NCBI GenBank assembly: GCA_018062405.1 | Contig: JAGOSF010000005.1 | Coordinates: 34,720-98,719, forward strand | Reading direction: 5' to 3' | Source of the DNA: Candidatus Babeliales bacterium | Lineage (GTDB): Bacteria > Babelota > Babeliae > Babelales > Chromulinivoraceae | DNA: 64,000 nucleotides | Shown: positions 1 to 64,000 of the stretch, in pieces | Numbering within the stretch: position 1 is the stretch's first letter | Layout of the letters: each line of letters begins with the position of its first letter | Notes under the pieces: generated by a model | Told to the model about the DNA's origin: nothing | Seen by the model: only the letters and a program-made list of their open reading frames with translations | Database searches by the model: none | Position numbers and translations under genes: made by a program

Positions 1-415
1 TGTCGATGATCTCTTGGTTTAAAAGAAGATGAGTATGAGCTTGTTCAATAAGCTGTTGGGCTTGATATTGCCATTTTTCATGGGGTGTCTTGATAGTTGT
101 TGCAGGAGGAGTGTATTTTGGTGGCAAGAAACTATGCGACGCTTTTTCAGGAATTGTTGCACCAACATAATTAACTGCATCTTGAAAACTATACTGTAAA
201 GCGTCTATACAGAATTGAATTACATCACCGCGTTTATTACATCTTCGGCAGAAATAAGATCCAACGCAATTTTTCATAACTTTTTCTGGGTGGATGATGA
301 ATCTATCATGGCCTTCTTGGCAAAAAGGACATGCAGAGTGATATTCGCCATTTGAAGTTGAAGCAACTCTTTTTGGATTAAGGCCAGTTAAGTGGGCAAG
401 ATCTAATAAATTCAT
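1..415 (-). CDS. CHC2-type zinc-finger primase-like protein, N-terminal part (runs off the left edge; not in ORF track)
   Basis: Manual translation from ATG at 415: MNLLDLAHLTGLNPKRVASTSNGEYHSACPFCQEGHDRFIIHPEKVMKNCVGSYFCRRCNKRGDVIQFC..., open to base 1. CPFC...CRRC...GDVI pattern of primase zinc-binding domains. Confidence 0.8.
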   Translation of the reverse strand, partial: MNLLDLAHLTGLNPKRVASTSNGEYHSACPFCQEGHDRFIIHPEKVMKNCVGSYFCRRCNKRGDVIQFCIDALQYSFQDAVNYVGATIPEKASHSFLPPKYTPPATTIKTPHEKWQYQAQQLIEQAHTHLLLNQEIID

Positions 416-457
416 GGTATATCTTTCATGTTTATAATTGCGTGGGGATCGTTGTTA

Positions 458-542
458 TTGTGGATTTCATTTGTAGAGCTGTGTGAAAATAGCAATAAAT
501 TGTTCCGCTATTTTTCAGTGACTATCAAAATGAAATCCACAA
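458..542. repeat. Long imperfect hairpin between ATPase and primase genes
   Basis: Perfect 15-bp inverted repeat TTGTGGATTTCATTT (458-472) / AAATGAAATCCACAA (528-542) enclosing an inner stem TGAAAATAGC (484-493) / GCTATTTTTCA (507-517). Confidence 0.8.
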
Positions 543-564
543 CATCCACCAAAGCAACAGATTG

Positions 565-2355
565 TTATATTTTTCTAATTCTCCACAAAGATGTACCTTG
601 ATTTATACCGCTTTGTTCTAATTTGAAACCTTGTTCGATTCGATTTTTATAGAGAGCAAATTTCTTAGCTAAGCTGCGTTGATTAATACCATCTTTGTGA
701 TCAGCAGCTAGTTCAATTAATGCATCACGCAAAGCTTCTTTTGCATCAGAATCAATGTGATGACTTACTTGATCTATAAGTTCTTTGATCTTGATAGGCC
801 TGCTTTCGAAAATTTCATACCAGGAGAAGAAGAGAGATGCTAAAACCATTCTGATAGGGTCTGATTGCTCTATTTCTTTGCGACTTTCACATGGATCAGC
901 CATACCAACCCATACAATTGCCGAACGAATTATATCGCTCCATGCTTCAAATCTCCCAAACGGTTTAATGTTTTGTTTTGGTTTGCCTGCTACAAAATAT
1001 GCTCGCACAATAGTTAATCCTGCTATGACTAATTCTGCACGATGCTCAAGTACATATTTACGAAGATCTTGAGTTTCAAATGATCGCTCTTCAGGATGTT
1101 CAACTTGTGCATCAAGCTTACAAAGTAATACTCTTGTGGTAATATCACCCATAAATGTTAAGTTATTGCCTGTTGCTAAAAATGTAGCATTAGTTAAGAC
1201 GGTACGAGTTTCACTACTTCCAAGTATGCGATCTTTATATTCTGCTTGCGTTAAGATTGAGCATAAAGCGGCGCTTTTAAAGGGTTTTTCGATATTGTCG
1301 TAGCAAATGATTGGGTCTCCTTCCATGAGTAAAGAAAGAATTCGTTTCTTTTCTTCAACTTCAGTTTCGCATTGAGATATAACGCTATTGGCTTTACCTG
1401 TACTGATGAGTGAAATTAAATCTGCTAATAAGCTTTTACCACTAGCCATTTTAGGTGCTGTAAAACCAAATAAAGGAGCTGTTGGAATAGATTTCCTGAT
1501 AAGTGCAGTAAGAATTGCTGCTATCACAACTGATTTACTTGCTTCATCCTCAAATGGAAAATCCTTGATGAGTTCTAATAAAGTATTTTTGGCGCGGATA
1601 GCATCTTGAAGGTTTGGTTGATTAGGTATTTTTTCAAAAAGATAATCCCCTGGAATAAACAGAAGCCCTGATAATGGATCATAGCCTGGATTATCTAAAA
1701 TAGTACCATCGGCACGTAATGTTGGAGTGCTTGTTATGCCTGTCAGAATAGGAGTCTTCCATTCTTGTTTTGCGATAAAATATCGAGCCATTCTTTCAGG
1801 ACAATCCATTTTTTTAAAATTTCCGGCTCTTCCATCAAATGCTAAAAATGTTCCCACTTTTGTTAGAAGTACGGTTAGATAAGCTTGATCAATTTCTTTG
1901 ATAATGATGCTGTCTGCAGCACGTTTAATGAATTTATTTTTGCTATGGGGTGAGTTAGATATTTGTGTGATACGAACTAGCTTGCCGGAGCGTTGATAAA
2001 TCTGATTGTCATTGCGCAATAACAGCACTTCAATTGCATCGACGTTTTCATGCAATTTTGAAGGTTCAACGTATATCGTACAATCAAAAGATAATTTTCG
2101 GTCGAGGTAAGATTGTCGCGATTTAAGCAATTCAATTAACTCGGCTCCTTGAGCTTGAGGCAGTTCTTCTACCGATTTTTCATTAAGTTGTTCCCATGAA
2201 ACATTTTCAAACCCAGCGCTTATTTTTTGATGATTGAGATCTATTTCTTCAGCAATTAAATCATCATGAGCAGCAGCGCGATGCTCTGCGTAGGATGTGA
2301 TTTTTGCACGTTTTTCTTTTTGCTCTTTTGGGGCTTTTGTGTTATTATTAACCAT
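565..2355 (-). CDS. Phage/plasmid primase-associated P-loop ATPase/helicase-like protein (596 aa)
   Basis: Walker A-like PKMASGKSLL, Walker B-like IICYDN, DRILGSSE and ATGNN motifs typical of mobile-element replication proteins; adjacent to the zinc-finger primase gene. Confidence 0.7.
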   Translation of the reverse strand: MVNNNTKAPKEQKEKRAKITSYAEHRAAAHDDLIAEEIDLNHQKISAGFENVSWEQLNEKSVEELPQAQGAELIELLKSRQSYLDRKLSFDCTIYVEPSKLHENVDAIEVLLLRNDNQIYQRSGKLVRITQISNSPHSKNKFIKRAADSIIIKEIDQAYLTVLLTKVGTFLAFDGRAGNFKKMDCPERMARYFIAKQEWKTPILTGITSTPTLRADGTILDNPGYDPLSGLLFIPGDYLFEKIPNQPNLQDAIRAKNTLLELIKDFPFEDEASKSVVIAAILTALIRKSIPTAPLFGFTAPKMASGKSLLADLISLISTGKANSVISQCETEVEEKKRILSLLMEGDPIICYDNIEKPFKSAALCSILTQAEYKDRILGSSETRTVLTNATFLATGNNLTFMGDITTRVLLCKLDAQVEHPEERSFETQDLRKYVLEHRAELVIAGLTIVRAYFVAGKPKQNIKPFGRFEAWSDIIRSAIVWVGMADPCESRKEIEQSDPIRMVLASLFFSWYEIFESRPIKIKELIDQVSHHIDSDAKEALRDALIELAADHKDGINQRSLAKKFALYKNRIEQGFKLEQSGINQGTSLWRIRKI

Positions 2356-2377
2356 ATAAATTCTTCTTTCTACGTAT

Positions 2378-2411
2378 AAAAACCATCGTCCTTGCAGTTG
2401 ATGGTTTTTTT
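2378..2411. terminator. Intrinsic terminator-like hairpin between SpoVG-like gene and ATPase
   Basis: AAAAACCATC-N12-GATGGTTTTTTT. Confidence 0.55.
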
Positions 2412-2414
2412 GTT

Positions 2415-2681
2415 TTAATTTGTATTTACTATCTCTTCGAATTTTTTGATTACAGCTAGTTCTACTTGTTGAGCTACCTCCTTGTTTATGGGAAAAAAGA
2501 AATTAAGACTTTGACGGGTGTTTGTTCTTTTTGGGTATGTGAGACGGTACCGGCGTTTTGCACATGTAAAAATGCCGATACTGGAAAGATGAAAAGCATC
2601 GTTGATAACGAAAGACGCAAAGGCAATAAGCCCGTTGTCAGATATTACCGGTACGATTTGGATTTCACTTATTTTGATCAT
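2415..2681 (-). CDS. SpoVG-family nucleic-acid-binding protein
   Basis: MIKISEIQIVPV...LIAFASFVINDAFHLSSIGI...LTYPKR...FFPINKEVAQQVELAVIKKF matches the SpoVG pattern. Start moved to ATG 2681, which has a GGAGG RBS. Confidence 0.7.
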   Translation of the reverse strand: MIKISEIQIVPVISDNGLIAFASFVINDAFHLSSIGIFTCAKRRYRLTYPKRTNTRQSLNFFFPINKEVAQQVELAVIKKFEEIVNTN

Positions 2682-2844
2682 CACGCCTCCAAACTTTTTT
2701 AAGATTTCCTTGAGGAGCAATATCCAAATCCAGCAACGTGATAAAGAAGTCCGTAAGCTGTTTAGCTTCGTCTTTTGACAGAGGTCCTGGCGTGCGAGGG
2801 TGAGGTATGGATGTTGTGATAGTTAAATCTTTTTTTATCTTCAT
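2665..2844 (-). CDS. Small hypothetical protein (59 aa; not in ORF track)
   Basis: MKIKKDLTITTSIPHPRTPGPLSKDEAKQLTDFFITLLDLDIAPQGNLKKVWRRDDQNK*. Its stop overlaps the SpoVG-like start, suggesting translational coupling. Confidence 0.5.
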   Translation of the reverse strand: MKIKKDLTITTSIPHPRTPGPLSKDEAKQLTDFFITLLDLDIAPQGNLKKVWRRDDQNK

Positions 2845-2941
2845 GTAATAAACATAAAGACTGGCCGCGTGAGTGGAGGTGAGCTTAAGGTGAGCTTTTA
2901 AAAATTATGATGTTTTAATTTAAAATAGATTGTTAGATAAA

Positions 2942-2966
2942 GAAAAACCCCGAAAGGACATCGGGG
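2942..2966 (-). terminator. Rho-independent terminator after the 400-aa gene
   Basis: Minus strand CCCCGA-TGTCCTT-TCGGGG followed by TTTTT. Confidence 0.7.
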
Positions 2967-3008
2967 CGAATCAATAGGTTCATGAGTTTTTGATTTACTT
3001 ATTGAGTA

Positions 3009-4211
3009 TTAGCTGCATCTAATAAAAATATTTAAGAAATCTATGAATATAATTTTTTCCAATTGAGTTTGCTCTGTTATTCGATCGTTAATAGCATTTT
3101 TTCCATCAATACTATCCCGTATGCTTCTTTTAATTTTTTCTTGATTAGGATTCGTTTCATTTTCGCCATCATCAGTATTATCACTATCTAAATCATCAAA
3201 ATATAGGCAATCAAATTCATGCCATACGGAATGATCTTTTTGTTGTTTTATTTCATCATAAATTTCAGCAAAACTAATAGATTCTTTTCTGGGCTTTCCT
3301 CCAGGAAAAAGGACTTCTAGAATTTTACCTCGCAAGGTGTTGCGTCCAAATTTGATACTATAGATGCTGTTGTTATGTTTGATAGTTAAATAACCAGTTA
3401 AACGATCATATGAAATATTTTCCGATGGTATAACATCATCATTTTGAGAGAGTAATAATGGGCTGATGAATTGCCATACGATGTTCATATGAAATCTACA
3501 AAGTCTTATATCAAGCTTAGGCGTAGTGTTATTTTCTTTTTTAGTGGTTGTATCAACATTGAATAAATATAGGTTACTTATAAAATTAAAACTGCCAAAT
3601 ATTCCTGTTTGTTTAAAGGTTTCGTATGCAATGTGTTCATTAGTATATTTGAAGAAAACTAATCTGAATTTGAATTCAATATCATTTATATCGTTATTGT
3701 TATTATCAGGCTTAATAAAAAGTTGTGATAATAATATTGTATTTTTGCTATTAGATACCATAAGCTGCTGCAATATGTCGTTATGATCATTTGATAAATC
3801 CCAACGTAATGTTCGGATGATCATATTGCTAGCTTCTGTTAGTAGTTCATACAACCGAATAATCATTAAATCAGGATTTTTTGAGCATGTTATTTTTATT
3901 TGATTATATTTACTAATCACATTAGATAGCACTGGAATTTTATTTTGATAGTTTATAATTAAGAGCATAAAAGCTTCAAGTTCTTCTAGTGTTTCTTTTT
4001 GAATAACTTGAAACTGAAGTAAACGATCTTTTCCCATAGTTTCTATATTTGTGCGAGCATTATGTAGTCGTGGATGTTGGGATAAATATTTAGCAAATTG
4101 TTTGACGATAATTTCTATGCATTCTGTTTCATTTCCATTTGGCTCGTTCAAGCTGCGTTCATAAGCATCTTTTAAGATATTATGAATTCTTTTTGATTCT
4201 ATATTTTTCAT
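3009..4211 (-). CDS. Hypothetical protein (400 aa), possible C-terminal winged-helix DNA-binding region
   Basis: Long ORF. The segment YDRLTGYLTI...IKFGRNTLRGKILEVLF...ISFAEIYDEI loosely resembles OmpR-like winged-helix domains. Confidence 0.6.
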   Translation of the reverse strand: MKNIESKRIHNILKDAYERSLNEPNGNETECIEIIVKQFAKYLSQHPRLHNARTNIETMGKDRLLQFQVIQKETLEELEAFMLLIINYQNKIPVLSNVISKYNQIKITCSKNPDLMIIRLYELLTEASNMIIRTLRWDLSNDHNDILQQLMVSNSKNTILLSQLFIKPDNNNNDINDIEFKFRLVFFKYTNEHIAYETFKQTGIFGSFNFISNLYLFNVDTTTKKENNTTPKLDIRLCRFHMNIVWQFISPLLLSQNDDVIPSENISYDRLTGYLTIKHNNSIYSIKFGRNTLRGKILEVLFPGGKPRKESISFAEIYDEIKQQKDHSVWHEFDCLYFDDLDSDNTDDGENETNPNQEKIKRSIRDSIDGKNAINDRITEQTQLEKIIFIDFLNIFIRCS

Positions 4212-4632
4212 GAATACCTTTTTGAATAGTTATGTATTTATCGATTTTATCATACTATGCAGCGATATGGCTAATAGTTTTTAATCTTGAAATACGATAC
4301 TCCATCAAGCCCCTTAGACAAAATTCTTTTTTCGGGTATCCTTAGTATTGAGTTCATTATTTAGTATTCCTCTTTATACATGAGGTGGTTTGTGAAAGTT
4401 TTTATTTCTATTCTTTAATTAGATGTATTGCTGTGGCTTAATGTCATGGCTTATTTCTTTAGTCCGTCTTTGCCACTAGTCCGCTATAGCCTTGGCCACG
4501 GCTGGATCGCAAGGTCGGTAAAGTATTAATTTTATTATCAAAATAGTATGGTGCTTGCCCTGCTCATCAACGTTTTACGCGTAAGATGGCATTGGACAGG
4601 GTCATACATATTTTTATAGGTTAAAAAAGAAA

Positions 4633-7071
4633 ATGAATAAAAACATTTACACTGTTCAAGCAATGTTATATTTGCTTGTTATCAGTTCACTTGTTACTTT
4701 TGCAGGATACAAAAAAATGAATTTAAATAATTCAGACTTAATGTTTAATGTGATTAATCACGAAATAACATTTTCAAATTCCAATGATGGAATCACACTT
4801 TTGGGAACATTATCTGTTCCTGACACTCACAAAAAACCGACGGTTGTTATCTTAGTTGCTGGCATGGGACCAGCTGATCGCGATTGCTCAGTTATGGGCC
4901 GCAAACTTTTTGTTCCCATCGCCGACTATTTTACCAAACATGGCATTGCTGTTTTGCGATACGATAAACGCGGTGTTGGTAAGTCTGGTGGATCGTTTGA
5001 TATGACGGTTACATCAGCTGATTTAGCAGGCGACGTTATGGCTGCAGTGGAATTTCTAAAAAATAGAGATGATATCGATACGCACAATATCGGTTTAGCT
5101 GGCATGTCTGAAGGCGGCTTGATTAGTTTCATGGTTGCAAGCCAATCGTCAGATGTAGCTTTTGTAGTTTCTATGGCAGGTGCTGTGGCAACAACAATTG
5201 ATCATCTATTATTTCAATCAGCAGCACAATTAAAGGCAGATGGTGCAACAGATGAATTTATTGCATTTGACGCAGTAATTCGCAAGCAGATTTTACAAGC
5301 AGTTACTACATTGTCTGTAGATGATGCACAAGCACAATTACTGTCCGTGGTGAAATCATACGTTGCAAGTATGACTGATGAGCAAAAAGCGCTCGCAGCA
5401 ACATTGCCTTTTGCAATCACTGAGAAGAATTATGAATATCTGATTGCTACATTTAACTCCCCATGGTATCGATTTTACCTACGCATGAATTCGTTAGATT
5501 TTATAAGTAAGGTTACGGTTCCTGTTTTAGCAATTAATGGTACCTTAGACTTTATTACTGATGCACGGTTAACGTTACCAATCATTGAGCAGGGCTTGCA
5601 GATTGCAGGTAATCAGGATGTTACCGTGGTAGTAGCGATACCAAATCAGAATCATTGGTTTCAGGAATGTAAAATTGGTGCATTAGCTGAATATAGTGCA
5701 ATTCAAGAGACGATGCACGATTTAACGCTGCAGTTGATAGTGGATTGGATTTTGAAGAAATTACCTACAATTCATCTAAAATCATCAACAGTTTTATTAG
5801 ATGAGCTGTTAGATATTTCGATTTTGAATTTGCAGCCAAATGAACAAATTGAGATAGAAGCATCATGCAAAGATAAAAATAATACAATCTGGGTGTCTCG
5901 TGCTACATTTCAAGCTGATGATCAAGGAATAGTCAACGTAGCAAGGCAAGCACCTTTATCAGGGTCTTATTCTGGAATAGATGCGATGGGTTTGTTTTGG
6001 TCGATGGAATGTACGAATAAAGAGTTCCCATATTTTGTTTGGAACGAACAGGAATTAGAAACATACCTATCGGTTTATTCTCAAGATCAACTGAGAACGC
6101 AAATTACAATTCATCGTTTACTCATGTTGCCAGAGATAGAAAAAAGAGATGTTCGCGAAAATGGTTTAGTTGGTACATTCTTTTATCCAAAATCTATGCA
6201 AAAAGGTCCGGGCGTTGTCGTTATCCCCGCATCAGTTGGCGGAATACCTGATACGTTAGCAAAACTTTTAGCATCACGTGGTTATGCAGTTCTTGCTTTA
6301 GGATTTTTTGGACTGGATGGTTTGCCTGCAAATCTTGAGAATATCCCCTTGGAATATTTTCAGAAAGCTATGCAGTGGTTTAAAGAACAACCACAAGTTG
6401 ATCCTGATCATATTGCTATTTTAGGGCAATCAAAGGGTGCAGAGTTAGCTCTTTTATGGGCTGCAACGTTGCCGGATGAAATGAATGCCGTGGTTGCGTA
6501 TGTTCCAAGCAGCTTTGTATATGGTGGATCACCACATTTGAATCAAGTGAATTGGACGCATAAAGGTTTACCGATACCATTTATGCCACATCCAACCGAT
6601 GATTTAGCGACACCTCATCATAAAGAAGTAATCAATGCCCAAGCGCAAGGTTCGATATCATTTCATGCAAATACATTTGAAGATCCGTTTGATTTTGCGT
6701 CTATTTATAGACTTGGAATTACTCAGTTTCCTGAAAATGTAGAGGGTGCAACTATTCCTGTTGAAAATATCACATGTCCGATTTTGATGTTGTCCGGGCA
6801 AGATGATAAAATCTGGCCTTCAACCTTGTATGGTAATCGTATCATGGAACGTTTGAATGCAAAGGGATCATCAATTAAAAGGCAACATTTGTCTTTTCCT
6901 GATGCTGGTCATGGATTTTTATATCCGTATGGTCCATCGACAAGTCAGCCGTTTTACTTTCCAGGTAAAGATTTTTGGTACACCTTGGGAGGAACTGCAA
7001 AAGGAGATGGTCGTGCTGCAATAGAATCATGGCAGGCAGTGTTAAGTTTTATCAAAGAGAACTTGAAATAG
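4633..7071 (+). CDS. Fusion of an alpha/beta hydrolase and an acyl-CoA thioesterase/BAAT-family hydrolase (812 aa)
   Basis: Domain 1: GMSEGG nucleophile, NGTLD, NHWFQ. Domain 2: BAAT N-terminal pattern (ATFQADDQGIV...GSYSGIDAMGLFWSM), GQSKGAEL nucleophile, GQDD, AGH. Confidence 0.85.
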   Translation: MNKNIYTVQAMLYLLVISSLVTFAGYKKMNLNNSDLMFNVINHEITFSNSNDGITLLGTLSVPDTHKKPTVVILVAGMGPADRDCSVMGRKLFVPIADYFTKHGIAVLRYDKRGVGKSGGSFDMTVTSADLAGDVMAAVEFLKNRDDIDTHNIGLAGMSEGGLISFMVASQSSDVAFVVSMAGAVATTIDHLLFQSAAQLKADGATDEFIAFDAVIRKQILQAVTTLSVDDAQAQLLSVVKSYVASMTDEQKALAATLPFAITEKNYEYLIATFNSPWYRFYLRMNSLDFISKVTVPVLAINGTLDFITDARLTLPIIEQGLQIAGNQDVTVVVAIPNQNHWFQECKIGALAEYSAIQETMHDLTLQLIVDWILKKLPTIHLKSSTVLLDELLDISILNLQPNEQIEIEASCKDKNNTIWVSRATFQADDQGIVNVARQAPLSGSYSGIDAMGLFWSMECTNKEFPYFVWNEQELETYLSVYSQDQLRTQITIHRLLMLPEIEKRDVRENGLVGTFFYPKSMQKGPGVVVIPASVGGIPDTLAKLLASRGYAVLALGFFGLDGLPANLENIPLEYFQKAMQWFKEQPQVDPDHIAILGQSKGAELALLWAATLPDEMNAVVAYVPSSFVYGGSPHLNQVNWTHKGLPIPFMPHPTDDLATPHHKEVINAQAQGSISFHANTFEDPFDFASIYRLGITQFPENVEGATIPVENITCPILMLSGQDDKIWPSTLYGNRIMERLNAKGSSIKRQHLSFPDAGHGFLYPYGPSTSQPFYFPGKDFWYTLGGTAKGDGRAAIESWQAVLSFIKENLK

Positions 7072-7110
7072 CGGTGATTGATTGGATTTTGAAAAGATAG
7101 AGATTGTTTT

Positions 7111-7148
7111 TAATGAAAGAGCTTCTTGAGAAAGAGGCTCTTTCATTA
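7111..7148. terminator. Terminator-like hairpin
   Basis: TAATGAAAGAGCTTCT...AGAGGCTCTTTCATTA. Confidence 0.55.
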
Positions 7149-7390
7149 TGATGACATGACAAATTGTTTGATCGCAAACATCGTGCTATCGTCTATGATT
7201 AAGTGGGTGAAATAGTCCGATACAGTGCACCAGTCTTCGTCAAGGCTTCGTCTGGCACGCCATGCAGAATGATGGTTTTAAAATAAATATTAAAAGAACA
7301 AATCGTAGTCTGTCCGCCGGAATTTTAACGCAGGCTGGACTAGCGCCGTAAATAAAATTCATTAGATTGTTGTAATTTTAAGGAGAGTAT

Positions 7391-8152
7391 ATGTTAAATA
7401 AATCTGTAATGCATTTTGTTGTCACTATTCATGATATATCATATATTCTTGGGTCATTATCAATTAATAATAAAAAAAGAGAGTTTTCATATCATTTTAC
7501 TTACCCTTTAGATTCGCCTGATTATCATTTGAATTATAATTCAAATGAACGTACACTGCGCATGGATCATATTACATGGCATGCAGATAGAAATCAGATA
7601 AGACTTAAAAAACCAGCTCAAGGTAAATATCCAGAGCCTATTTCCCCTATGAATCGTAAATTTATTTTACATCAAGATAAGGGTTTAAATACTCCTATAG
7701 AGCCATTTTATGTTGAATCTATATATTTTAACAATCAAAAGCCATGTTTATTGAAGCAAATTGATCATGCTCCTTGGCCTAATAGTAAGAATCAAGAAAT
7801 TTTGAATATCGAATCTTCTCATGGGTTTAGCATGATATTATTTTTAGTTTCTTCATCGGAATCAACTGATTCAATATTACAAGGGTATCAATTAGATTAT
7901 ATTCCTGATGGTAGATTTCAAGCTCTAAGATTAGAAAATTTAATTAATAAGTATCATAGAGCAGGGCGAATTTTGCTTTATGATGATTGGGATATTCTTG
8001 TGGTTATATCACCCTTCTTAATTGCTCCATCATCTCGAGTGCCATCTATTATGCAACCAGCCTTTAGAATTTTTGATTTTATTAATCCGTTAAATTCTCT
8101 TGCGCAGTTAATGATGGTATCAAATGAATGCTCCTCGCAGCAAGCTGACTAG
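7391..8152 (+). CDS. Hypothetical protein (253 aa)
   Basis: ORF with AGGAG RBS; no motif recognised. Confidence 0.65.
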   Translation: MLNKSVMHFVVTIHDISYILGSLSINNKKREFSYHFTYPLDSPDYHLNYNSNERTLRMDHITWHADRNQIRLKKPAQGKYPEPISPMNRKFILHQDKGLNTPIEPFYVESIYFNNQKPCLLKQIDHAPWPNSKNQEILNIESSHGFSMILFLVSSSESTDSILQGYQLDYIPDGRFQALRLENLINKYHRAGRILLYDDWDILVVISPFLIAPSSRVPSIMQPAFRIFDFINPLNSLAQLMMVSNECSSQQAD

Positions 8153-8421
8153 GCATCATTCATTTAGAACTCCATAGTTAATAAATCAAGAAAATAACTT
8201 TTTATGAATTATTAACTATGAATTTAATACAAATTGTTTGATTGCAAGCATAGTTCCATCCTCTATAATTAAGTTGCGGAAATAGTTCTATTTTCTTTTG
8301 TGTCAATTTTAAAAGTCTTAAGTTTTTATAAAATTCTATCAATATGTTTTCTATTTGTGGTATTCTTAATAGGGATATAAGCTTTATAGCTTGTCAGTAT
8401 AAAGTAGCTACAAAAGGTACA

Positions 8422-9495
8422 ATGAAACATACATTTGATCAAATTGATAAAAATAGACTTCGATCTTATACGACTGTCGCAAATAAACTTGCTTGTTTAA
8501 GCGATGAACAAATTGCAGATCTTGTATCAAATGATAAAGACTGGTCATCTGGATACGGAAAAACTTCATCGATCGATATTGATGGCGTAACCATTTTTGT
8601 TAAGAAAATTCCTTTAACTGATCTTGAAGAGCAACAAAATAATATACGATCTACAAAAAATCTATTTGATTTGCCGTTGTTTTATCAGTACGGAGTTGGC
8701 TCAGCAGGTTTTGGAGTTTGGAGAGAAGTTGCAGCGTTGATGATGGCTTCAAACTGGGTATTGACAGGTGCATCTAAAAATTTCCCTTTATTATATCATT
8801 GGCGAGTTGTGCATCATGATGTTGTGCCTGGTGTAACGTCATCTCAAAAAATTGATAAAAAAGTAGCCTATTGGCAGAATTCATCAGCTGTGCGGCATCG
8901 TATCGAATCTATGAATCAGGCGACATCTTCAGTTGTTATTTTTTCAGAATATTTCCCTCAGACGTTGCATAGTTATCTTATGAAAAAAGCAGAAGAAGGG
9001 TTGCGCCCGTTTGAGGCAGCAATAAAAATGGTCGATCATAATTTAGAAGAGACAGCATCATGTATGGCTGATCATGGCATGATTCATTTCGATGCGCATA
9101 GCCATAATATTATGACTGATGGAAATCGTTTGTATTTTGCAGATTTTGGATTAGCTCTTTCATCGCTTTTTGATCTTAGCCATAAAGAAAAAACTTTTTT
9201 AGAAATGCATAAAAATTATGATAAAATTTATGTGCAAACAGATTTAGTTTTTAATATCTTTGAAGCTTTAAAATTTGAAGAACAGCAAGCTGTTGCTGTT
9301 TTGAAAAAATATAAAGCAGGTGATAGAACTATGACAAAGTCTGTTTACATAACTTCTATTTTGAAAAAATATGCCCAGTCAGCATTGTTGATAGATGATT
9401 TCATGATTAAGCTTCGCTCAGAATCAAAATTAACACCTTATCCAGCTCTTGAAATTGAAGATACGTTAGCTATAGTTCGTAAGTATGGAAAATAA
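8422..9495 (+). CDS. Protein-kinase-like fold protein
   Basis: Gly-rich SSGYGKTS, IFVKK lysine, HFDAHSHN catalytic loop, ADFG. Start moved to ATG 8422, which has an AAAGGT RBS. Confidence 0.8.
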   Translation: MKHTFDQIDKNRLRSYTTVANKLACLSDEQIADLVSNDKDWSSGYGKTSSIDIDGVTIFVKKIPLTDLEEQQNNIRSTKNLFDLPLFYQYGVGSAGFGVWREVAALMMASNWVLTGASKNFPLLYHWRVVHHDVVPGVTSSQKIDKKVAYWQNSSAVRHRIESMNQATSSVVIFSEYFPQTLHSYLMKKAEEGLRPFEAAIKMVDHNLEETASCMADHGMIHFDAHSHNIMTDGNRLYFADFGLALSSLFDLSHKEKTFLEMHKNYDKIYVQTDLVFNIFEALKFEEQQAVAVLKKYKAGDRTMTKSVYITSILKKYAQSALLIDDFMIKLRSESKLTPYPALEIEDTLAIVRKYGK

Positions 9496-9508
9496 TGGAT
9501 TGTATGAT

Positions 9509-27676: not shown

Positions 27677-28750
27677 ATGATAAAAAAAATCGATTTTTTT
27701 TTACTTATTCATATAACGCTCTGTGTTGTAGGGTTACAAGCGAGCAGTCCTCTTGTTGAAATTCAGGGATTGTATAACTTACCTGCGATCAAAGAGCAAA
27801 TTAAAAATATTCAGTTTGAAGAGATTATTTTTGATGCTTTTGTTGATCAATCAAAAACATCAATGCATACACGACGTGCTATTTTAGTCAGAAAAAATAA
27901 TGCTATCGGTACGGTCGTTGTTTGTCATGGATATCTTGGTTGTAAGCGAGATTCAATTGCTTTAAAACATCTATTTCCGCTGTACAATGTCTTAGCTTTT
28001 GATTTTCGAGCTCATGGCGATGATCGAGATGGGCAATTTTCGACTATTGGCCGAGATGAAGCTTTTGATGTTATTGGCGCAGTTTCTGTCGTCAAGTCTG
28101 ACCCTGCAATGAAGGACAAACCGGTGATTGTCTATGGATTTTCTATGGGAGCAGTTTCTGCAATTCAAGCTCAGGCAATGGAGCCAGGTTTATTTGATGC
28201 AATGATTTTAGATTGTCCTTACGATTCGACCGATGAGGCAATGCGTCGAGGGTTAGAAGAAAAAATGAAATGGAATATTTTTGGTAGACAGTTTACGATT
28301 CCAGGCAAAGAATTTATTTTATATCACATGTACGACGATGCATCACGCATGTTAACTGATATTTTGTTTCGAATTATCACGCAACTTGATAGTAAAAAAG
28401 TTATCACAAAATTTGTAAAAGTTATGCCGATAGAATCGGTAAAAAAAATTACGGTTCCTTGTTTTTTTATTCATTGTGAAAATGATAAAAAAGTTCCAAT
28501 TCATGCAGTTGAAGCGTTGTATAATAATAAAGAGCAAGGGTTGAAACGTTTATGGATTACTCCAGGAAAAGGTCATTTTGGTTCGTATCAACATAATCCA
28601 GAGCTCTATTGGTACAAAGTTAATAAATTTTTAATGAAGTTACATCAGCAAGATGCAAGTTCAAGAGTTCAGGCAAAAGTTTGTGATCATCGAACTCGGG
28701 TAACGATTTCAACTGCTCAACTTATCAATAATAAAAGGGATGTTGCATGA
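27677..28750 (+). CDS. Secreted alpha/beta hydrolase
   Basis: CHGY, FDFRAHG, GFSMG nucleophile, ENDKKV, GHF. Confidence 0.85.
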   Translation: MIKKIDFFLLIHITLCVVGLQASSPLVEIQGLYNLPAIKEQIKNIQFEEIIFDAFVDQSKTSMHTRRAILVRKNNAIGTVVVCHGYLGCKRDSIALKHLFPLYNVLAFDFRAHGDDRDGQFSTIGRDEAFDVIGAVSVVKSDPAMKDKPVIVYGFSMGAVSAIQAQAMEPGLFDAMILDCPYDSTDEAMRRGLEEKMKWNIFGRQFTIPGKEFILYHMYDDASRMLTDILFRIITQLDSKKVITKFVKVMPIESVKKITVPCFFIHCENDKKVPIHAVEALYNNKEQGLKRLWITPGKGHFGSYQHNPELYWYKVNKFLMKLHQQDASSRVQAKVCDHRTRVTISTAQLINNKRDVA

Positions 28751-29424
28751 AATTTAAAATATGGATGTTGTTTGTTGTATTGTGTAGCCAAGGGTTAGAT
28801 GCTCGGTATTTTGGCATTAAACATGAAAAGCAGTTTTTTGATGAAATTAACAACCACGAATTTGTTGTTGCATGTTTTTTAAATAATCCAAATTTTGACA
28901 ACGATTTTGATAAAAAATTAAAAAAAGATGTAAATTTGTTGCGTGACACGGTAAAAGCAGCGGCAGATACACAGCCATTTAATAAGTTATTAAAAAAAGA
29001 GGTTGGTTTTTTAGTCATTGATGCTAGCAAAGAAGAGATGCAATCGTTAGTTGATACGTATAAAATCCCGATGAATGGTAAACCTCAATTTTTATTATTT
29101 AAAGACGGAAAAGCTTTGAACACGATGGCTGGTCAGCTTGCAAAGCTTGTTGGGTTTATATCAAAAGCTGATCTTCTTGATTTTATGGGCGATTATTTTG
29201 GAAAAGAATTTGATGATATCTTAGCTAAAAAATCTGATGAGCAAGCGCAAGAGCGAGAAATGCAGTTAGCTCGTTACCAGGCAGCTGGAACATCTCGTTA
29301 TCCGTATGGCAGTTGGGCTCCGTATAATCCATGGGGTTCGCCAGCCGGATATATTTATACTGGTTATGCAGCCTTTTATCCATATGGCTACAGTTACAAT
29401 GGTTACGCTTACTTTCTTCCATGA
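28747..29424 (+). CDS. Secreted thioredoxin-fold-like protein lacking CxxC, with Tyr/Gly/Pro-rich tail
   Basis: ...FLVIDAS...KPQFLLFKDGK pattern; ATGA overlap with the upstream hydrolase. Confidence 0.6.
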   Translation: MKFKIWMLFVVLCSQGLDARYFGIKHEKQFFDEINNHEFVVACFLNNPNFDNDFDKKLKKDVNLLRDTVKAAADTQPFNKLLKKEVGFLVIDASKEEMQSLVDTYKIPMNGKPQFLLFKDGKALNTMAGQLAKLVGFISKADLLDFMGDYFGKEFDDILAKKSDEQAQEREMQLARYQAAGTSRYPYGSWAPYNPWGSPAGYIYTGYAAFYPYGYSYNGYAYFLP

Positions 29425-29570
29425 TCTAAAATTTAGTTAAATATGTAAAAAAGCTTATGTACGCATTTCTGCAAACATAAGCTTTTTTATTTTTGTAAGC
29501 TCTTGATTTAAAAAAATTAATATTTTAGTGTCTATCTATTGTTTGGTCATAAATTTTCTATAAAAAAGGG

Positions 29571-32500
29571 ATGAGTATGAAATCTAAATTTTCAAGTTTA
29601 GTAATCTTAGCAGTGATGTTCCTCGTTGGAACCTCGGGATTTGTTGATGCCGCTGCGTCGGTTGGGAAAGTTGGAGTAACAGCATCTGGAAAAGTTGTTA
29701 GTACTAAGATCTTTAATACTTTTGCAGGTGAATTTGGTGATACTGCGGCAAGATCTTTTATGAAGTCTCTTGGTAAAGAAGGTGTTGAAGCATTATCTAA
29801 AGAAGGGCTTGAAGTGGCTCTTAGTGCGGCAAGAAAATCAGTTGCAGTCGGAGCTGATGATGTTGCAAAGGCTGCTTCGATGGGGTCTCTTGGTAGTTCA
29901 ATAAAAGCATTGAAGGGAATTGGAGCTGATTTTGCAACAATGACTGATGATGTGTTAGTTAAAGCAGGCCAATCACAAGGTAAATTTGTTGATGCGATTG
30001 CTTCTGGTAATATAAATGCTTTGGAGTCTTTTGGTATGAAAGCTGGGGAAGCTAACAAACTTATTAATTTATCTAAGTCTTCAGCAGGAGCTTTAGATAA
30101 TGTAGGTGGAGTTGCTACGAAAAGAATACTCCCTGGAAGTGCTGATGATATAGGAGTTCGTTTAGGAAATGGAGCTAAAGTTGCCGATGATGCTGGAAAA
30201 GTTGCTACAGCAACAGAAGTTAAAGTTGTAGCAGGAGGAGCTGATAATCTTGGTGGAGTTGCTACAAAAGCAGAAACTATCGCTGCAGAACAAGCAGCTG
30301 CAAAAGCAGAAGCGCAAGCTTTAGCTGGGAAAATGGCTAGCACAGAATCAAAAGGCTTTGGTTCTACAGCTAAAAATGCTGTTACTAAAAAAGGTTTGAA
30401 TGGAAGTCAGCAAGGAATATATGTTGAGGCTAAAACTATTGCAACAACAGGTCGAAATGCAGATGGGATTTTAGTATCATCAGCTGAGAAATCTGCAGCA
30501 AGTCACTTAGCAGCAGATTTAGAACTCGAAGCAAGTCGCAGTGCTCTTGGTAACTTTGGACGAAGAGCAGGGGCTTTTAGTGCTAAAGCAGTTGAATACA
30601 GTCTTATGACCATGACTGCTGCGGTGTTATTTATGATTCCATCGATATTTCAATCAGCTTTCTTGGCGCAACAACAAAAAAATGCGTTGTTACAAACCTA
30701 TATTCCACCAACAAAATTTGGTAACGTGGTGTTACAATTGCCTGATTCTGTGATTAACATAGAAAATCCATCAATGTCACAGTTTATTTATTACGGAATC
30801 CCGGTTAATAATCCAGGTGAAAATTTATCAAAACAAGCAAAATCTTTATACAAAGGTGTTTCTAACCCAACAAGTCAAAATAAAATTTCGAAACATATTG
30901 ATAACTCCTATGCAAAAGCATTTACTTTGGGAGCTCAAAAATCGATTCATATTCCGCGATACAACCTTGATGCAACAGCTCAATCAACATTGCCAATATT
31001 TGTATCCTACACTGATCAAAGTTGGTCAGAATGGGCAGCAAATGGAATTCCTGATGCAGCGTTTACTCAAACAATGATCAACTTAAACACCGGGTATATT
31101 TTTTATGCAGATGGTACATCGCAAGGTACGCTACCAGCTCCTTTAGTTGGTCCTGGGACAAATGGAAAAACAGTTGAATCATTCTTATCAAAAAAATATG
31201 GTAGTTTAAAAACAACAGGCTCACAAAGAACTTACACAGAATATGTTGATTCATATTCAAGTTCAAAAGCTGGTTCAATTGCTTCACCGTTGGCAGAACA
31301 GTTTAACTGTGGATGCTTGGCAAATAATGGTGGAGTTTTATCAGAAGAAACATTGCAAACCTGTTCATCGTCAAAATCTTCGAGCTGTTTACTGACTTCC
31401 GTATTAAATCAGTTGTCAGCTGGTTTAGCTATCAACTCTCAAGGTACGGTGATGACGCCAGATCAAGATATGGCAAAAGAAATTGCTCAAGGTGCTCTTG
31501 GTCAAGTGATTCCAATCCAAGGTTTTGGTAATAAATTTGATGAAGTTTTACAGATGTTCCCGGGTGCAGAACAAAATGCAATTGCAAATTCTGGTGTGTT
31601 AACGGTTAGTCTTGGTACAAATCTATCTGCTGCAACGCCAGTAGAAATTATTGGTGCTGATCCAGATAATTATTCAGCAAAAGGTATTTACATTTATCAA
31701 TGTAAAAATACGCCGCTTGCAAAAATGTTAAGAAGTCAGGCTGGTGGTTCTTCTTCTACAGCGTACAATAATTTAATTACTGATTATATTGTCTTTTTAG
31801 ATCAGAATTTAAATCAAGTTCCAATGATGATGCCAATGCAAGATCCAAATAATTATAATTTTATTACTATGGGCTTGAATCCTGCGATTAAATATGTTTC
31901 GACTATTATTGGTAGCTTTGATGCAAATGGAGCATTTAGTTTCTTACCACAATTAAATATCCAGGCTCCTGCAGCACTTGTTGCAAAAGGTTTGCCTGCA
32001 TCATTCCCTCCATTGTATGGTTTACAAGCTAAAAATGGTTCGCTTGCTATTAATTATAACCAAAATTTAACATCAGTTATTGGTACAGTTGCTCAATCAC
32101 TTGCGAGCAATCCTAAATTGGGACAGCAATTTAAAGATATGCAAGCTGCAATGTTACGGCTTTTAACTTCTGGACCTTTTGGAAAATATAAATTAAGCCC
32201 GATCGATGAAGATATGCAACCGATTATTGGTGGCGTTAGTTTAATTCTTTACACAGGCTTTCATGGGTATCCAGTTTCGCAAGACGCAAAAAATGCAAAA
32301 TGTACCGATCTTTTAATACCACTTTCTGCACAAGGTAAAACAGTGGTATTACCATCAAATAATGTTGCAGAATATTATGGTCTTGTTACTGATTTAACCT
32401 ATAGTGTCAATGCAGATGGTACCATTGTAGTTGCTGAAAATGGTTTTGCAAATTCACCGTTATCTCAACAAAAAGATGCTTCTCATAAAGTTGTCTGGTC

Positions 32501-35500
32501 TGTTGATGCAGCAAAAACATCTCAATTTTATTGGGTTGATAAATTAACTGGCATGGGGAAAAAATCTGACCCTGATTTTGCTATGCCAGCATCATTAGTT
32601 GATTTTGTAACACAGGCTCGATCTGCTTGGTTGCAATGGATTGAAGGTGCATCTGCAGGTCAATCTGTTAATAATGAATTTGCTGGAATAACAATACCAG
32701 GGACTTCAAATGTATTGACAATTGTAGGTCAACAAGCATTGAATAATGGTCTGTTTGTTTATACTTGCAGTCCAAACCCATCAACAGAAATGCAAGATTT
32801 CTTTGTGTTAACAAATAGTACGAATCCAACAGTATCTGATCCAAAACTTGGTAGCATGAGCGCTCTATCTGCAACTGGATCTACAAATATGTTGAGCCTT
32901 GTTTCTGGCCAGTTGTATAATGCTTCTGGTGCGTTGGTTCAAAATGGTCCTGCTGTTGATGCTAAGGCTTTAATACAGTCATTGTTTAGCATGAAACCGC
33001 AAGGTTTTTCAGATGATCTTAAAGCAAAATTAAATACAGCATTGAGTCAATCAACTGCATCATCGCAAGCGATTGTCTATCCATTTATGTTTGGTAGCTT
33101 ACAATTAGGTATTTATCAAGCAGACTTAACTGCAGGTAATTATCTGTATCTTAATGCTGCTGGTGCTGGATCTACTGCAAACTTCCAACCAACCGATTAT
33201 TTAGTTTGTATTGATTCTTATACAAGTCCTTCAGTTGTTGGAACAAAATTGTCTTCAACAACGCAATTCATGGTTAGCCTTGTTACTGGACAAGTGTACG
33301 GTCCTACAGGCGCTCAAGATGTTATTGCTCCAAGCTTGTTATCAAGAATTATTGCAAATGAATCTCCTTCGTGGAGATCTGGCCAAGCTCAAGACATTGC
33401 AACTTTGGCAGCCCTTGCGGTAAAGGTTCAACAAAATCAACAACAACAATCAGCACAATTAGAGGCTGCTCCTCTTGCAAATGATGGTTTTGTAACATGG
33501 CCGCAATCAGCAGTTACCACAGTTATTGCAAGCCTTGCATCGCAAAATTTCTTACAATCTCCTTATGATATGATCAAACAAGATCCAACATCTCGTTCTT
33601 ATGTCATGGTATCTCCAGCAAATGTTGATGGAACAGCATTCATGTATACCTTCTTTGATGTTCCAAATAATTTTATTGATGCTGCTGGTAATGCAATGCG
33701 TGTTGGTGCAATGTATGACGAGCAAGGTAATTTATTACGAGTAGTTCAAGGTGTTGAGCTTGCAAGTCTTTTACAGCAATATGGTGTTGCAATTGATGCT
33801 GCTGGTAAACAATATCTTGGTGCAAACAATGTTTTACCAATGATGAAGCTTGACCCAGCAGATGTTGCTCTAAGACCTGGAGTGAGTGGAAAGTCTATGA
33901 TCTATAGTAATGATCCAAGTTTCCCTTCATTTGGTATTGTTTCTCCTATTTCGTATCAAAATAGCCAGTTCTATATATACTTTAACAAGATCACGCAATC
34001 TTATTATGCAATGCAAGTGAGCGGTTCAAACGTATCGTACATCGATATGGCTGGCGGCAACGTGTATAATCTTAATGGACAACCAAAAATGGCATTAAAT
34101 CCTGTTGCAATCAATGGCAATGGAGATTTATTCTTACCATATTTAAATCCAGATAATTTTGTACGTTGTGTCATGAAAAACCCTGCAAATAATAATTATT
34201 GTGATTTCTTGAACTTAGAAGATGGTTTCCAAGCTTTTGCTCAAGATCCTGCAACTGGTGCATCATGTGGATTGAACCAGTTAGTGTCGCTTGATCAAGC
34301 AGCAAACAATGTTAACATTGCTCAAATGCCATTCCCAGAAAGTTTGACAGCAATGCCAGACCTATCGGTTGCAAATCAGTACAATGTCTATGTTGATGAT
34401 GCTTCAGCTGCAATAAGCTATAAAGTAAATCCAGCGTATCAATGGCAGAATTTACAACTCTTACCAATCAATATGCAAACTCGTGCTGTTTTAAGTCCAT
34501 TGCCGGCAGCTGTTTATCAGTTTGCTCGGTTGGTATTTAAAAATAATGTTCCGTTTGCTTGTGTGTTTGCAAATCAATTGTTTAGCAATGCTCAACCATC
34601 AGGACAAAATGCTTATACGTTGACTGCTGGTGCAAATAAAATTGTGGTGTCGGTACTTGTTGATAGTAAAACAAATGTATCATACATTTCTATTGCTGCA
34701 GGTTCAACAACCTACAATTATCAATATAATTTCTTAACGTTGTCAGCAAATCAGTTGCAAGATTATCAACAAAATGCATGGAAAGCTCAAACAGTTGCAG
34801 ATATAACAGGAAGAATTATTCTTGAAGAATCGTTGCCAGTTGATGATTCTGGTAATTTACAGTTATCTGCGGTGAGCATTAAATCAGTTGTCAATCCTCC
34901 TGTTGATGCGGCAAGTCAAAGCGCGTTAACAGCAAGTTTAAGCAATGTTCTTGTTGATGCAGCAAATGGTAGATTCTTGGGTCAAATTTCAGGATCAACT
35001 TATGCTTATGTTCCTCAAGATGGATTTGTTGATTTAGAAAATGGTGTGTTATTTGATGCTTCTGGCATGATGCTTGCGTATACATTGAAGGCAGAAGATC
35101 TCTTAGCTTTATTACAGCAGTTAACAGTTTCTGTTGTTCGTAATAATAACAGCAATGCTTCAGCTCTACGATATCGTCCAGCTGCAGGCGCTGTCTCAGC
35201 TGTTCCGGTAGTAAGTAAATCGATGAGTTCGTCAATGGCGGTTGGATTGCCTGTGCAATCAAGTTCGTCATTAAGCTCATTAGCTCAAGCATCTTCTTCT
35301 GTTCAGCAGTCTCAATCTGCAGTTGTTAATCCAGAAATTATTGCATTACAGCAAAAAAATATTGAATTACAAGCAGATATAAAACAGCGTCAAGCAAGTT
35401 TGAATAGAGAAAAAGTGACGTCTCGTAAAACTGCATTGCAAAATGCAATTTCGATTAATAAGCAACAGATTGCAGCAAATAACAAGCAAATTGCTGTTCT

Positions 35501-35585
35501 TTCTTCATCGACTCAATCTCGATCTGGATTGCTTGGGCGTTTAGGTTCTAAGATTTCTAAAAAGAAAGATAGAAAAAATAAATAG
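29571..35585 (+). CDS. Very large secreted hypothetical protein (2004 aa)
   Basis: Signal peptide; Ala/Gly-rich N-terminus with a hydrophobic segment; long Ser/Thr/Asn/Gln-rich body; coiled-coil and basic C-terminus. Confidence 0.85.
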   Translation: MSMKSKFSSLVILAVMFLVGTSGFVDAAASVGKVGVTASGKVVSTKIFNTFAGEFGDTAARSFMKSLGKEGVEALSKEGLEVALSAARKSVAVGADDVAKAASMGSLGSSIKALKGIGADFATMTDDVLVKAGQSQGKFVDAIASGNINALESFGMKAGEANKLINLSKSSAGALDNVGGVATKRILPGSADDIGVRLGNGAKVADDAGKVATATEVKVVAGGADNLGGVATKAETIAAEQAAAKAEAQALAGKMASTESKGFGSTAKNAVTKKGLNGSQQGIYVEAKTIATTGRNADGILVSSAEKSAASHLAADLELEASRSALGNFGRRAGAFSAKAVEYSLMTMTAAVLFMIPSIFQSAFLAQQQKNALLQTYIPPTKFGNVVLQLPDSVINIENPSMSQFIYYGIPVNNPGENLSKQAKSLYKGVSNPTSQNKISKHIDNSYAKAFTLGAQKSIHIPRYNLDATAQSTLPIFVSYTDQSWSEWAANGIPDAAFTQTMINLNTGYIFYADGTSQGTLPAPLVGPGTNGKTVESFLSKKYGSLKTTGSQRTYTEYVDSYSSSKAGSIASPLAEQFNCGCLANNGGVLSEETLQTCSSSKSSSCLLTSVLNQLSAGLAINSQGTVMTPDQDMAKEIAQGALGQVIPIQGFGNKFDEVLQMFPGAEQNAIANSGVLTVSLGTNLSAATPVEIIGADPDNYSAKGIYIYQCKNTPLAKMLRSQAGGSSSTAYNNLITDYIVFLDQNLNQVPMMMPMQDPNNYNFITMGLNPAIKYVSTIIGSFDANGAFSFLPQLNIQAPAALVAKGLPASFPPLYGLQAKNGSLAINYNQNLTSVIGTVAQSLASNPKLGQQFKDMQAAMLRLLTSGPFGKYKLSPIDEDMQPIIGGVSLILYTGFHGYPVSQDAKNAKCTDLLIPLSAQGKTVVLPSNNVAEYYGLVTDLTYSVNADGTIVVAENGFANSPLSQQKDASHKVVWSVDAAKTSQFYWVDKLTGMGKKSDPDFAMPASLVDFVTQARSAWLQWIEGASAGQSVNNEFAGITIPGTSNVLTIVGQQALNNGLFVYTCSPNPSTEMQDFFVLTNSTNPTVSDPKLGSMSALSATGSTNMLSLVSGQLYNASGALVQNGPAVDAKALIQSLFSMKPQGFSDDLKAKLNTALSQSTASSQAIVYPFMFGSLQLGIYQADLTAGNYLYLNAAGAGSTANFQPTDYLVCIDSYTSPSVVGTKLSSTTQFMVSLVTGQVYGPTGAQDVIAPSLLSRIIANESPSWRSGQAQDIATLAALAVKVQQNQQQQSAQLEAAPLANDGFVTWPQSAVTTVIASLASQNFLQSPYDMIKQDPTSRSYVMVSPANVDGTAFMYTFFDVPNNFIDAAGNAMRVGAMYDEQGNLLRVVQGVELASLLQQYGVAIDAAGKQYLGANNVLPMMKLDPADVALRPGVSGKSMIYSNDPSFPSFGIVSPISYQNSQFYIYFNKITQSYYAMQVSGSNVSYIDMAGGNVYNLNGQPKMALNPVAINGNGDLFLPYLNPDNFVRCVMKNPANNNYCDFLNLEDGFQAFAQDPATGASCGLNQLVSLDQAANNVNIAQMPFPESLTAMPDLSVANQYNVYVDDASAAISYKVNPAYQWQNLQLLPINMQTRAVLSPLPAAVYQFARLVFKNNVPFACVFANQLFSNAQPSGQNAYTLTAGANKIVVSVLVDSKTNVSYISIAAGSTTYNYQYNFLTLSANQLQDYQQNAWKAQTVADITGRIILEESLPVDDSGNLQLSAVSIKSVVNPPVDAASQSALTASLSNVLVDAANGRFLGQISGSTYAYVPQDGFVDLENGVLFDASGMMLAYTLKAEDLLALLQQLTVSVVRNNNSNASALRYRPAAGAVSAVPVVSKSMSSSMAVGLPVQSSSSLSSLAQASSSVQQSQSAVVNPEIIALQQKNIELQADIKQRQASLNREKVTSRKTALQNAISINKQQIAANNKQIAVLSSSTQSRSGLLGRLGSKISKKKDRKNK

Positions 35586-35609
35586 GTTCTAACTTTTTAA
35601 GAGTCAGTT

Positions 35610-35653
35610 ACAATTGCCGGCCAATGAGTATGCACTCATTGGCCGGCAATTGT
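35610..35653. terminator. Perfect 20-bp stem hairpin after the 2004-aa gene
   Basis: ACAATTGCCGGCCAATGAGT-ATGC-ACTCATTGGCCGGCAATTGT; no strong U tract. Confidence 0.6.
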
Positions 35654-35742
35654 TATTAATTTGTTAATGAAAGTTACCTATTTTTTTGATAGACTATCAT
35701 CGTATAACATGGATTTTATATTATATTACGATGAAGGTTATT

Positions 35743-37257
35743 ATGAAAATTCAAACAGCGTTGAGCATGAAGGATTTTATTGCAGTACCAAGTCAAGGTA
35801 TTGCTGTTTTACTTTCAGAAGGTTTTACTGCACAAGATTATGCAGCAGTTTCAAATATGGTAACAACTGATGTTTCTGCGTATTTAGAATTTAAGAAATT
35901 TAAAGGTACCGCTGAATCAAATCTTGTTTTACCAGTGATTCATGATGGGAAAATGATAAAATTTTTCTTTGTAGGTCTTGGAAAAAAAGATAGTTCTGGT
36001 GTTTTAAACATCGAATCATATCGCCGTGCTTTGGGAACTTTGATAACAACAGCTCAAGCTAAAAAATTAGAATCTTTAGTTTTTGCAATCCCGCAAGCTT
36101 CAGATTATGGTGTTGCTGCAGATTTCTTTACACAACAAACAGCTTCGATTGTAGAGATTGCAGGATATAAATTTGATGAATTTATAACTGCAGGCGAAAA
36201 AGCAAAAGATATGATGGTTACGATCTGCTGTGGTACAAATGATGAAAATTTAGTACAAGCAGGTTTTGCAGCTGGTCAAGTTATTGCACAAGCAGTTAAC
36301 AGAGATCGTGATTGGGTTAACACTCCACCAAGCCGCATGACACCAACTCATATCGCAGACAAAGCGCAAGCACTTGCAGAAGGCCAAGGTTTAAAATGCA
36401 CAATTTTCGATGGCAAAAAAATCGAAGAATTAGGTATGGAAGGTTTGCATGGCGTTGCTCGCGGGTCGATTCAAGATCCTCGTTTTGTTATTATCGAATA
36501 TAAATCTAAAAATCCAAACGCTCAGACCATTGGTTTTGTTGGTAAAGGTATTACCTTCGATTCTGGCGGATTAAGTATTAAACCAGCAGATTCTATGGAA
36601 GAGATGAAATCTGATATGGCTGGTGCTGCATCGGTTATCAATTCAATTGTTGCACTTGCTCAATTGCAACCAGATGTGAACATTATCGCAGCTGCTGCAA
36701 TTACCGAAAATTTACCAGGTCACAATGCATTAAAACCTGGCGATATTTTAAAATTCTATAACGGAAAAACTGCAGAAGTTCGTAACACCGACGCAGAAGG
36801 CCGTTTAGTTTTAGCTGATGCGTTATCGTACATCACAAAAAATTATGAGCTTGATGCAGTTATTGATCTTGCGACGTTAACAGGTGCGTGTATTTATGCT
36901 GTCGGGCCTTTCTTTTCTGCGTTACTTTCTGATAACCAAGGTTTTGCTGATAAAGTGAAAGCTGCGGGAACTCGTTCTGGTGATCAGGTTTGGGCTTTAC
37001 CATTTACAACAGATTTTAAAGCTGCAATTAAATCTGATATTGCAGACATGCAAAACGTTGGGAACCGATCAATTGCTGCAGGAACGATAACTGCTGCATG
37101 GTTCTTACGTGAATTTGTTGAAAACGAAACTCCATGGGTTCACCTTGATATTGCAAGCACTTCATTTAATGTTCCAAATACAAGTTATTACCGATCAGGT
37201 GCAACTGGTTCATCAGTTCGTTTATTGATTGATTTAGCAATGAATTGGAAAGCGTAA
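35743..37257 (+). CDS. pepA: Leucyl aminopeptidase (M17)
   Basis: KGITFDSGG, KSDMAGAA, NTDAEGRL, WVHLDIA; start moved to MKIQT (GAAGGT RBS). Confidence 0.95.
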   Translation: MKIQTALSMKDFIAVPSQGIAVLLSEGFTAQDYAAVSNMVTTDVSAYLEFKKFKGTAESNLVLPVIHDGKMIKFFFVGLGKKDSSGVLNIESYRRALGTLITTAQAKKLESLVFAIPQASDYGVAADFFTQQTASIVEIAGYKFDEFITAGEKAKDMMVTICCGTNDENLVQAGFAAGQVIAQAVNRDRDWVNTPPSRMTPTHIADKAQALAEGQGLKCTIFDGKKIEELGMEGLHGVARGSIQDPRFVIIEYKSKNPNAQTIGFVGKGITFDSGGLSIKPADSMEEMKSDMAGAASVINSIVALAQLQPDVNIIAAAAITENLPGHNALKPGDILKFYNGKTAEVRNTDAEGRLVLADALSYITKNYELDAVIDLATLTGACIYAVGPFFSALLSDNQGFADKVKAAGTRSGDQVWALPFTTDFKAAIKSDIADMQNVGNRSIAAGTITAAWFLREFVENETPWVHLDIASTSFNVPNTSYYRSGATGSSVRLLIDLAMNWKA

Positions 37258-37346
37258 TAAGTTTTGTAATTTTTGATACAAAGTAGGTTGTAAGATCAAT
37301 TTTACAACCTACTTTTTTATGTAAAATTTTATATTCTGGAGATCGT

Positions 37347-37685
37347 GTGACGATTCGCTCGACGGGTAAGTTGGGTCACCTTTGCGCAGAAAATATTTGG
37401 GGCTATGGCCGTGAATGTACGACTCAAAAAGCTTTAGAGCAGTGTAATGATTTTGATGTAACAAAAAATCATGGTCACTATATTTTTTCACGAGCGTGTA
37501 AATCTGATATGCCAACAAATTCATCATCAGTGAGTTCTGTTGTATCTTCAGCAATTGCTCAAGAAAGCTTGAAGCGTGAAAATTTAGCAAAAAAACAATT
37601 TGTTCGAGATCGTAAATTTGATTTGGGTCGAGATAGTAAATCTAAGTTGCGTGACGGAAATTTAAGAGGATCTTCAAAAAGATAA
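37347..37685 (+). CDS. Hypothetical protein (112 aa)
   Basis: GTG start with GGAGA RBS; no motif. Confidence 0.4.
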   Translation: MTIRSTGKLGHLCAENIWGYGRECTTQKALEQCNDFDVTKNHGHYIFSRACKSDMPTNSSSVSSVVSSAIAQESLKRENLAKKQFVRDRKFDLGRDSKSKLRDGNLRGSSKR

Positions 37686-37768
37686 ATAGTTTAAAATTGA
37701 TGAGATTTTATTGATTGGGTTAAGAATTAGAAAGCGTAATTATATTCATTTAAATTCAAAGGAAGTTC

Positions 37769-38281
37769 GTGAAGATTTTGAAGTGTGCAGCGATGTTATC
37801 AATCTTATTTGTACCATTTTCAGTTGAAGCGATTGATTTTAAAAAAATATTTGCAGGGATTTTGCTAGGATCACAAGTTGAACAGGCGTCATCGTATTCA
37901 TTTTGCAATAAAACCCCAGATAGACTTTTATTAACTGTGCAATGGACTGCGAAAAGAGATGATTTTAAAGCCTATGTTTTACATAGTGATCAGTGTGTAC
38001 ATGAAGCGCATACGCCAAAAGCCGTTCAAGTTTGTCCAGAAAGCGTTCCTTTTAAAGGGTTTACTGAATATTTAATTTCTACTTGCCCTCATCCTTTATG
38101 TACAGAGCTAGAAGATAAGTCTCGTGGTGCTAAATGGGATATTTTTAAGAAAAAAGATGGGGCACTTGGATTTACTCATCATGAAAATTCAAATTTACGT
38201 GGAAGTGAAAAAACAAAATCTGAGCATTATGGAATGCATCGACGACCAGGTTATATACCTCATGAAGACATGATGAGATAG
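37769..38281 (+). CDS. Secreted Cys-containing hypothetical protein (170 aa)
   Basis: Signal peptide MKILKCAAMLSILFVPFSVEA. Confidence 0.7.
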   Translation: MKILKCAAMLSILFVPFSVEAIDFKKIFAGILLGSQVEQASSYSFCNKTPDRLLLTVQWTAKRDDFKAYVLHSDQCVHEAHTPKAVQVCPESVPFKGFTEYLISTCPHPLCTELEDKSRGAKWDIFKKKDGALGFTHHENSNLRGSEKTKSEHYGMHRRPGYIPHEDMMR

Positions 38282-38493
38282 TGTATACTTTGATTGTGTA
38301 ATAACTTTATAATAACTCTTTTCAAGAATAACTTTTTTGAAAAGAGTTATTTTTTGGACATACTTAACTATACCCATTATTTACGAGAGAGTTTTTTAGG
38401 CAAAGATTTAAAATAAACTACACTTAAGTCAGAAAAAGTCTTTGAGATTTTCTTGCCTTCAAAGACTTTTTCTGTTGTATTTATAAGTATACA

Positions 38494-38835
38494 ATGAAGG
38501 TCCTTTTATATGAGAAATTTATGGTTTATCTTTTTTTATTTTGTATCAATTTTTATTTTGCTATTGAATGTTCCTCTCCTGAACAATCAGGGCGCTCTTT
38601 TAATATATGTTCAAGATTGTTGAGATTAATTGGCATAAAAACATCGAAAGATCAGCCTCCTTACGAAAATTTACTCGATCCGCAAAGTAGATCATCTTGT
38701 AATTCTGATCAAGAGTGGAGAGAGATTGTTTTTCATCATGGCAACCCATTAGATCCAGATTCAGAAATAGCGAAAACTTTTTCAGAATTAAATCAAAATC
38801 TACAGGATCTTAAGATGCCCGTCGGTAAAAAATAG
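38494..38835 (+). CDS. Small secreted/membrane hypothetical protein
   Basis: Hydrophobic N-terminus. Confidence 0.5.
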   Translation: MKVLLYEKFMVYLFLFCINFYFAIECSSPEQSGRSFNICSRLLRLIGIKTSKDQPPYENLLDPQSRSSCNSDQEWREIVFHHGNPLDPDSEIAKTFSELNQNLQDLKMPVGKK

Positions 38836-38850
38836 TAAATTATTGGATAG

Positions 38851-38885
38851 AGTTGATGCTGTGATCTTTGCCGTTACATGCCAAT
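38851..38885 (+). repeat. 35-bp direct repeat, copy 1
   Basis: AGTTGATGCTGTGATCTTTGCCGTTACATGCCAAT; 4 mismatches to 40679-40713. Confidence 0.8.
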
Positions 38886-39485
38886 TTACTCTTGGCCGTA
38901 TAATGTTTGACTGTTTTTATCAATAATATCTAATATTTGTTGGCATTGCTCGACCCATTCCTGAGCTGCTTTTTGAGAAATTATAATTTTGCATGCCGGT
39001 TTATATTCTTGCATCCATTTTTGGTAATGCGCTATTTCTTGTTCGTTTTCTTGATTTATACATCGAGGATATGCAGGTGTGATTTCAAAAATGATATGAG
39101 ACTGTTCATCATTATAAATCCATGCTACGTAATCATAGCTTGATAATTCATATTTTTTTCCAATCCAGTAGGTATCGTTATTTTGGTCAGTATATTTTAT
39201 AGAGATAAATGTTGGATCATTTCCCTGTTGATTCCATAGATATCCTATATCTTGACTTATAGAATGATGCAAAGGTAGATTACCAAATAAACTCTTTGTT
39301 AATAATGTTTGTAACGTCAGGAGAAATATCTGTATAGGAAACTCTCCATAGATTTGATAACATTGATTGTGTTTTTTGAAACTTGCATCTCCATCAGAAT
39401 AGGCATTCATTGTTTGAATCGTATCTGAACTAGAAATAATTATATATTGATCTTTTTCCAGTAATAGTTTCAAAAAAACCTTCAC
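38886..39485 (-). CDS. Orphan immunity-like protein, homologue of 52605-53267
   Basis: Shared motifs LHHSISQDIGYLWNQ / IHESIKQNLGFMYNQ, WIYND...IIFEITPAY / WLYND...IIFEVTPLY, EYKP / DYKP. Confidence 0.7.
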   Translation of the reverse strand: MKVFLKLLLEKDQYIIISSSDTIQTMNAYSDGDASFKKHNQCYQIYGEFPIQIFLLTLQTLLTKSLFGNLPLHHSISQDIGYLWNQQGNDPTFISIKYTDQNNDTYWIGKKYELSSYDYVAWIYNDEQSHIIFEITPAYPRCINQENEQEIAHYQKWMQEYKPACKIIISQKAAQEWVEQCQQILDIIDKNSQTLYGQE

Positions 39486-39535
39486 GAGCGATGCCTCAAG
39501 GTTTGTAATTTTATAGTCGATAGATAATGGTAAAT

Positions 39536-40642
39536 TTATTCATAAAAATCATGAGCAGCATTCATAATAAGCCCTGCAATTGCGATGTTGCATGCAAGAG
39601 CAGTGTTTCCATAGCTAATAAATGGTAAACCTATTCCTTTTGTTGGAGCAAGGCCAGTTGACACAAAAATATTGATGAGTGCTTGAATCGTCACAAGAAT
39701 CGTTAATCCTTGAACAAGATAAACAGCAAACAAGCTTTTGAGATTCCATGAAATTTTAAAACCAAAATATAAAAATAAAGCAAAGAGCGTTATCAAAAAA
39801 GTTGTGCCAATGAATCCAATTTCTTCAGCAATAATAGCAAAAATAAAGTCGGTGTGTTGCATCGGTAAATAGAAAAATTTCTGTTTCGATTGTGCTATGC
39901 CATTTCCCCAAAGGCCACCAGAACCGATTGCGATAAGAGATTGAATCACCTGGAACCCAGCACCTTGTGGATCTTTCCATGGGTCTAAATAAATTAAAAT
40001 TCGTTTCCAACGATATGGTTGCAAATACACAAAAAAGCTTGCTACTGGCAGCGCAATAGCAGTAAGAATTGAAAGATATTTCATATTCATTTTTGCAATA
40101 AAGAGCATGATCAATACCGTCGCAAGAATGGTGACTGTGCAACCAAAGTCTGGTTGTTTGAGTAAAATTGCACTGATAAACATACAGATAAATAAAACTG
40201 GTAAATAGCCGCGTTTAAAAGATTCTCTATGATCTTGTTTACGAGAAAGAAATGATGCAACGTACACAATGGTGGTGATTTTTAAAATTTCACTTGGTTG
40301 AAAAATAAATCCAAATAAATTAACCCATCGGCTTGAACCATGCATGCGCTTGGTCAAAAATGAGATGAGTGGAAGTGCTGTTAAAAGCAATGAGCTCGTA
40401 AATAAAAATAAACTTCCGTGATTGAGTGTGCTTAAAGGAATTTTGTAGGCGCAATAAAAAAGAACTGTTCCCAACGCAATTCCCATGCATTGTCGCTGTA
40501 CATAATAAAGTGGAGAGCCAAATTTTTCTAAAGCGTAAAAGGAACTTGACGAGTAAACAAAAATAACACCAAGCATAACAAGTGTTAAAACTATGGAGAT
40601 AAAAATAGTAGCATCTTGTTTTATTTTTTGCTTTGTTAACAT
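39536..40642 (-). CDS. ftsW: Peptidoglycan glycosyltransferase FtsW (SEDS family)
   Basis: GSSRW...FQPSEILK, KQPDFG, YLPMQHTDFIFAIIAEEIG, KGIGLPFISYG. Confidence 0.88.
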   Translation of the reverse strand: MLTKQKIKQDATIFISIVLTLVMLGVIFVYSSSSFYALEKFGSPLYYVQRQCMGIALGTVLFYCAYKIPLSTLNHGSLFLFTSSLLLTALPLISFLTKRMHGSSRWVNLFGFIFQPSEILKITTIVYVASFLSRKQDHRESFKRGYLPVLFICMFISAILLKQPDFGCTVTILATVLIMLFIAKMNMKYLSILTAIALPVASFFVYLQPYRWKRILIYLDPWKDPQGAGFQVIQSLIAIGSGGLWGNGIAQSKQKFFYLPMQHTDFIFAIIAEEIGFIGTTFLITLFALFLYFGFKISWNLKSLFAVYLVQGLTILVTIQALINIFVSTGLAPTKGIGLPFISYGNTALACNIAIAGLIMNAAHDFYE

Positions 40643-40678
40643 TCAGGGCCTTTTTTTTACCTATTTTTTATTGCATGC

Positions 40679-40713
40679 AGTTGATTCTATCATCTTTGCC
40701 GTTAAATGCCAAT
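40679..40713 (+). repeat. 35-bp direct repeat, copy 2
   Basis: AGTTGATTCTATCATCTTTGCCGTTAAATGCCAAT. Confidence 0.8.
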
Positions 40714-41053
40714 CGATTTTAGGATCATAATATTTGCATAAAAATCATCTGATTTTTTCGATACTCAAATATTACTCTTTGTCTTGAGCAAGGCCTTTAT
40801 AGTGTTGAATCAATAACCATAGATTATAGATATAGTAAAATTCATAAACTTTAATGAAAAGCGGTTAAGCCGCCCGCCTGCGGCCATCATGCCGGAGTTT
40901 AACGTAGGCTGAATTTAAATTTTAGTAGCCAAGTGAATTATGCTAGAAGTTTATAAAAACTAAAAGCTATAATTTGATCTATTGCATTTTTTTCGTTTTA
41001 AATATTATCTTGTTTGCAGGGTAATGTTGTGATGATGCCATAAGGCTAAAATA

Positions 41054-44000
41054 ATGATTCTGCCAAGGAGTGTGATGATAGTTTTACAGCGACTTTTATG
41101 CATAATTGCTCTTTTTCTATACGGTAGCTTGGCTCAAGGGGCTGCAAACACTCCAGGTCGACAGGGAAAGCTTTTTGTTCCAGAAAAGACTGCTACAATT
41201 TCAGTTGAACATAAAGATCCAGTTGATCGTAATAAAAATCAGACTGTAAAAACTGAAAGTCGTGGCAAACCTGAAAATTTGTCGGCGCCAGACGCTGTGA
41301 AAGCAAAATCATCAATGGCAATACCAACACGGTCTGAAATAGTAACGAATAGATCAGAATCTAAGGTAAAAGATCCTGCTGTAGAAACAACTTCTAAAAC
41401 TTCTCAGCCAGTAAAAAATTCTGAATCAACTCGATCTTTAGATTTGCGCGAAGGCTTTGGTGAAACAAAATCTTCTGCACAGCCGCAGCCTATTAAAAAA
41501 TCATACTCTATAATCGATCTAAAAAAAATTGAAGCTGATCATCCTGTCCAACGGCTTGAAAAGGGTAAAGAAATTCGTTTTAATGAGCGCATGACAGATC
41601 CAATTGATATATATGTGCAAGCTCTAGAAAAAGCACCACAATATAGAAGTTTAGCAAAGCAAATTCCAGAAATTTTTGCTTCCTATGTTTTAGAGTTTTT
41701 TCAAAAGCAGTCAGGAAATACTGGATTTTTTGGAGGCCTTAAGAGTTTTTTTACAGCTTCTCCTGTTTATAGTCCAGAGCAATTAGTAAGAAGGTCTTAT
41801 GATTGGATAAATTTAACTGATTTTAATGCTGATTTGCCAAATCTTTATATGGGGATGAAAACTTTAAATGGTTTATTTGAATCTAATGTTAAAATTTATG
41901 ACCGTGCTGCAGAAAGCGGTAATCGTTTTATGGACGTTGATATGAATGTTTATGTCGAAGCTTTACGGCCTCAATTTCCTCATGTTCCAAATAAAATTTT
42001 AGAGTTGTATGTTACAACTTTCCTCAATGATCCTGCAAATCAAAAGTATGAACAAAAAAAAGAAGCAAATTTTTTGGGAATAAAAAGAAATGTTAATGAT
42101 CTGACAAAGCCAATAGCAATGACGCCAGAATATATTGCAAGTAAGACTCAAGGAGAGTTGGTTCGTGATAAACTTTCTGGATTAGAAATGCCAATAAAAG
42201 ATAACGTATTAGATGTTGTAGAGTTAAAGAATTTTCAAAAAATATATCTTACGATGAGAGCTATAGAAAATATTAATAGTAGATATCTATCAGAATATCG
42301 ATCAAAAGGTGTTGAAGGTGGGGTTGAATTGCAACCTCAAAAATCATTAGAGAATAAAATAACTGCAGCAATTGCATCTCCTGGATCTGTTGAAAGTTTT
42401 TTCTTGCGATGTGGAATTCCAAAAGAAAAGATGACAACATTCACGACTGAACAAATTAATCGGTCGCGTGATGCATTACAAGAAAATTATCCATCATTTG
42501 AAAGACTGAAAGATCTTACTCTCAAAGATCCTGTAGCATTTGACCAGTTGCAAATTGATTATGTTAATATCAATCAAGATATTATAGCTATAAAAAATAG
42601 ATATGGCTTTTCAAGTGATCAAGTTTTAACAACAATTCAATCTCCTAAAAATATTAGAGATAACGTTCAAAATTTGGTGGTGCAAGCTCAAAATTTAAGT
42701 AGAAATATGAATCAACTTATTGTCGATAGAAAAGTAGCCGATTTTTTTGAAAATTCATTGCCATCAGCAGAAAAAGATTTTTCTTTAGACAATACATTCA
42801 CTGTAACAAAAGAGTTGTTTAAGGATAACGCTTCTCTTCCAGAGTATTTAAAGCAACAGCAAAATCAAATTAGAAGTTCAATTAGTTCTGTTTTAAGTGG
42901 GATTCAGGATAAAATATCAAATTTACACGAGAGTGCGTTGGTTGAAACAACGCTTCCTGATTTGATTGAAAAAGCTGAAGTAGAATTGAAGTCCGCTGAG
43001 AATAATGCTCTAATTTCTGATCAGAGTAAACTCACCTTTCAAATTACAAAAGGATTTGTTGAGCAGTTAAAATTGAATTTAAAACAGCTTGAAACAAGTA
43101 GGAAACAATTAGAACAACAAGCAGAACGTATAATTAGAGAAGAGTTGCCTGATAGTTCATCTTCCCAAGATCGTGGTGCGGTTGTTGTAAAAATGTTAGA
43201 AAAATTAAAGCAATCTTTATCAGATCGTAAAATTTCTTCAGATCGTAAAATTGCTAGTGAAGTTGAAAAATTAGTTGAATTGTATAAAAATGAAGAATTT
43301 GAATATCAAGATATTCCTAAATTGAATCAAAAAATTAGAGAGTTGCTTGAAAAAAATAAAGATAATCAAGCTTTGAAACTTTATAATCAAGTTTTTTCAC
43401 AGTTAGATAGAATATTAGAACCTTATCAAGCATCAATTCAGCGTGAACATAAAGTGAATGCTCAAACGAAGTTGTATGTGGATAATATTTTAGATTCGAA
43501 TGTTTCTATTAACGATGCTATAAAAACTATTGAAAAGAAATTAACGGAATTAAACACAAATAAAGACGTTAATCTTACAAGTGCACAAAATGATTTAAAT
43601 AAAATTTTAGACAACAAGGACCGTGCCTTGCCTGATGGTATATCTAAATTTAGTATAAAAGCTAAAGATAATCTTGGTGATATTTATAATAAAATTTTAA
43701 CTGAGCTTAAAGAGCGTAAAAGAGTGCAAAATGAAGCAAGCTCTGCTTTCCAATTGGGTAATAATCTTTATGGAATTTTTCATAATCTATACGAACTTGA
43801 GGGAAGGCAGGCTGGTTCTCATGCTTTAGGAGCTGGGTGGAATACACCAGGCGCAGCAGTTGAAGTCGCAGGGGTATTGACCACATATGTTGATACTACT
43901 TTGGGTAAGGTAAAAGATAAATTGGATCCAAAAACGTTATTTGCAATTGCGGCAGTTATTACAGCAGTTTCGACAGCTTTAATACAAATTCAACAAAGTA

Positions 44001-44383
44001 ATGGATCTGCAGATGAAAAAAGAAAAATGCAAAATGATGTACTTGGAGCTATGATGGCAGATATTGGAAATTTAGTGATTGCAGATCAGACAGGTGCAAC
44101 TGTTGATGTTGTTGCTTCTGGTGATGCTCAGGCTATAGCAACCAGTGGTTTCTTTAACAAAGCTATTAATATGCTCAATCCAGAGGCTCAAACTAGTTTT
44201 AGTTATGACTCTTCAGTAACAACTCCTGGCTACGTCAGCAATGTGAGTCGATTTCAAAATAAAAATGCTGCAATTCTTCAGAATCAATCATATCCTCAGA
44301 GTAGTAGCAATAATGCTGTGAGTGGTTATAATCGTGCACCAGTAGTTTATAATCCTTATGATTCGTATGAGTATCCTTATTGA
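41054..44383 (+). CDS. Large secreted coiled-coil hypothetical protein (1109 aa)
   Basis: Signal-like N-terminus, low-complexity linker, helical Lys/Glu/Gln body, C-terminal hydrophobic segments. Confidence 0.85.
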   Translation: MILPRSVMIVLQRLLCIIALFLYGSLAQGAANTPGRQGKLFVPEKTATISVEHKDPVDRNKNQTVKTESRGKPENLSAPDAVKAKSSMAIPTRSEIVTNRSESKVKDPAVETTSKTSQPVKNSESTRSLDLREGFGETKSSAQPQPIKKSYSIIDLKKIEADHPVQRLEKGKEIRFNERMTDPIDIYVQALEKAPQYRSLAKQIPEIFASYVLEFFQKQSGNTGFFGGLKSFFTASPVYSPEQLVRRSYDWINLTDFNADLPNLYMGMKTLNGLFESNVKIYDRAAESGNRFMDVDMNVYVEALRPQFPHVPNKILELYVTTFLNDPANQKYEQKKEANFLGIKRNVNDLTKPIAMTPEYIASKTQGELVRDKLSGLEMPIKDNVLDVVELKNFQKIYLTMRAIENINSRYLSEYRSKGVEGGVELQPQKSLENKITAAIASPGSVESFFLRCGIPKEKMTTFTTEQINRSRDALQENYPSFERLKDLTLKDPVAFDQLQIDYVNINQDIIAIKNRYGFSSDQVLTTIQSPKNIRDNVQNLVVQAQNLSRNMNQLIVDRKVADFFENSLPSAEKDFSLDNTFTVTKELFKDNASLPEYLKQQQNQIRSSISSVLSGIQDKISNLHESALVETTLPDLIEKAEVELKSAENNALISDQSKLTFQITKGFVEQLKLNLKQLETSRKQLEQQAERIIREELPDSSSSQDRGAVVVKMLEKLKQSLSDRKISSDRKIASEVEKLVELYKNEEFEYQDIPKLNQKIRELLEKNKDNQALKLYNQVFSQLDRILEPYQASIQREHKVNAQTKLYVDNILDSNVSINDAIKTIEKKLTELNTNKDVNLTSAQNDLNKILDNKDRALPDGISKFSIKAKDNLGDIYNKILTELKERKRVQNEASSAFQLGNNLYGIFHNLYELEGRQAGSHALGAGWNTPGAAVEVAGVLTTYVDTTLGKVKDKLDPKTLFAIAAVITAVSTALIQIQQSNGSADEKRKMQNDVLGAMMADIGNLVIADQTGATVDVVASGDAQAIATSGFFNKAINMLNPEAQTSFSYDSSVTTPGYVSNVSRFQNKNAAILQNQSYPQSSSNNAVSGYNRAPVVYNPYDSYEYPY

Positions 44384-44517
44384 TAGTTTGTTGCTCTTAG
44401 ATGAGAATACGTCAACTATTATTTCTGTTATATTGATTGTTGCCAACATTAGATAGATGTTGTATAAACGATTTATTTTGTGGTATTATCAATATGAAAT
44501 GAAATAACTTTTGACTT

Positions 44518-45108
44518 GTGGTAAAGGTGTTCTCTGTGAAAAAATTAAATATAGTTATGGTAGGCTTGTTGAGTTTTGGTTCTTTAGCTATGAATGCTAT
44601 GGATGATACATTGATGTTTGATGAGCCTGATGCAACAATTATACGCAACTCTGATATGAGAATTGTAAGAATTAAAGATTTTGAAGATAGAATAGACTTT
44701 GCAGGAGGCTGTTTAAGTTCTAATAATTTAATCGATGGATCTGAAGCTATGTTCAAAATGTCATTGACTCATCTTGCAAGCAACATGCTTGATGATTTGA
44801 AAGAATTTCCTTCACGTGCGCAGGTTACAATTTTAGGTGATTTGGATAGGGATTGTCGCGTTGCTCAATCTTATAATTTAACAATTACTGGAAATGTAGT
44901 TCCAGAGAAAAACAAATGTAATTTTACCGCGTATTTAAAGATAGCTGGAAGAGAGAATGCTGATCTTGCTCGATTACGAAGAGATGGTGAAGTTGCGTCT
45001 CGTGAGTTGCGATCAAGACATCCATATGTTAAGGACGTTAAAATTACGGTTCATTCATTTGAAGAAGAGTTAGCACGTAAGATTTTATCTAGTCGTGGTA
45101 GCAAGTAA
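44518..45108 (+). CDS. Secreted hypothetical protein (196 aa)
   Basis: Signal-like N-terminus; terminator follows. Confidence 0.65.
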   Translation: MVKVFSVKKLNIVMVGLLSFGSLAMNAMDDTLMFDEPDATIIRNSDMRIVRIKDFEDRIDFAGGCLSSNNLIDGSEAMFKMSLTHLASNMLDDLKEFPSRAQVTILGDLDRDCRVAQSYNLTITGNVVPEKNKCNFTAYLKIAGRENADLARLRRDGEVASRELRSRHPYVKDVKITVHSFEEELARKILSSRGSK

Positions 45109-45142
45109 ACTTCTAAGAAATAGTTTTTAAATTTTGATAATT

Positions 45143-45174
45143 AAAAAAGGGCTCATTTGTGAGCTCTTTTTTTT
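45143..45174. terminator. Terminator
   Basis: AAAAAAGGGCTCA-TTTG-TGAGCTCTTTTTTTT. Confidence 0.75.
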
Positions 45175-45626
45175 GCCCAGTAATCTTTGGTTTGTTCCAA
45201 GATCACTGGGATTTTTTTGGTAAAGAATTGTGAGTTTTTGCCTTGTTTCAAGGATGTTTTATAAATTTTTTGAGAGATTTCTAACATTTCTAATGAGCAT
45301 TGATTTTCTTGAATCGCGATTATAAATTTTCTGCTGTGCATATTGATTTGTAGTTGCACAAAAACTTTTTGTCAGGTATTTATGCATGCAAAATCGATTC
45401 TATAAGCTTTTCTAGGCGTAAGATCGAAAGATAATCACCGGTTTTTGTGCAAATTTTTCACTGACAAATAGAAAGAATTGTTTTTTTGATCGTGACAAAA
45501 AATAAAATTCAGATTAAAATCGCATCATTGATCTATAGCTTATTTTCGAGCTTTTCTTTTTGACTTTGTTTGGAAATAGGTTCACCTTGAATTAATAATA
45601 ATTTTTTAAACAAGGTGGATTTTCGT

Positions 45627-48581
45627 ATGAATTTTGTATGGATGTTATTATTTTCAATATTTGTTTCTTCTTCTCTTTTTTCGTATGATCAATCGTATAA
45701 TAGGTTTGTCATACAATCAAATTTTATGCATCCATTTAGCTCTGATCAATCAACAGGCTTGTCTTCCTCTTTAACAAATCCAGCAGATGTATCGACAAGT
45801 ACGGTGATGGCATCGATAAATCCAATGATGCACATAGGTGTTGCTAACTATGGCGCTGGATATACTCAGGATTTGCAGCGCCATTATGAAAATCACGCAA
45901 AAGCTCATTTCTTAAAAAATCAAAAATATGCTTCGACTGGTTTTTCGCTCGAAGAGAAATTACGTAGGTTGCCAAAGAGAACGACATTTCCTTTTCAGGC
46001 TGCTTATAACAAAGATGGGATGGTCGCAACAAATAAGCATGGTGATCTATTAGATAATAAGGGTAATAGATGGGTTTTAAGCCCTGATGGAACAGAATGG
46101 GAAATAAGTAATAAATCAAGACAATTATTAAAAAAAGAAAAAGCTAACATTCCAGATTCAAAGAAAACAGATTTTGTAGAAACACCTCAAAATAGTAGAA
46201 CTATAGCTGTTATGGAATCGATGTTGTCGGCAATCGTCTTGGCAAATACAAACTTTTATGAGGCAAATTTTGATGGAATGTCAGCTGATTTTTTTACCAC
46301 ATTTCAGGAGTTGCAAAATAGTTCATTGAATCATGAAGAACGTAGTGTTCTTACGAGTAAGCTTAATTTTCAGATGATGCATCATTTAGTGAAAACTGGT
46401 CAGATACATCGTGGAATTATTAAAAAATATGAAAAACATCCATGGGCAATCCATAAAGATCTGACCGAGGCTGATTTTTCAGAACAATGCATGGCTAATT
46501 TTATGCTTGATTCGATGGCCTTTGCAGAAAATGATACAACTATAGAAATTGCACAAGCTGGATTGCGTGAATGGACAGATGGTATTCAATCGAAGACAGA
46601 AGAAGAATATTTGTATCATATGAATCGATCGAATCAATATTATGGGTCTTTGCGAAAGCAGTTACCGACTCACTCAATTACAGATTATGCTCAACCGATG
46701 GATCAAACCATTGCCATGATAGATGATTTTTTTGAAAAATATGCAGCGACAGTAAAAGAGTATTATAAAGATGCAATCGGAGAATTAAGTGATCTTGAAC
46801 AAGAACATTTACATAGAATTGAAAAGCGTTTAGATGCTTTAGAAAAATCAAAAAAACAGGTGAGACCTGAAAATCGTGTGCAACAAACGTATGCAATGAG
46901 CCCTTGCGCACAAGCTTTTTTTATGGAGCACAATTTAAATTATGCAGCATTCAATGGTGGTGTTGTTACCGATTTTCAACATTGTTTAACACAAGAAGTT
47001 TTAGGAATTATAGAATCGTCAGTTGAAATGGTTCGTTCTCATCATTATGAATCGATGATAAAGAATTTTACGATACATAATTGCCAGCTTGCAGTGTCTG
47101 GACAGCAATTGAATCAGTTAGCTCGGTTAAATGAAGCTGTAGCAGTCATTGATTATAGTCATTTTTTTGAAAATATTGCGCGGTTTATCTATGGCGATAA
47201 ATTGTATGGAGCTATGGACATTGGGGCGGCTAAATCATTAGATAAATGGATGGTGTTTGCCTATAAGTTAGGATCTGATCCAAAGGCAACGGTTAAAGAT
47301 TTAGCAGAAGATTGTTTGCGTATGGGTGAGGGTTTGTGTTTTGTTGCAAATTTTGTTCACGATGTAACTCCATTGCGCTACGTTACTGACTTGGCACGAG
47401 AACTGGTATCAGATCCATCTGAAGATGAGTCGGTTCAATTTGCAAGAATTGTGAAAAGGGATGAAGAACGGACAGAACGAAGTAGAAAAACAATTAAGGC
47501 TGGTTTGGTTGCAGCAGATAACATTATTAAAGGAATTGTAAAAAAATCTGTACATGAAAATTTGGTTGATGCCTCGGAATTTGTTTGCGATCTTGTGTTG
47601 ACTGATAAAATCACCCAAGGCTTTTTTAAATTAGCCCATTTTGTAGGTAAATCTGCATTGCAAGCAGGTAACGCAATGCAAAATATGTTACCACCAGAAT
47701 TGATGGATAGTTCTCTTAAACTTTCAACCAATGCAGGTGAAGTTGTTGCTGTTTTTGCTGAAACAGGAGAAACTGTTAGTTCAGTTGCAGCGGCTGCGCA
47801 AGCTGCAGAACGTATCACTCAGATTGCGGGTAATGTTACGCGAGCAAAAGATCTATTGGATGGGTTAAAGGATTTGTTGCAACCTGATCCAGAAAAGCTT
47901 ACTGAATTTCAAAAAACGATTGAGCCTTATTTGCGACAAGATAAACTGGTTAATGTTGATCGATTGCGTTCGATAGAAGGAGTTGATCAGGTTCAGAGAT
48001 TTAAAGATTATACAAACAATTTTCATCCAGATGAGCTTGCAAAATTAAAACCAGAAGAGATTTTGTATCTTAATTTGTGTGATTGGCTTGCACCGAAAGC
48101 AGATATAATTAATGCGGCTTTAAAGAAAAAAGGTGGTATAAGAATTGTCGATTCTGTAACAGGGGTTGAAGCCTATTATGAAAAATATGATTTGTTTCAT
48201 TCTTTGCTTGGTGAAATGTCTCCAGGTGCAGTAGCAAATAGAACTAGCGGAGGTCATTTGATGATTCCAGAATTGAGAGGAGCTACGCTTAAAACTGGCA
48301 AGGTTATACCAATTGGTCATGGCTTTTTTGATATCGATATTCAGTATTTAGGTAAAGAATCTGCTAATTATAAAAAGAATTCAGTTTATCCTTTGGGGAC
48401 ATTGCTAGAGGAGTCTGTAGAAATGCTAGAAAAAGCTACTGAAATATGTACAGAAATTAGTATTGAAATTAATCCTAAAAATTCTTTACAGCAAATTGTA
48501 AAAATAAAAAATAAAAATAGTCAAAGCTTTTACATAAGAATTGAAAATAAAATCGCTGAATTTTATCCAGGAAATATATAA
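45627..48581 (+). CDS. Full-length polymorphic toxin: signal peptide, unknown delivery region, EndoU-like nuclease C-terminus
   Basis: MNFVWMLLFSIFVSSSLFS signal. C-terminus FHSLLGE...SGGHL...KKNSVYPLG...EESVEMLEKA...EFYP fits the bacterial EndoU toxin pattern. Followed by a small immunity-like gene and homologous cassettes. Confidence 0.8.
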   Translation: MNFVWMLLFSIFVSSSLFSYDQSYNRFVIQSNFMHPFSSDQSTGLSSSLTNPADVSTSTVMASINPMMHIGVANYGAGYTQDLQRHYENHAKAHFLKNQKYASTGFSLEEKLRRLPKRTTFPFQAAYNKDGMVATNKHGDLLDNKGNRWVLSPDGTEWEISNKSRQLLKKEKANIPDSKKTDFVETPQNSRTIAVMESMLSAIVLANTNFYEANFDGMSADFFTTFQELQNSSLNHEERSVLTSKLNFQMMHHLVKTGQIHRGIIKKYEKHPWAIHKDLTEADFSEQCMANFMLDSMAFAENDTTIEIAQAGLREWTDGIQSKTEEEYLYHMNRSNQYYGSLRKQLPTHSITDYAQPMDQTIAMIDDFFEKYAATVKEYYKDAIGELSDLEQEHLHRIEKRLDALEKSKKQVRPENRVQQTYAMSPCAQAFFMEHNLNYAAFNGGVVTDFQHCLTQEVLGIIESSVEMVRSHHYESMIKNFTIHNCQLAVSGQQLNQLARLNEAVAVIDYSHFFENIARFIYGDKLYGAMDIGAAKSLDKWMVFAYKLGSDPKATVKDLAEDCLRMGEGLCFVANFVHDVTPLRYVTDLARELVSDPSEDESVQFARIVKRDEERTERSRKTIKAGLVAADNIIKGIVKKSVHENLVDASEFVCDLVLTDKITQGFFKLAHFVGKSALQAGNAMQNMLPPELMDSSLKLSTNAGEVVAVFAETGETVSSVAAAAQAAERITQIAGNVTRAKDLLDGLKDLLQPDPEKLTEFQKTIEPYLRQDKLVNVDRLRSIEGVDQVQRFKDYTNNFHPDELAKLKPEEILYLNLCDWLAPKADIINAALKKKGGIRIVDSVTGVEAYYEKYDLFHSLLGEMSPGAVANRTSGGHLMIPELRGATLKTGKVIPIGHGFFDIDIQYLGKESANYKKNSVYPLGTLLEESVEMLEKATEICTEISIEINPKNSLQQIVKIKNKNSQSFYIRIENKIAEFYPGNI

Positions 48582-48592
48582 GGAAATTTGTA

Positions 48593-49117
48593 ATGATTAT
48601 AAAAAAATATCAAACATATAAATATAAAACTATAAGTTATTTTGTAGTTGAGCGATTTGGAGAAGATATGTTTTATTTACATATGTTTTTATTAAATTGT
48701 TTTGGATATTTAAGAAGAAAGAATAATTTAGAGTTTAAAGAAGAAATAAAAACTATTTGTGAATATGGTATGACGTTTGATAATGCCGAGATTAGTATAG
48801 ATAATGAAAATAATATTGTATATGTTATTGAAAGCTTTTATGACTATCGTAGTAGGCCAAAAACGCCAAAAATAGAAGAATTACTTGAAACAGAAAATTT
48901 TATAGAGCTTTGTAAAATGGGCTTTTTAAATTATATAACAATGACAAGAGATAATTTTATGCATTTGTTGTTAACTTGGAATAAAATTTTAGATCAATTA
49001 CCACCATTTGCTTTGTTGTACCAAGATGATAAAGATTGGTATGATATATTGTCATTCGACTCAAAAGAGGCTATGGATAAGTTTTTAGCTGATCACACAA
49101 AAAAAGAAACAAATTGA
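48593..49117 (+). CDS. Immunity protein 1 (cognate to the full-length toxin)
   Basis: Starts 11 bp after the toxin stop; paralogous to 50130-50657 and 51398-51940. Confidence 0.75.
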   Translation: MIIKKYQTYKYKTISYFVVERFGEDMFYLHMFLLNCFGYLRRKNNLEFKEEIKTICEYGMTFDNAEISIDNENNIVYVIESFYDYRSRPKTPKIEELLETENFIELCKMGFLNYITMTRDNFMHLLLTWNKILDQLPPFALLYQDDKDWYDILSFDSKEAMDKFLADHTKKETN

Positions 49118-49134
49118 AAAAATAAGATTTTAGT

Positions 49135-49170
49135 AAGGCACATTCCTTTTAATTGGGTGTGCCTTTTTTT
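49135..49170 (+). terminator. Cassette-boundary terminator 1
   Basis: AAGGCACATTCC-N-GGGTGTGCCTTTTTTT. Confidence 0.75.
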
Positions 49171-49178
49171 GTGCCTCT

Positions 49179-50115
49179 TTTTGTAGGTGAATCTGCATTG
49201 CAAGCAGGTAACGCAATGCAAAATATGTTACCACCAGAATTGATGAATAGTTCTCTTAAATTTTCAACCAATGCTGGCGAAGTTGTTGCTGTTTTTGCCG
49301 AAACTGGAGAAACTGTTGGTTCAGTTGCAGCGGCTGCACAAGCTGCAGAACGTATCACTCAGATTGCGGGTAATGTTACGCGAGCAAAAGATCTATTGGA
49401 TGAGTTAAAGGATTTGTTGCAACCAGATCCAGACAAGCTTACTGAATTTCAAAAATCTATTGAGCCTTATTTACGACAGGATAAACTTGTTGATGTTGAT
49501 AGTTTACGATCAATCGAAGGAGTTGAACAGGTTCAAAAATTTAAAGATTATACAAACAATTTTCATCCAGATGAGCTTGCAAAATTAAAACCAGAAGAGA
49601 TTTTGTATCTTAACTTGTGTGACTGGCTTGCACCAAAAGCAGAAATAATTAACGAGGCGTTAAAGAAAAAAGGTGGTATAACAATTATAGACCCAAAAAC
49701 AAAGAAAATTTTAGCTCATTATGAAAAGTATGATCTATTTCATTCTTTGCTTGGAGAAATGAAACCAAAGTTTATGAATAATGTTGTAAAAGGTGGACAT
49801 TTACCTATTTTAGAATTAAAAGGAGCTCTCTTTGAAATTAGCGAGATTAAACCTTTGGGAAATGGATTTTTTGATATGACAATTAAGCGAGGAAGTAATC
49901 GTAAAAAAAACTCTTTTTTTCCACTTGGAACGTCTATAGAAGAATCTGTTGCTATAATAGAAGATGCAATAATAAATTGTGAAAAAATTGAAATAGTTGT
50001 ATTGAAAGATAAGGCATTGCAAGGGTTTCATGTTGTAAATAAAAGAAATCAACAGTTTATGCTTGTGTTAAATAAGAATGAGTTACAGTTTTATCCTTCT
50101 AATATTCAGTTGTAA
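49179..50115 (+). CDS. Silent toxin C-terminal cassette 2 (alternative EndoU-like domain)
   Basis: ~500 bp near-identical to 47639-48140, then divergent FHSLLGE...KGGHL...KKNSFFPLG...FYP; no signal peptide or clear RBS. Confidence 0.8.
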
Positions 50116-50129
50116 ATGATGAGAAGATT

Positions 50130-50657
50130 ATGATTATTAAAAGTTACGAGATTTTTGTTTTAAGCTTTGATGATTTTTCGAATGTAAATATTGATTTAAT
50201 TACAAGTTCAATAAATAATACTTACTATTTAAGAATGTTTTTAGTTTATTCTTTTGGGGATGTTAGAAGAGATAATATTTTAAATTCTATAGAGAAAATA
50301 GATGATTTTTTTCAGGATGGAATATCTTTCGATTTTGTTGATATAAGTATTGATAACAATGCTAATTTAGTTTATTTAAGTGAGTCTTGGTATGATTATA
50401 AAGATAAACCAACTACCGATGAAATAGAAAAATTATTGGAAGATGCAAATTTTATAGAACTTTGTAAAATGGGGTTTCTTGATTACGCAGTTATGACAAG
50501 AGACAATTTTATTCATTTGTTATTAACGTGGAATAAGATTTTAGATCAATTGCCATCATTTGCGTTGTTGTATCAAGATGATAAAGATTGGTATAATATA
50601 GTGCCATTTGATTCAAAAGAGGCTATGGATCAATTTATAGTTGATCATGTAAAATAA
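50130..50657 (+). CDS. Immunity protein 2
   Basis: Follows cassette 2; C-terminal half nearly identical to immunity 1 (NFIELCKMGFL...DNFxHLLLTWNKILDQLP). Confidence 0.75.
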   Translation: MIIKSYEIFVLSFDDFSNVNIDLITSSINNTYYLRMFLVYSFGDVRRDNILNSIEKIDDFFQDGISFDFVDISIDNNANLVYLSESWYDYKDKPTTDEIEKLLEDANFIELCKMGFLDYAVMTRDNFIHLLLTWNKILDQLPSFALLYQDDKDWYNIVPFDSKEAMDQFIVDHVK

Positions 50658-50687
50658 AAAAATAAAAAATATTGCAGACTTTAGTAT

Positions 50688-50719
50688 AAGGCACAATTCA
50701 TTCGGTTGATTGTGCCTTT
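50688..50719 (+). terminator. Cassette-boundary terminator 2
   Basis: AAGGCACAATTC-N-GATTGTGCCTTT. Confidence 0.7.
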
Positions 50720-51390
50720 GAGCCTTATTTGCGACAAGATAAACTTGTTGATGTTGATCGATTACGATCAATCGAAGGAGTTGATCAGGTTCAGAGATTT
50801 AAAGATTATACAAACAATTTTCATCCAGATGAGCTTGCAAAATTAAAACCAGAAGAGATTTTGTATCTTAATTTGTGTGATTGGCTTGCACCGAAAGCAG
50901 ATATAATTAATGCGGCTTTAAAGAAAAAAGGAGGTATAAGAATTGTCGATTCTGTAACTGGGGTTGAAGCCTATTATGAAAAATATGATTTGTTTCATTC
51001 TTTGCTTGGTGAAATGTCTCCAGGTGCAGTAGCAAATAGAACTAGCGGAGGTCATTTGATGATTCCAGAATTGCGAGGAGCTATACTTAAAACTGGCAAG
51101 GTTACTCCAATTGGGCATGGGTTTTTTGATATCGATATTCAGTATTTAGGTAAAGAATCTGCTAAGTGTAAGACGAATTCAGTATATCCTCTGGGGACAT
51201 TGCTTGAAGAATCTGTGGAGCTGTTAGAAAAAACTCAGGAAAATTTTAAAGAAATAATCTGTGTTATAGATAAAAGTGGAAAAGCAGATGTTATGATAGA
51301 AGGAAAATTAGGTGAATTTTTGGTATGTTTATTAAAGATAATGAAGCAAAATTTTTTCCAATGAATCCATCAGCAAAATTAAGGAAGTAA
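50718..51390 (+). pseudogene. Silent toxin cassette 3 (EndoU-like, one-base frameshift near the 3' end)
   Basis: ~510 bp near-identical to 47920-48430. Adding one T to the T5 run at 51317-51321 restores ...GEFFGMFIKDNEAKFFPMNPSAKLRK* ending at 51390, just before immunity 3. Confidence 0.75.
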
Positions 51391-51397
51391 GGAAGTT

Positions 51398-51940
51398 ATG
51401 AATATTAAACAATATAAAAAATTTGAATTTCAAATTGCGTTGCAAGTTGAGTTTCAAATTGTACGTTATTCTTTATTAGAAAGGAAATCATCATATGATT
51501 ATCCAATTTCATATATAGAAATATTTTTTTCTGATGGTTTTCCTTACGTTAATCGGTATGGAGTTAAAGATTTTATAAAAGAACGTACAGAAGGAATGAT
51601 GTTTGAAAGAATTGAGCTTCATATTGATAATGAACATAATGTAGCTTATATTCATGAGCCAATAGATTTTTCTAGATCAGATATTACTCCTGAAGTTCAT
51701 CAATTAATAGAAAATGATGATATTGTAAAACTTTGTAAAATGGGATTTTTGGGATATACAGTTATGACAAAAGATAATTTATTTCATCTTTTGTTGTTGT
51801 GGGGAGAGTTTGTAGATAAAAAGGCTCCCTATATTTTAATTTATTTGGATGATAAAGATTACTATGATACGTTATCATTCGATTCAAAAGAATCTATGGA
51901 TAAATTTGTAGCTGAGCATACAAAAAAAGAAACAAATTGA
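51398..51940 (+). CDS. Immunity protein 3
   Basis: Same family (LCKMGFLGYTVMTKDNLFHLLLLW...FDSKESMDKF). Confidence 0.75.
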   Translation: MNIKQYKKFEFQIALQVEFQIVRYSLLERKSSYDYPISYIEIFFSDGFPYVNRYGVKDFIKERTEGMMFERIELHIDNEHNVAYIHEPIDFSRSDITPEVHQLIENDDIVKLCKMGFLGYTVMTKDNLFHLLLLWGEFVDKKAPYILIYLDDKDYYDTLSFDSKESMDKFVAEHTKKETN

Positions 51941-51957
51941 AAAAATAAGATTTTAGT

Positions 51958-51993
51958 AAGGCACATTCCATTTAATTGGGTGTGTCTTTTTTT
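51958..51993 (+). terminator. Cassette-boundary terminator 3
   Basis: AAGGCACATTCC-N-GGGTGTGTCTTTTTTT, copy of terminator 1. Confidence 0.75.
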
Positions 51994-52002
51994 GTAGCCT
52001 CT

Positions 52003-52608
52003 TTTTGTAGGTGAATCTGCATTGCAAGCAGGTAACGCAATGCAAAATATGTTACCACCAGAATTGATGGACAGTTCTCTTAAACTTTCGACCAATGCAG
52101 GGGAAGTTGTTGCTGTTTTTGCCGAAACTGGAGAAACTGTTGATTGTGTGATGGCATCAAAAGCCTCTATGGATCGATTTGCTAAAAACACAGGTAAAGG
52201 AGCTGGCGCGAAGCGTGCTCTTGACCCATTTGATGATACCTTGAATTCTGAACCAAAAAAAGGTACCCCAGAATGGGATAAAAAATATCCGAATGGGAAA
52301 TATGAAGGTGCTGATTATCATCGTGAGTAGGCTAAATTAAAGGAAGATTTTAAAGGGAAGTCTAAAAAAAGCCCTGCTCCTCAAGATGGTCAAGCTGCTT
52401 TAGATCGTTCATTAGAAGTTGAAGGTTCTCGTCATAGAATTACAATCGAAGATGACAAAATTGTAATTTTAAGATATGAAGGAAATGATATTTACCATGG
52501 ATATATTGTTGAAGATTTTCATTCCATAAAAGATGTTAAAATTTTAAGCACGGTTTAGTTAATAGTGGTTTGGTAAAAGATATGAAATCAGGAAAGATAG
52601 TAAAATGA
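52003..52608 (+). pseudogene. Silent toxin cassette 4 (non-EndoU toxin domain; in-frame stop plus frameshift)
   Basis: ~139 bp junction homologous to 47639-47778. Then YEGADYH...KSPAPQDGQAALDRS...YHGYI, with TAG at 52328-52330 and a frameshift at ~52540-52555. The repaired frame ends in a TGA overlapping the ATG of 52605. Confidence 0.75.
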
Positions 52609-53267
52609 AAGAATTGATTTTAAAATTAACTGAAATTGAGTCTATAAAAATTGTTTCAGATTCTGATGTTGATTTTGCAAAAGTTGATTATTGTTGTGGA
52701 GAGCTTGTAGCTTATTTTGTTTATAACAATAATGAATTCATTATAGGGCAAGCTTCAGCAGGGGATTTATGTGAAAATTTTATTGCAAGATTGCAAAAAA
52801 ATTTAAAGAATGAATTGCAGATACATGAATCAATAAAGCAAAACTTAGGTTTTATGTATAATCAGTATTGCCATCAGTTGCCACTTCTATCATCTGAATT
52901 TGTTAAGATTTTATCAAAAAGTGGCGAGTCTTCTTATTGGGTAGGATTAGATTATGATGTTTGGTCAACTTATATATCTACAAAGTCAATGTTGACAACT
53001 TGGTTATATAATGATGATAAAGGTAATATTATTTTTGAAGTGACGCCTTTATATCAATGGTCATTTTTACCAGATGAACCAGAAGATCCAGATTTTCAAA
53101 CTTATGAAGAATTCATGAAAGATTATAAGCCATTAATTACGAGAGTTATACCTCGCCAAGTTGCTATCGAATGGTTGGGTCAAGTCATGAAAGTTTATCG
53201 AGGACTATTTTCAACTGAAGAAAATTATAAAAATATGTGCAAAGAATTAGGCTGGGAAGATTGTTAG
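52605..53267 (+). CDS. Immunity protein 4 (different family)
   Basis: ATGA-coupled to the cassette 4 toxin; homologous to 38886-39485. Confidence 0.75.
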   Translation: MKELILKLTEIESIKIVSDSDVDFAKVDYCCGELVAYFVYNNNEFIIGQASAGDLCENFIARLQKNLKNELQIHESIKQNLGFMYNQYCHQLPLLSSEFVKILSKSGESSYWVGLDYDVWSTYISTKSMLTTWLYNDDKGNIIFEVTPLYQWSFLPDEPEDPDFQTYEEFMKDYKPLITRVIPRQVAIEWLGQVMKVYRGLFSTEENYKNMCKELGWEDC

Positions 53268-53275
53268 AAACTGTT

Positions 53276-53320
53276 AAAAGGCAGTGCGCAATTACCTATG
53301 AATTGCGCACTGCCTTTTTT
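53276..53320. terminator. Bidirectional terminator closing the array
   Basis: AAAAGGCAGTGCGCAATT-ACCTATG-AATTGCGCACTGCCTTTTTT. Confidence 0.85.
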
Positions 53321-53326
53321 ACGAAA

Positions 53327-53737
53327 TTAAAATCCTTGGCCATCATCATCTTCTGGATTGTCAGAAATTAAAACTCCTAGCATATCCTTGATGTGGTTTC
53401 GATTGAAGTAGGTTAAAGCACCTTGTTTTTTATGAGAAGGTTGATCGTTTGGATTTTTGCAAGGATCAGATTCAAATTTAAAAACGTTTGTTTCGAATTG
53501 CCCAGATTTATGCATAAGCCGAGCTCCAATCCATTGTTCACCATTGATTTGTCCAGCCCATGGACGAATCGAAAGCCCATATTTTTGTAATACTGGATAG
53601 ACTGGTTTTAAAATACCATACAAATCTGCATACTCATTTTTAAATGCTTTACGATTAACTCGAATCGTTGGAAACTCAACTTGCGCCTGAGCTAACGCTG
53701 TGTATAATTGGTCTTTTTCTACCGACTCTAACATCAT
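53327..53737 (-). CDS. ERF-family single-strand DNA annealing protein (136 aa)
   Basis: LYTALAQAQVEF...FKNEYADL...PVLQKYGL...RLMHKSGQF...GALTYFNR...LGV...EDDDG matches the ERF/Rad52-like recombinase pattern. Confidence 0.8.
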   Translation of the reverse strand: MMLESVEKDQLYTALAQAQVEFPTIRVNRKAFKNEYADLYGILKPVYPVLQKYGLSIRPWAGQINGEQWIGARLMHKSGQFETNVFKFESDPCKNPNDQPSHKKQGALTYFNRNHIKDMLGVLISDNPEDDDGQGF

Positions 53738-53842
53738 GGCCTTTTACCCTTTATGTCTCTCTTCTATTCTTAATAAAATTTAATTATTTCATATCTAAGA
53801 ATACCTCATAAACCGCAGAGTGAAAAGGTTTTTTCATTGTTT

Positions 53843-55255
53843 TTATAAACTTTTTTTGTTGCAAAAGTTTTCTACAAGTTGTGTAAAATAATGACCACGA
53901 GCTTTATAATCAGCAAACAAATCAAAGCTTGAGCCACCAGGTGAAAATAAAATATTGTGGGGTGATTGCAAACTTTTCATGCATGCAGCAAACGAAGCAT
54001 CAAGGGTTGCATGGATCTGATACTTGATGTTAAATTGTGCGCAAAGTTGTCCAATTTGTTCAGCTTCTTTTCCAAAAGCATATATTTCGATGGCGTGATT
54101 TTGTAAAGCTTGCATGAGTGGCGTGCGATCTGCGCCTTTACTTAATCCACCTAAAAATAGTTTGATTGGTTGATCGTTTTTTATTGATGTGACGGCTTGC
54201 AGTGTTGCTTGCCAAACGGTTGATTTTGAATCATTGTAAAATGTTGAGCCGTTCCATGATATATTGATTTTTTGTAAGCGGTGGTCTGGGAGCGCAATTG
54301 GCTGTGTCGCCAAAGAAATTATGGATAAAGGAATTTGTAAAATATCAGATGCCGCAACGATAATGACCCAGTTGATAGCAAAAGTTAATGATGCTGGCAG
54401 GGTGTCGCAATCAAAAATTTCTTCATCAAGGTTATTTTTGATTCTATGAATTTTATTATCGTAATCATAATAGATCGTATGGTCTTGATATTTTTCAATA
54501 TCTTTTTGTGATGGTCGTGTTGCAAAAAACAGATTACAACTTTTTTTATGAGGAGCGTTTTGCATAATGATATCTGTGCAGTCGTCATTGAGTGGGATCA
54601 AAGCTTGCTGTTCATTATTTTGAAATTTGAAGATGTTACATTTTGCATCAAAATATTCTTGCACTGACAGATGATGATCAAGATGGTTGGTAAAAAAATT
54701 GGTCATGATTGCAAGGTCTGGTGCAAACTTTTGAATTGGCTGTAATTGAAAACTTGAAAGCTCTAAAATTAAAAACCGAAGATCTGTAGATTGATGATTA
54801 TTTTTTTCAGAAATAAGATTTAGCATTGCATGGCCAATGTTACCAGCAGCGATAGAATCTGGGTATTTGTATTGTAAAATTTTTTCGAGCAAATGCGTGA
54901 TACTTGTTTTGCCGACAGTGCCGGTGATTGCAACGGTTTTATAATGAGTTTTATGATAGATGAGATCAAGCTCGTTGATAAATTTATACGCAAAGTTTTG
55001 GTAGTTATGCAACTTAATACCAGGGCTTGCAAGAATATAGTCATTGCTGTGTAAAAAATTTAAAATCGAAGCATCAGTTTGTATCGTTGCAAAAACGTGA
55101 TTTTTTGTCGCTGGTAGTGTGATTTTTTTGGTGTCTAGAATTTCGATCTGTTGAACTTGTTGTTGATCAAAGTAGGTGAGAGCTGAAAGACCGACAACTC
55201 CAAAACCCCAAATTCCGATTTTTTTATCTTGAAATATGTTCATATTTTGCTGCAT
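53843..55255 (-). CDS. murD: UDP-N-acetylmuramoyl-L-alanine:D-glutamate ligase
   Basis: AITGTVGKTS, GNIG, LELSSFQL, NHLDHH, YNDSKST, LGGLSKG, SPGGSSFD...RG. Confidence 0.95.
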   Translation of the reverse strand: MQQNMNIFQDKKIGIWGFGVVGLSALTYFDQQQVQQIEILDTKKITLPATKNHVFATIQTDASILNFLHSNDYILASPGIKLHNYQNFAYKFINELDLIYHKTHYKTVAITGTVGKTSITHLLEKILQYKYPDSIAAGNIGHAMLNLISEKNNHQSTDLRFLILELSSFQLQPIQKFAPDLAIMTNFFTNHLDHHLSVQEYFDAKCNIFKFQNNEQQALIPLNDDCTDIIMQNAPHKKSCNLFFATRPSQKDIEKYQDHTIYYDYDNKIHRIKNNLDEEIFDCDTLPASLTFAINWVIIVAASDILQIPLSIISLATQPIALPDHRLQKINISWNGSTFYNDSKSTVWQATLQAVTSIKNDQPIKLFLGGLSKGADRTPLMQALQNHAIEIYAFGKEAEQIGQLCAQFNIKYQIHATLDASFAACMKSLQSPHNILFSPGGSSFDLFADYKARGHYFTQLVENFCNKKSL

Positions 55256-55324
55256 GAGGTTTCTTTTGTTATACTTGGTATTATTTTATCATTAATGCTA
55301 TTTAGTATATGAAAAGGTTAATCT

Positions 55325-58258
55325 ATGAGCAAGCATGAAGAGCAAGAGCAAACGGCTTTAAGTTATAAAGATACATTAAATTTACCACGTACTGATTTTC
55401 CTATTCGTGCTCAATCTCATATTTTTGATCCACAAATTCTTGAGCGATGGAACAAGGAAGATTTATATGCACTGACTTATACACATAATAAAGGTAAAAA
55501 TAGCTTTATGTTGTATGACGGTCCGCCATATGCAAATGGAGATATTCATCTTGGACATGCTTATAATAAAATTTTAAAAGATATTGCAGTTAAATCAGAA
55601 CGCATGTCTGGAAAGCATGCACCTTTTGTTCCTTTGTGGGATTGTCATGGATTGCCGATAGAAATTAAGGTTGCTGCAGAAGTTGACGCGGAGACTAAAA
55701 ATAATCCTGTTGCCTTAAAAAAAGCTTGCCGAAAATATGCTGAAAAATGGGTTGGGATTCAAAAAGAAGAGTTTAAAAAACTTGGTGTGTTGATGGCTTT
55801 TGATGAGTCATGCACAACGATGGATCCAATTTATGAAGCACAAACTTTACGCGCATTTGGAATCATGGTTGGCAAAGGTTACATTGCTCGTAAACAAAAA
55901 ACCGTGCCTTGGTGTATGCATTGTCAGACAGTTTTAGCAAATGCTGAAATCGAGTACGAAGATCGTAAAGATCCGTCAGTGTATCTTGAATTTCCATTTG
56001 ATGCAGCGACAAGTTCAAAATTATTACCTCATTTTGAGGGAGCAAAGATGAGCTTGCTGGTGTGGACAACAACACCATGGACGTTGCCGTTAAATCGAGC
56101 TGTGGTATTAAAACCAGGTGCAAAATATCAGCTTGTTGAGATGAATAATAAGTTTGTTATTCTTGGAAAAGAGTTGGTGAGCAAAGTTGCTGCATTGATG
56201 CAAGTTGAAGCAAAATCTGTTGCAGAATTTGATGCAGAACAGTTAATTGGTCAAAAAGTTCATCATCCGTTTATTGAAAATTTCCAGGTGCCAGTCATTG
56301 GTGATGCATTTGTTTCACTTGAAGATGGAACAGCGTGTGTGCATAGTGCTCCTGGGTGTGGTCCTGATGATTACGAAATTGGATTAAAAAATGGTTTAGA
56401 GATTTATTCACCGTTAACCGTTGATGGTCGTTATACAGTAGAAATTATTCCTGCAGATTTAGCTGGAGTGTTGGTAACTGATGGTCAGTGGGCAGTGCTT
56501 AAAAAATTAGAAGAAGCTGGCAATTTATTCTTTAAACAGTCGATTCGCCACTCATATCCTCATTGTTGGCGTTGTCATAACGGTTTAATTTTCCGTGCGA
56601 CAAAACAATGGTTTTGTGATTTGTCACAACATAATTTACGGCAGCGAGCTTTAGATGCAATTGCATCTATGCGCATGATTCCAGAGACTGGTCGCAATCG
56701 TTTGAGCGCAACGGTTTCTGGTCGTTTAGAATGGTGTTTATCTCGTCAACGTAGTTGGGGTGTGCCGATTCCTGCAATCTCGTGTGATGATTGTAACGAA
56801 GTTATTCTGACAACCGAGTTGATTGAAAAAGTAGCTCAAGGTGTTCAAAAAGATGGCATCGAATATTGGGATGCAGTTGCGATCCCAACCTTAATTCCAT
56901 CTGGCGCATGTGTACAATGTGGTAGTAAAAATTTACGAAAAGAAGCAGATATTTTAGATGTTTGGTTCGATTCTGGGGTCAGTCATTTTGCAATGCTTTC
57001 AGAAGGTGTTGATGTTACCTATCCAGCTGATATGTATTTAGAAGGCAAAGATCAGCATCGTGGATGGTTTCAAAGTTCATTACTAACAAGCTTGGCCTTG
57101 AATGAACAACCTGCGATGAAAGAGATTTTAACGCATGGTTTTACGGTCGATGAAAAAGGTCGTAAAATGTCGAAATCGATTGGTAACGTTGTCAGCCCAG
57201 ATGATATTGTTGCAAAAATTGGTTTAGATGGATTGCGTTTATGGGTTGCAAGTAATGATTATGACAGTGATCCAATTGTTTCTGAAAATTTGATGAATAA
57301 CGTTGGTGAAGTTCATCGAAAAATTCGCAATACCTGCCGTTTCTTACTTTCTAATTTATATGATTTTGATATTGCAAAAGATGCTGTGCACGTCGACAAG
57401 ATGTTATTAATTGATCAGTATGCTTTATCTCAGTTATATGATGTAAATCGATCGATTCAACAATCGTATAAAGATCGTAAAACAACAGCGGTGTTTCATG
57501 GTCTTGCAGATTATTGTGTTAAAGAGTTAAGCTCATTTTATTTAGACATTGTAAAAGATCGTTTATATGTTGAAAAGGCTGATGGCTTTGAACGCAGATC
57601 AGCGCAAACAGTTTGTTATTACATTGTTGAAACGTTAACAAAATTAATGGCACCGATTTTGTCAGTGACTGCAGAATTAATTTCTGATTGTTATCAACAG
57701 CATAAAAAAGCTTCAATTCATTTACAGGATTTTGAAAATTTGGATTGGATTGAAAATCGATTGTTTACACAACTAGGTTATCATGATGTAAAAGGTATTG
57801 TTGATCCTCGTTTAGCTGGAATGCAGAGTAGTGCTTTGTATGATTGTACGGCAATTGAGTTTGAAAATATATGGCAAGCAATGCGAGATGTTCGTAGTGC
57901 GGTATTAAAATCTTTAGAAGAGTTACGCGGTCAGGGTGTGATTAAACATTCTCTTGATGCAGCAGTAAAATTACATCTTTCTTCTGATTTTAAATCGTAT
58001 GATTTAGTTCAACAGTTGTTTGCTATGATTGCACAACAAAATCAAGATGTTCATTTATTCTTAAAAGAATATTTTATTATTTCACAAGTCAAACTTGTGT
58101 TTGATATGCAAGGCATGCAGCAAATTGCTCCTGGAATTTTTGTTCAGGTTACCAAGGCGCAAGGCGGCAAATGTGCTCGTTGTTGGCAGTGGGAAGAGTT
58201 TGATCTTTTCGATGCTGAAAAACAGCTTTGTGGCAGATGTGCACGAGCATTAAAATAG
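55325..58258 (+). CDS. ileS: Isoleucine--tRNA ligase
   Basis: PPYANGDIHLGH (HIGH), WDCHGLP, YPHCWR, KMSKS, C-terminal CARC...CGRC zinc finger. Confidence 0.97.
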   Translation: MSKHEEQEQTALSYKDTLNLPRTDFPIRAQSHIFDPQILERWNKEDLYALTYTHNKGKNSFMLYDGPPYANGDIHLGHAYNKILKDIAVKSERMSGKHAPFVPLWDCHGLPIEIKVAAEVDAETKNNPVALKKACRKYAEKWVGIQKEEFKKLGVLMAFDESCTTMDPIYEAQTLRAFGIMVGKGYIARKQKTVPWCMHCQTVLANAEIEYEDRKDPSVYLEFPFDAATSSKLLPHFEGAKMSLLVWTTTPWTLPLNRAVVLKPGAKYQLVEMNNKFVILGKELVSKVAALMQVEAKSVAEFDAEQLIGQKVHHPFIENFQVPVIGDAFVSLEDGTACVHSAPGCGPDDYEIGLKNGLEIYSPLTVDGRYTVEIIPADLAGVLVTDGQWAVLKKLEEAGNLFFKQSIRHSYPHCWRCHNGLIFRATKQWFCDLSQHNLRQRALDAIASMRMIPETGRNRLSATVSGRLEWCLSRQRSWGVPIPAISCDDCNEVILTTELIEKVAQGVQKDGIEYWDAVAIPTLIPSGACVQCGSKNLRKEADILDVWFDSGVSHFAMLSEGVDVTYPADMYLEGKDQHRGWFQSSLLTSLALNEQPAMKEILTHGFTVDEKGRKMSKSIGNVVSPDDIVAKIGLDGLRLWVASNDYDSDPIVSENLMNNVGEVHRKIRNTCRFLLSNLYDFDIAKDAVHVDKMLLIDQYALSQLYDVNRSIQQSYKDRKTTAVFHGLADYCVKELSSFYLDIVKDRLYVEKADGFERRSAQTVCYYIVETLTKLMAPILSVTAELISDCYQQHKKASIHLQDFENLDWIENRLFTQLGYHDVKGIVDPRLAGMQSSALYDCTAIEFENIWQAMRDVRSAVLKSLEELRGQGVIKHSLDAAVKLHLSSDFKSYDLVQQLFAMIAQQNQDVHLFLKEYFIISQVKLVFDMQGMQQIAPGIFVQVTKAQGGKCARCWQWEEFDLFDAEKQLCGRCARALK

Positions 58259-58322
58259 TTGAAGTTACGTTATAGAAAACAAAGGCGGAGTAAAATCCGC
58301 CTTTATTAATTGACATAGTTTT

Positions 58323-58601
58323 TTATCGATTTTTTTCAAATGGGCGAGCATCATAAAAAAGTTCAATTTTTGTAATAAGTCCATTTTCAATGTTTAACAA
58401 TGCTGCTGTTTCGATTTTTCCAATAGGTTCTAGAAAATCCAACGTATAAACAACCATCGCTTGATTTTCATTGCCAAAGGTTGACCGTATTGTGAGCGCT
58501 GTGAAAAATGTAACAAATCTTTTTAGAGTTTCGACAAAAGCTTGCTTGCCTGTTACTATTGCCAAAGGAGCTACAAAAATTATTTTTGAACTTTTGCCCA
58601 A
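58323..58601 (-). pseudogene. SnoaL/NTF2-like protein, apparently 5'-truncated
   Basis: FVAPL...GKQA...FGNENQAMVVY...GLITKIELFYDARPF; no proper start, and overlaps the upstream gene's stop. Confidence 0.6.
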
Positions 58602-59059
58602 ACATCGATAATACTTTTAATCTGTCCATTCTCATTCAATTGTAATATTGCCATAGTAGTAGCGTTACCAACATGTACATGTTTCCATTCAAAATGAACA
58701 ACCACTGAGTTCGTTTCTACAGATGGCACAATTAATGCATGATCGATATCAATAGTCCAAGCTGCCTCAGTTGCTTGTGGATTGTCTTCTTTTTCGAACC
58801 CCTTCATTTGAGGTAATAGCAACTGCCGATCATTTGCAAACAATGTCGTTCGATTATCAATTTTTGTAAGGTTTTTAGCAAATAAAGTCGCAACTCGTCG
58901 GTCATCTAATTGCACAGAACGAGCACTTCCAACATCATGCACAAATTGCATATAACTTTGAGCTACTTGTATAAGCTGACTCGATTGTTCTTTTTCTTGT
59001 GCGTACATTGCATGAACATAGAAAATTATCGCGCAAAATAATCGCATTGTATTTTTCAT
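58580..59059 (-). CDS. Secreted NTF2-fold-like hypothetical protein (159 aa)
   Basis: Signal peptide; C-terminal LQLNENGQIKSIIDVW strand pattern. Confidence 0.6.
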   Translation of the reverse strand: MKNTMRLFCAIIFYVHAMYAQEKEQSSQLIQVAQSYMQFVHDVGSARSVQLDDRRVATLFAKNLTKIDNRTTLFANDRQLLLPQMKGFEKEDNPQATEAAWTIDIDHALIVPSVETNSVVVHFEWKHVHVGNATTMAILQLNENGQIKSIIDVWAKVQK

Positions 59060-59169
59060 CGTAAATCCGTATCAAATTTTGTTTATGAGGTTGTATACTA
59101 TTTTATCTTAATTTAAGTAAAAAAATAGGACCTCGATAATTGATACATATATCGAGGCCGTTAACTGTC

Positions 59170-59982
59170 TTATATGACAAAATCCAATCGTTTCTTTAAA
59201 TTTCGTAAACCTGCAAGAAGAATAATTATAGAGAAAATTGTAATTGTTGCTAAACAAAGCCAAAAATTCAAATAATCTGCTTGACCAAGCAATGCTACTC
59301 GCATCGCCTCTGTCACATAAATCATCGGATTAATTAAATTTATCCATGCAATTAAAGGTACAACGCTATACAATGAAAACCATGAAAATTGAAAGCCTCC
59401 CATAAACCACATAGGAAAAATAAAGCGACTCCACACTCTTCCAAGCTTCGACATATTATCAATAACACTTGCTGCCCAAATCGCAAAACATGCATAAAAT
59501 ATGTTTTGAACAATAATCGCAAGCAATAACTTAATATAATCAATCTTCATTAAATCCAATTGATTCCATAAACATACTTTACCAACAGGAAGCAATGCTA
59601 ACGAAAGTAAAAAATAAATAATAAAGAAATATCCTGCTTTACTTGCAATCGCAAGCCATGATGGAATTGGTAAGGTGAGATTATAATCGATAACCCGATC
59701 TCCTTGTAAATCACTGACAAAATCAACAACACTTGAATATAATTCAAATAAACCTACTGCTGCAAGAATTCCTCCAAACTGAAACACACCAAAATCAGCT
59801 TGCAATCCAAAGGAAGGCATAATATAACCAGTCACAAAAATTGTTAAAATAACCCAAATAGTAACGTCAATAAATTTATCAATAAACATTTGCTTAAAAA
59901 TAATAAGATCACTTAATATTAAATTTTTACAAACGTTAAAATAACTATTTTTATAGGTTATGTTGTTTTTTTGATTATTCAT
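59170..59982 (-). CDS. ABC-2 type exporter permease
   Basis: Six hydrophobic segments, INPMIYVTEAMR. Confidence 0.85.
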   Translation of the reverse strand: MNNQKNNITYKNSYFNVCKNLILSDLIIFKQMFIDKFIDVTIWVILTIFVTGYIMPSFGLQADFGVFQFGGILAAVGLFELYSSVVDFVSDLQGDRVIDYNLTLPIPSWLAIASKAGYFFIIYFLLSLALLPVGKVCLWNQLDLMKIDYIKLLLAIIVQNIFYACFAIWAASVIDNMSKLGRVWSRFIFPMWFMGGFQFSWFSLYSVVPLIAWINLINPMIYVTEAMRVALLGQADYLNFWLCLATITIFSIIILLAGLRNLKKRLDFVI

Positions 59983-60721
59983 GTTTCCCCGCTTTTAAAA
60001 GTTCAATAAACACATCTTCCAGATTCGTTTGTTGAAATTGAGCCATTAATTTATCTGGTGTATCAATAAGCTGAATTTTGCCTTTATCTAAAATACAAAC
60101 ACGATCAGAAAGTTTTTCTGCTTCATCAAGGTAATGAGTTGTCAGTAATACGGTAATTCCTTGATTTTTTAGTTCTTTAATCACATCCCATAAAGCTCTT
60201 CGAATATGCGGATCCAAGCCAACAGTTGGTTCGTCTAAAATAATAAGCTCGGGGTTATGAATTAAACTACGCGCAATCATAAAACGTTGCTTATATCCAC
60301 CAGAAAGAATTGATGCGGATTGTTGCAAATATTTTTCTAGCTCAAACTGTTTTGCTAAATCTTTAATTCGGGTATGTATGAGATCATCTGGTAATCCGTA
60401 ATATCTACCAGCAAACACAAGATTTTGTTCAAGTGTTAACATTGATTTAAGATTTGGTTTTTGTGGACAAAAACCAATTTGGGCTCGAAACGATTCGATG
60501 TTCTTATAGATCGATTCGCCTTTAAAAAGAATATCCCCAGACGTTGCAGGGTGCAAAGTTGCAATAATTCCTGATAATGTTGATTTGCCGGCACCATTAA
60601 CACCAAGTAAACTTAATATTTCACCTTTATTAATAGTTAACGTTACATCTTTGAGTGCTTCAATTTCACCTTGTTTTGTACTGTATTTTTTTTGTATGTT
60701 TTTAATTTGAAGTAACGACAT
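59975..60721 (-). CDS. ABC exporter ATP-binding subunit
   Basis: GVNGAGKS, LSGGYKQR, ILDEPTVGLDP, TTHY. Confidence 0.92.
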   Translation of the reverse strand: MSLLQIKNIQKKYSTKQGEIEALKDVTLTINKGEILSLLGVNGAGKSTLSGIIATLHPATSGDILFKGESIYKNIESFRAQIGFCPQKPNLKSMLTLEQNLVFAGRYYGLPDDLIHTRIKDLAKQFELEKYLQQSASILSGGYKQRFMIARSLIHNPELIILDEPTVGLDPHIRRALWDVIKELKNQGITVLLTTHYLDEAEKLSDRVCILDKGKIQLIDTPDKLMAQFQQTNLEDVFIELLKAGKHE

Positions 60722-61010
60722 AGAATTCCTTTATGCTTTACAATAAGCACATGAATCTTTGTATAAAAAGTTAGAGAGGAATAAGAAGGTTTTGAAAAAC
60801 ATGAACATTACAAACATCTCTAACAATAAAAATATACAAAGTGCATCATGTGCACAATAAACTTATTGTTATAAAAAAGATGTTTAATTGTTCATGGCGG
60901 GAAACTCCCTTAAAAAAAGTATTGATGTAATGATAGGTAATAGAATATCGTCTTACCTATCATTTAAAATATAAATGATTGAATTCAAAGTCAATCGAAT
61001 TTATGTAAAA

Positions 61011-61274
61011 TTATATTACAAGTTTTACCATAACAGATGATAATGTTTTATACAAAGACTTGCTTCCAGACTCAGGTAAAACATAAGATAGATTATTAAC
61101 TAAGCCGCCTTGTGCTTGCGCGATATTTTTCAAAGCGATGATTAACAGTTCTTGAGCCTTTTGTTTATCAACTTTTTTACATTCCTCGATTCCTTGATGA
61201 AAGTATGTATCAGCTTGTGATTCGTCTTTTAATATTTCGATCAATTCTTGTTGTGTTAAATTTTTGTATGACAT
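61011..61274 (-). CDS. Addiction-module antidote (HI1420-like) HTH protein, possibly truncated
   Basis: ...LLIIALKNIAQAQGG...SKSLYKTLS; start at MSYKNL, overlapping the TetR stop region. Confidence 0.55.
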   Translation of the reverse strand: MSYKNLTQQELIEILKDESQADTYFHQGIEECKKVDKQKAQELLIIALKNIAQAQGGLVNNLSYVLPESGSKSLYKTLSSVMVKLVI

Positions 61275-61275
61275 G

Positions 61276-61950
61276 TTAAGTTCCTTTATTTTGAGTTTCA
61301 TCACAATCACAATTTCCAGATTGTTGTATTGGTTTGACAATAAATTCAAATGATCCTGCAGGTGCTTGCAAAATTTGTTCGATTAATTTGGGGAAGGCTT
61401 TTGCTCTGCGATCGATTTCTTCCTGTGTGTAAGGTGCAATGCCTTTATCTGTTAAAAATTGCACAGCATATAGAATAAATTCTGCAGATTCGAGTGGAGC
61501 TTTTGTTTTAAAAATTCCTTCTTTGCAGCCTTGTTCGATGATCTGTGCATACAAGGGTGCTTGTTTTGCAAGCGTTGCAGTCAGGAGGCGCAGATGCATA
61601 ATATCGTTTGAGTGTCGGTGAAGATGGTTCAAAATGTTTTCGTTATCATTAAGAGTTGCAAGGTTGCCAATACTCATGAGCAGGAGCATTTTTTTTAAAG
61701 CATTACCAGATGTTTGCTCAATAAAGTTTTTCATTTCTTCGATGCTTTTATCGACTATATCTTCGATGACTGCTTGTAAAAGAGCTTCTTTTGACGGGAA
61801 ATAATGGTAGATGGTGCCTTTTGCTATGTTTAAACGAATTATAACATCTTGCATTGATGTTTTTTCATATTCTTGGGTTTGAAATAAATGACGGGCAGCT
61901 TCGATAATTTGAGCCCGTCGGCTTTCAGGCTTCTTTGTAATTCTGGACAT
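61276..61950 (-). CDS. TetR/AcrR-family transcriptional regulator
   Basis: RRAQIIEAARHLF...TSMQDV...AKGTIYHYFPSKEALL. Confidence 0.92.
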   Translation of the reverse strand: MSRITKKPESRRAQIIEAARHLFQTQEYEKTSMQDVIIRLNIAKGTIYHYFPSKEALLQAVIEDIVDKSIEEMKNFIEQTSGNALKKMLLLMSIGNLATLNDNENILNHLHRHSNDIMHLRLLTATLAKQAPLYAQIIEQGCKEGIFKTKAPLESAEFILYAVQFLTDKGIAPYTQEEIDRRAKAFPKLIEQILQAPAGSFEFIVKPIQQSGNCDCDETQNKGT

Positions 61951-61980
61951 GTTATTCTCCATAAGATTTATTATAGAGGT

Positions 61981-62009
61981 ATAATAGCAAGCGACTGACC
62001 GTCGGTCAA
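61981..62009 (-). promoter_or_regulatory. Sigma70-like promoter with overlapping TetR-type operator
   Basis: Minus strand TTGACC-17bp-TATTAT; palindrome TGACCG-T-CGGTCA (61996-62008) overlaps the -35 box. Confidence 0.7.
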
Positions 62010-62175
62010 TAAAATTATTTTAAAAAACAAAACGCATTGTTTTTTATATTTCGATAACTGTGTAGTGAGATCCAATAATTCCTGTTTTTGTATCAAAGTG
62101 AATGCGTAGGTCCATTGTTTCCTTGGTGAAACATTTAATATTTAATATATGTGGTCATTTTATTTGAAATGTTTT

Positions 62176-63117
62176 CTAACTCATGTTTACCGTATTGTGT
62201 TTGTATTCCTTTATAAATGTTCGAGCCTGCTCATGAGTATCAAATCCGTGGCATTTAATCCAATCATTTTCCTCGCGATAGACAAGTGCCCAACAATATC
62301 TACTTTGCATTGTTATCCATGATTCTATTAATTCTTTATAATTTTCATATGGCATTTGCAATGTATTATTTTTATTAACATATTCAGGAATTTTATCTCT
62401 TTCTGGCATGCGCTTTGTTTTAGAGCTATCAGCCCATTCAAAAGCACCAATATGAATCAGATCTTTTTCTTTATTGTGATATATGTATTCTTCGAATATA
62501 TAACTTGGTTTTAATAAAAGATCTCCTGGTGGATAGTTTTGTGCAAAAAACTGTTGTAAGTAATATAATAAAGATGTTGCATTGTGAAATTCAATCTCAA
62601 AACATCCATGAGCTGGCTTATGCAACAATAAACATTCTTTTATTTTCCGCTGGACTTTCTCAATATCAAAAGCATAATCAGCATCTTGATATTTTTTAAT
62701 AATTATCGGATCAGTTTCTAAAGAAACATGATTGTCTTCATGAATAACTATTAAAATAATATCTGGCTTACTCACTCGTAATTTTTCCCATTCAAATACA
62801 ATTTCTGTAAAATTTTTAACCGACATTTCAAAACATTTTTCAGGATCAAGATAATCTCCTGTATAAGTCTCATCAATCGAATTTGAAACATCATATAAAG
62901 CTATAACACCTCTTTCTTTATTGATGGAAACCCAGTCACTACTTCTCATCGTTTTTGTCTCATCCATCAACCAATCAATAAGTTCTCCTGGTCTAAAATT
63001 ATTACTTAATATTTTTGACACGGGAAAAAAACGCCAATCATTTGAAATTTTATTTAAAGCTTTAAAAGTATATACGTTATACTTTATATTTTTTTGCATT
63101 ATTACACATAACTTCAT
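62176..63117 (-). CDS. Two-domain immunity-like protein (313 aa)
   Basis: Starts 3 bp after the toxin stop. The C-terminal half (MPYENYKELIESW...ALVYREENDW...FDTHEQARTFI) aligns by eye with immunities 1-3. Confidence 0.7.
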   Translation of the reverse strand: MKLCVIMQKNIKYNVYTFKALNKISNDWRFFPVSKILSNNFRPGELIDWLMDETKTMRSSDWVSINKERGVIALYDVSNSIDETYTGDYLDPEKCFEMSVKNFTEIVFEWEKLRVSKPDIILIVIHEDNHVSLETDPIIIKKYQDADYAFDIEKVQRKIKECLLLHKPAHGCFEIEFHNATSLLYYLQQFFAQNYPPGDLLLKPSYIFEEYIYHNKEKDLIHIGAFEWADSSKTKRMPERDKIPEYVNKNNTLQMPYENYKELIESWITMQSRYCWALVYREENDWIKCHGFDTHEQARTFIKEYKHNTVNMS

Positions 63118-63120
63118 AAT

Positions 63121-63999
63121 TTATTTCTCAAAATTTTTTGAGCTTGGATAAGCTGATTTAATCATATTTTTTAAATTAATAATCATTTCTATAAATAACC
63201 CATTCGGAGCTTGACACAACAATTCTTTATTAGGATCACCAACCTCAGTCAAATCATCAATTATATTTTGAGATGCTTCAAAAATAATTTGAGCTGTTTC
63301 TTTTCGCGACCAACTTGGAGAAAAAAATGTTTTTCCTTTGCATATTATTCCATTACCAAAGTCTACATCTGCCATAAAACAATCTTTGCCCTCTACCCTA
63401 TTAATAAACTTACATAATCCAGATTTTTCCAAAGCCTCCAATTCATCGTGATGAAAACCATTTAAATGGATTTCTTTTATTGTCTGATTTGTAACATCCA
63501 ATTTAACTTGCAAGCTTGGATAAAAAATATGACGCATTTGCATCGTTAAATATTTATTTTCACCACTAAATTCTTCTAATCCCAAATATTTATCTTTAAA
63601 TAATGTCTGGAGTCGTTGAATGTCATCGGTAATATATTGTGGTACGATTGATAACTCCTGACATGTATTAAAAAGATCAATTACTTCTGGTAAAGCTTGA
63701 TTGTTCATCAACTTATCATATTGATTTGCAGTGTTTTTAAACATGAGTTCTTCATATTTTTGATTCATAGCTTTAATAACATTTTTACCAGTCTCTGTTT
63801 TTGCAAAATTTTTTGATAAAGTTTCTTTTGATACTTGATAAATTGAATTTACACCATTTTTAACGACATCACTTCCAGATTGTAAAAATATTTTGGCGAA
63901 AAGTGATTGTCCTGCTGAATTGATTAAGCCAGGTTCTGTGCCAGTAATTGCAGGCACTGGTTTTGGGTTCCAACCAGTACCAACCAAGTTTCTTTGTGG
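63121..63999 (-). CDS. EndoU-like toxin C-terminal region (frame open to the window edge)
   Basis: RHIFY...NGFHH...KGKTFFSPSWSRKETAQIIFEA...NGLFI...IKSAYP; no stop between 63987 and 64000. Confidence 0.8.
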   Translation of the reverse strand, partial: PQRNLVGTGWNPKPVPAITGTEPGLINSAGQSLFAKIFLQSGSDVVKNGVNSIYQVSKETLSKNFAKTETGKNVIKAMNQKYEELMFKNTANQYDKLMNNQALPEVIDLFNTCQELSIVPQYITDDIQRLQTLFKDKYLGLEEFSGENKYLTMQMRHIFYPSLQVKLDVTNQTIKEIHLNGFHHDELEALEKSGLCKFINRVEGKDCFMADVDFGNGIICKGKTFFSPSWSRKETAQIIFEASQNIIDDLTEVGDPNKELLCQAPNGLFIEMIINLKNMIKSAYPSSKNFEK

Positions 64000-64000
64000 C

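Follow-up and report, generated by a model that had tools for sequence, protein, structure and literature searches.

Dependentiae, a phylum of protist parasites, is widespread and nearly uncultured; its genomes measure ~1 Mb, and its biology is known chiefly by inference from gene content. The 1.23-Mb genome of one such organism (TM6, order Babeliales) contains a locus in which a long gene for a signal-peptide protein is followed by three headless cassettes, each with a small gene behind it, and then by a gene for an Erf-type annealing protein. Does this locus constitute a polymorphic toxin system, and is its array a silent store from which a dedicated recombinase switches the expressed toxin, as an earlier note on this DNA had proposed? 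A literature search returned no paper connecting Dependentiae with polymorphic toxins. Here, we describe a computational analysis of the window, the whole 64,000-nucleotide stretch of DNA that holds the locus, together with its source genome and relatives.

The toxin with its EndoU-like tip, the three cassettes, the small genes and the ERF gene were all recovered as the note had described them (Table 1). Its reading of the region as a polymorphic toxin/immunity locus with orphan CT/immunity modules is upheld by repeat arms, by co-variation of tip and immunity gene and by swapped tips. We consider it likely that the locus is a toxin/immunity system of a Babeliales-specific class bearing a Sec signal, and that the downstream modules are displaced tips.

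Table 1. Features of the toxin locus and related features elsewhere in the window
Feature	Positions	Strand	Remarks
Lone immB-family homologue	38886..39485	-	No adjoining toxin (orphan immunity gene); outside 45627-53737
Conserved leader, ~350 bp	45234..45585	+	Upstream of toxin; copies 86-96% identical before other toxin genes
Polymorphic toxin, full length, 984 aa	45627..48581	+	Signal peptide, variable N-region, helical core, pre-toxin linker, divergent EndoU-type tip
Immunity-like gene 1, immA family, 174 aa	48593..49117	+	Begins 11 nt past toxin stop
Terminator-like hairpin	49135..49170	+	GGCACA...TGTGCC then U7; closes module 1; -15.1 kcal/mol, z = -2.1
Orphan cassette 1	49179..50115	+	Begins within body (…FVGESALQAG); intact pre-toxin and EndoU-type tip of a different subtype
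Immunity-like gene 2, immA, 175 aa	50130..50657	+	Intact ORF after cassette 1
Orphan cassette 2	50718..51390	+	Begins …EPYLRQDKL; last subdomain differs from full gene
Immunity-like gene 3, immA, 180 aa	51398..51940	+	Intact ORF after cassette 2
Orphan cassette 3	51995..52608	+	147-nt arm in register with start of cassette 1, then 5T87 CdiA-CT type tip
Immunity-like gene 4, immB family, 220 aa	52605..53267	+	Start overlaps cassette 3 stop (ATGA)
Strong bidirectional terminator hairpin	53276..53318	.	Gap between immunity-like gene 4 and ERF gene; -29.8 kcal/mol, z = -9.1; inverted self-match
Small Erf-type single-strand annealing protein gene, 136 aa	53327..53737	-	Pfam ERF and PHROG matches; convergent with array
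Separate EndoU-type toxin 3' end and partner	62176..63999	-	Toxin 63121-63999, runs off window; partner 62176-63117

The full-length toxin gene and its partner

The start of the toxin gene was placed at the ATG at 45627, which has the sequence AAGGTGG 8 nt upstream; an alternative GTG at 45615 would yield a protein of 988 aa. The N-terminus of the toxin, MNFVWMLLFSIFVSSSLFS, resembles a signal peptide of the Sec type. The body of the protein comprises ~700 aa and includes a conserved all-helical core of ~440 aa (about nt 46467-47780). The 988-aa version has no match in Pfam at E<=1, and the core has no relative in Pfam, PDB or BFVD, fold search included. This core is confined to Babeliales and is found at full length only in the source genus; a sub-module of ~180 aa is present in 28 of 261 Babeliales genomes, and the distant members of the body family all begin with a signal peptide and carry a C-terminal EndoU or Ntox35 domain. 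A locus search with the toxin among genome contigs yielded no related locus, and no contig on record encodes the exact 984-aa protein.

A promoter scan of the region placed its best promoter-like match, GTGACA-17-TAAAAT (45492-45520), inside the conserved leader. Copies of this leader precede toxin genes at three further sites in the genome (C12:105277, C1:76032 and C1:78803), one of which has a different body class. An Rfam search of 40-56 kb, leader included, gave no match.

The EndoU-type domain occupies about nt 48198-48578. The window tip matches the Pfam family PF14436 over profile positions 7-128 of 129 with 14 bits (E=0.065), below the cut-off of 25.3, and the tip of the orthologue in a second genome of the genus (G002) exceeds the cut-off with 27.2 bits; five of ten family members match the profile. 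Using His/His/Lys of the EndoU_bacteria motif set (H..LGE, GGH and K.[ST]FFP), we found H80, GGH97-99 and K-x-S/T-F-F-P to be kept in tip alignments A3 and A5. An AlphaFold2 model of the tip, built from a 10-sequence alignment, had a pLDDT of 51, a quality that did not permit a fold search, and an EndoU-tip profile found nothing among PDB sequences. The first immunity-like gene has no Pfam or PDB relative, and profiles of the immA and immB families likewise found nothing among PDB sequences. Neither the carrier domain nor either of the immunity families has been described.

Orphan cassettes and tip exchange

Each cassette opens with a homology arm of 147-580 nt that repeats an internal part of the full-length gene: 49179-49761 corresponds to 47639-48218 at 90% identity, 50718-51255 to 47920-48457 at 93% (98-100% over ~300 nt), and 51995-52141 to 47632-47777 at 94.6%. 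The modules are mosaics in which identity is 90-100% in the 5' arm, 45-65% in the toxin core and the N-terminal half of the immunity gene, and 77-100% in the 3' half of the immunity gene and the terminator. The occurrence of arm stretches of 98-100% identity beside cores of 45-65% points to recent gene conversion combined with diversification of the cores. The hairpins that close modules were found by direct folding, having been missed by a generic terminator scan because of their loop length.

Cassette 1 has no signal peptide and no recognisable promoter or ribosome-binding site. Cassette 2 is broken by a frameshift at a T-run near 51318, and the end typical of the family, …AKFFPMNPSAKLRK, lies in another frame, which stops at 51388-51390; since this frameshift sits in a homopolymer, it could be an assembly error. 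Cassette 3 has decayed as well: a TAG interrupts its frame at 52328-52330, and a frameshift lies close to its 3' end. Recoding of the TAG was considered and rejected because an intact paralogue on another contig (C12) has a sense codon at this position and because cassette 3 is also frameshifted; the window copy of this tip is a pseudogene. The tip itself is not of the EndoU type and is a homologue of a solved CdiA toxin domain, PDB 5T87: a profile of cassette-3-type tips matches 5T87_E (E = 4.7e-11, 46 bits), and the alignment covers residues 1-71 of a chain that has 76. Relatives of the tip shared by cassette 3 and the C12 paralogue include pre-toxin HINT (PT-HINT) and 'filamentous hemagglutinin' proteins, and the 5T87-type CdiA-CT has been named CDD cd20695 (PMC9111745).

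All four immunity-like ORFs are intact and cassettes 2 and 3 are decayed, a combination that makes the array look like displaced orphans kept for immunity rather than the working silent store that the earlier note had envisaged. Additionally, tip and immunity gene co-vary. EndoU-type tips are always paired with an immA gene (~175 aa) and 5T87-type tips always with an immB gene (~205-220 aa), with no exception in the loci examined of G000, G001, G002, L087 and L088.

The expectation that different tips would occur on the same N-terminus was borne out within the genome and in its relatives. The C12 contig encodes a second full-length paralogue with a cassette-3-type tip and an immB gene; its body is 95.7% identical to that of the window toxin at the nucleotide level up to window-equivalent position 47777, after which the tips diverge. 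Among metagenomic relatives, L088/L089 carry the body, an EndoU tip and immA at a site syntenic with that of L087, in which the same flanks enclose the body, a 5T87-type tip and immB, followed by an orphan EndoU piece that is chimeric, by immA and by a fragment of immA. Between L088/L089 and L087 the tip has been replaced, and the former tip persists as an orphan. P0040 and P0045 show this difference of tips on the same body at a syntenic site. A microhomology chimera (P0022) occurs in a relative, and loci of this architecture are found repeatedly, within the genome as well as in other species and in metagenomes.

A genome-wide tally gave at least 16 toxin tips and ~35 immunity-like genes in 1.23 Mb, the latter including ~25 immA-like and ~9 immB-like copies, many of which are lone or in tandem without a cognate toxin. 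These numbers imply that conflict, most likely between co-infecting bacteria, exerts strong selection even on an intracellular genome that has been reduced.

Relation to known toxin systems

The locus combines a body shared by unrelated tips, a downstream gene that co-varies with the tip, and orphan cassettes with shared homology, the features of a polymorphic toxin sensu Zhang/Aravind 2012. Among known classes, MafB/MafI of pathogenic Neisseria is said, in work attributed to Zhang et al. in 2012 and Jamet et al. in 2015, to combine a signal peptide with a lineage-specific N-domain. The present system resembles MafB/MafI in its Sec signal, its conserved and lineage-restricted body, its variable C-terminal toxin with an immunity gene directly downstream, and its downstream orphan CT/immunity cassettes, each of which has a 5' stretch homologous to part of the full gene. 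It differs in that the toxin has no DUF1020/MafB N-domain, the upstream 196-aa ORF matches neither MafA nor any other Pfam family, the body is all-helical and a different domain, and the bacterium belongs to another phylum (Dependentiae) and is obligately intracellular.

With contact-dependent inhibition (CDI; CdiB/CdiA/CdiI) the locus shares modular tips, cognate immunity genes and displaced orphans that still carry part of the conserved region; the solved CdiA-CT from Cupriavidus taiwanensis (5T87_E) is a homologue of one tip family, and EndoU tips are known from CdiA too. Unlike CdiA, however, the toxin has no TPS domain, FHA repeats (Pfam, E<=1) or VENN motif and is ~1 kb of residues shorter than is typical, and CdiB/TpsB (PF03865) is absent from the genome. 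It is set apart from Rhs/YD and T6SS effectors by the lack of any Pfam match and of a DPxGL motif, and by the absence of TssC/VipB (PF05943) genome-wide, and from LXG (T7SS) and MuF toxins by the lack of an LXG or Phage_Mu_F match (Pfam E<=1) and of a PDB or BFVD fold match. The earlier note's description of an unrecognised delivery domain with no CdiB or T6SS partner therefore holds. Nuclease colicins and S-type pyocins are similar in being soluble toxins whose long body is helical, whose nuclease is C-terminal and whose immunity gene is closely linked, and they provide a working model for uptake; they lack both a signal peptide and orphan arrays, and no sequence or fold similarity to the toxin was detected. 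We speculate that this resemblance is a functional one, by analogy.

The same note had called such a system unusual for an intracellular lineage, which is overstated. Cryptic contact-dependent-like toxin/antidote modules have been described in Rickettsia (Verhoeve et al. 2022, PMC9111745) and polymorphic-toxin-like systems in an endosymbiont of Bodo saltans (PMC8163844). These modules likewise occur in obligately intracellular bacteria, include the 5T87-type CdiA-CT, lie at recombination hotspots and undergo rapid birth and death, but they belong to Alphaproteobacteria and have other carriers, and no multi-cassette arrays on a dedicated Sec-signal body of this family were described there. The architecture is of the known Maf/CDI/Rhs orphan-cassette kind on an undescribed carrier domain and involves no new principle. 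For study, the system supplies toxin/immunity pairs that are compact and new, and perhaps also a new module for uptake.

Origin and function of the array

In the explanation that we prefer, the expressed gene would combine a signal peptide, the lineage-specific body, a pre-toxin linker and an EndoU-type RNase tip, and the gene 11 nt downstream would encode the putative cognate immunity protein. The three downstream modules would be former or alternative tips, displaced whenever recombination brought a new tip and its immunity gene onto the body. On the 5' side, the homology arm for this exchange would lie at the end of the body or in the pre-toxin region; on the 3' side, it would consist of the terminator and the 3' half of the immunity gene, which is conserved. 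Orphan toxin pieces with no promoter or signal peptide would decay, and the orphan immunity genes would persist, probably as protection against toxins of these types that neighbouring cells make. RecA, which the genome encodes, may together with occasional microhomology joins suffice for exchange, the adjoining ERF gene being coincidental.

Programmed switching, in which the array is a working silent store and the ERF annealase drives RecA-independent exchange through short arms, would account for the position of an Erf-type gene 60 nt past the last module, for the shortness of the arms and for the microhomology chimera. The assignment of the protein is sound (26.6 bits against Pfam ERF, PF04404, cut-off 25; 68 bits and E = 1.5e-18 against the Erf-like PHROG family phrog_2324), but its distribution does not follow that of the toxins. 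ERF is absent from G001 and G002, which belong to the same genus and have both toxin loci and orphan cassettes. Conversely, 7 of 11 sister-genus genomes contain a single ERF gene of ~150 aa. The full-length toxin body is missing from all seven, just five of them show so much as a distant match to its sub-module, and in the three sister-genus genomes inspected ERF is not adjacent to toxin or immunity genes. Because the source genome has a single ERF copy, its arrays on contigs C12, C1 and C5 have none nearby; moreover, two of the three window cassettes are broken, and RecA is available. On distribution and synteny we rejected ERF as a component of the system, and with it the notion that the system brings its own recombinase; the gene is probably a bystander outside the system, and programmed switching is highly improbable. 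It is also rather improbable that the array is non-functional debris, left over from the tandem duplication and decay of a toxin-antitoxin-like pair, its orphans now without a role: two cassettes are indeed pseudogenes, and small reduced genomes gather such genes, yet the uniform integrity of the immunity ORFs, the near-identical arm stretches beside divergent cores and the recurrence of the architecture across loci, species and metagenomes all argue otherwise.

As displaced tips of an expressed toxin, the modules raise the matter of the target. The toxin may be exported by Sec and then released via vesicles or the secretin system, to act on co-infecting Dependentiae within one protist, with the helical body giving a bacteriocin-like uptake; delivery between bacteria is what we infer, with no entry apparatus identified in the genome. 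Since obligate intracellular life limits bacterial contact, the target may instead be the host. Sec-exported EndoU and CdiA-CT-like RNases would then degrade or reprogramme protist RNA, the downstream genes would guard the producer before export much as barstar shields a barnase producer, and the arrays would be by-products of duplication. The intracellular habit of the lineage and the failure of the genome search to find T6SS, TpsB or another interbacterial delivery system are consistent with such effectors, as are findings for the Chromulinavorax isolate (Deeg et al.), in which ~44% of coding sequences have signal peptides and endoU, listed as a cytoplasmic nuclease, is counted among the nucleases degrading host polymers (PMC6561590). 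However, the many lone or tandem immunity-like copies, and the integrity of orphan immunity genes next to decaying orphan toxins, are expected from protection against non-self and not from self-protection alone, and one tip family is shared with CdiA toxins, which act between bacteria. We therefore regard a host-directed role as unlikely. More tentatively, and with some doubt on our part, the ~700-aa body may be a self-contained Sec-dependent platform that exports nuclease toxins into rival Dependentiae in a shared protist cell without T5/T6/T7 machinery, in which case the ~35 immunity-like genes of this genome would testify to an intense war that parasites wage on one another within host cells.

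Near the end of the window, the partner of the separate EndoU-type toxin 3' end at 63121-63999 is a two-part, immA-related protein of 313 aa.

Architecture of the toxin locus

The source genome (1.23 Mb in 14 contigs, 94.6% complete, GC content 29-38%) belongs to a member of the Dependentiae, a phylum of obligate intracellular protist parasites; the window is C3:34720-98719 of it. Proteins with 44-74% identity to its IleRS are labelled Dependentiae, TM6, Babeliales or Vermiphilus wherever the record names a phylum-level group, and many more bear just the label 'bacterium' or 'uncultured Pseudomonadota'. An ORF listing and a repeat search reproduced the anatomy described in the earlier note, namely a full-length signal-peptide toxin gene followed by three truncated toxin pieces (cassettes 1-3), each with a small downstream gene. 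The homology arms reported for the cassettes were likewise confirmed, and a self-BLAST of the window gave their precise limits (see table). The length of 984 aa proposed for the toxin agrees with ATG 45627 as the most likely start, because AAGGTGG lies 8 nt upstream, and the protein starts with a typical Sec signal, MNFVWMLLFSIFVSSSLFS. Allowing for frameshifts, an intact small ORF begins 4-14 nt after every toxin piece. Modules 1 and 3 end in a terminal hairpin and a U7 run, module 2 in a hairpin abutting the next cassette, and module 4 in a strong bidirectional terminator common to the convergent ERF gene. A non-coding leader of ~350 bp, 86-96% conserved, lies 5' of toxin genes in the window and on contigs C12 and C1. 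It precedes genes with different bodies, namely members of the 984-aa family and, on C1, the gene of a 481-aa protein. The best candidate promoter site lies within it, along with a short palindrome that reads GTACAAAAAATTGTAC on C1 and C12 and takes a variant form in the window. The leader may be a shared regulatory region of toxin expression sites.

The delivery domain had been called unrecognised, and it remains so: the 988-aa toxin has no Pfam or NCBIfam match at E ≤ 1, and thus no TPS, FHA, RHS, LXG, MuF, MafB or PT-VENN domain was detected with these libraries. An exhaustive search of 1.84 billion representative proteins with a profile of the core of the body (residues 285-722) yielded no more than 143 proteins, of which 38 had E-values below 1e-30. 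All seven family members that were read have a signal-peptide-like start. More distant members carry a terminal EndoU (50, 33 and 23 bits) or Ntox35 (34 bits) domain; the database name of one is 'EndoU domain-containing protein [Candidatus Babeliales bacterium]'. The full core is restricted to this genus (3 of 261 Babeliales genomes), and a ~180-aa sub-module of it occurs in 28 of the 261, across 17 genera. The AlphaFold2 model of the core, built from 45 sequences (pLDDT 79 overall, >90 for residues 1-240), is all-helical with a long helical hairpin at its end; searches of PDB and BFVD gave nothing significant. The lack of a CdiB or T6SS partner, first noted for the window, extends to the whole genome, where both TpsB/ShlB and the T6SS sheath gene are absent; two secretins are present.

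Among the window's own proteins, none has a Pfam match above threshold for EndoU-type tips. The tip of the full gene matches EndoU_bacteria (PF14436) weakly (E = 0.065), yet spans profile positions 7-128 of 129. Across the source genome and its two congeners, G001 and G002, five of ten aligned tips match PF14436, with the G002 orthologue's tip reaching 27.2 bits (cut-off 25.3). The motifs H..LGE, GGH and K-x-[ST]-F-F-P are kept in an alignment of 34 sequences, and the EndoU family signal appears clear. The tip of cassette 3 belongs to another domain type: a profile built from five tips of this kind matches the solved CdiA toxin chain 5T87_E (E = 4.7e-11), from the CdiA-CT/CdiI complex of Cupriavidus taiwanensis (PMC9111745). 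Database relatives of the cassette 3 tip include one with a pre-toxin HINT (PT-HINT) domain and one source-named 'filamentous hemagglutinin'. These matches and relatives argue that both tip types are bona fide polymorphic-toxin warheads.

The downstream genes fall into two families, immA (168-198 aa; window genes 1-3) and immB (205-220 aa; gene 4). In the window, on contigs C12 and C1, in both congeners and on two metagenomic contigs, immA always follows EndoU-type tips and immB always follows 5T87-type tips. Neither family has a relative in Pfam, NCBIfam or PDB, and only one database homologue of immA is source-named, as Dependentiae. From their position, coupling and co-variation with the tips, we infer that both encode immunity proteins.

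Location of toxin, immunity and associated features (source genome unless stated; coordinates without a contig are window positions)
Feature	Location	Strand	Remark
Leader copies	45234-45585; C12:105277; C1:76032-76385; C1:78803-79142
Full toxin gene	45627-48581
Cassette 1	49179-50115		arm 49179-49761 ~ 47639-48218, 90% identity
Cassette 2	50718-51390		arm 50718-51255 ~ 47920-48457, 93% identity
Cassette 3	51995-52608		arm 51995-52141 ~ 47632-47777, 94.6% identity
ERF gene	53327-53737	-
Lone immB-family gene	38886-39485	-
Other lone immunity-like genes	C11:1768; C13:12957; C7:6967
EndoU-type toxin end and partner	62176-63999	-
EndoU toxins above cut-off	C1:46574; C5:92064		36 bits; 26.7 bits
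Array on different body	C5:89289-97428
Secretin and PilM/N-like cluster	C5:74239-81303
Third locus type	C1:76417-80475
Tipless body paralogue	C14:88-1890	-
Upstream signal-peptide proteins	41054-44383; 29571-35585		1109 aa; 2004 aa
P0022	L087 14258-14944		GCA_041294345.1
Toxin-locus orthologue L090	G001 C1 ~1,008,000-1,016,000
Site with L090 flanking genes	C2:4999-7166		toxin absent

Exchange of tips

The comparison proposed in the earlier note, a search for different tips on the same N-terminus, was successful both within the genome and among metagenomic relatives. A second full-length gene, on C12, has 95.7% DNA identity to the window's gene over the leader and first ~720 codons, and switches at …VVAVFAETGET to a cassette-3 type tip and an immB gene, followed by a further orphan cassette and immB gene. 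The switch point is exactly where cassettes 1 and 3 start diverging from the window's gene. Sliding identity gives a mosaic, with values of 90-100% in the arms, 45-65% in the toxin core and N-terminal half of the immunity gene, and 77-100% in the 3' half of the immunity gene and terminator. Such a pattern would arise if the flanks recombine while the specificity core between them diversifies.

The metagenomic loci L087 and L088/L089 have flanks in common (HSP70, AMMECR1, YchF and MscS upstream, an FtsH-type M41 peptidase downstream). L088/L089 carry the body, an EndoU tip and immA, whereas L087 carries the body, a 5T87-type tip and immB, then a headless EndoU piece, immA and an immA fragment. 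The comparison offers a natural before-and-after view of tip displacement. The headless piece of L087, P0022, is a chimeric orphan in which an EndoU module follows on the C-terminal half of a tip of the 5T87 type. The joint, between …ILKYE and EILYLNLCDW, is a microhomology join, and points to microhomology-mediated joining in tip replacement.

The toxin-locus orthologue of G001 sits between genes whose orthologues are adjacent and toxin-free in the source genome; the islands therefore lie at different chromosomal sites in the sister species.

Orphan modules, the ERF gene and the target

The sequences document the modular architecture, the exchange of tips among paralogues and relatives, the co-variation of tips with immunity genes, the decay of orphans, and a genome with neither TpsB/ShlB nor a T6SS sheath gene. 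We regard the locus as a genuine polymorphic toxin locus whose orphan modules have been displaced. The earlier reading of the toxin cassettes as a maintained silent store fits poorly with their condition. Cassette 1 is intact, and lacks a signal peptide, promoter and ribosome-binding site. In cassette 2 the reading frame shifts at a run of T near 51318, the family-typical C-terminus continuing in another frame to end 7 nt before imm3, the third small gene. Cassette 3 is interrupted by an in-frame TAG and shifts frame towards its 3' end, as comparison with the intact C12 copy shows. None of the four immunity ORFs is disrupted. Displaced orphans whose immunity genes are retained fit this state.

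That the ERF gene encodes an Erf-type annealase core is confirmed by Pfam (26.6 bits) and phrog_2324 (68 bits); the gene had been suggested as a possible recombinase of the system. Its distribution and neighbourhood argue against this role, as does the presence of RecA. ERF is single-copy in the genome, though arrays also lie on C12, C1 and C5, and it is absent from both congeners having the toxin family. In the sister genus one ~150-aa orthologue (~35% identity) occurs in 7 of 11 genomes; none of these seven has the full-length toxin body, only a distant sub-module match being found, in five. In three sister-genus genomes inspected, ERF is flanked by neither toxin nor immunity genes, and murD lies elsewhere. 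The association of ERF with the array appears to be coincidental.

In the mechanism we propose, the toxin would be exported by Sec and then released, its tip would act as an RNase neutralised by the immunity gene, and tips would be swapped by homologous recombination through two arms. The targets would be rival bacteria inside the same host cell. We consider such rivals the probable target, because immunity genes occur alone and are retained; that the toxin is directed at the host seems unlikely.

Polymorphic-toxin-like modules have been published for other obligate intracellular bacteria (PMC9111745, PMC8163844). For the cultivable relative Chromulinavorax destructans, whose host is Spumella, the published account lists endoU solely as a cytoplasmic endonuclease and describes rec and ruv pathways (PMC6561590). 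In the library searched, no paper combined Dependentiae with 'polymorphic toxin'; the carrier domain and the immunity families are undescribed, and for the phylum no published account was found.

Toxin and immunity genes elsewhere in the genome

A tblastn census of the genome counted at least 12 EndoU-type and four 5T87-type tips, with ~25 immA-like and ~9 immB-like genes, some of them lone. The lone immB-family gene in the window lies directly behind a cell-division gene cluster, has no adjoining toxin, and is 26-39% identical to the array immB genes. The window also contains the end of another EndoU-type toxin, with a 313-aa partner that matches immA in its C-terminal part; four more copies of this toxin/long-immunity pair, 35-77% identical, lie on C1 and C5. 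Further toxins exceed the EndoU cut-off on the same contigs.

Another array, on C5, is built on a different, 1213-aa body. Two copies of ~420-456 aa follow downstream; each preserves an extended common stretch, and they come with immunity genes of their own (of 153, 310 and 155 aa). The array lies ~8-12 kb from a cluster with two secretins and PilM/N-like genes, and at locus L093 of G001 an EndoU toxin is found a few kb from the orthologous cluster. A third locus type, on C1, begins with a gene for a 481-aa signal-peptide protein with a tip of no identified family, followed by two small genes of ~125-130 aa and a second copy of the leader and first ~22 codons. This copy is joined, in the wrong frame, to the C-terminal portion of the gene and to a tip of 5T87 type with immB; the arrangement looks like an internal-deletion derivative. 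On C14, near a contig end, a 600-aa body paralogue with a signal peptide stops just after the core and is tipless. Upstream of the toxin island are two signal-peptide proteins without a family match, the shorter also having no match in NCBIfam.

Follow-up and report, generated by a model that had tools for sequence, protein, structure and literature searches.

In the window, a stretch of 64,000 nucleotides from a Candidatus Babeliales bacterium, the region described here is with a probability of about 80% the variable 3' end of the gene for a Sec-exported polymorphic toxin in a Chromulinivorax-like member of the Dependentiae, followed by three orphan toxin-end/immunity cassettes that recombine with it (Table 1).

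Table 1. Features of the toxin gene, its cassettes and the immunity genes (positions counted from the first letter of the window)
Feature	Position	Strand	Basis
Full-length polymorphic toxin gene (main gene)	45615..48581	+	ORF, 988 aa from GTG at 45615
Junction block J1 (FVGKSALQ...AETGETV, aa 676-721)	47632..47777	+	blastn 94.6% to 51995-52141; five-way alignment
Helical linker, EPYL (aa 770, J2) to LKKKGGI (aa 836-842, J3)	47922..48140	+	sliding identity
EndoU-like RNase catalytic core (predicted), aa 843-940	48141..48434	+	PF14436 full-length match, sub-cut-off
Toxin tip 1, last 48 aa past junction J4	48435..48581	+	change-point at aa 941
Immunity gene 1 (putative), 174 aa	48593..49117	+	ORF; start 11 nt past toxin stop
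Intergenic hairpin, GGCACA...TGTGCC then T-run	49135..49178	+	directly before cassette 2; cassette-boundary alignment
Cassette 2, intact 320-aa frame	49153..50115	+	ORF, blastn
Immunity gene 2 (putative), 175 aa	50130..50657	+	ORF, alignment
Cassette 3, 5'-truncated, frameshifted	50718..51390	+	blastn, alignment
Immunity gene 3 (putative), 180 aa, intact	51398..51940	+	ORF, alignment
Cassette 4, junction block and different toxin type; pseudogene	51995..52608	+	blastn, alignment to intact C12 copy
Immunity gene 4 (putative), 220 aa, intact	52605..53267	+	ORF; family distinct from immunity 1-3
Stand-alone immunity 4 paralogue, 199 aa	38886..39485	-	alignment; tblastn 25.8% identity, E 1e-15

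The database protein for the main gene starts at 45627 and has 984 aa. The product has a signal-peptide-like N-terminus. Its N-terminal region extends over about 675 aa and is followed by a junction block, then by a helical linker and finally by a C-terminal domain that is EndoU-like. No Pfam match was found for the N-terminal region (E <= 0.1 with the 988-aa protein, E <= 10 with residues 1-661), and this region is lineage-specific. Homologues have it in common and differ in their C-terminal domains. The main gene (contig C3) is 94.6% identical to its paralogue on contig C12 over 661 aa of the N-terminal part, and the C-terminal domains of the two are unrelated, EndoU-type in C3 and type-4 in C12. 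Two relatives, P0010 and P0008, also share the N-terminal region and diverge after ..SGENIS.ALAS, the same point as the end of J1. In a five-way alignment J1 was common to the main gene, cassettes 2 and 4 and both C12 copies. It is the outermost swap depth, at which the entire C-terminal domain is exchanged. The linker, which is common to the main gene and cassettes 2 and 3, was modelled as helices (predicted structure, pLDDT 74-91). The core carries the motifs DLFH862SLLGE, GGH881 and KKNSVYP (aa 920-926); its identity to the main gene is 94-96% in cassette 3 and about 50% in cassette 2. Tip 1 is a predicted four-stranded beta-meander behind the helix EESVEMLEK (pLDDT 80-84), and the tips of the main gene, cassette 2 and cassette 3 differ from one another.

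The main toxin appears to end in a divergent RNase of the EndoU type. It aligns with positions 7-128 of the 129 of the PF14436 profile at 15.2 bits, against a Pfam gathering cut-off of 25.3 bits. PF14436 is matched by 24 of 41 relatives at E <= 1 (best E 3.2e-7), and one of the 41 also matches CoV_NSP15_C. In the alignment of these 41 sequences no variation is seen at S27, G44 and H45 and almost none at H26 (alignment numbering); H881 of the main toxin is invariant among them, H862 nearly invariant, and a K-x-N-S/T motif lies at aa 920-923. The catalytic triad of CdiA-CT STECO31 is H187/H204/K261 (PMC9086364). A profile search found no EndoU entry among PDB sequences. AlphaFold models of the toxin end reached a pLDDT of only 61-64, with the catalytic part below 50, and Foldseek with these low-confidence models gave no match in the PDB at E <= 0.001. 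Because of the low score, the poor models and the Foldseek result, the predicted fold and activity rest on the profile matches of the relatives.

The original prediction of three blocks shared between the main gene and the cassettes, each with its own breakpoint, was borne out by blastn self-comparison, in which all three were found far above chance. Cassette 4 was expected to share about 139 bp and to diverge after AETGETV, with the whole domain replaced, and this is what we found. The match joins 47632-47777 to 51995-52141 (147 nt, 94.6%, E 6e-61), its coding part, 47639-47777 (139 bp), ends after AETGETV (aa 715-721), and a different toxin domain follows. No Pfam family was found for the C12 type-4 toxin domain. 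The intact C12 paralogue of cassette 4 gave a weak phmmer match to the PDB sequence 5t87_E, 'CdiA toxin' (E 0.031, 17.5 bits, 66 residues), which takes in P.(D/N)GQ..L..S.QV and YHG. The C-terminal half of cassette 4 may thus weakly resemble a CdiA tRNase-type toxin, and cassette 4 is predicted to be of a different RNase type from the main toxin.

Cassette 2 has neither a signal peptide nor the N-terminal region. It matches the main gene from 47639-48218 to 49179-49761 (90.4%, E 0), with a block of 490 nt at 93% that ends after LKKKGGI. Identity is 90-98% to about 48110 and falls steeply at LKKKGGI (aa 836-842); the change-point of the protein is aa 843, with 90% identity upstream and 46% downstream. 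The predicted sharing of about 500 bp, the divergence after LKKKGGI and the keeping of the linker were thus confirmed. Replacement of the nuclease, which had also been proposed, is ruled out: the part past LKKKGGI is a 46%-identical, homologous EndoU-like allele with all motifs kept and a tip of its own. The P0007 toxin combines the core type of cassette 2 with a different tip.

For cassette 3, the proposed start at EPYL, near-identity through both His motifs and divergence in the last residues agree with the blastn match (47920-48434 to 50718-51232, 515 nt, 94.6%) and the change-point analysis. Its 5' end is truncated, with the hairpin fused directly to GAGCCTTAT (EPY). The block runs from EPYL (aa 770) to ..EMLEK (aa 940), 48 codons before the stop, with DLFH(862)SLLGE and GGH(881) inside it, and protein identity to the main toxin is 96% before the break and 26% after it. 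A frameshift lies at the T-run 51317-51321. The ORF as listed stops at 51364; read in the shifted frame, the cassette continues with ..FGMFIKDNEAKFFPMNPSAKLRK to a stop codon at 51388-51390, 7 nt ahead of the immunity-3 start, and the tail in this frame is similar to the tips of P0013, P0015, P0021 and P0022.

An ORF of 174-220 aa stands behind each toxin end, at a spacing from a 4-nt overlap to 14 nt, and putatively encodes its immunity protein. Immunity 1 has a variable N-terminal part and a C-terminal half conserved in the family. Its identity is 55-58% with immunity 2 and 41-45% with immunity 3, and the genome contains more than 20 paralogues of it. The C12 locus has an immunity gene with 58.6% identity to immunity 4, and further paralogues of immunity 4 lie on C1, C11, C13 and C7. 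In cassette 4, an in-frame TAG stands at 52328-52330 where the intact C12 paralogue reads CAG, and the two differ by a 2-nt indel near 52536; the original stop TGA (52606-52608) of cassette 4 overlaps the immunity-4 ATG. Copies of the GGCACA...TGTGCC hairpin lie at 50688 before cassette 3 and at 51958 before cassette 4. A fourth repeat in the blastn self-comparison (49025-49318 to 51848-52142, 92.9%) spans the end of an immunity gene, the hairpin between the genes and the first part of the following cassette.

The junctions are not unique to this array and recur at conserved islands in relatives. Some 60 relatives, Chromulinivorax-like without exception, have breakpoints and 5' ends of orphans at the same conserved islands as the array and at further ones. 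Clusters of change-points from independent pairs lie at aa 760-789, 828-843 and 941-943. The 5' ends of seven orphans, on four contigs, lie at aa 770-779 (EPYL), two orphans start after NLCDWL, and arrays of 2-5 cassettes are common. Since the orphan 5' ends of relatives lie at about ten positions, every one a conserved island, there are more than three swap depths. The proposal of a hierarchical diversification at three depths therefore stands insofar as the three junctions are genuine and recur in independent relatives, but not in the number of depths. The pattern looks like crossover wherever homology permits rather than a designed three-level hierarchy.

The blocks common to the expressed gene and the cassettes would be tracts of homologous recombination or gene conversion, and recA is present in the genome. 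Each would end at a conserved island: after AETGETV (J1), around EPYL (J2), after NLCDWL and after KKKGG (J3), past the helix before the last beta-sheet (J4) or some 35 codons inside the immunity gene (J5). A crossover in a shared block would move everything downstream to the expressed gene, that is, the tip, the core or the whole domain, so that the swap depth would be set by where donor similarity ends. The matching immunity gene would move along with the new toxin end; we infer the switching itself. Changes within the shared blocks are mostly synonymous (dN/dS 0.09 in cassette 3, 0.15 in cassette 2 and 0 in cassette 4, where 5/5 differences from the main gene are synonymous), which indicates that the blocks diverged as working coding sequence.

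It is possible, if doubtful, that the cassettes are inert leftovers of displaced toxin ends of which only the immunity genes matter now, and that the extents of the blocks are accidents of integration site or later deletion. Cassette 3 is truncated at its 5' end and frameshifted, cassette 4 has a stop and an indel, and all four immunity genes are intact; elsewhere a tip-only remnant precedes an intact immunity gene (C10:178154), and there are many stand-alone immunity paralogues. With two of the three cassettes broken, mere decay also fits. However, cassette 2 is intact, divergence in the shared blocks is of a strongly purifying type, and the junctions lie at the same sites in other genomes. 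Moreover, the block of cassette 3 has only 2 mismatches to the main gene in its central 300 nt (99.3% identity), versus 26 in the 215 flanking nt (Fisher p 8e-9), which implies a recent exchange. As an account of the present state, the leftover reading is compatible with a recombining array. Cassettes 3 and 4, being broken, are not ready-to-use alternatives, and since their toxin frames are lost and the immunity genes are intact, the array is now mainly an immunity store with one usable alternative, cassette 2.

The tip itself is supported as an exchangeable unit. In four independent tip-swap pairs, cores are 85-94% identical and tips 23-33%, with the break at one common place; besides the main gene and cassette 3, P0018/P0022, L013/L019 and L015/L016 show the J4 junction. 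One class of tip was found on two classes of core, and, conversely, cores of a single class carry different tips. The diverged tract of the four pairs starts at J4 and always covers the start of the immunity gene; identity resumes about 33 codons into this gene or near its end. Covariation was analysed in 36 toxin/immunity pairs, which stem from a small number of related metagenomes and are only partly independent. Immunity residues 1-35 followed the tip (r 0.51, partial 0.49, p 2e-4) and not the core (partial r 0.09), whereas residues 36 onward followed the catalytic core (partial r 0.43-0.47). For example, L019_3016 and L026_3 have values of 0.64 for the core, 0.66 for the tip, 0.81 for immunity residues 1-35 and 0.46-0.59 for the remainder. 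Since immunity residues 1-35 track the tip and the remainder tracks the core, an inner module appears to be nested in an outer one: the outer unit exchanged across the family would be the catalytic core with the body of the immunity protein, and the inner unit the 48-residue tip with the first ~35 immunity residues, across the gene boundary. The covariation of tip and immunity start could also arise because the next conserved island able to resolve a crossover sits within the immunity gene.

It had been proposed that the tip may set immunity specificity. If the tip alone decided which immunity protein neutralises the toxin, cassette 3 would be a re-keyed toxin 1. The main gene and cassette 3 fit this idea (tip 26%, immunity proteins 40%), as do P0022 and P0018 (core 91%, tip 33%, adjacent immunity 37%, next immunity gene 89%) and the tracking of the tip by the immunity start. 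We consider it unlikely, however: the tips of L013/L019 and L015/L016 are swapped (23-27% identical) and their immunity proteins are still 66-72% identical, the body of the immunity protein follows the catalytic core and not the tip, and the conserved catalytic residues all lie within the core. Because the immunity body tracks the core and two of the four tip swaps left the immunity proteins similar, it is suggested that the tip contributes to specificity as at most one of two determinants. The proposal may thus hold in part, with the tip not the sole determinant.

Tandem duplication without swapping, followed by point mutations that accumulated under diversifying selection chiefly at the interface of toxin and immunity protein (a model proposed for nuclease colicins), would agree with the paralogy of immunity 1-3, the similar unit boundaries and a divergence that peaks at the toxin tip and immunity start and is least at the unit ends, but is improbable given identity that falls in steps within 15-30 nt (sliding identity) and not gradually, tip and core classes in several combinations, mosaic site patterns (cassettes 2 and 3 agree at 47948-47975 and the main gene differs), dS of about 0.2 in the shared blocks beside sequence near saturation, and the fact that cassette 4 is of another toxin family, its closer copy lying on a different contig.

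Compared with polymorphic toxin systems sensu Zhang/Aravind 2012 and Jamet & Nassif 2015, the locus has one N-terminal region with unrelated C-terminal domains (C3/C12; P0010/P0008), a small gene directly downstream of each toxin end that co-varies with it (36 pairs), and orphans without the trafficking region that have 5' homology to the full gene (cassettes 2-4; relatives' arrays). Orphan cassettes behave in the same way in known systems (PMC3150448, PMC3967940, PMC4436062, PMC3482391). In Neisseria, MafB has a signal peptide, a genus-restricted N-terminal conserved region and a variable C-terminal toxin, including EndoU (PF14436), and Maf islands carry the immunity gene (MafI) directly downstream and several mafB-CT orphan toxin-end/immunity modules (PMC4436062). 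The array resembles them in its signal-peptide-like N-terminus, lineage-bound N-terminal region, predicted EndoU-type end, putative downstream immunity gene and orphan modules. However, Dependentiae is a phylum unrelated to Neisseria, DUF1020 (PF06255)/MAFB-N was absent from the main toxin (Pfam, E <= 0.1 for the full protein, E <= 10 for residues 1-661), the array motifs are AETGETV and EPYL instead of VSGDF, VKYDT or DWVKN, and junctions of the array also lie within the toxin domain and within the immunity gene.

CDI orphans lack a start and the export region, have variable upstream homology and are followed by immunity genes; CdiA-CT consists of two exchangeable parts, a helical entry domain and the toxin (PMC3150448, PMC9086364). 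Among CDI toxins, STECO31 is a tRNase of the EndoU type whose catalytic triad is His-His-Lys (PMC9086364). The orphans here are made up similarly, and the two-part CdiA-CT matches the depth at which the linker is kept and the toxin changed. Pfam found neither a TPS domain nor filamentous-haemagglutinin repeats in the 988-aa protein, the translations of the main gene and the compared proteins contain no VENN pre-toxin motif, and no cdiB-like gene was seen beside the locus. Identity falls at one motif (VENN) in CDI, whereas it falls at several nested places in the array. In Salmonella and Dickeya Rhs loci, recombination between the main gene and a downstream orphan via shared 5' homology, which joins the orphan toxin with its immunity gene to the delivery part, was shown experimentally (PMC3967940). 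An expressed gene with downstream orphans that share 5' homology is likewise found here. However, no YD/RHS repeats or RHS core were found in the main toxin by Pfam, the array toxin is much smaller, and its export is presumably Sec-dependent, unlike the type VI secretion of Rhs.

Nuclease colicins and S-pyocins have no orphan arrays; they are DNases or rRNases borne on plasmids or pyocins. According to Riley and co-workers, colicin divergence is reportedly concentrated in the immunity-binding part of the toxin and the adjoining immunity gene. Near-identical catalytic domains occur with distinct immunity proteins in these bacteriocins (PMC4548480). The array shares near-identical cores with distinct immunity proteins and divergence at the toxin tip and immunity start, whereas what varies as a unit here is a discrete predicted beta-sheet of 48 residues together with ~35 residues of the immunity protein, found in various core backgrounds. 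Overall, the locus would be an orphan array of the polymorphic-toxin kind, functioning in the manner of Maf, CDI and Rhs loci and belonging to a new family specific to its lineage. It is ordinary for polymorphic toxins save in one respect: the last 48 toxin residues appear to travel with the N-terminal ~35 residues of the immunity protein.

On its 3' side the main gene, which encodes toxin 1, has three incomplete copies of its own 3' end (the orphan toxin ends of cassettes 2, 3 and 4) and four small genes. Repeats were found by blastn self-comparison, and breaks were placed by sliding identity and by change-point analysis of the proteins. The four repeats listed in the table are not due to chance, since their E-values range from 1e-61 to 0. 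Cassette 4 parts from the main gene after AETGETV (aa 721, in main gene numbering). Cassette 2 parts after LKKKGGI (aa 842), with 90% identity before this point and 46% after it. Cassette 3 matches from EPYL (aa 770) to EMLEK (aa 940), and identity is 96% before the break and 26% after it. The three swap depths thus lie where the original prediction had placed them.

Repeats, breaks and related loci; positions are those of the window unless a contig (C) of the same genome or a locus of a relative (L) is named
Feature	Position	Strand	Remark
Main gene (toxin 1)	45615-48581	+	988 aa; database version begins 45627
Repeat, main gene/cassette 4	47632-47777 and 51995-52141		147 nt, blastn identity 94.6%
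Repeat, main gene/cassette 2	47639-48218 and 49179-49761		blastn identity 90.4%
Repeat, main gene/cassette 3	47920-48434 and 50718-51232		515 nt, blastn identity 94.6%
Fourth repeat	49025-49318 and 51848-52142		blastn identity 92.9%; spans immunity-gene end, intergenic spacer and start of next cassette
Segment with cassettes 2 and 3 agreeing	47948-47975
T-run in cassette 3	51317-51321
TAG in cassette 4	52328-52330
2-nt length difference in cassette 4	near 52536
Cassette 4 compared with C12 copy	52142-52590		identity drops at ~52411
Palindrome 3' of immunity 4	53276-53318
Upstream gene	41054-44383	+	1109 aa
Second toxin end	62176-63999	-
C12 paralogous gene	C12:105644-108271		875 aa
C12 locus	C12:105644-110316
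Third locus	C12:18418-24945	-
Tip-only remnant and immunity gene	C10:178154-178822
Two immunity-like genes after P0022	L009:10653-11684		38% (first) and 89% (second) identical to those after P0018
Two immunity-like genes after P0018	L010:4031-5068

At the junctions, identity falls stepwise within 15-30 nt. In the block common to the main gene and cassette 3, mismatches number 2 in the central 300 nt and 26 in the 215 nt that flank them (Fisher p 8e-9). In one short segment cassettes 2 and 3 share bases that differ from those of the main gene, whereas elsewhere cassette 2 is the divergent copy and cassette 3 goes with the main gene. Most differences within the shared blocks are synonymous (dN/dS 0.09, 0.15 and 0, with dS of ~0.2 in all three); they arose in working coding sequence, which is consistent with alleles joined by recombination. 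The recA gene is present in the genome.

The junctions are not special to the array of the window. The 28 further loci collected for comparison usually hold tandem arrays of 2-5 cassettes. When independent full-length relatives are compared, their change-points fall into three clusters, at aa 760-789 (around EPYL), 828-843 and 941-943; identity drops from 97% to 50% in the first cluster between the proteins P0016 and P0019, and from 86% to 33% in the last between P0018 and P0022. P0010 parts from P0008 at the point equivalent to AETGETV. Orphan 5' ends were found at aa 657, 676, 761, 789, 849, 863, 877 and 895, while seven orphans begin at aa 770-779, on four contigs (two of them related), and two at aa 827. 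The deepest truncation seen is on contig C10, where a tip-only remnant of 40 aa (aa 956), almost identical to the P0003 tip, precedes an intact 173-aa immunity gene. Each of these positions coincides with a conserved island in the alignment of the family (EPYL, EILYLNLCDW, KKGG, DLFHSLLGEM, GGH and NSYFP.GT). Therefore, the hierarchy of three depths, genuine as the depths are, is only a sample of a larger set of preferred crossover sites that recur in relatives. EPYL, not AETGETV alone, behaves like a pre-toxin boundary.

Replacement of the nuclease, which had been claimed for cassette 2, was not borne out. Past LKKKGGI, the alignment retains DLFHSLLGE, GGH, K-x-NS-FP and the terminal FYP motif; these motifs and the 46% amino acid identity rule out a different nuclease and make cassette 2 a diverged allele of the main toxin's domain. 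At the start of cassette 3, the intergenic hairpin is joined straight onto GAGCCTTAT (EPY). This cassette is frameshifted at a T-run; the other frame reads on as ..FGMFIKDNEAKFFPMNPSAKLRK*, with the stop 7 nt ahead of the immunity-3 start, which is the spacing of intact units, and the shifted-frame tail is of the same tip class as P0013, P0015, P0021 and P0022.

Cassette 4 is another toxin type (type-4 toxin). Its frame is broken by a TAG codon and by a 2-nt length difference, and its original stop would overlap the immunity-4 ATG (ATGA). An altered genetic code was rejected as the explanation of the TAG, because all neighbouring genes are normal when translated with table 11 and that codon is CAG in the intact paralogue. 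Contig C12 has a paralogous gene that is 94.6% identical to the main gene over its first 661 residues and carries an intact type-4 toxin at its end. Behind this gene come an immunity gene, which overlaps it at ATGA, then an orphan of 236 aa with a start further upstream (HEKLVDASEF...), and lastly another immunity gene. Cassette 4 and the C12 copy are ~97% identical up to the drop (after AALDRS) and ~70% beyond it, so the type-4 toxin also has an internal breakpoint. Its C-terminal half weakly matches the solved CdiA toxin 5t87_E (E 0.031). Directly 3' of immunity 4 is a 43-nt near-perfect palindrome, unlike the GGCACA hairpin behind immunity 1-3.

The first ~675 residues of the main gene gave no Pfam match, nor did either immunity family. 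The main toxin domain matches EndoU_bacteria (PF14436) end to end at 15.2 bits, below the cut-off of 25.3 bits; PF14436 matches 24 of the 41 relatives' domains (best E 3.2e-7), and the coronavirus EndoU model matches one. H881 is invariant and H862 nearly invariant in the alignment of these 41 domains. A divergent EndoU-type RNase is provisionally accepted as the best assignment. Sequence and profile searches of the EndoU-like domain against the PDB gave chance-level matches only. Two AlphaFold models (linker and toxin with 20 sequences; toxin alone with 41) had pLDDT of 61-64 and a disordered catalytic part, and Foldseek found no match in the PDB at E<=0.001 for either. Only the secondary structure of the better-predicted parts was used from them, and fold and tip-to-active-site placement are not based on them. 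The EPYL-KKKGG linker is confidently helical (pLDDT 74-91), and the tip (last 48 residues) is predicted to be a four-stranded beta-meander behind a helix (pLDDT 80-84). Promoter and terminator consensus scans gave sites fewer or no more than in shuffled controls and were not used.

The tip had been proposed to set immunity specificity. We defined a natural tip swap by identity of at least 85% in the core (the catalytic part, aa 843-940) and at most 33% in the tip, and found four independent pairs. Their immunity proteins are 40% (main gene/cassette 3), 37% (P0022/P0018, with 89% for a second, more downstream immunity gene), 66% (L013/L019) and 72% (L015/L016) identical. In nucleotide profiles of all four pairs, the diverged tract begins at one common junction (~aa 940) and extends into the immunity gene; identity is regained ~33 codons into that gene in two pairs and near its 3' end in the other two. 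Across 36 non-redundant toxin/immunity pairs, immunity residues 1-35 covary with the tip, at r 0.51 and, with the core controlled for, a partial r of 0.49 (p 2e-4), and do not covary with the core (partial 0.09). The stretch from residue 36 to the middle and the C-terminal half follow the core (partial 0.43 and 0.47) and hardly the tip (0.21 and 0.06). In the pair L019_3016/L026_3, the cores are of different classes (0.64) and the tips of one class (0.66), with 0.81 for immunity residues 1-35 and 0.46-0.59 for the rest.

The gene order is core, tip, immunity start and immunity body. The pattern is not one of plain distance-dependent linkage, under which the immunity body would be coupled with the tip, not with the core. 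It indicates that an inner unit of tip and immunity start is exchanged inside an outer unit of core and immunity body. That the tip and the immunity N-terminus form an interface is consistent with the covariation but not proved by it. A crossover finds no conserved island for its resolution between the last helix of the toxin and roughly immunity codon 35; therefore, any patch spanning the tip would also span the immunity start. Immunity residues 1-35 track the tip, but the data speak against the tip as sole determinant of specificity, since the immunity body tracks the core. Recognition may be split into two separately exchangeable interfaces, a tentative reading to which we give a probability of about 0.3: a portable mini-cassette of ~265 nt across the gene boundary (last beta-sheet and first ~35 immunity residues) would re-key the pair with the core untouched, nested in the core/immunity-body module. 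If true, two-interface recognition would be a compact natural case of modular specificity coding across two genes. The split covariation offers a concrete, cheaply testable hypothesis and a two-module recognition model.

Homologues carry the name Candidatus Chromulinivorax (Babelota, i.e. Dependentiae). The C-terminal toxin family was found in each of 3 genomes from the window's genus and in none of 11 from other genera of the taxonomic family; only 57 cluster representatives match among 1.84 billion proteins. Since this small family, confined to one genus-level group, contains many natural chimeras, it makes a neat data set for the question of which region of an RNase toxin is read by the immunity protein.

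Other loci were also noted. Across the window's genome (C1, C3, C5, C6, C8, C10 and C12), the immunity 1-3 family gave more than 20 tblastn matches and the immunity 4 family seven further ones. Many of these paralogues have no adjacent toxin gene, and together they occupy a large share of the 1.23-Mb genome. A third locus, on C12, encodes a protein of 912 aa whose EndoU-like end is 25% identical; behind it come immunity paralogues in tandem and a 161-aa orphan with its own immunity gene. Near the end of the window a further toxin is represented by its C-terminal end, which has the EndoU-like motifs HLNGFHHDE, GKTFFSPSW and SAYP and is followed by a 313-aa protein; this toxin represents a different EndoU clade, since tblastn with toxin 1 missed it. 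Upstream of the toxin locus, a gene encodes a protein whose start resembles a signal peptide and for which Pfam gave no match. The L009 locus is in a syntenic position, since it adjoins pepA and ftsW, as the toxin locus does in the window.

Dependentiae live as obligate intracellular parasites in protists and have genomes of 1.2 Mb. The literature searched contains no mention of polymorphic toxin systems in Dependentiae. This study documents such a family there, a conflict system in a 1.2-Mb intracellular parasite. So many immunity genes in a genome of this small size imply that conflict between strains is strong. Overall, what the original prediction observed holds, and its interpretation is partly supported.

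The architecture and presumed working of the system are those of polymorphic toxin systems (PMC3482391, PMC4436062). Closest in build is Maf of Neisseria, which has a signal peptide, a genus-restricted N-terminal region, EndoU among its C-terminal domains and orphan modules; however, its defining DUF1020 domain is absent from the window's toxin. CDI orphans also retain 'varying amounts' of upstream homology (PMC3150448), and CdiA-CT has two independently exchanged parts, one for entry, which is helical, and one the toxin (PMC9086364), a split that corresponds to the depth at which the linker is kept in the window's array. The CDI hallmarks, namely the TPS domain, FHA repeats and VENN motif, are not in the window's toxin. 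Recombination between main and orphan genes has been demonstrated experimentally for Rhs (PMC3967940), whose YD repeats the window's toxin lacks. In itself the orphan array is nothing unusual among polymorphic toxins, and the system belongs to a known kind, of which it is a lineage-specific variant. Less usual is how many junctions recur within the toxin domain, and that the inner unit spans the gene boundary.

Follow-up and report, generated by a model that had tools for sequence, protein, structure and literature searches.

The closest described relatives of the gene analysed here are the phage annealases of the ERF superfamily, together with host-encoded members of the wider Rad52/ERF superfamily such as Deinococcus DdrA. 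P22 Erf and Gp77 (the Erf homologue of SECphi27) have a two-domain build and belong to a family of 204–227 aa; in Gp77, residues 1–125 form a 24-mer ring to which the C-terminal region is peripheral (PMC13017515), and in Redbeta the C-terminal domain binds both the exonuclease and host SSB, the SSB contact being needed in vivo (PMC11611040). Mitochondrial Mgm101 is likewise host-encoded (PMC3655812, PMC5176325). Both DdrA and Mgm101 are ring-forming annealase folds adopted for cellular DNA maintenance without a phage exonuclease, and are likened to the protein studied here by shared fold class alone. For toxin arrays, the described comparators are the CdiA-CT/CdiI and Rhs orphan modules, in which switching is thought to use general homologous recombination; we know of no dedicated annealase partner in the definition of either system.

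The window (the whole 64,000-nucleotide stretch of DNA analysed) holds an ERF gene directly beside an array of toxin and immunity genes, and a preliminary description proposed that ERF is a domesticated phage recombinase which may drive the switching of toxin tips. Our analysis points instead to a phage ERF reduced to its N-terminal core, the C-terminal, partner-binding domain of which would have been lost once, in an ancestor of a Chromulinivorax-like (Dependentiae) group; strong purifying selection has since maintained the shortened gene as one ordinary, single-copy gene of the host chromosome; we put the probability of this reading at roughly 0.7. Host-kept ERF cores of this kind are little described.

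An ERF-family gene beside murD

The gene encodes an ERF-family (phage-type DNA-annealing) protein. It matches the Pfam ERF profile (PF04404) with 26.6 bits (E 6.8e-6, profile positions 2–119 of 153), which is barely above the curated cut-off of 25 bits, and PHROG 2324 ("Erf-like ssDNA annealing protein") with E 1.5e-18; its full-length close relatives score 28–41 bits on the same Pfam profile. All 14 invariant and all 35 near-invariant positions of the family are retained. The annotated ERF proteins of cultured phages share 25–30% identity with it (tblastn), and none nearer than ~30% was found among cultured phages. [quoted passage not shown] Its best Foldseek match is the N-domain of Gp77 (9y6u, E 1.8e-5, TM 0.61/0.66), followed by human RAD52 chains, the matches to RAD52 and Mgm101 being weak. 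In size it corresponds to the ring-forming residues 1–125 of Gp77, and as in Gp77 an acidic stretch follows the core.

Unlike P22 Erf and Gp77, the protein has no C-terminal domain at all, and the two-domain build of the superfamily is not found in it. We recovered 75 relatives from 5.8 billion proteins, 74 at 55–92% identity plus a single distant one at 35%; the majority are 200–230 aa long and run on for ~70 residues beyond the EDDDGQG motif, whilst the window protein, whose C-terminus reads ...SDNPEDDDGQGF with DNPEDDDGQGF as its final residues, ends three residues after EDDDG. Nucleotide homology to every relative starts at or near the ATG and stops at 53331–53335, just past EDDDGQG, and no remnant of the C-terminal domain was found either downstream of ERF or elsewhere in the 1.23-Mb genome. 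As homology stops after EDDDGQG, residues 1–125 of Gp77 constitute the ring, and partner binding resides in the C-terminal domain of Redbeta, the gene that had been called compact is, to judge from these alignments, truncated: an N-terminal ring and DNA core without the partner-binding part.

Table 1. Features of the window around the ERF gene.
Feature	Position	Strand	Basis or remark
ftsW	39536..40642	-	FTSW_RODA_SPOVE domain
Toxin/immunity island: two long toxin genes, three headless tips and immunity genes	41054..53267	+	ORFs, junction repeats
Last immunity-like gene of the cassette array	52605..53267	+	59% identical to the immunity gene of the C12 array
Bidirectional terminator-like hairpin between ERF and the convergent immunity-like gene, common to both	53278..53322	.	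18-bp stem
ERF-family gene, N-terminal (putative ring-forming, DNA-binding) core only	53327..53737	-	136 aa, ATG start
5' leader of ERF, ~56 bp, with ribosome-binding site (CATAAAGGGT)	53738..53793	-	blastn against L059
murD	53843..55255	-	Mur_ligase_M and MurD-like_N domains; orthologues in relatives

The immediate surroundings are as first described (Table 1): a compact ERF-domain ORF with EDDDG near its end, lying downstream of murD across a 105 bp gap, converges on the last immunity gene of the array through a shared terminator and has no other phage gene nearby. The hairpin between the two convergent genes has a dG of -29.8 (+) and -29.1 (-) kcal/mol (z -8.6 and -7.2) and is flanked by T runs on both strands; it occurs once in the genome and differs from the ERF terminator in the relatives L059 and L051. 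A consensus terminator scan did not list it, obvious though it is, and a consensus promoter scan returned promoter counts equal to those of shuffled sequence. When the neighbours of ERF were compared with the 289 ORFs of nine related phage contigs, the nearest match lay 51 kb off. This match, the only other one in the window to phage-contig ORFs, is a SpoVG-like ORF (2415–2720, minus strand; Pfam SpoVG, 34 bits) that shares 62% identity with the ORF immediately preceding ERF in phage contig L039, and it sits in a module at 1–4300 which also holds a primase zinc finger.

Phage kin, descent and chromosomal sites

Full-length relatives with 80–92% amino-acid identity over residues 1–134 occur in uncultured phage contigs of 35–40 kb (L015, L033, L037–L042), which carry a P22-type portal, RusA, HU, an ankyrin-repeat gene and many small early genes; seven further full-length relatives are in IMG/VR. 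The phage-contig proteins have the EDDDGQ motif in common with the window protein but continue for ~70 aa into a variable helical domain, which the window ERF does not. From this likeness the phage contigs are the evident source lineage of the gene, and they probably represent phages of Dependentiae, so that a family of ~35–40 kb uncultured phage contigs would be tied to these hosts. The bacterial copies come, by the source names of their protein clusters, from "Candidatus Chromulinivorax sp." and "Candidatus Dependentiae bacterium", and in one assembly (GCA_040384425.1) a full-length ERF on a phage contig occurs together with a short one on a bacterial contig. Base composition and GC3 did not separate phage from host copies, and a search of a genome-contig collection with the ERF protein gave no match.

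In two of the phage contigs (L038 and L042) ERF is immediately preceded by the 3' four-fifths of comM, an arrangement suggestive of integration into comM. A prophage at comM in the genome of the window (C5:234–254 kb) was considered and rejected, the neighbours being esterases and acetyltransferases with no phage genes; a large serine recombinase of 516 aa lies ~1.5 kb from the intact comM there (C5:247359–252015; L056 13359–18015) and may be an old integration scar. In phage contig L039, an ORF directly upstream of ERF (1161–1265) is 51% identical to the ERF N-terminus over its first ~30 residues and looks like a small partial duplication of ERF.

Across the order, ERF was found in 38 of 261 genomes, nearly always as one copy, the open frame of the window being the shortest; it is absent from the same-genus genomes G001 and G002. 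We collected 22 short forms, which are 136–143 aa long except for two with over-called starts. The motif SDN[PH]EDDD is present in every one of them, as against 8 of 71 long forms, and all 22 group within a single well-supported clade of 26 sequences; constraining the short forms to be one group gives a tree no less likely than the unconstrained one (p-AU 0.68). This is consistent with the short forms being one lineage of single origin. A more distant short ERF (142–155 aa, ~40% identity) occurs in 7 of 10 genomes of the sister genus. The short ERFs of L002–L009, from the sister genus and one other family, stop 10–20 residues after the acidic DDDG motif, and a 300-aa neighbour is common to part of this set.

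The dN/dS of the short ERFs is 0.007–0.06, with synonymous sites near saturation against ~5% amino-acid divergence. Between L059 and L051, at the same locus, there is 1 non-synonymous difference against 27 synonymous ones; between the window and L059 the figures are 10.5 and 49.5, and between L010 and L011 dN is 0 at a dS of 0.19. Judged by these substitution patterns, the short ERF is under very strong purifying selection.

The closest homologue (95% amino-acid identity; L059/L060) is flanked by cda and uvrA, beyond which come ruvB-rodA-SDF-GH1 in one direction and mutS in the other, and the same cda|ERF|uvrA site recurs with variable inserts in L051/52, L053–55, L034, L045 and L010–14. Nucleotide identity between this closest relative and the genome of the window is 85% for ERF, and 77–82% for ruvB, rodA, cda, uvrA and mutS. 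Because the site is conserved and the divergence of ERF is close to that of the flanking core genes, the comparison points to vertical inheritance of a gene kept by the host. Unrelated-looking flanks had raised the possibility of independent prophage remnants or of a hopping gene, which was rejected as cda|ERF|uvrA recurs in five sequence clusters and a single origin fits. At least four other sites are occupied by short ERFs (TopA-antiporter, HtrA, SNF2 and DUF5122/YbaK); since these exist, and since the gene is missing from G001 and G002, it is best described as conserved but not strictly core, and some lateral movement may have taken place. The gene of the window thus differs from a phage ERF recombination module in being chromosomal, single-copy and apparently vertical, with no adjacent SSB, exonuclease or other phage gene. 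The proposal that it is a domesticated phage recombinase is supported by the full-length kin in phage contigs, by a lineage compatible with single origin, by the low dN/dS and by the conserved site. Among the variable neighbours, a 77-aa gene and a Fic-domain gene stand beside the short ERF in L051 (10685–11316) and L052 (5650–6281), and a nucleotidyltransferase and NTase_sub_bind pair does so in L044 (3287–3996).

In the genome of the window the ancestral neighbours are dispersed, with cda on contig C11, uvrA at C3:8963 and ERF at C3:88049 by murD. Window positions 53334–53793 align to L059 10404–9951 at 82.8% (blastn), covering the ORF and its leader, and are unrelated farther upstream. As only the ORF and the ~56 bp leader still align with the ancestral site, it is a piece of ~460 bp that, by this alignment, was relocated to the gap between murD and ftsW. 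This gap seems to be a variable slot, a hot spot for accessory DNA in the family: the two genes are 72–77 bp apart in G007 and G011, 0.7–1.4 kb in G006 and G003, 2.6 kb in G001, where three secreted coiled-coil genes make up the gap, and 13.2 kb in the window (accessory island 40643–53842), where the toxin island and ERF together fill it.

The adjoining toxin/immunity array

The island has the classic layout of CdiA-CT/CdiI and Rhs orphan arrays, with full-length toxin, immunity genes, headless tips and a common junction. The slightly diverged junctions first given as 139–510 bp are real and were re-measured at 147 bp (94.6% identity), 583 bp (90.4%) and 538 bp (93.3%). The toxin family has a second array elsewhere in the genome (C12:105656–110396; L032), made up of an 871-aa toxin with a 220-aa immunity gene and a 234-aa headless tip with a 205-aa immunity gene. 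Over its first 2.5 kb it is 95.7% identical to window 45250–47777, and the last cassette of the window (51995–53268) is 81.6% identical to the expressed tip and immunity gene of C12. The tip ORF of this last cassette ends at 102 aa while DNA homology to C12 continues, and it looks like a broken copy. Both arrays end in the same ~70 bp, after which C12 has its own, different hairpin and an unrelated gene, not ERF; homology between the two stops at 53268–53281, ahead of the hairpin and ERF, and ERF lies outside the repeated array unit. The toxin family is also present in G001, the only complete ERF-less genome, which has toxin and immunity genes and no headless tips, and in G002, a fragmented genome (85% complete) with several junction copies at contig ends. 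A search of a metagenome-contig collection with the toxin junction peptide gave no match.

A link of ERF to the switching of toxin tips is not supported. By that account, ERF would anneal the junctions of 150–580 bp and 90–95% identity between the toxin gene and the headless tips, would drive switching independently of RecA and would be functionally part of the array. ERF does directly adjoin the array, the junction repeats exist and are diverged by 5–10%, tips have moved between both arrays of the genome, and the absence of headless tips from G001 is weakly favourable, few ERF-less array genomes having been sampled; SSAPs, moreover, tolerate diverged homology (PMC5499656). The co-occurrence that had been expected between ERF and the toxin family nevertheless fails in both directions. 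The 204 kb that flank 20 other short-ERF loci contain no homologue of the island's toxin and immunity genes, and in the sister genus ERF occurs but the toxin does not; conversely, the C12 array has no adjacent ERF, and G001 and G002 possess the toxin family but lack the gene. The preliminary description would have counted an ERF beside murD in relatives lacking the array against the pairing; in relatives ERF adjoins uvrA, not murD, and has no array, which speaks in the same sense. The ERF lineage is older than its position on the murD side, array homology ends before the hairpin, and the C-terminal domain that Redbeta needs in vivo (PMC11611040) is gone. RecA was found in each of the 15 relatives searched for it. 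Repeats of 150–580 bp are ordinary RecA substrates. We therefore regard a tip-switching role as highly unlikely and read the adjacency as an accident of two accessory items in one permissive slot, although in a single case a lineage-specific co-option would look the same; an annealase partner is not supported for this array. Since a dedicated tip-shuffling annealase fails co-occurrence, the toxin array is best studied without ERF.

Likely role and its alternatives

As a host gene with its ancestral place between cda and uvrA and a later move to the murD-ftsW gap in this genome, the short ERF would assemble rings through its N-domain, by analogy with P22 Erf and Gp77, and would bind and anneal ssDNA. 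Lacking the C-terminal domain, it would have no coupling to a phage exonuclease or to SSB docking, and might act by itself in the host, annealing ssDNA or binding ends during repair or recombination. Such a part in host DNA repair or annealing is the role we favour, tentatively, by extension from homologues, with some probability left for roles not named here. The simplest ancestral neighbours, uvrA and mutS, suit a repair role and give only a hint of it, as ERF has its own terminator. A replacement of missing RecO by ERF was also considered; the RecO_C domain (PF02565) was undetectable in all 15 genomes of the lineage that were searched, whether they had ERF or not, and its absence thus does not bear on the idea.

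Use against phages is a less probable role. A tail-less ERF could join the ERF of an infecting phage in mixed rings and so poison circularisation or recombination of the phage genome, or it could act as a decoy or sensor partner; we consider this unlikely, and less likely still its more specific form, a dominant-negative defence of the Dependentiae lineage by a "stolen subunit", in which a long-kept N-domain poisons incoming phage ERF rings in the company of conflict genes. The idea draws on the N-domain being the ring-forming part (PMC13017515), on its 80–92% identity to the N-domains of co-occurring phages, both forms being held in GCA_040384425.1, on the patchy distribution of the short ERF within the genus, and on the conflict genes that often adjoin it (the Fic module in L051/52, the NTase/HEPN-like pair in L044, the toxin island in the window); phage ERF rings are, besides, known targets of bacterial immunity (RAZR). 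It is weakened by the absence of any PADLOC-DB match at E <= 0.01 and of any partner gene conserved across the short-ERF sites, by a simplest ancestral context that is housekeeping and repair (cda, uvrA, mutS) rather than a defence island, and by a dN/dS range with no sign of arms-race diversification, whilst constraint on a DNA-binding ring of any kind would account for the extreme conservation just as well. That the gene is instead a functionless leftover of a decayed prophage, its frame still open by chance, would suit a lone gene of phage origin that has no partner genes, is truncated relative to its family and is missing from two same-genus genomes. The selection data make a dead remnant very unlikely: 22 intact short forms persist with synonymous sites near saturation at ~5% amino-acid divergence, same-locus orthologues differ by a single non-synonymous change against 27 synonymous, all family-invariant residues and the ribosome-binding site are conserved, and a compactly spaced genome of 1.2 Mb would hardly preserve dead DNA for so long. 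We give a leftover the lowest probability of the readings weighed here.

On the reading as a host-kept core, a bacterium whose genome measures 1.2 Mb has retained a phage annealase cut down to its core, apparently throughout the divergence of a genus-level clade. Such a natural "N-domain only" ERF lets one ask what the core does without partner binding, and whether its use is in repair or against phages.

The C-termini of the short ERFs (53327–53350 in the window, and in relatives) consist of the acidic run and a few further residues, often including one aromatic, with the variants DDDGQGF, DDDGQGFHG, DDDGQSVSF and DDDGQSY; these ends loosely resemble the acidic-aromatic tip of bacterial SSB.
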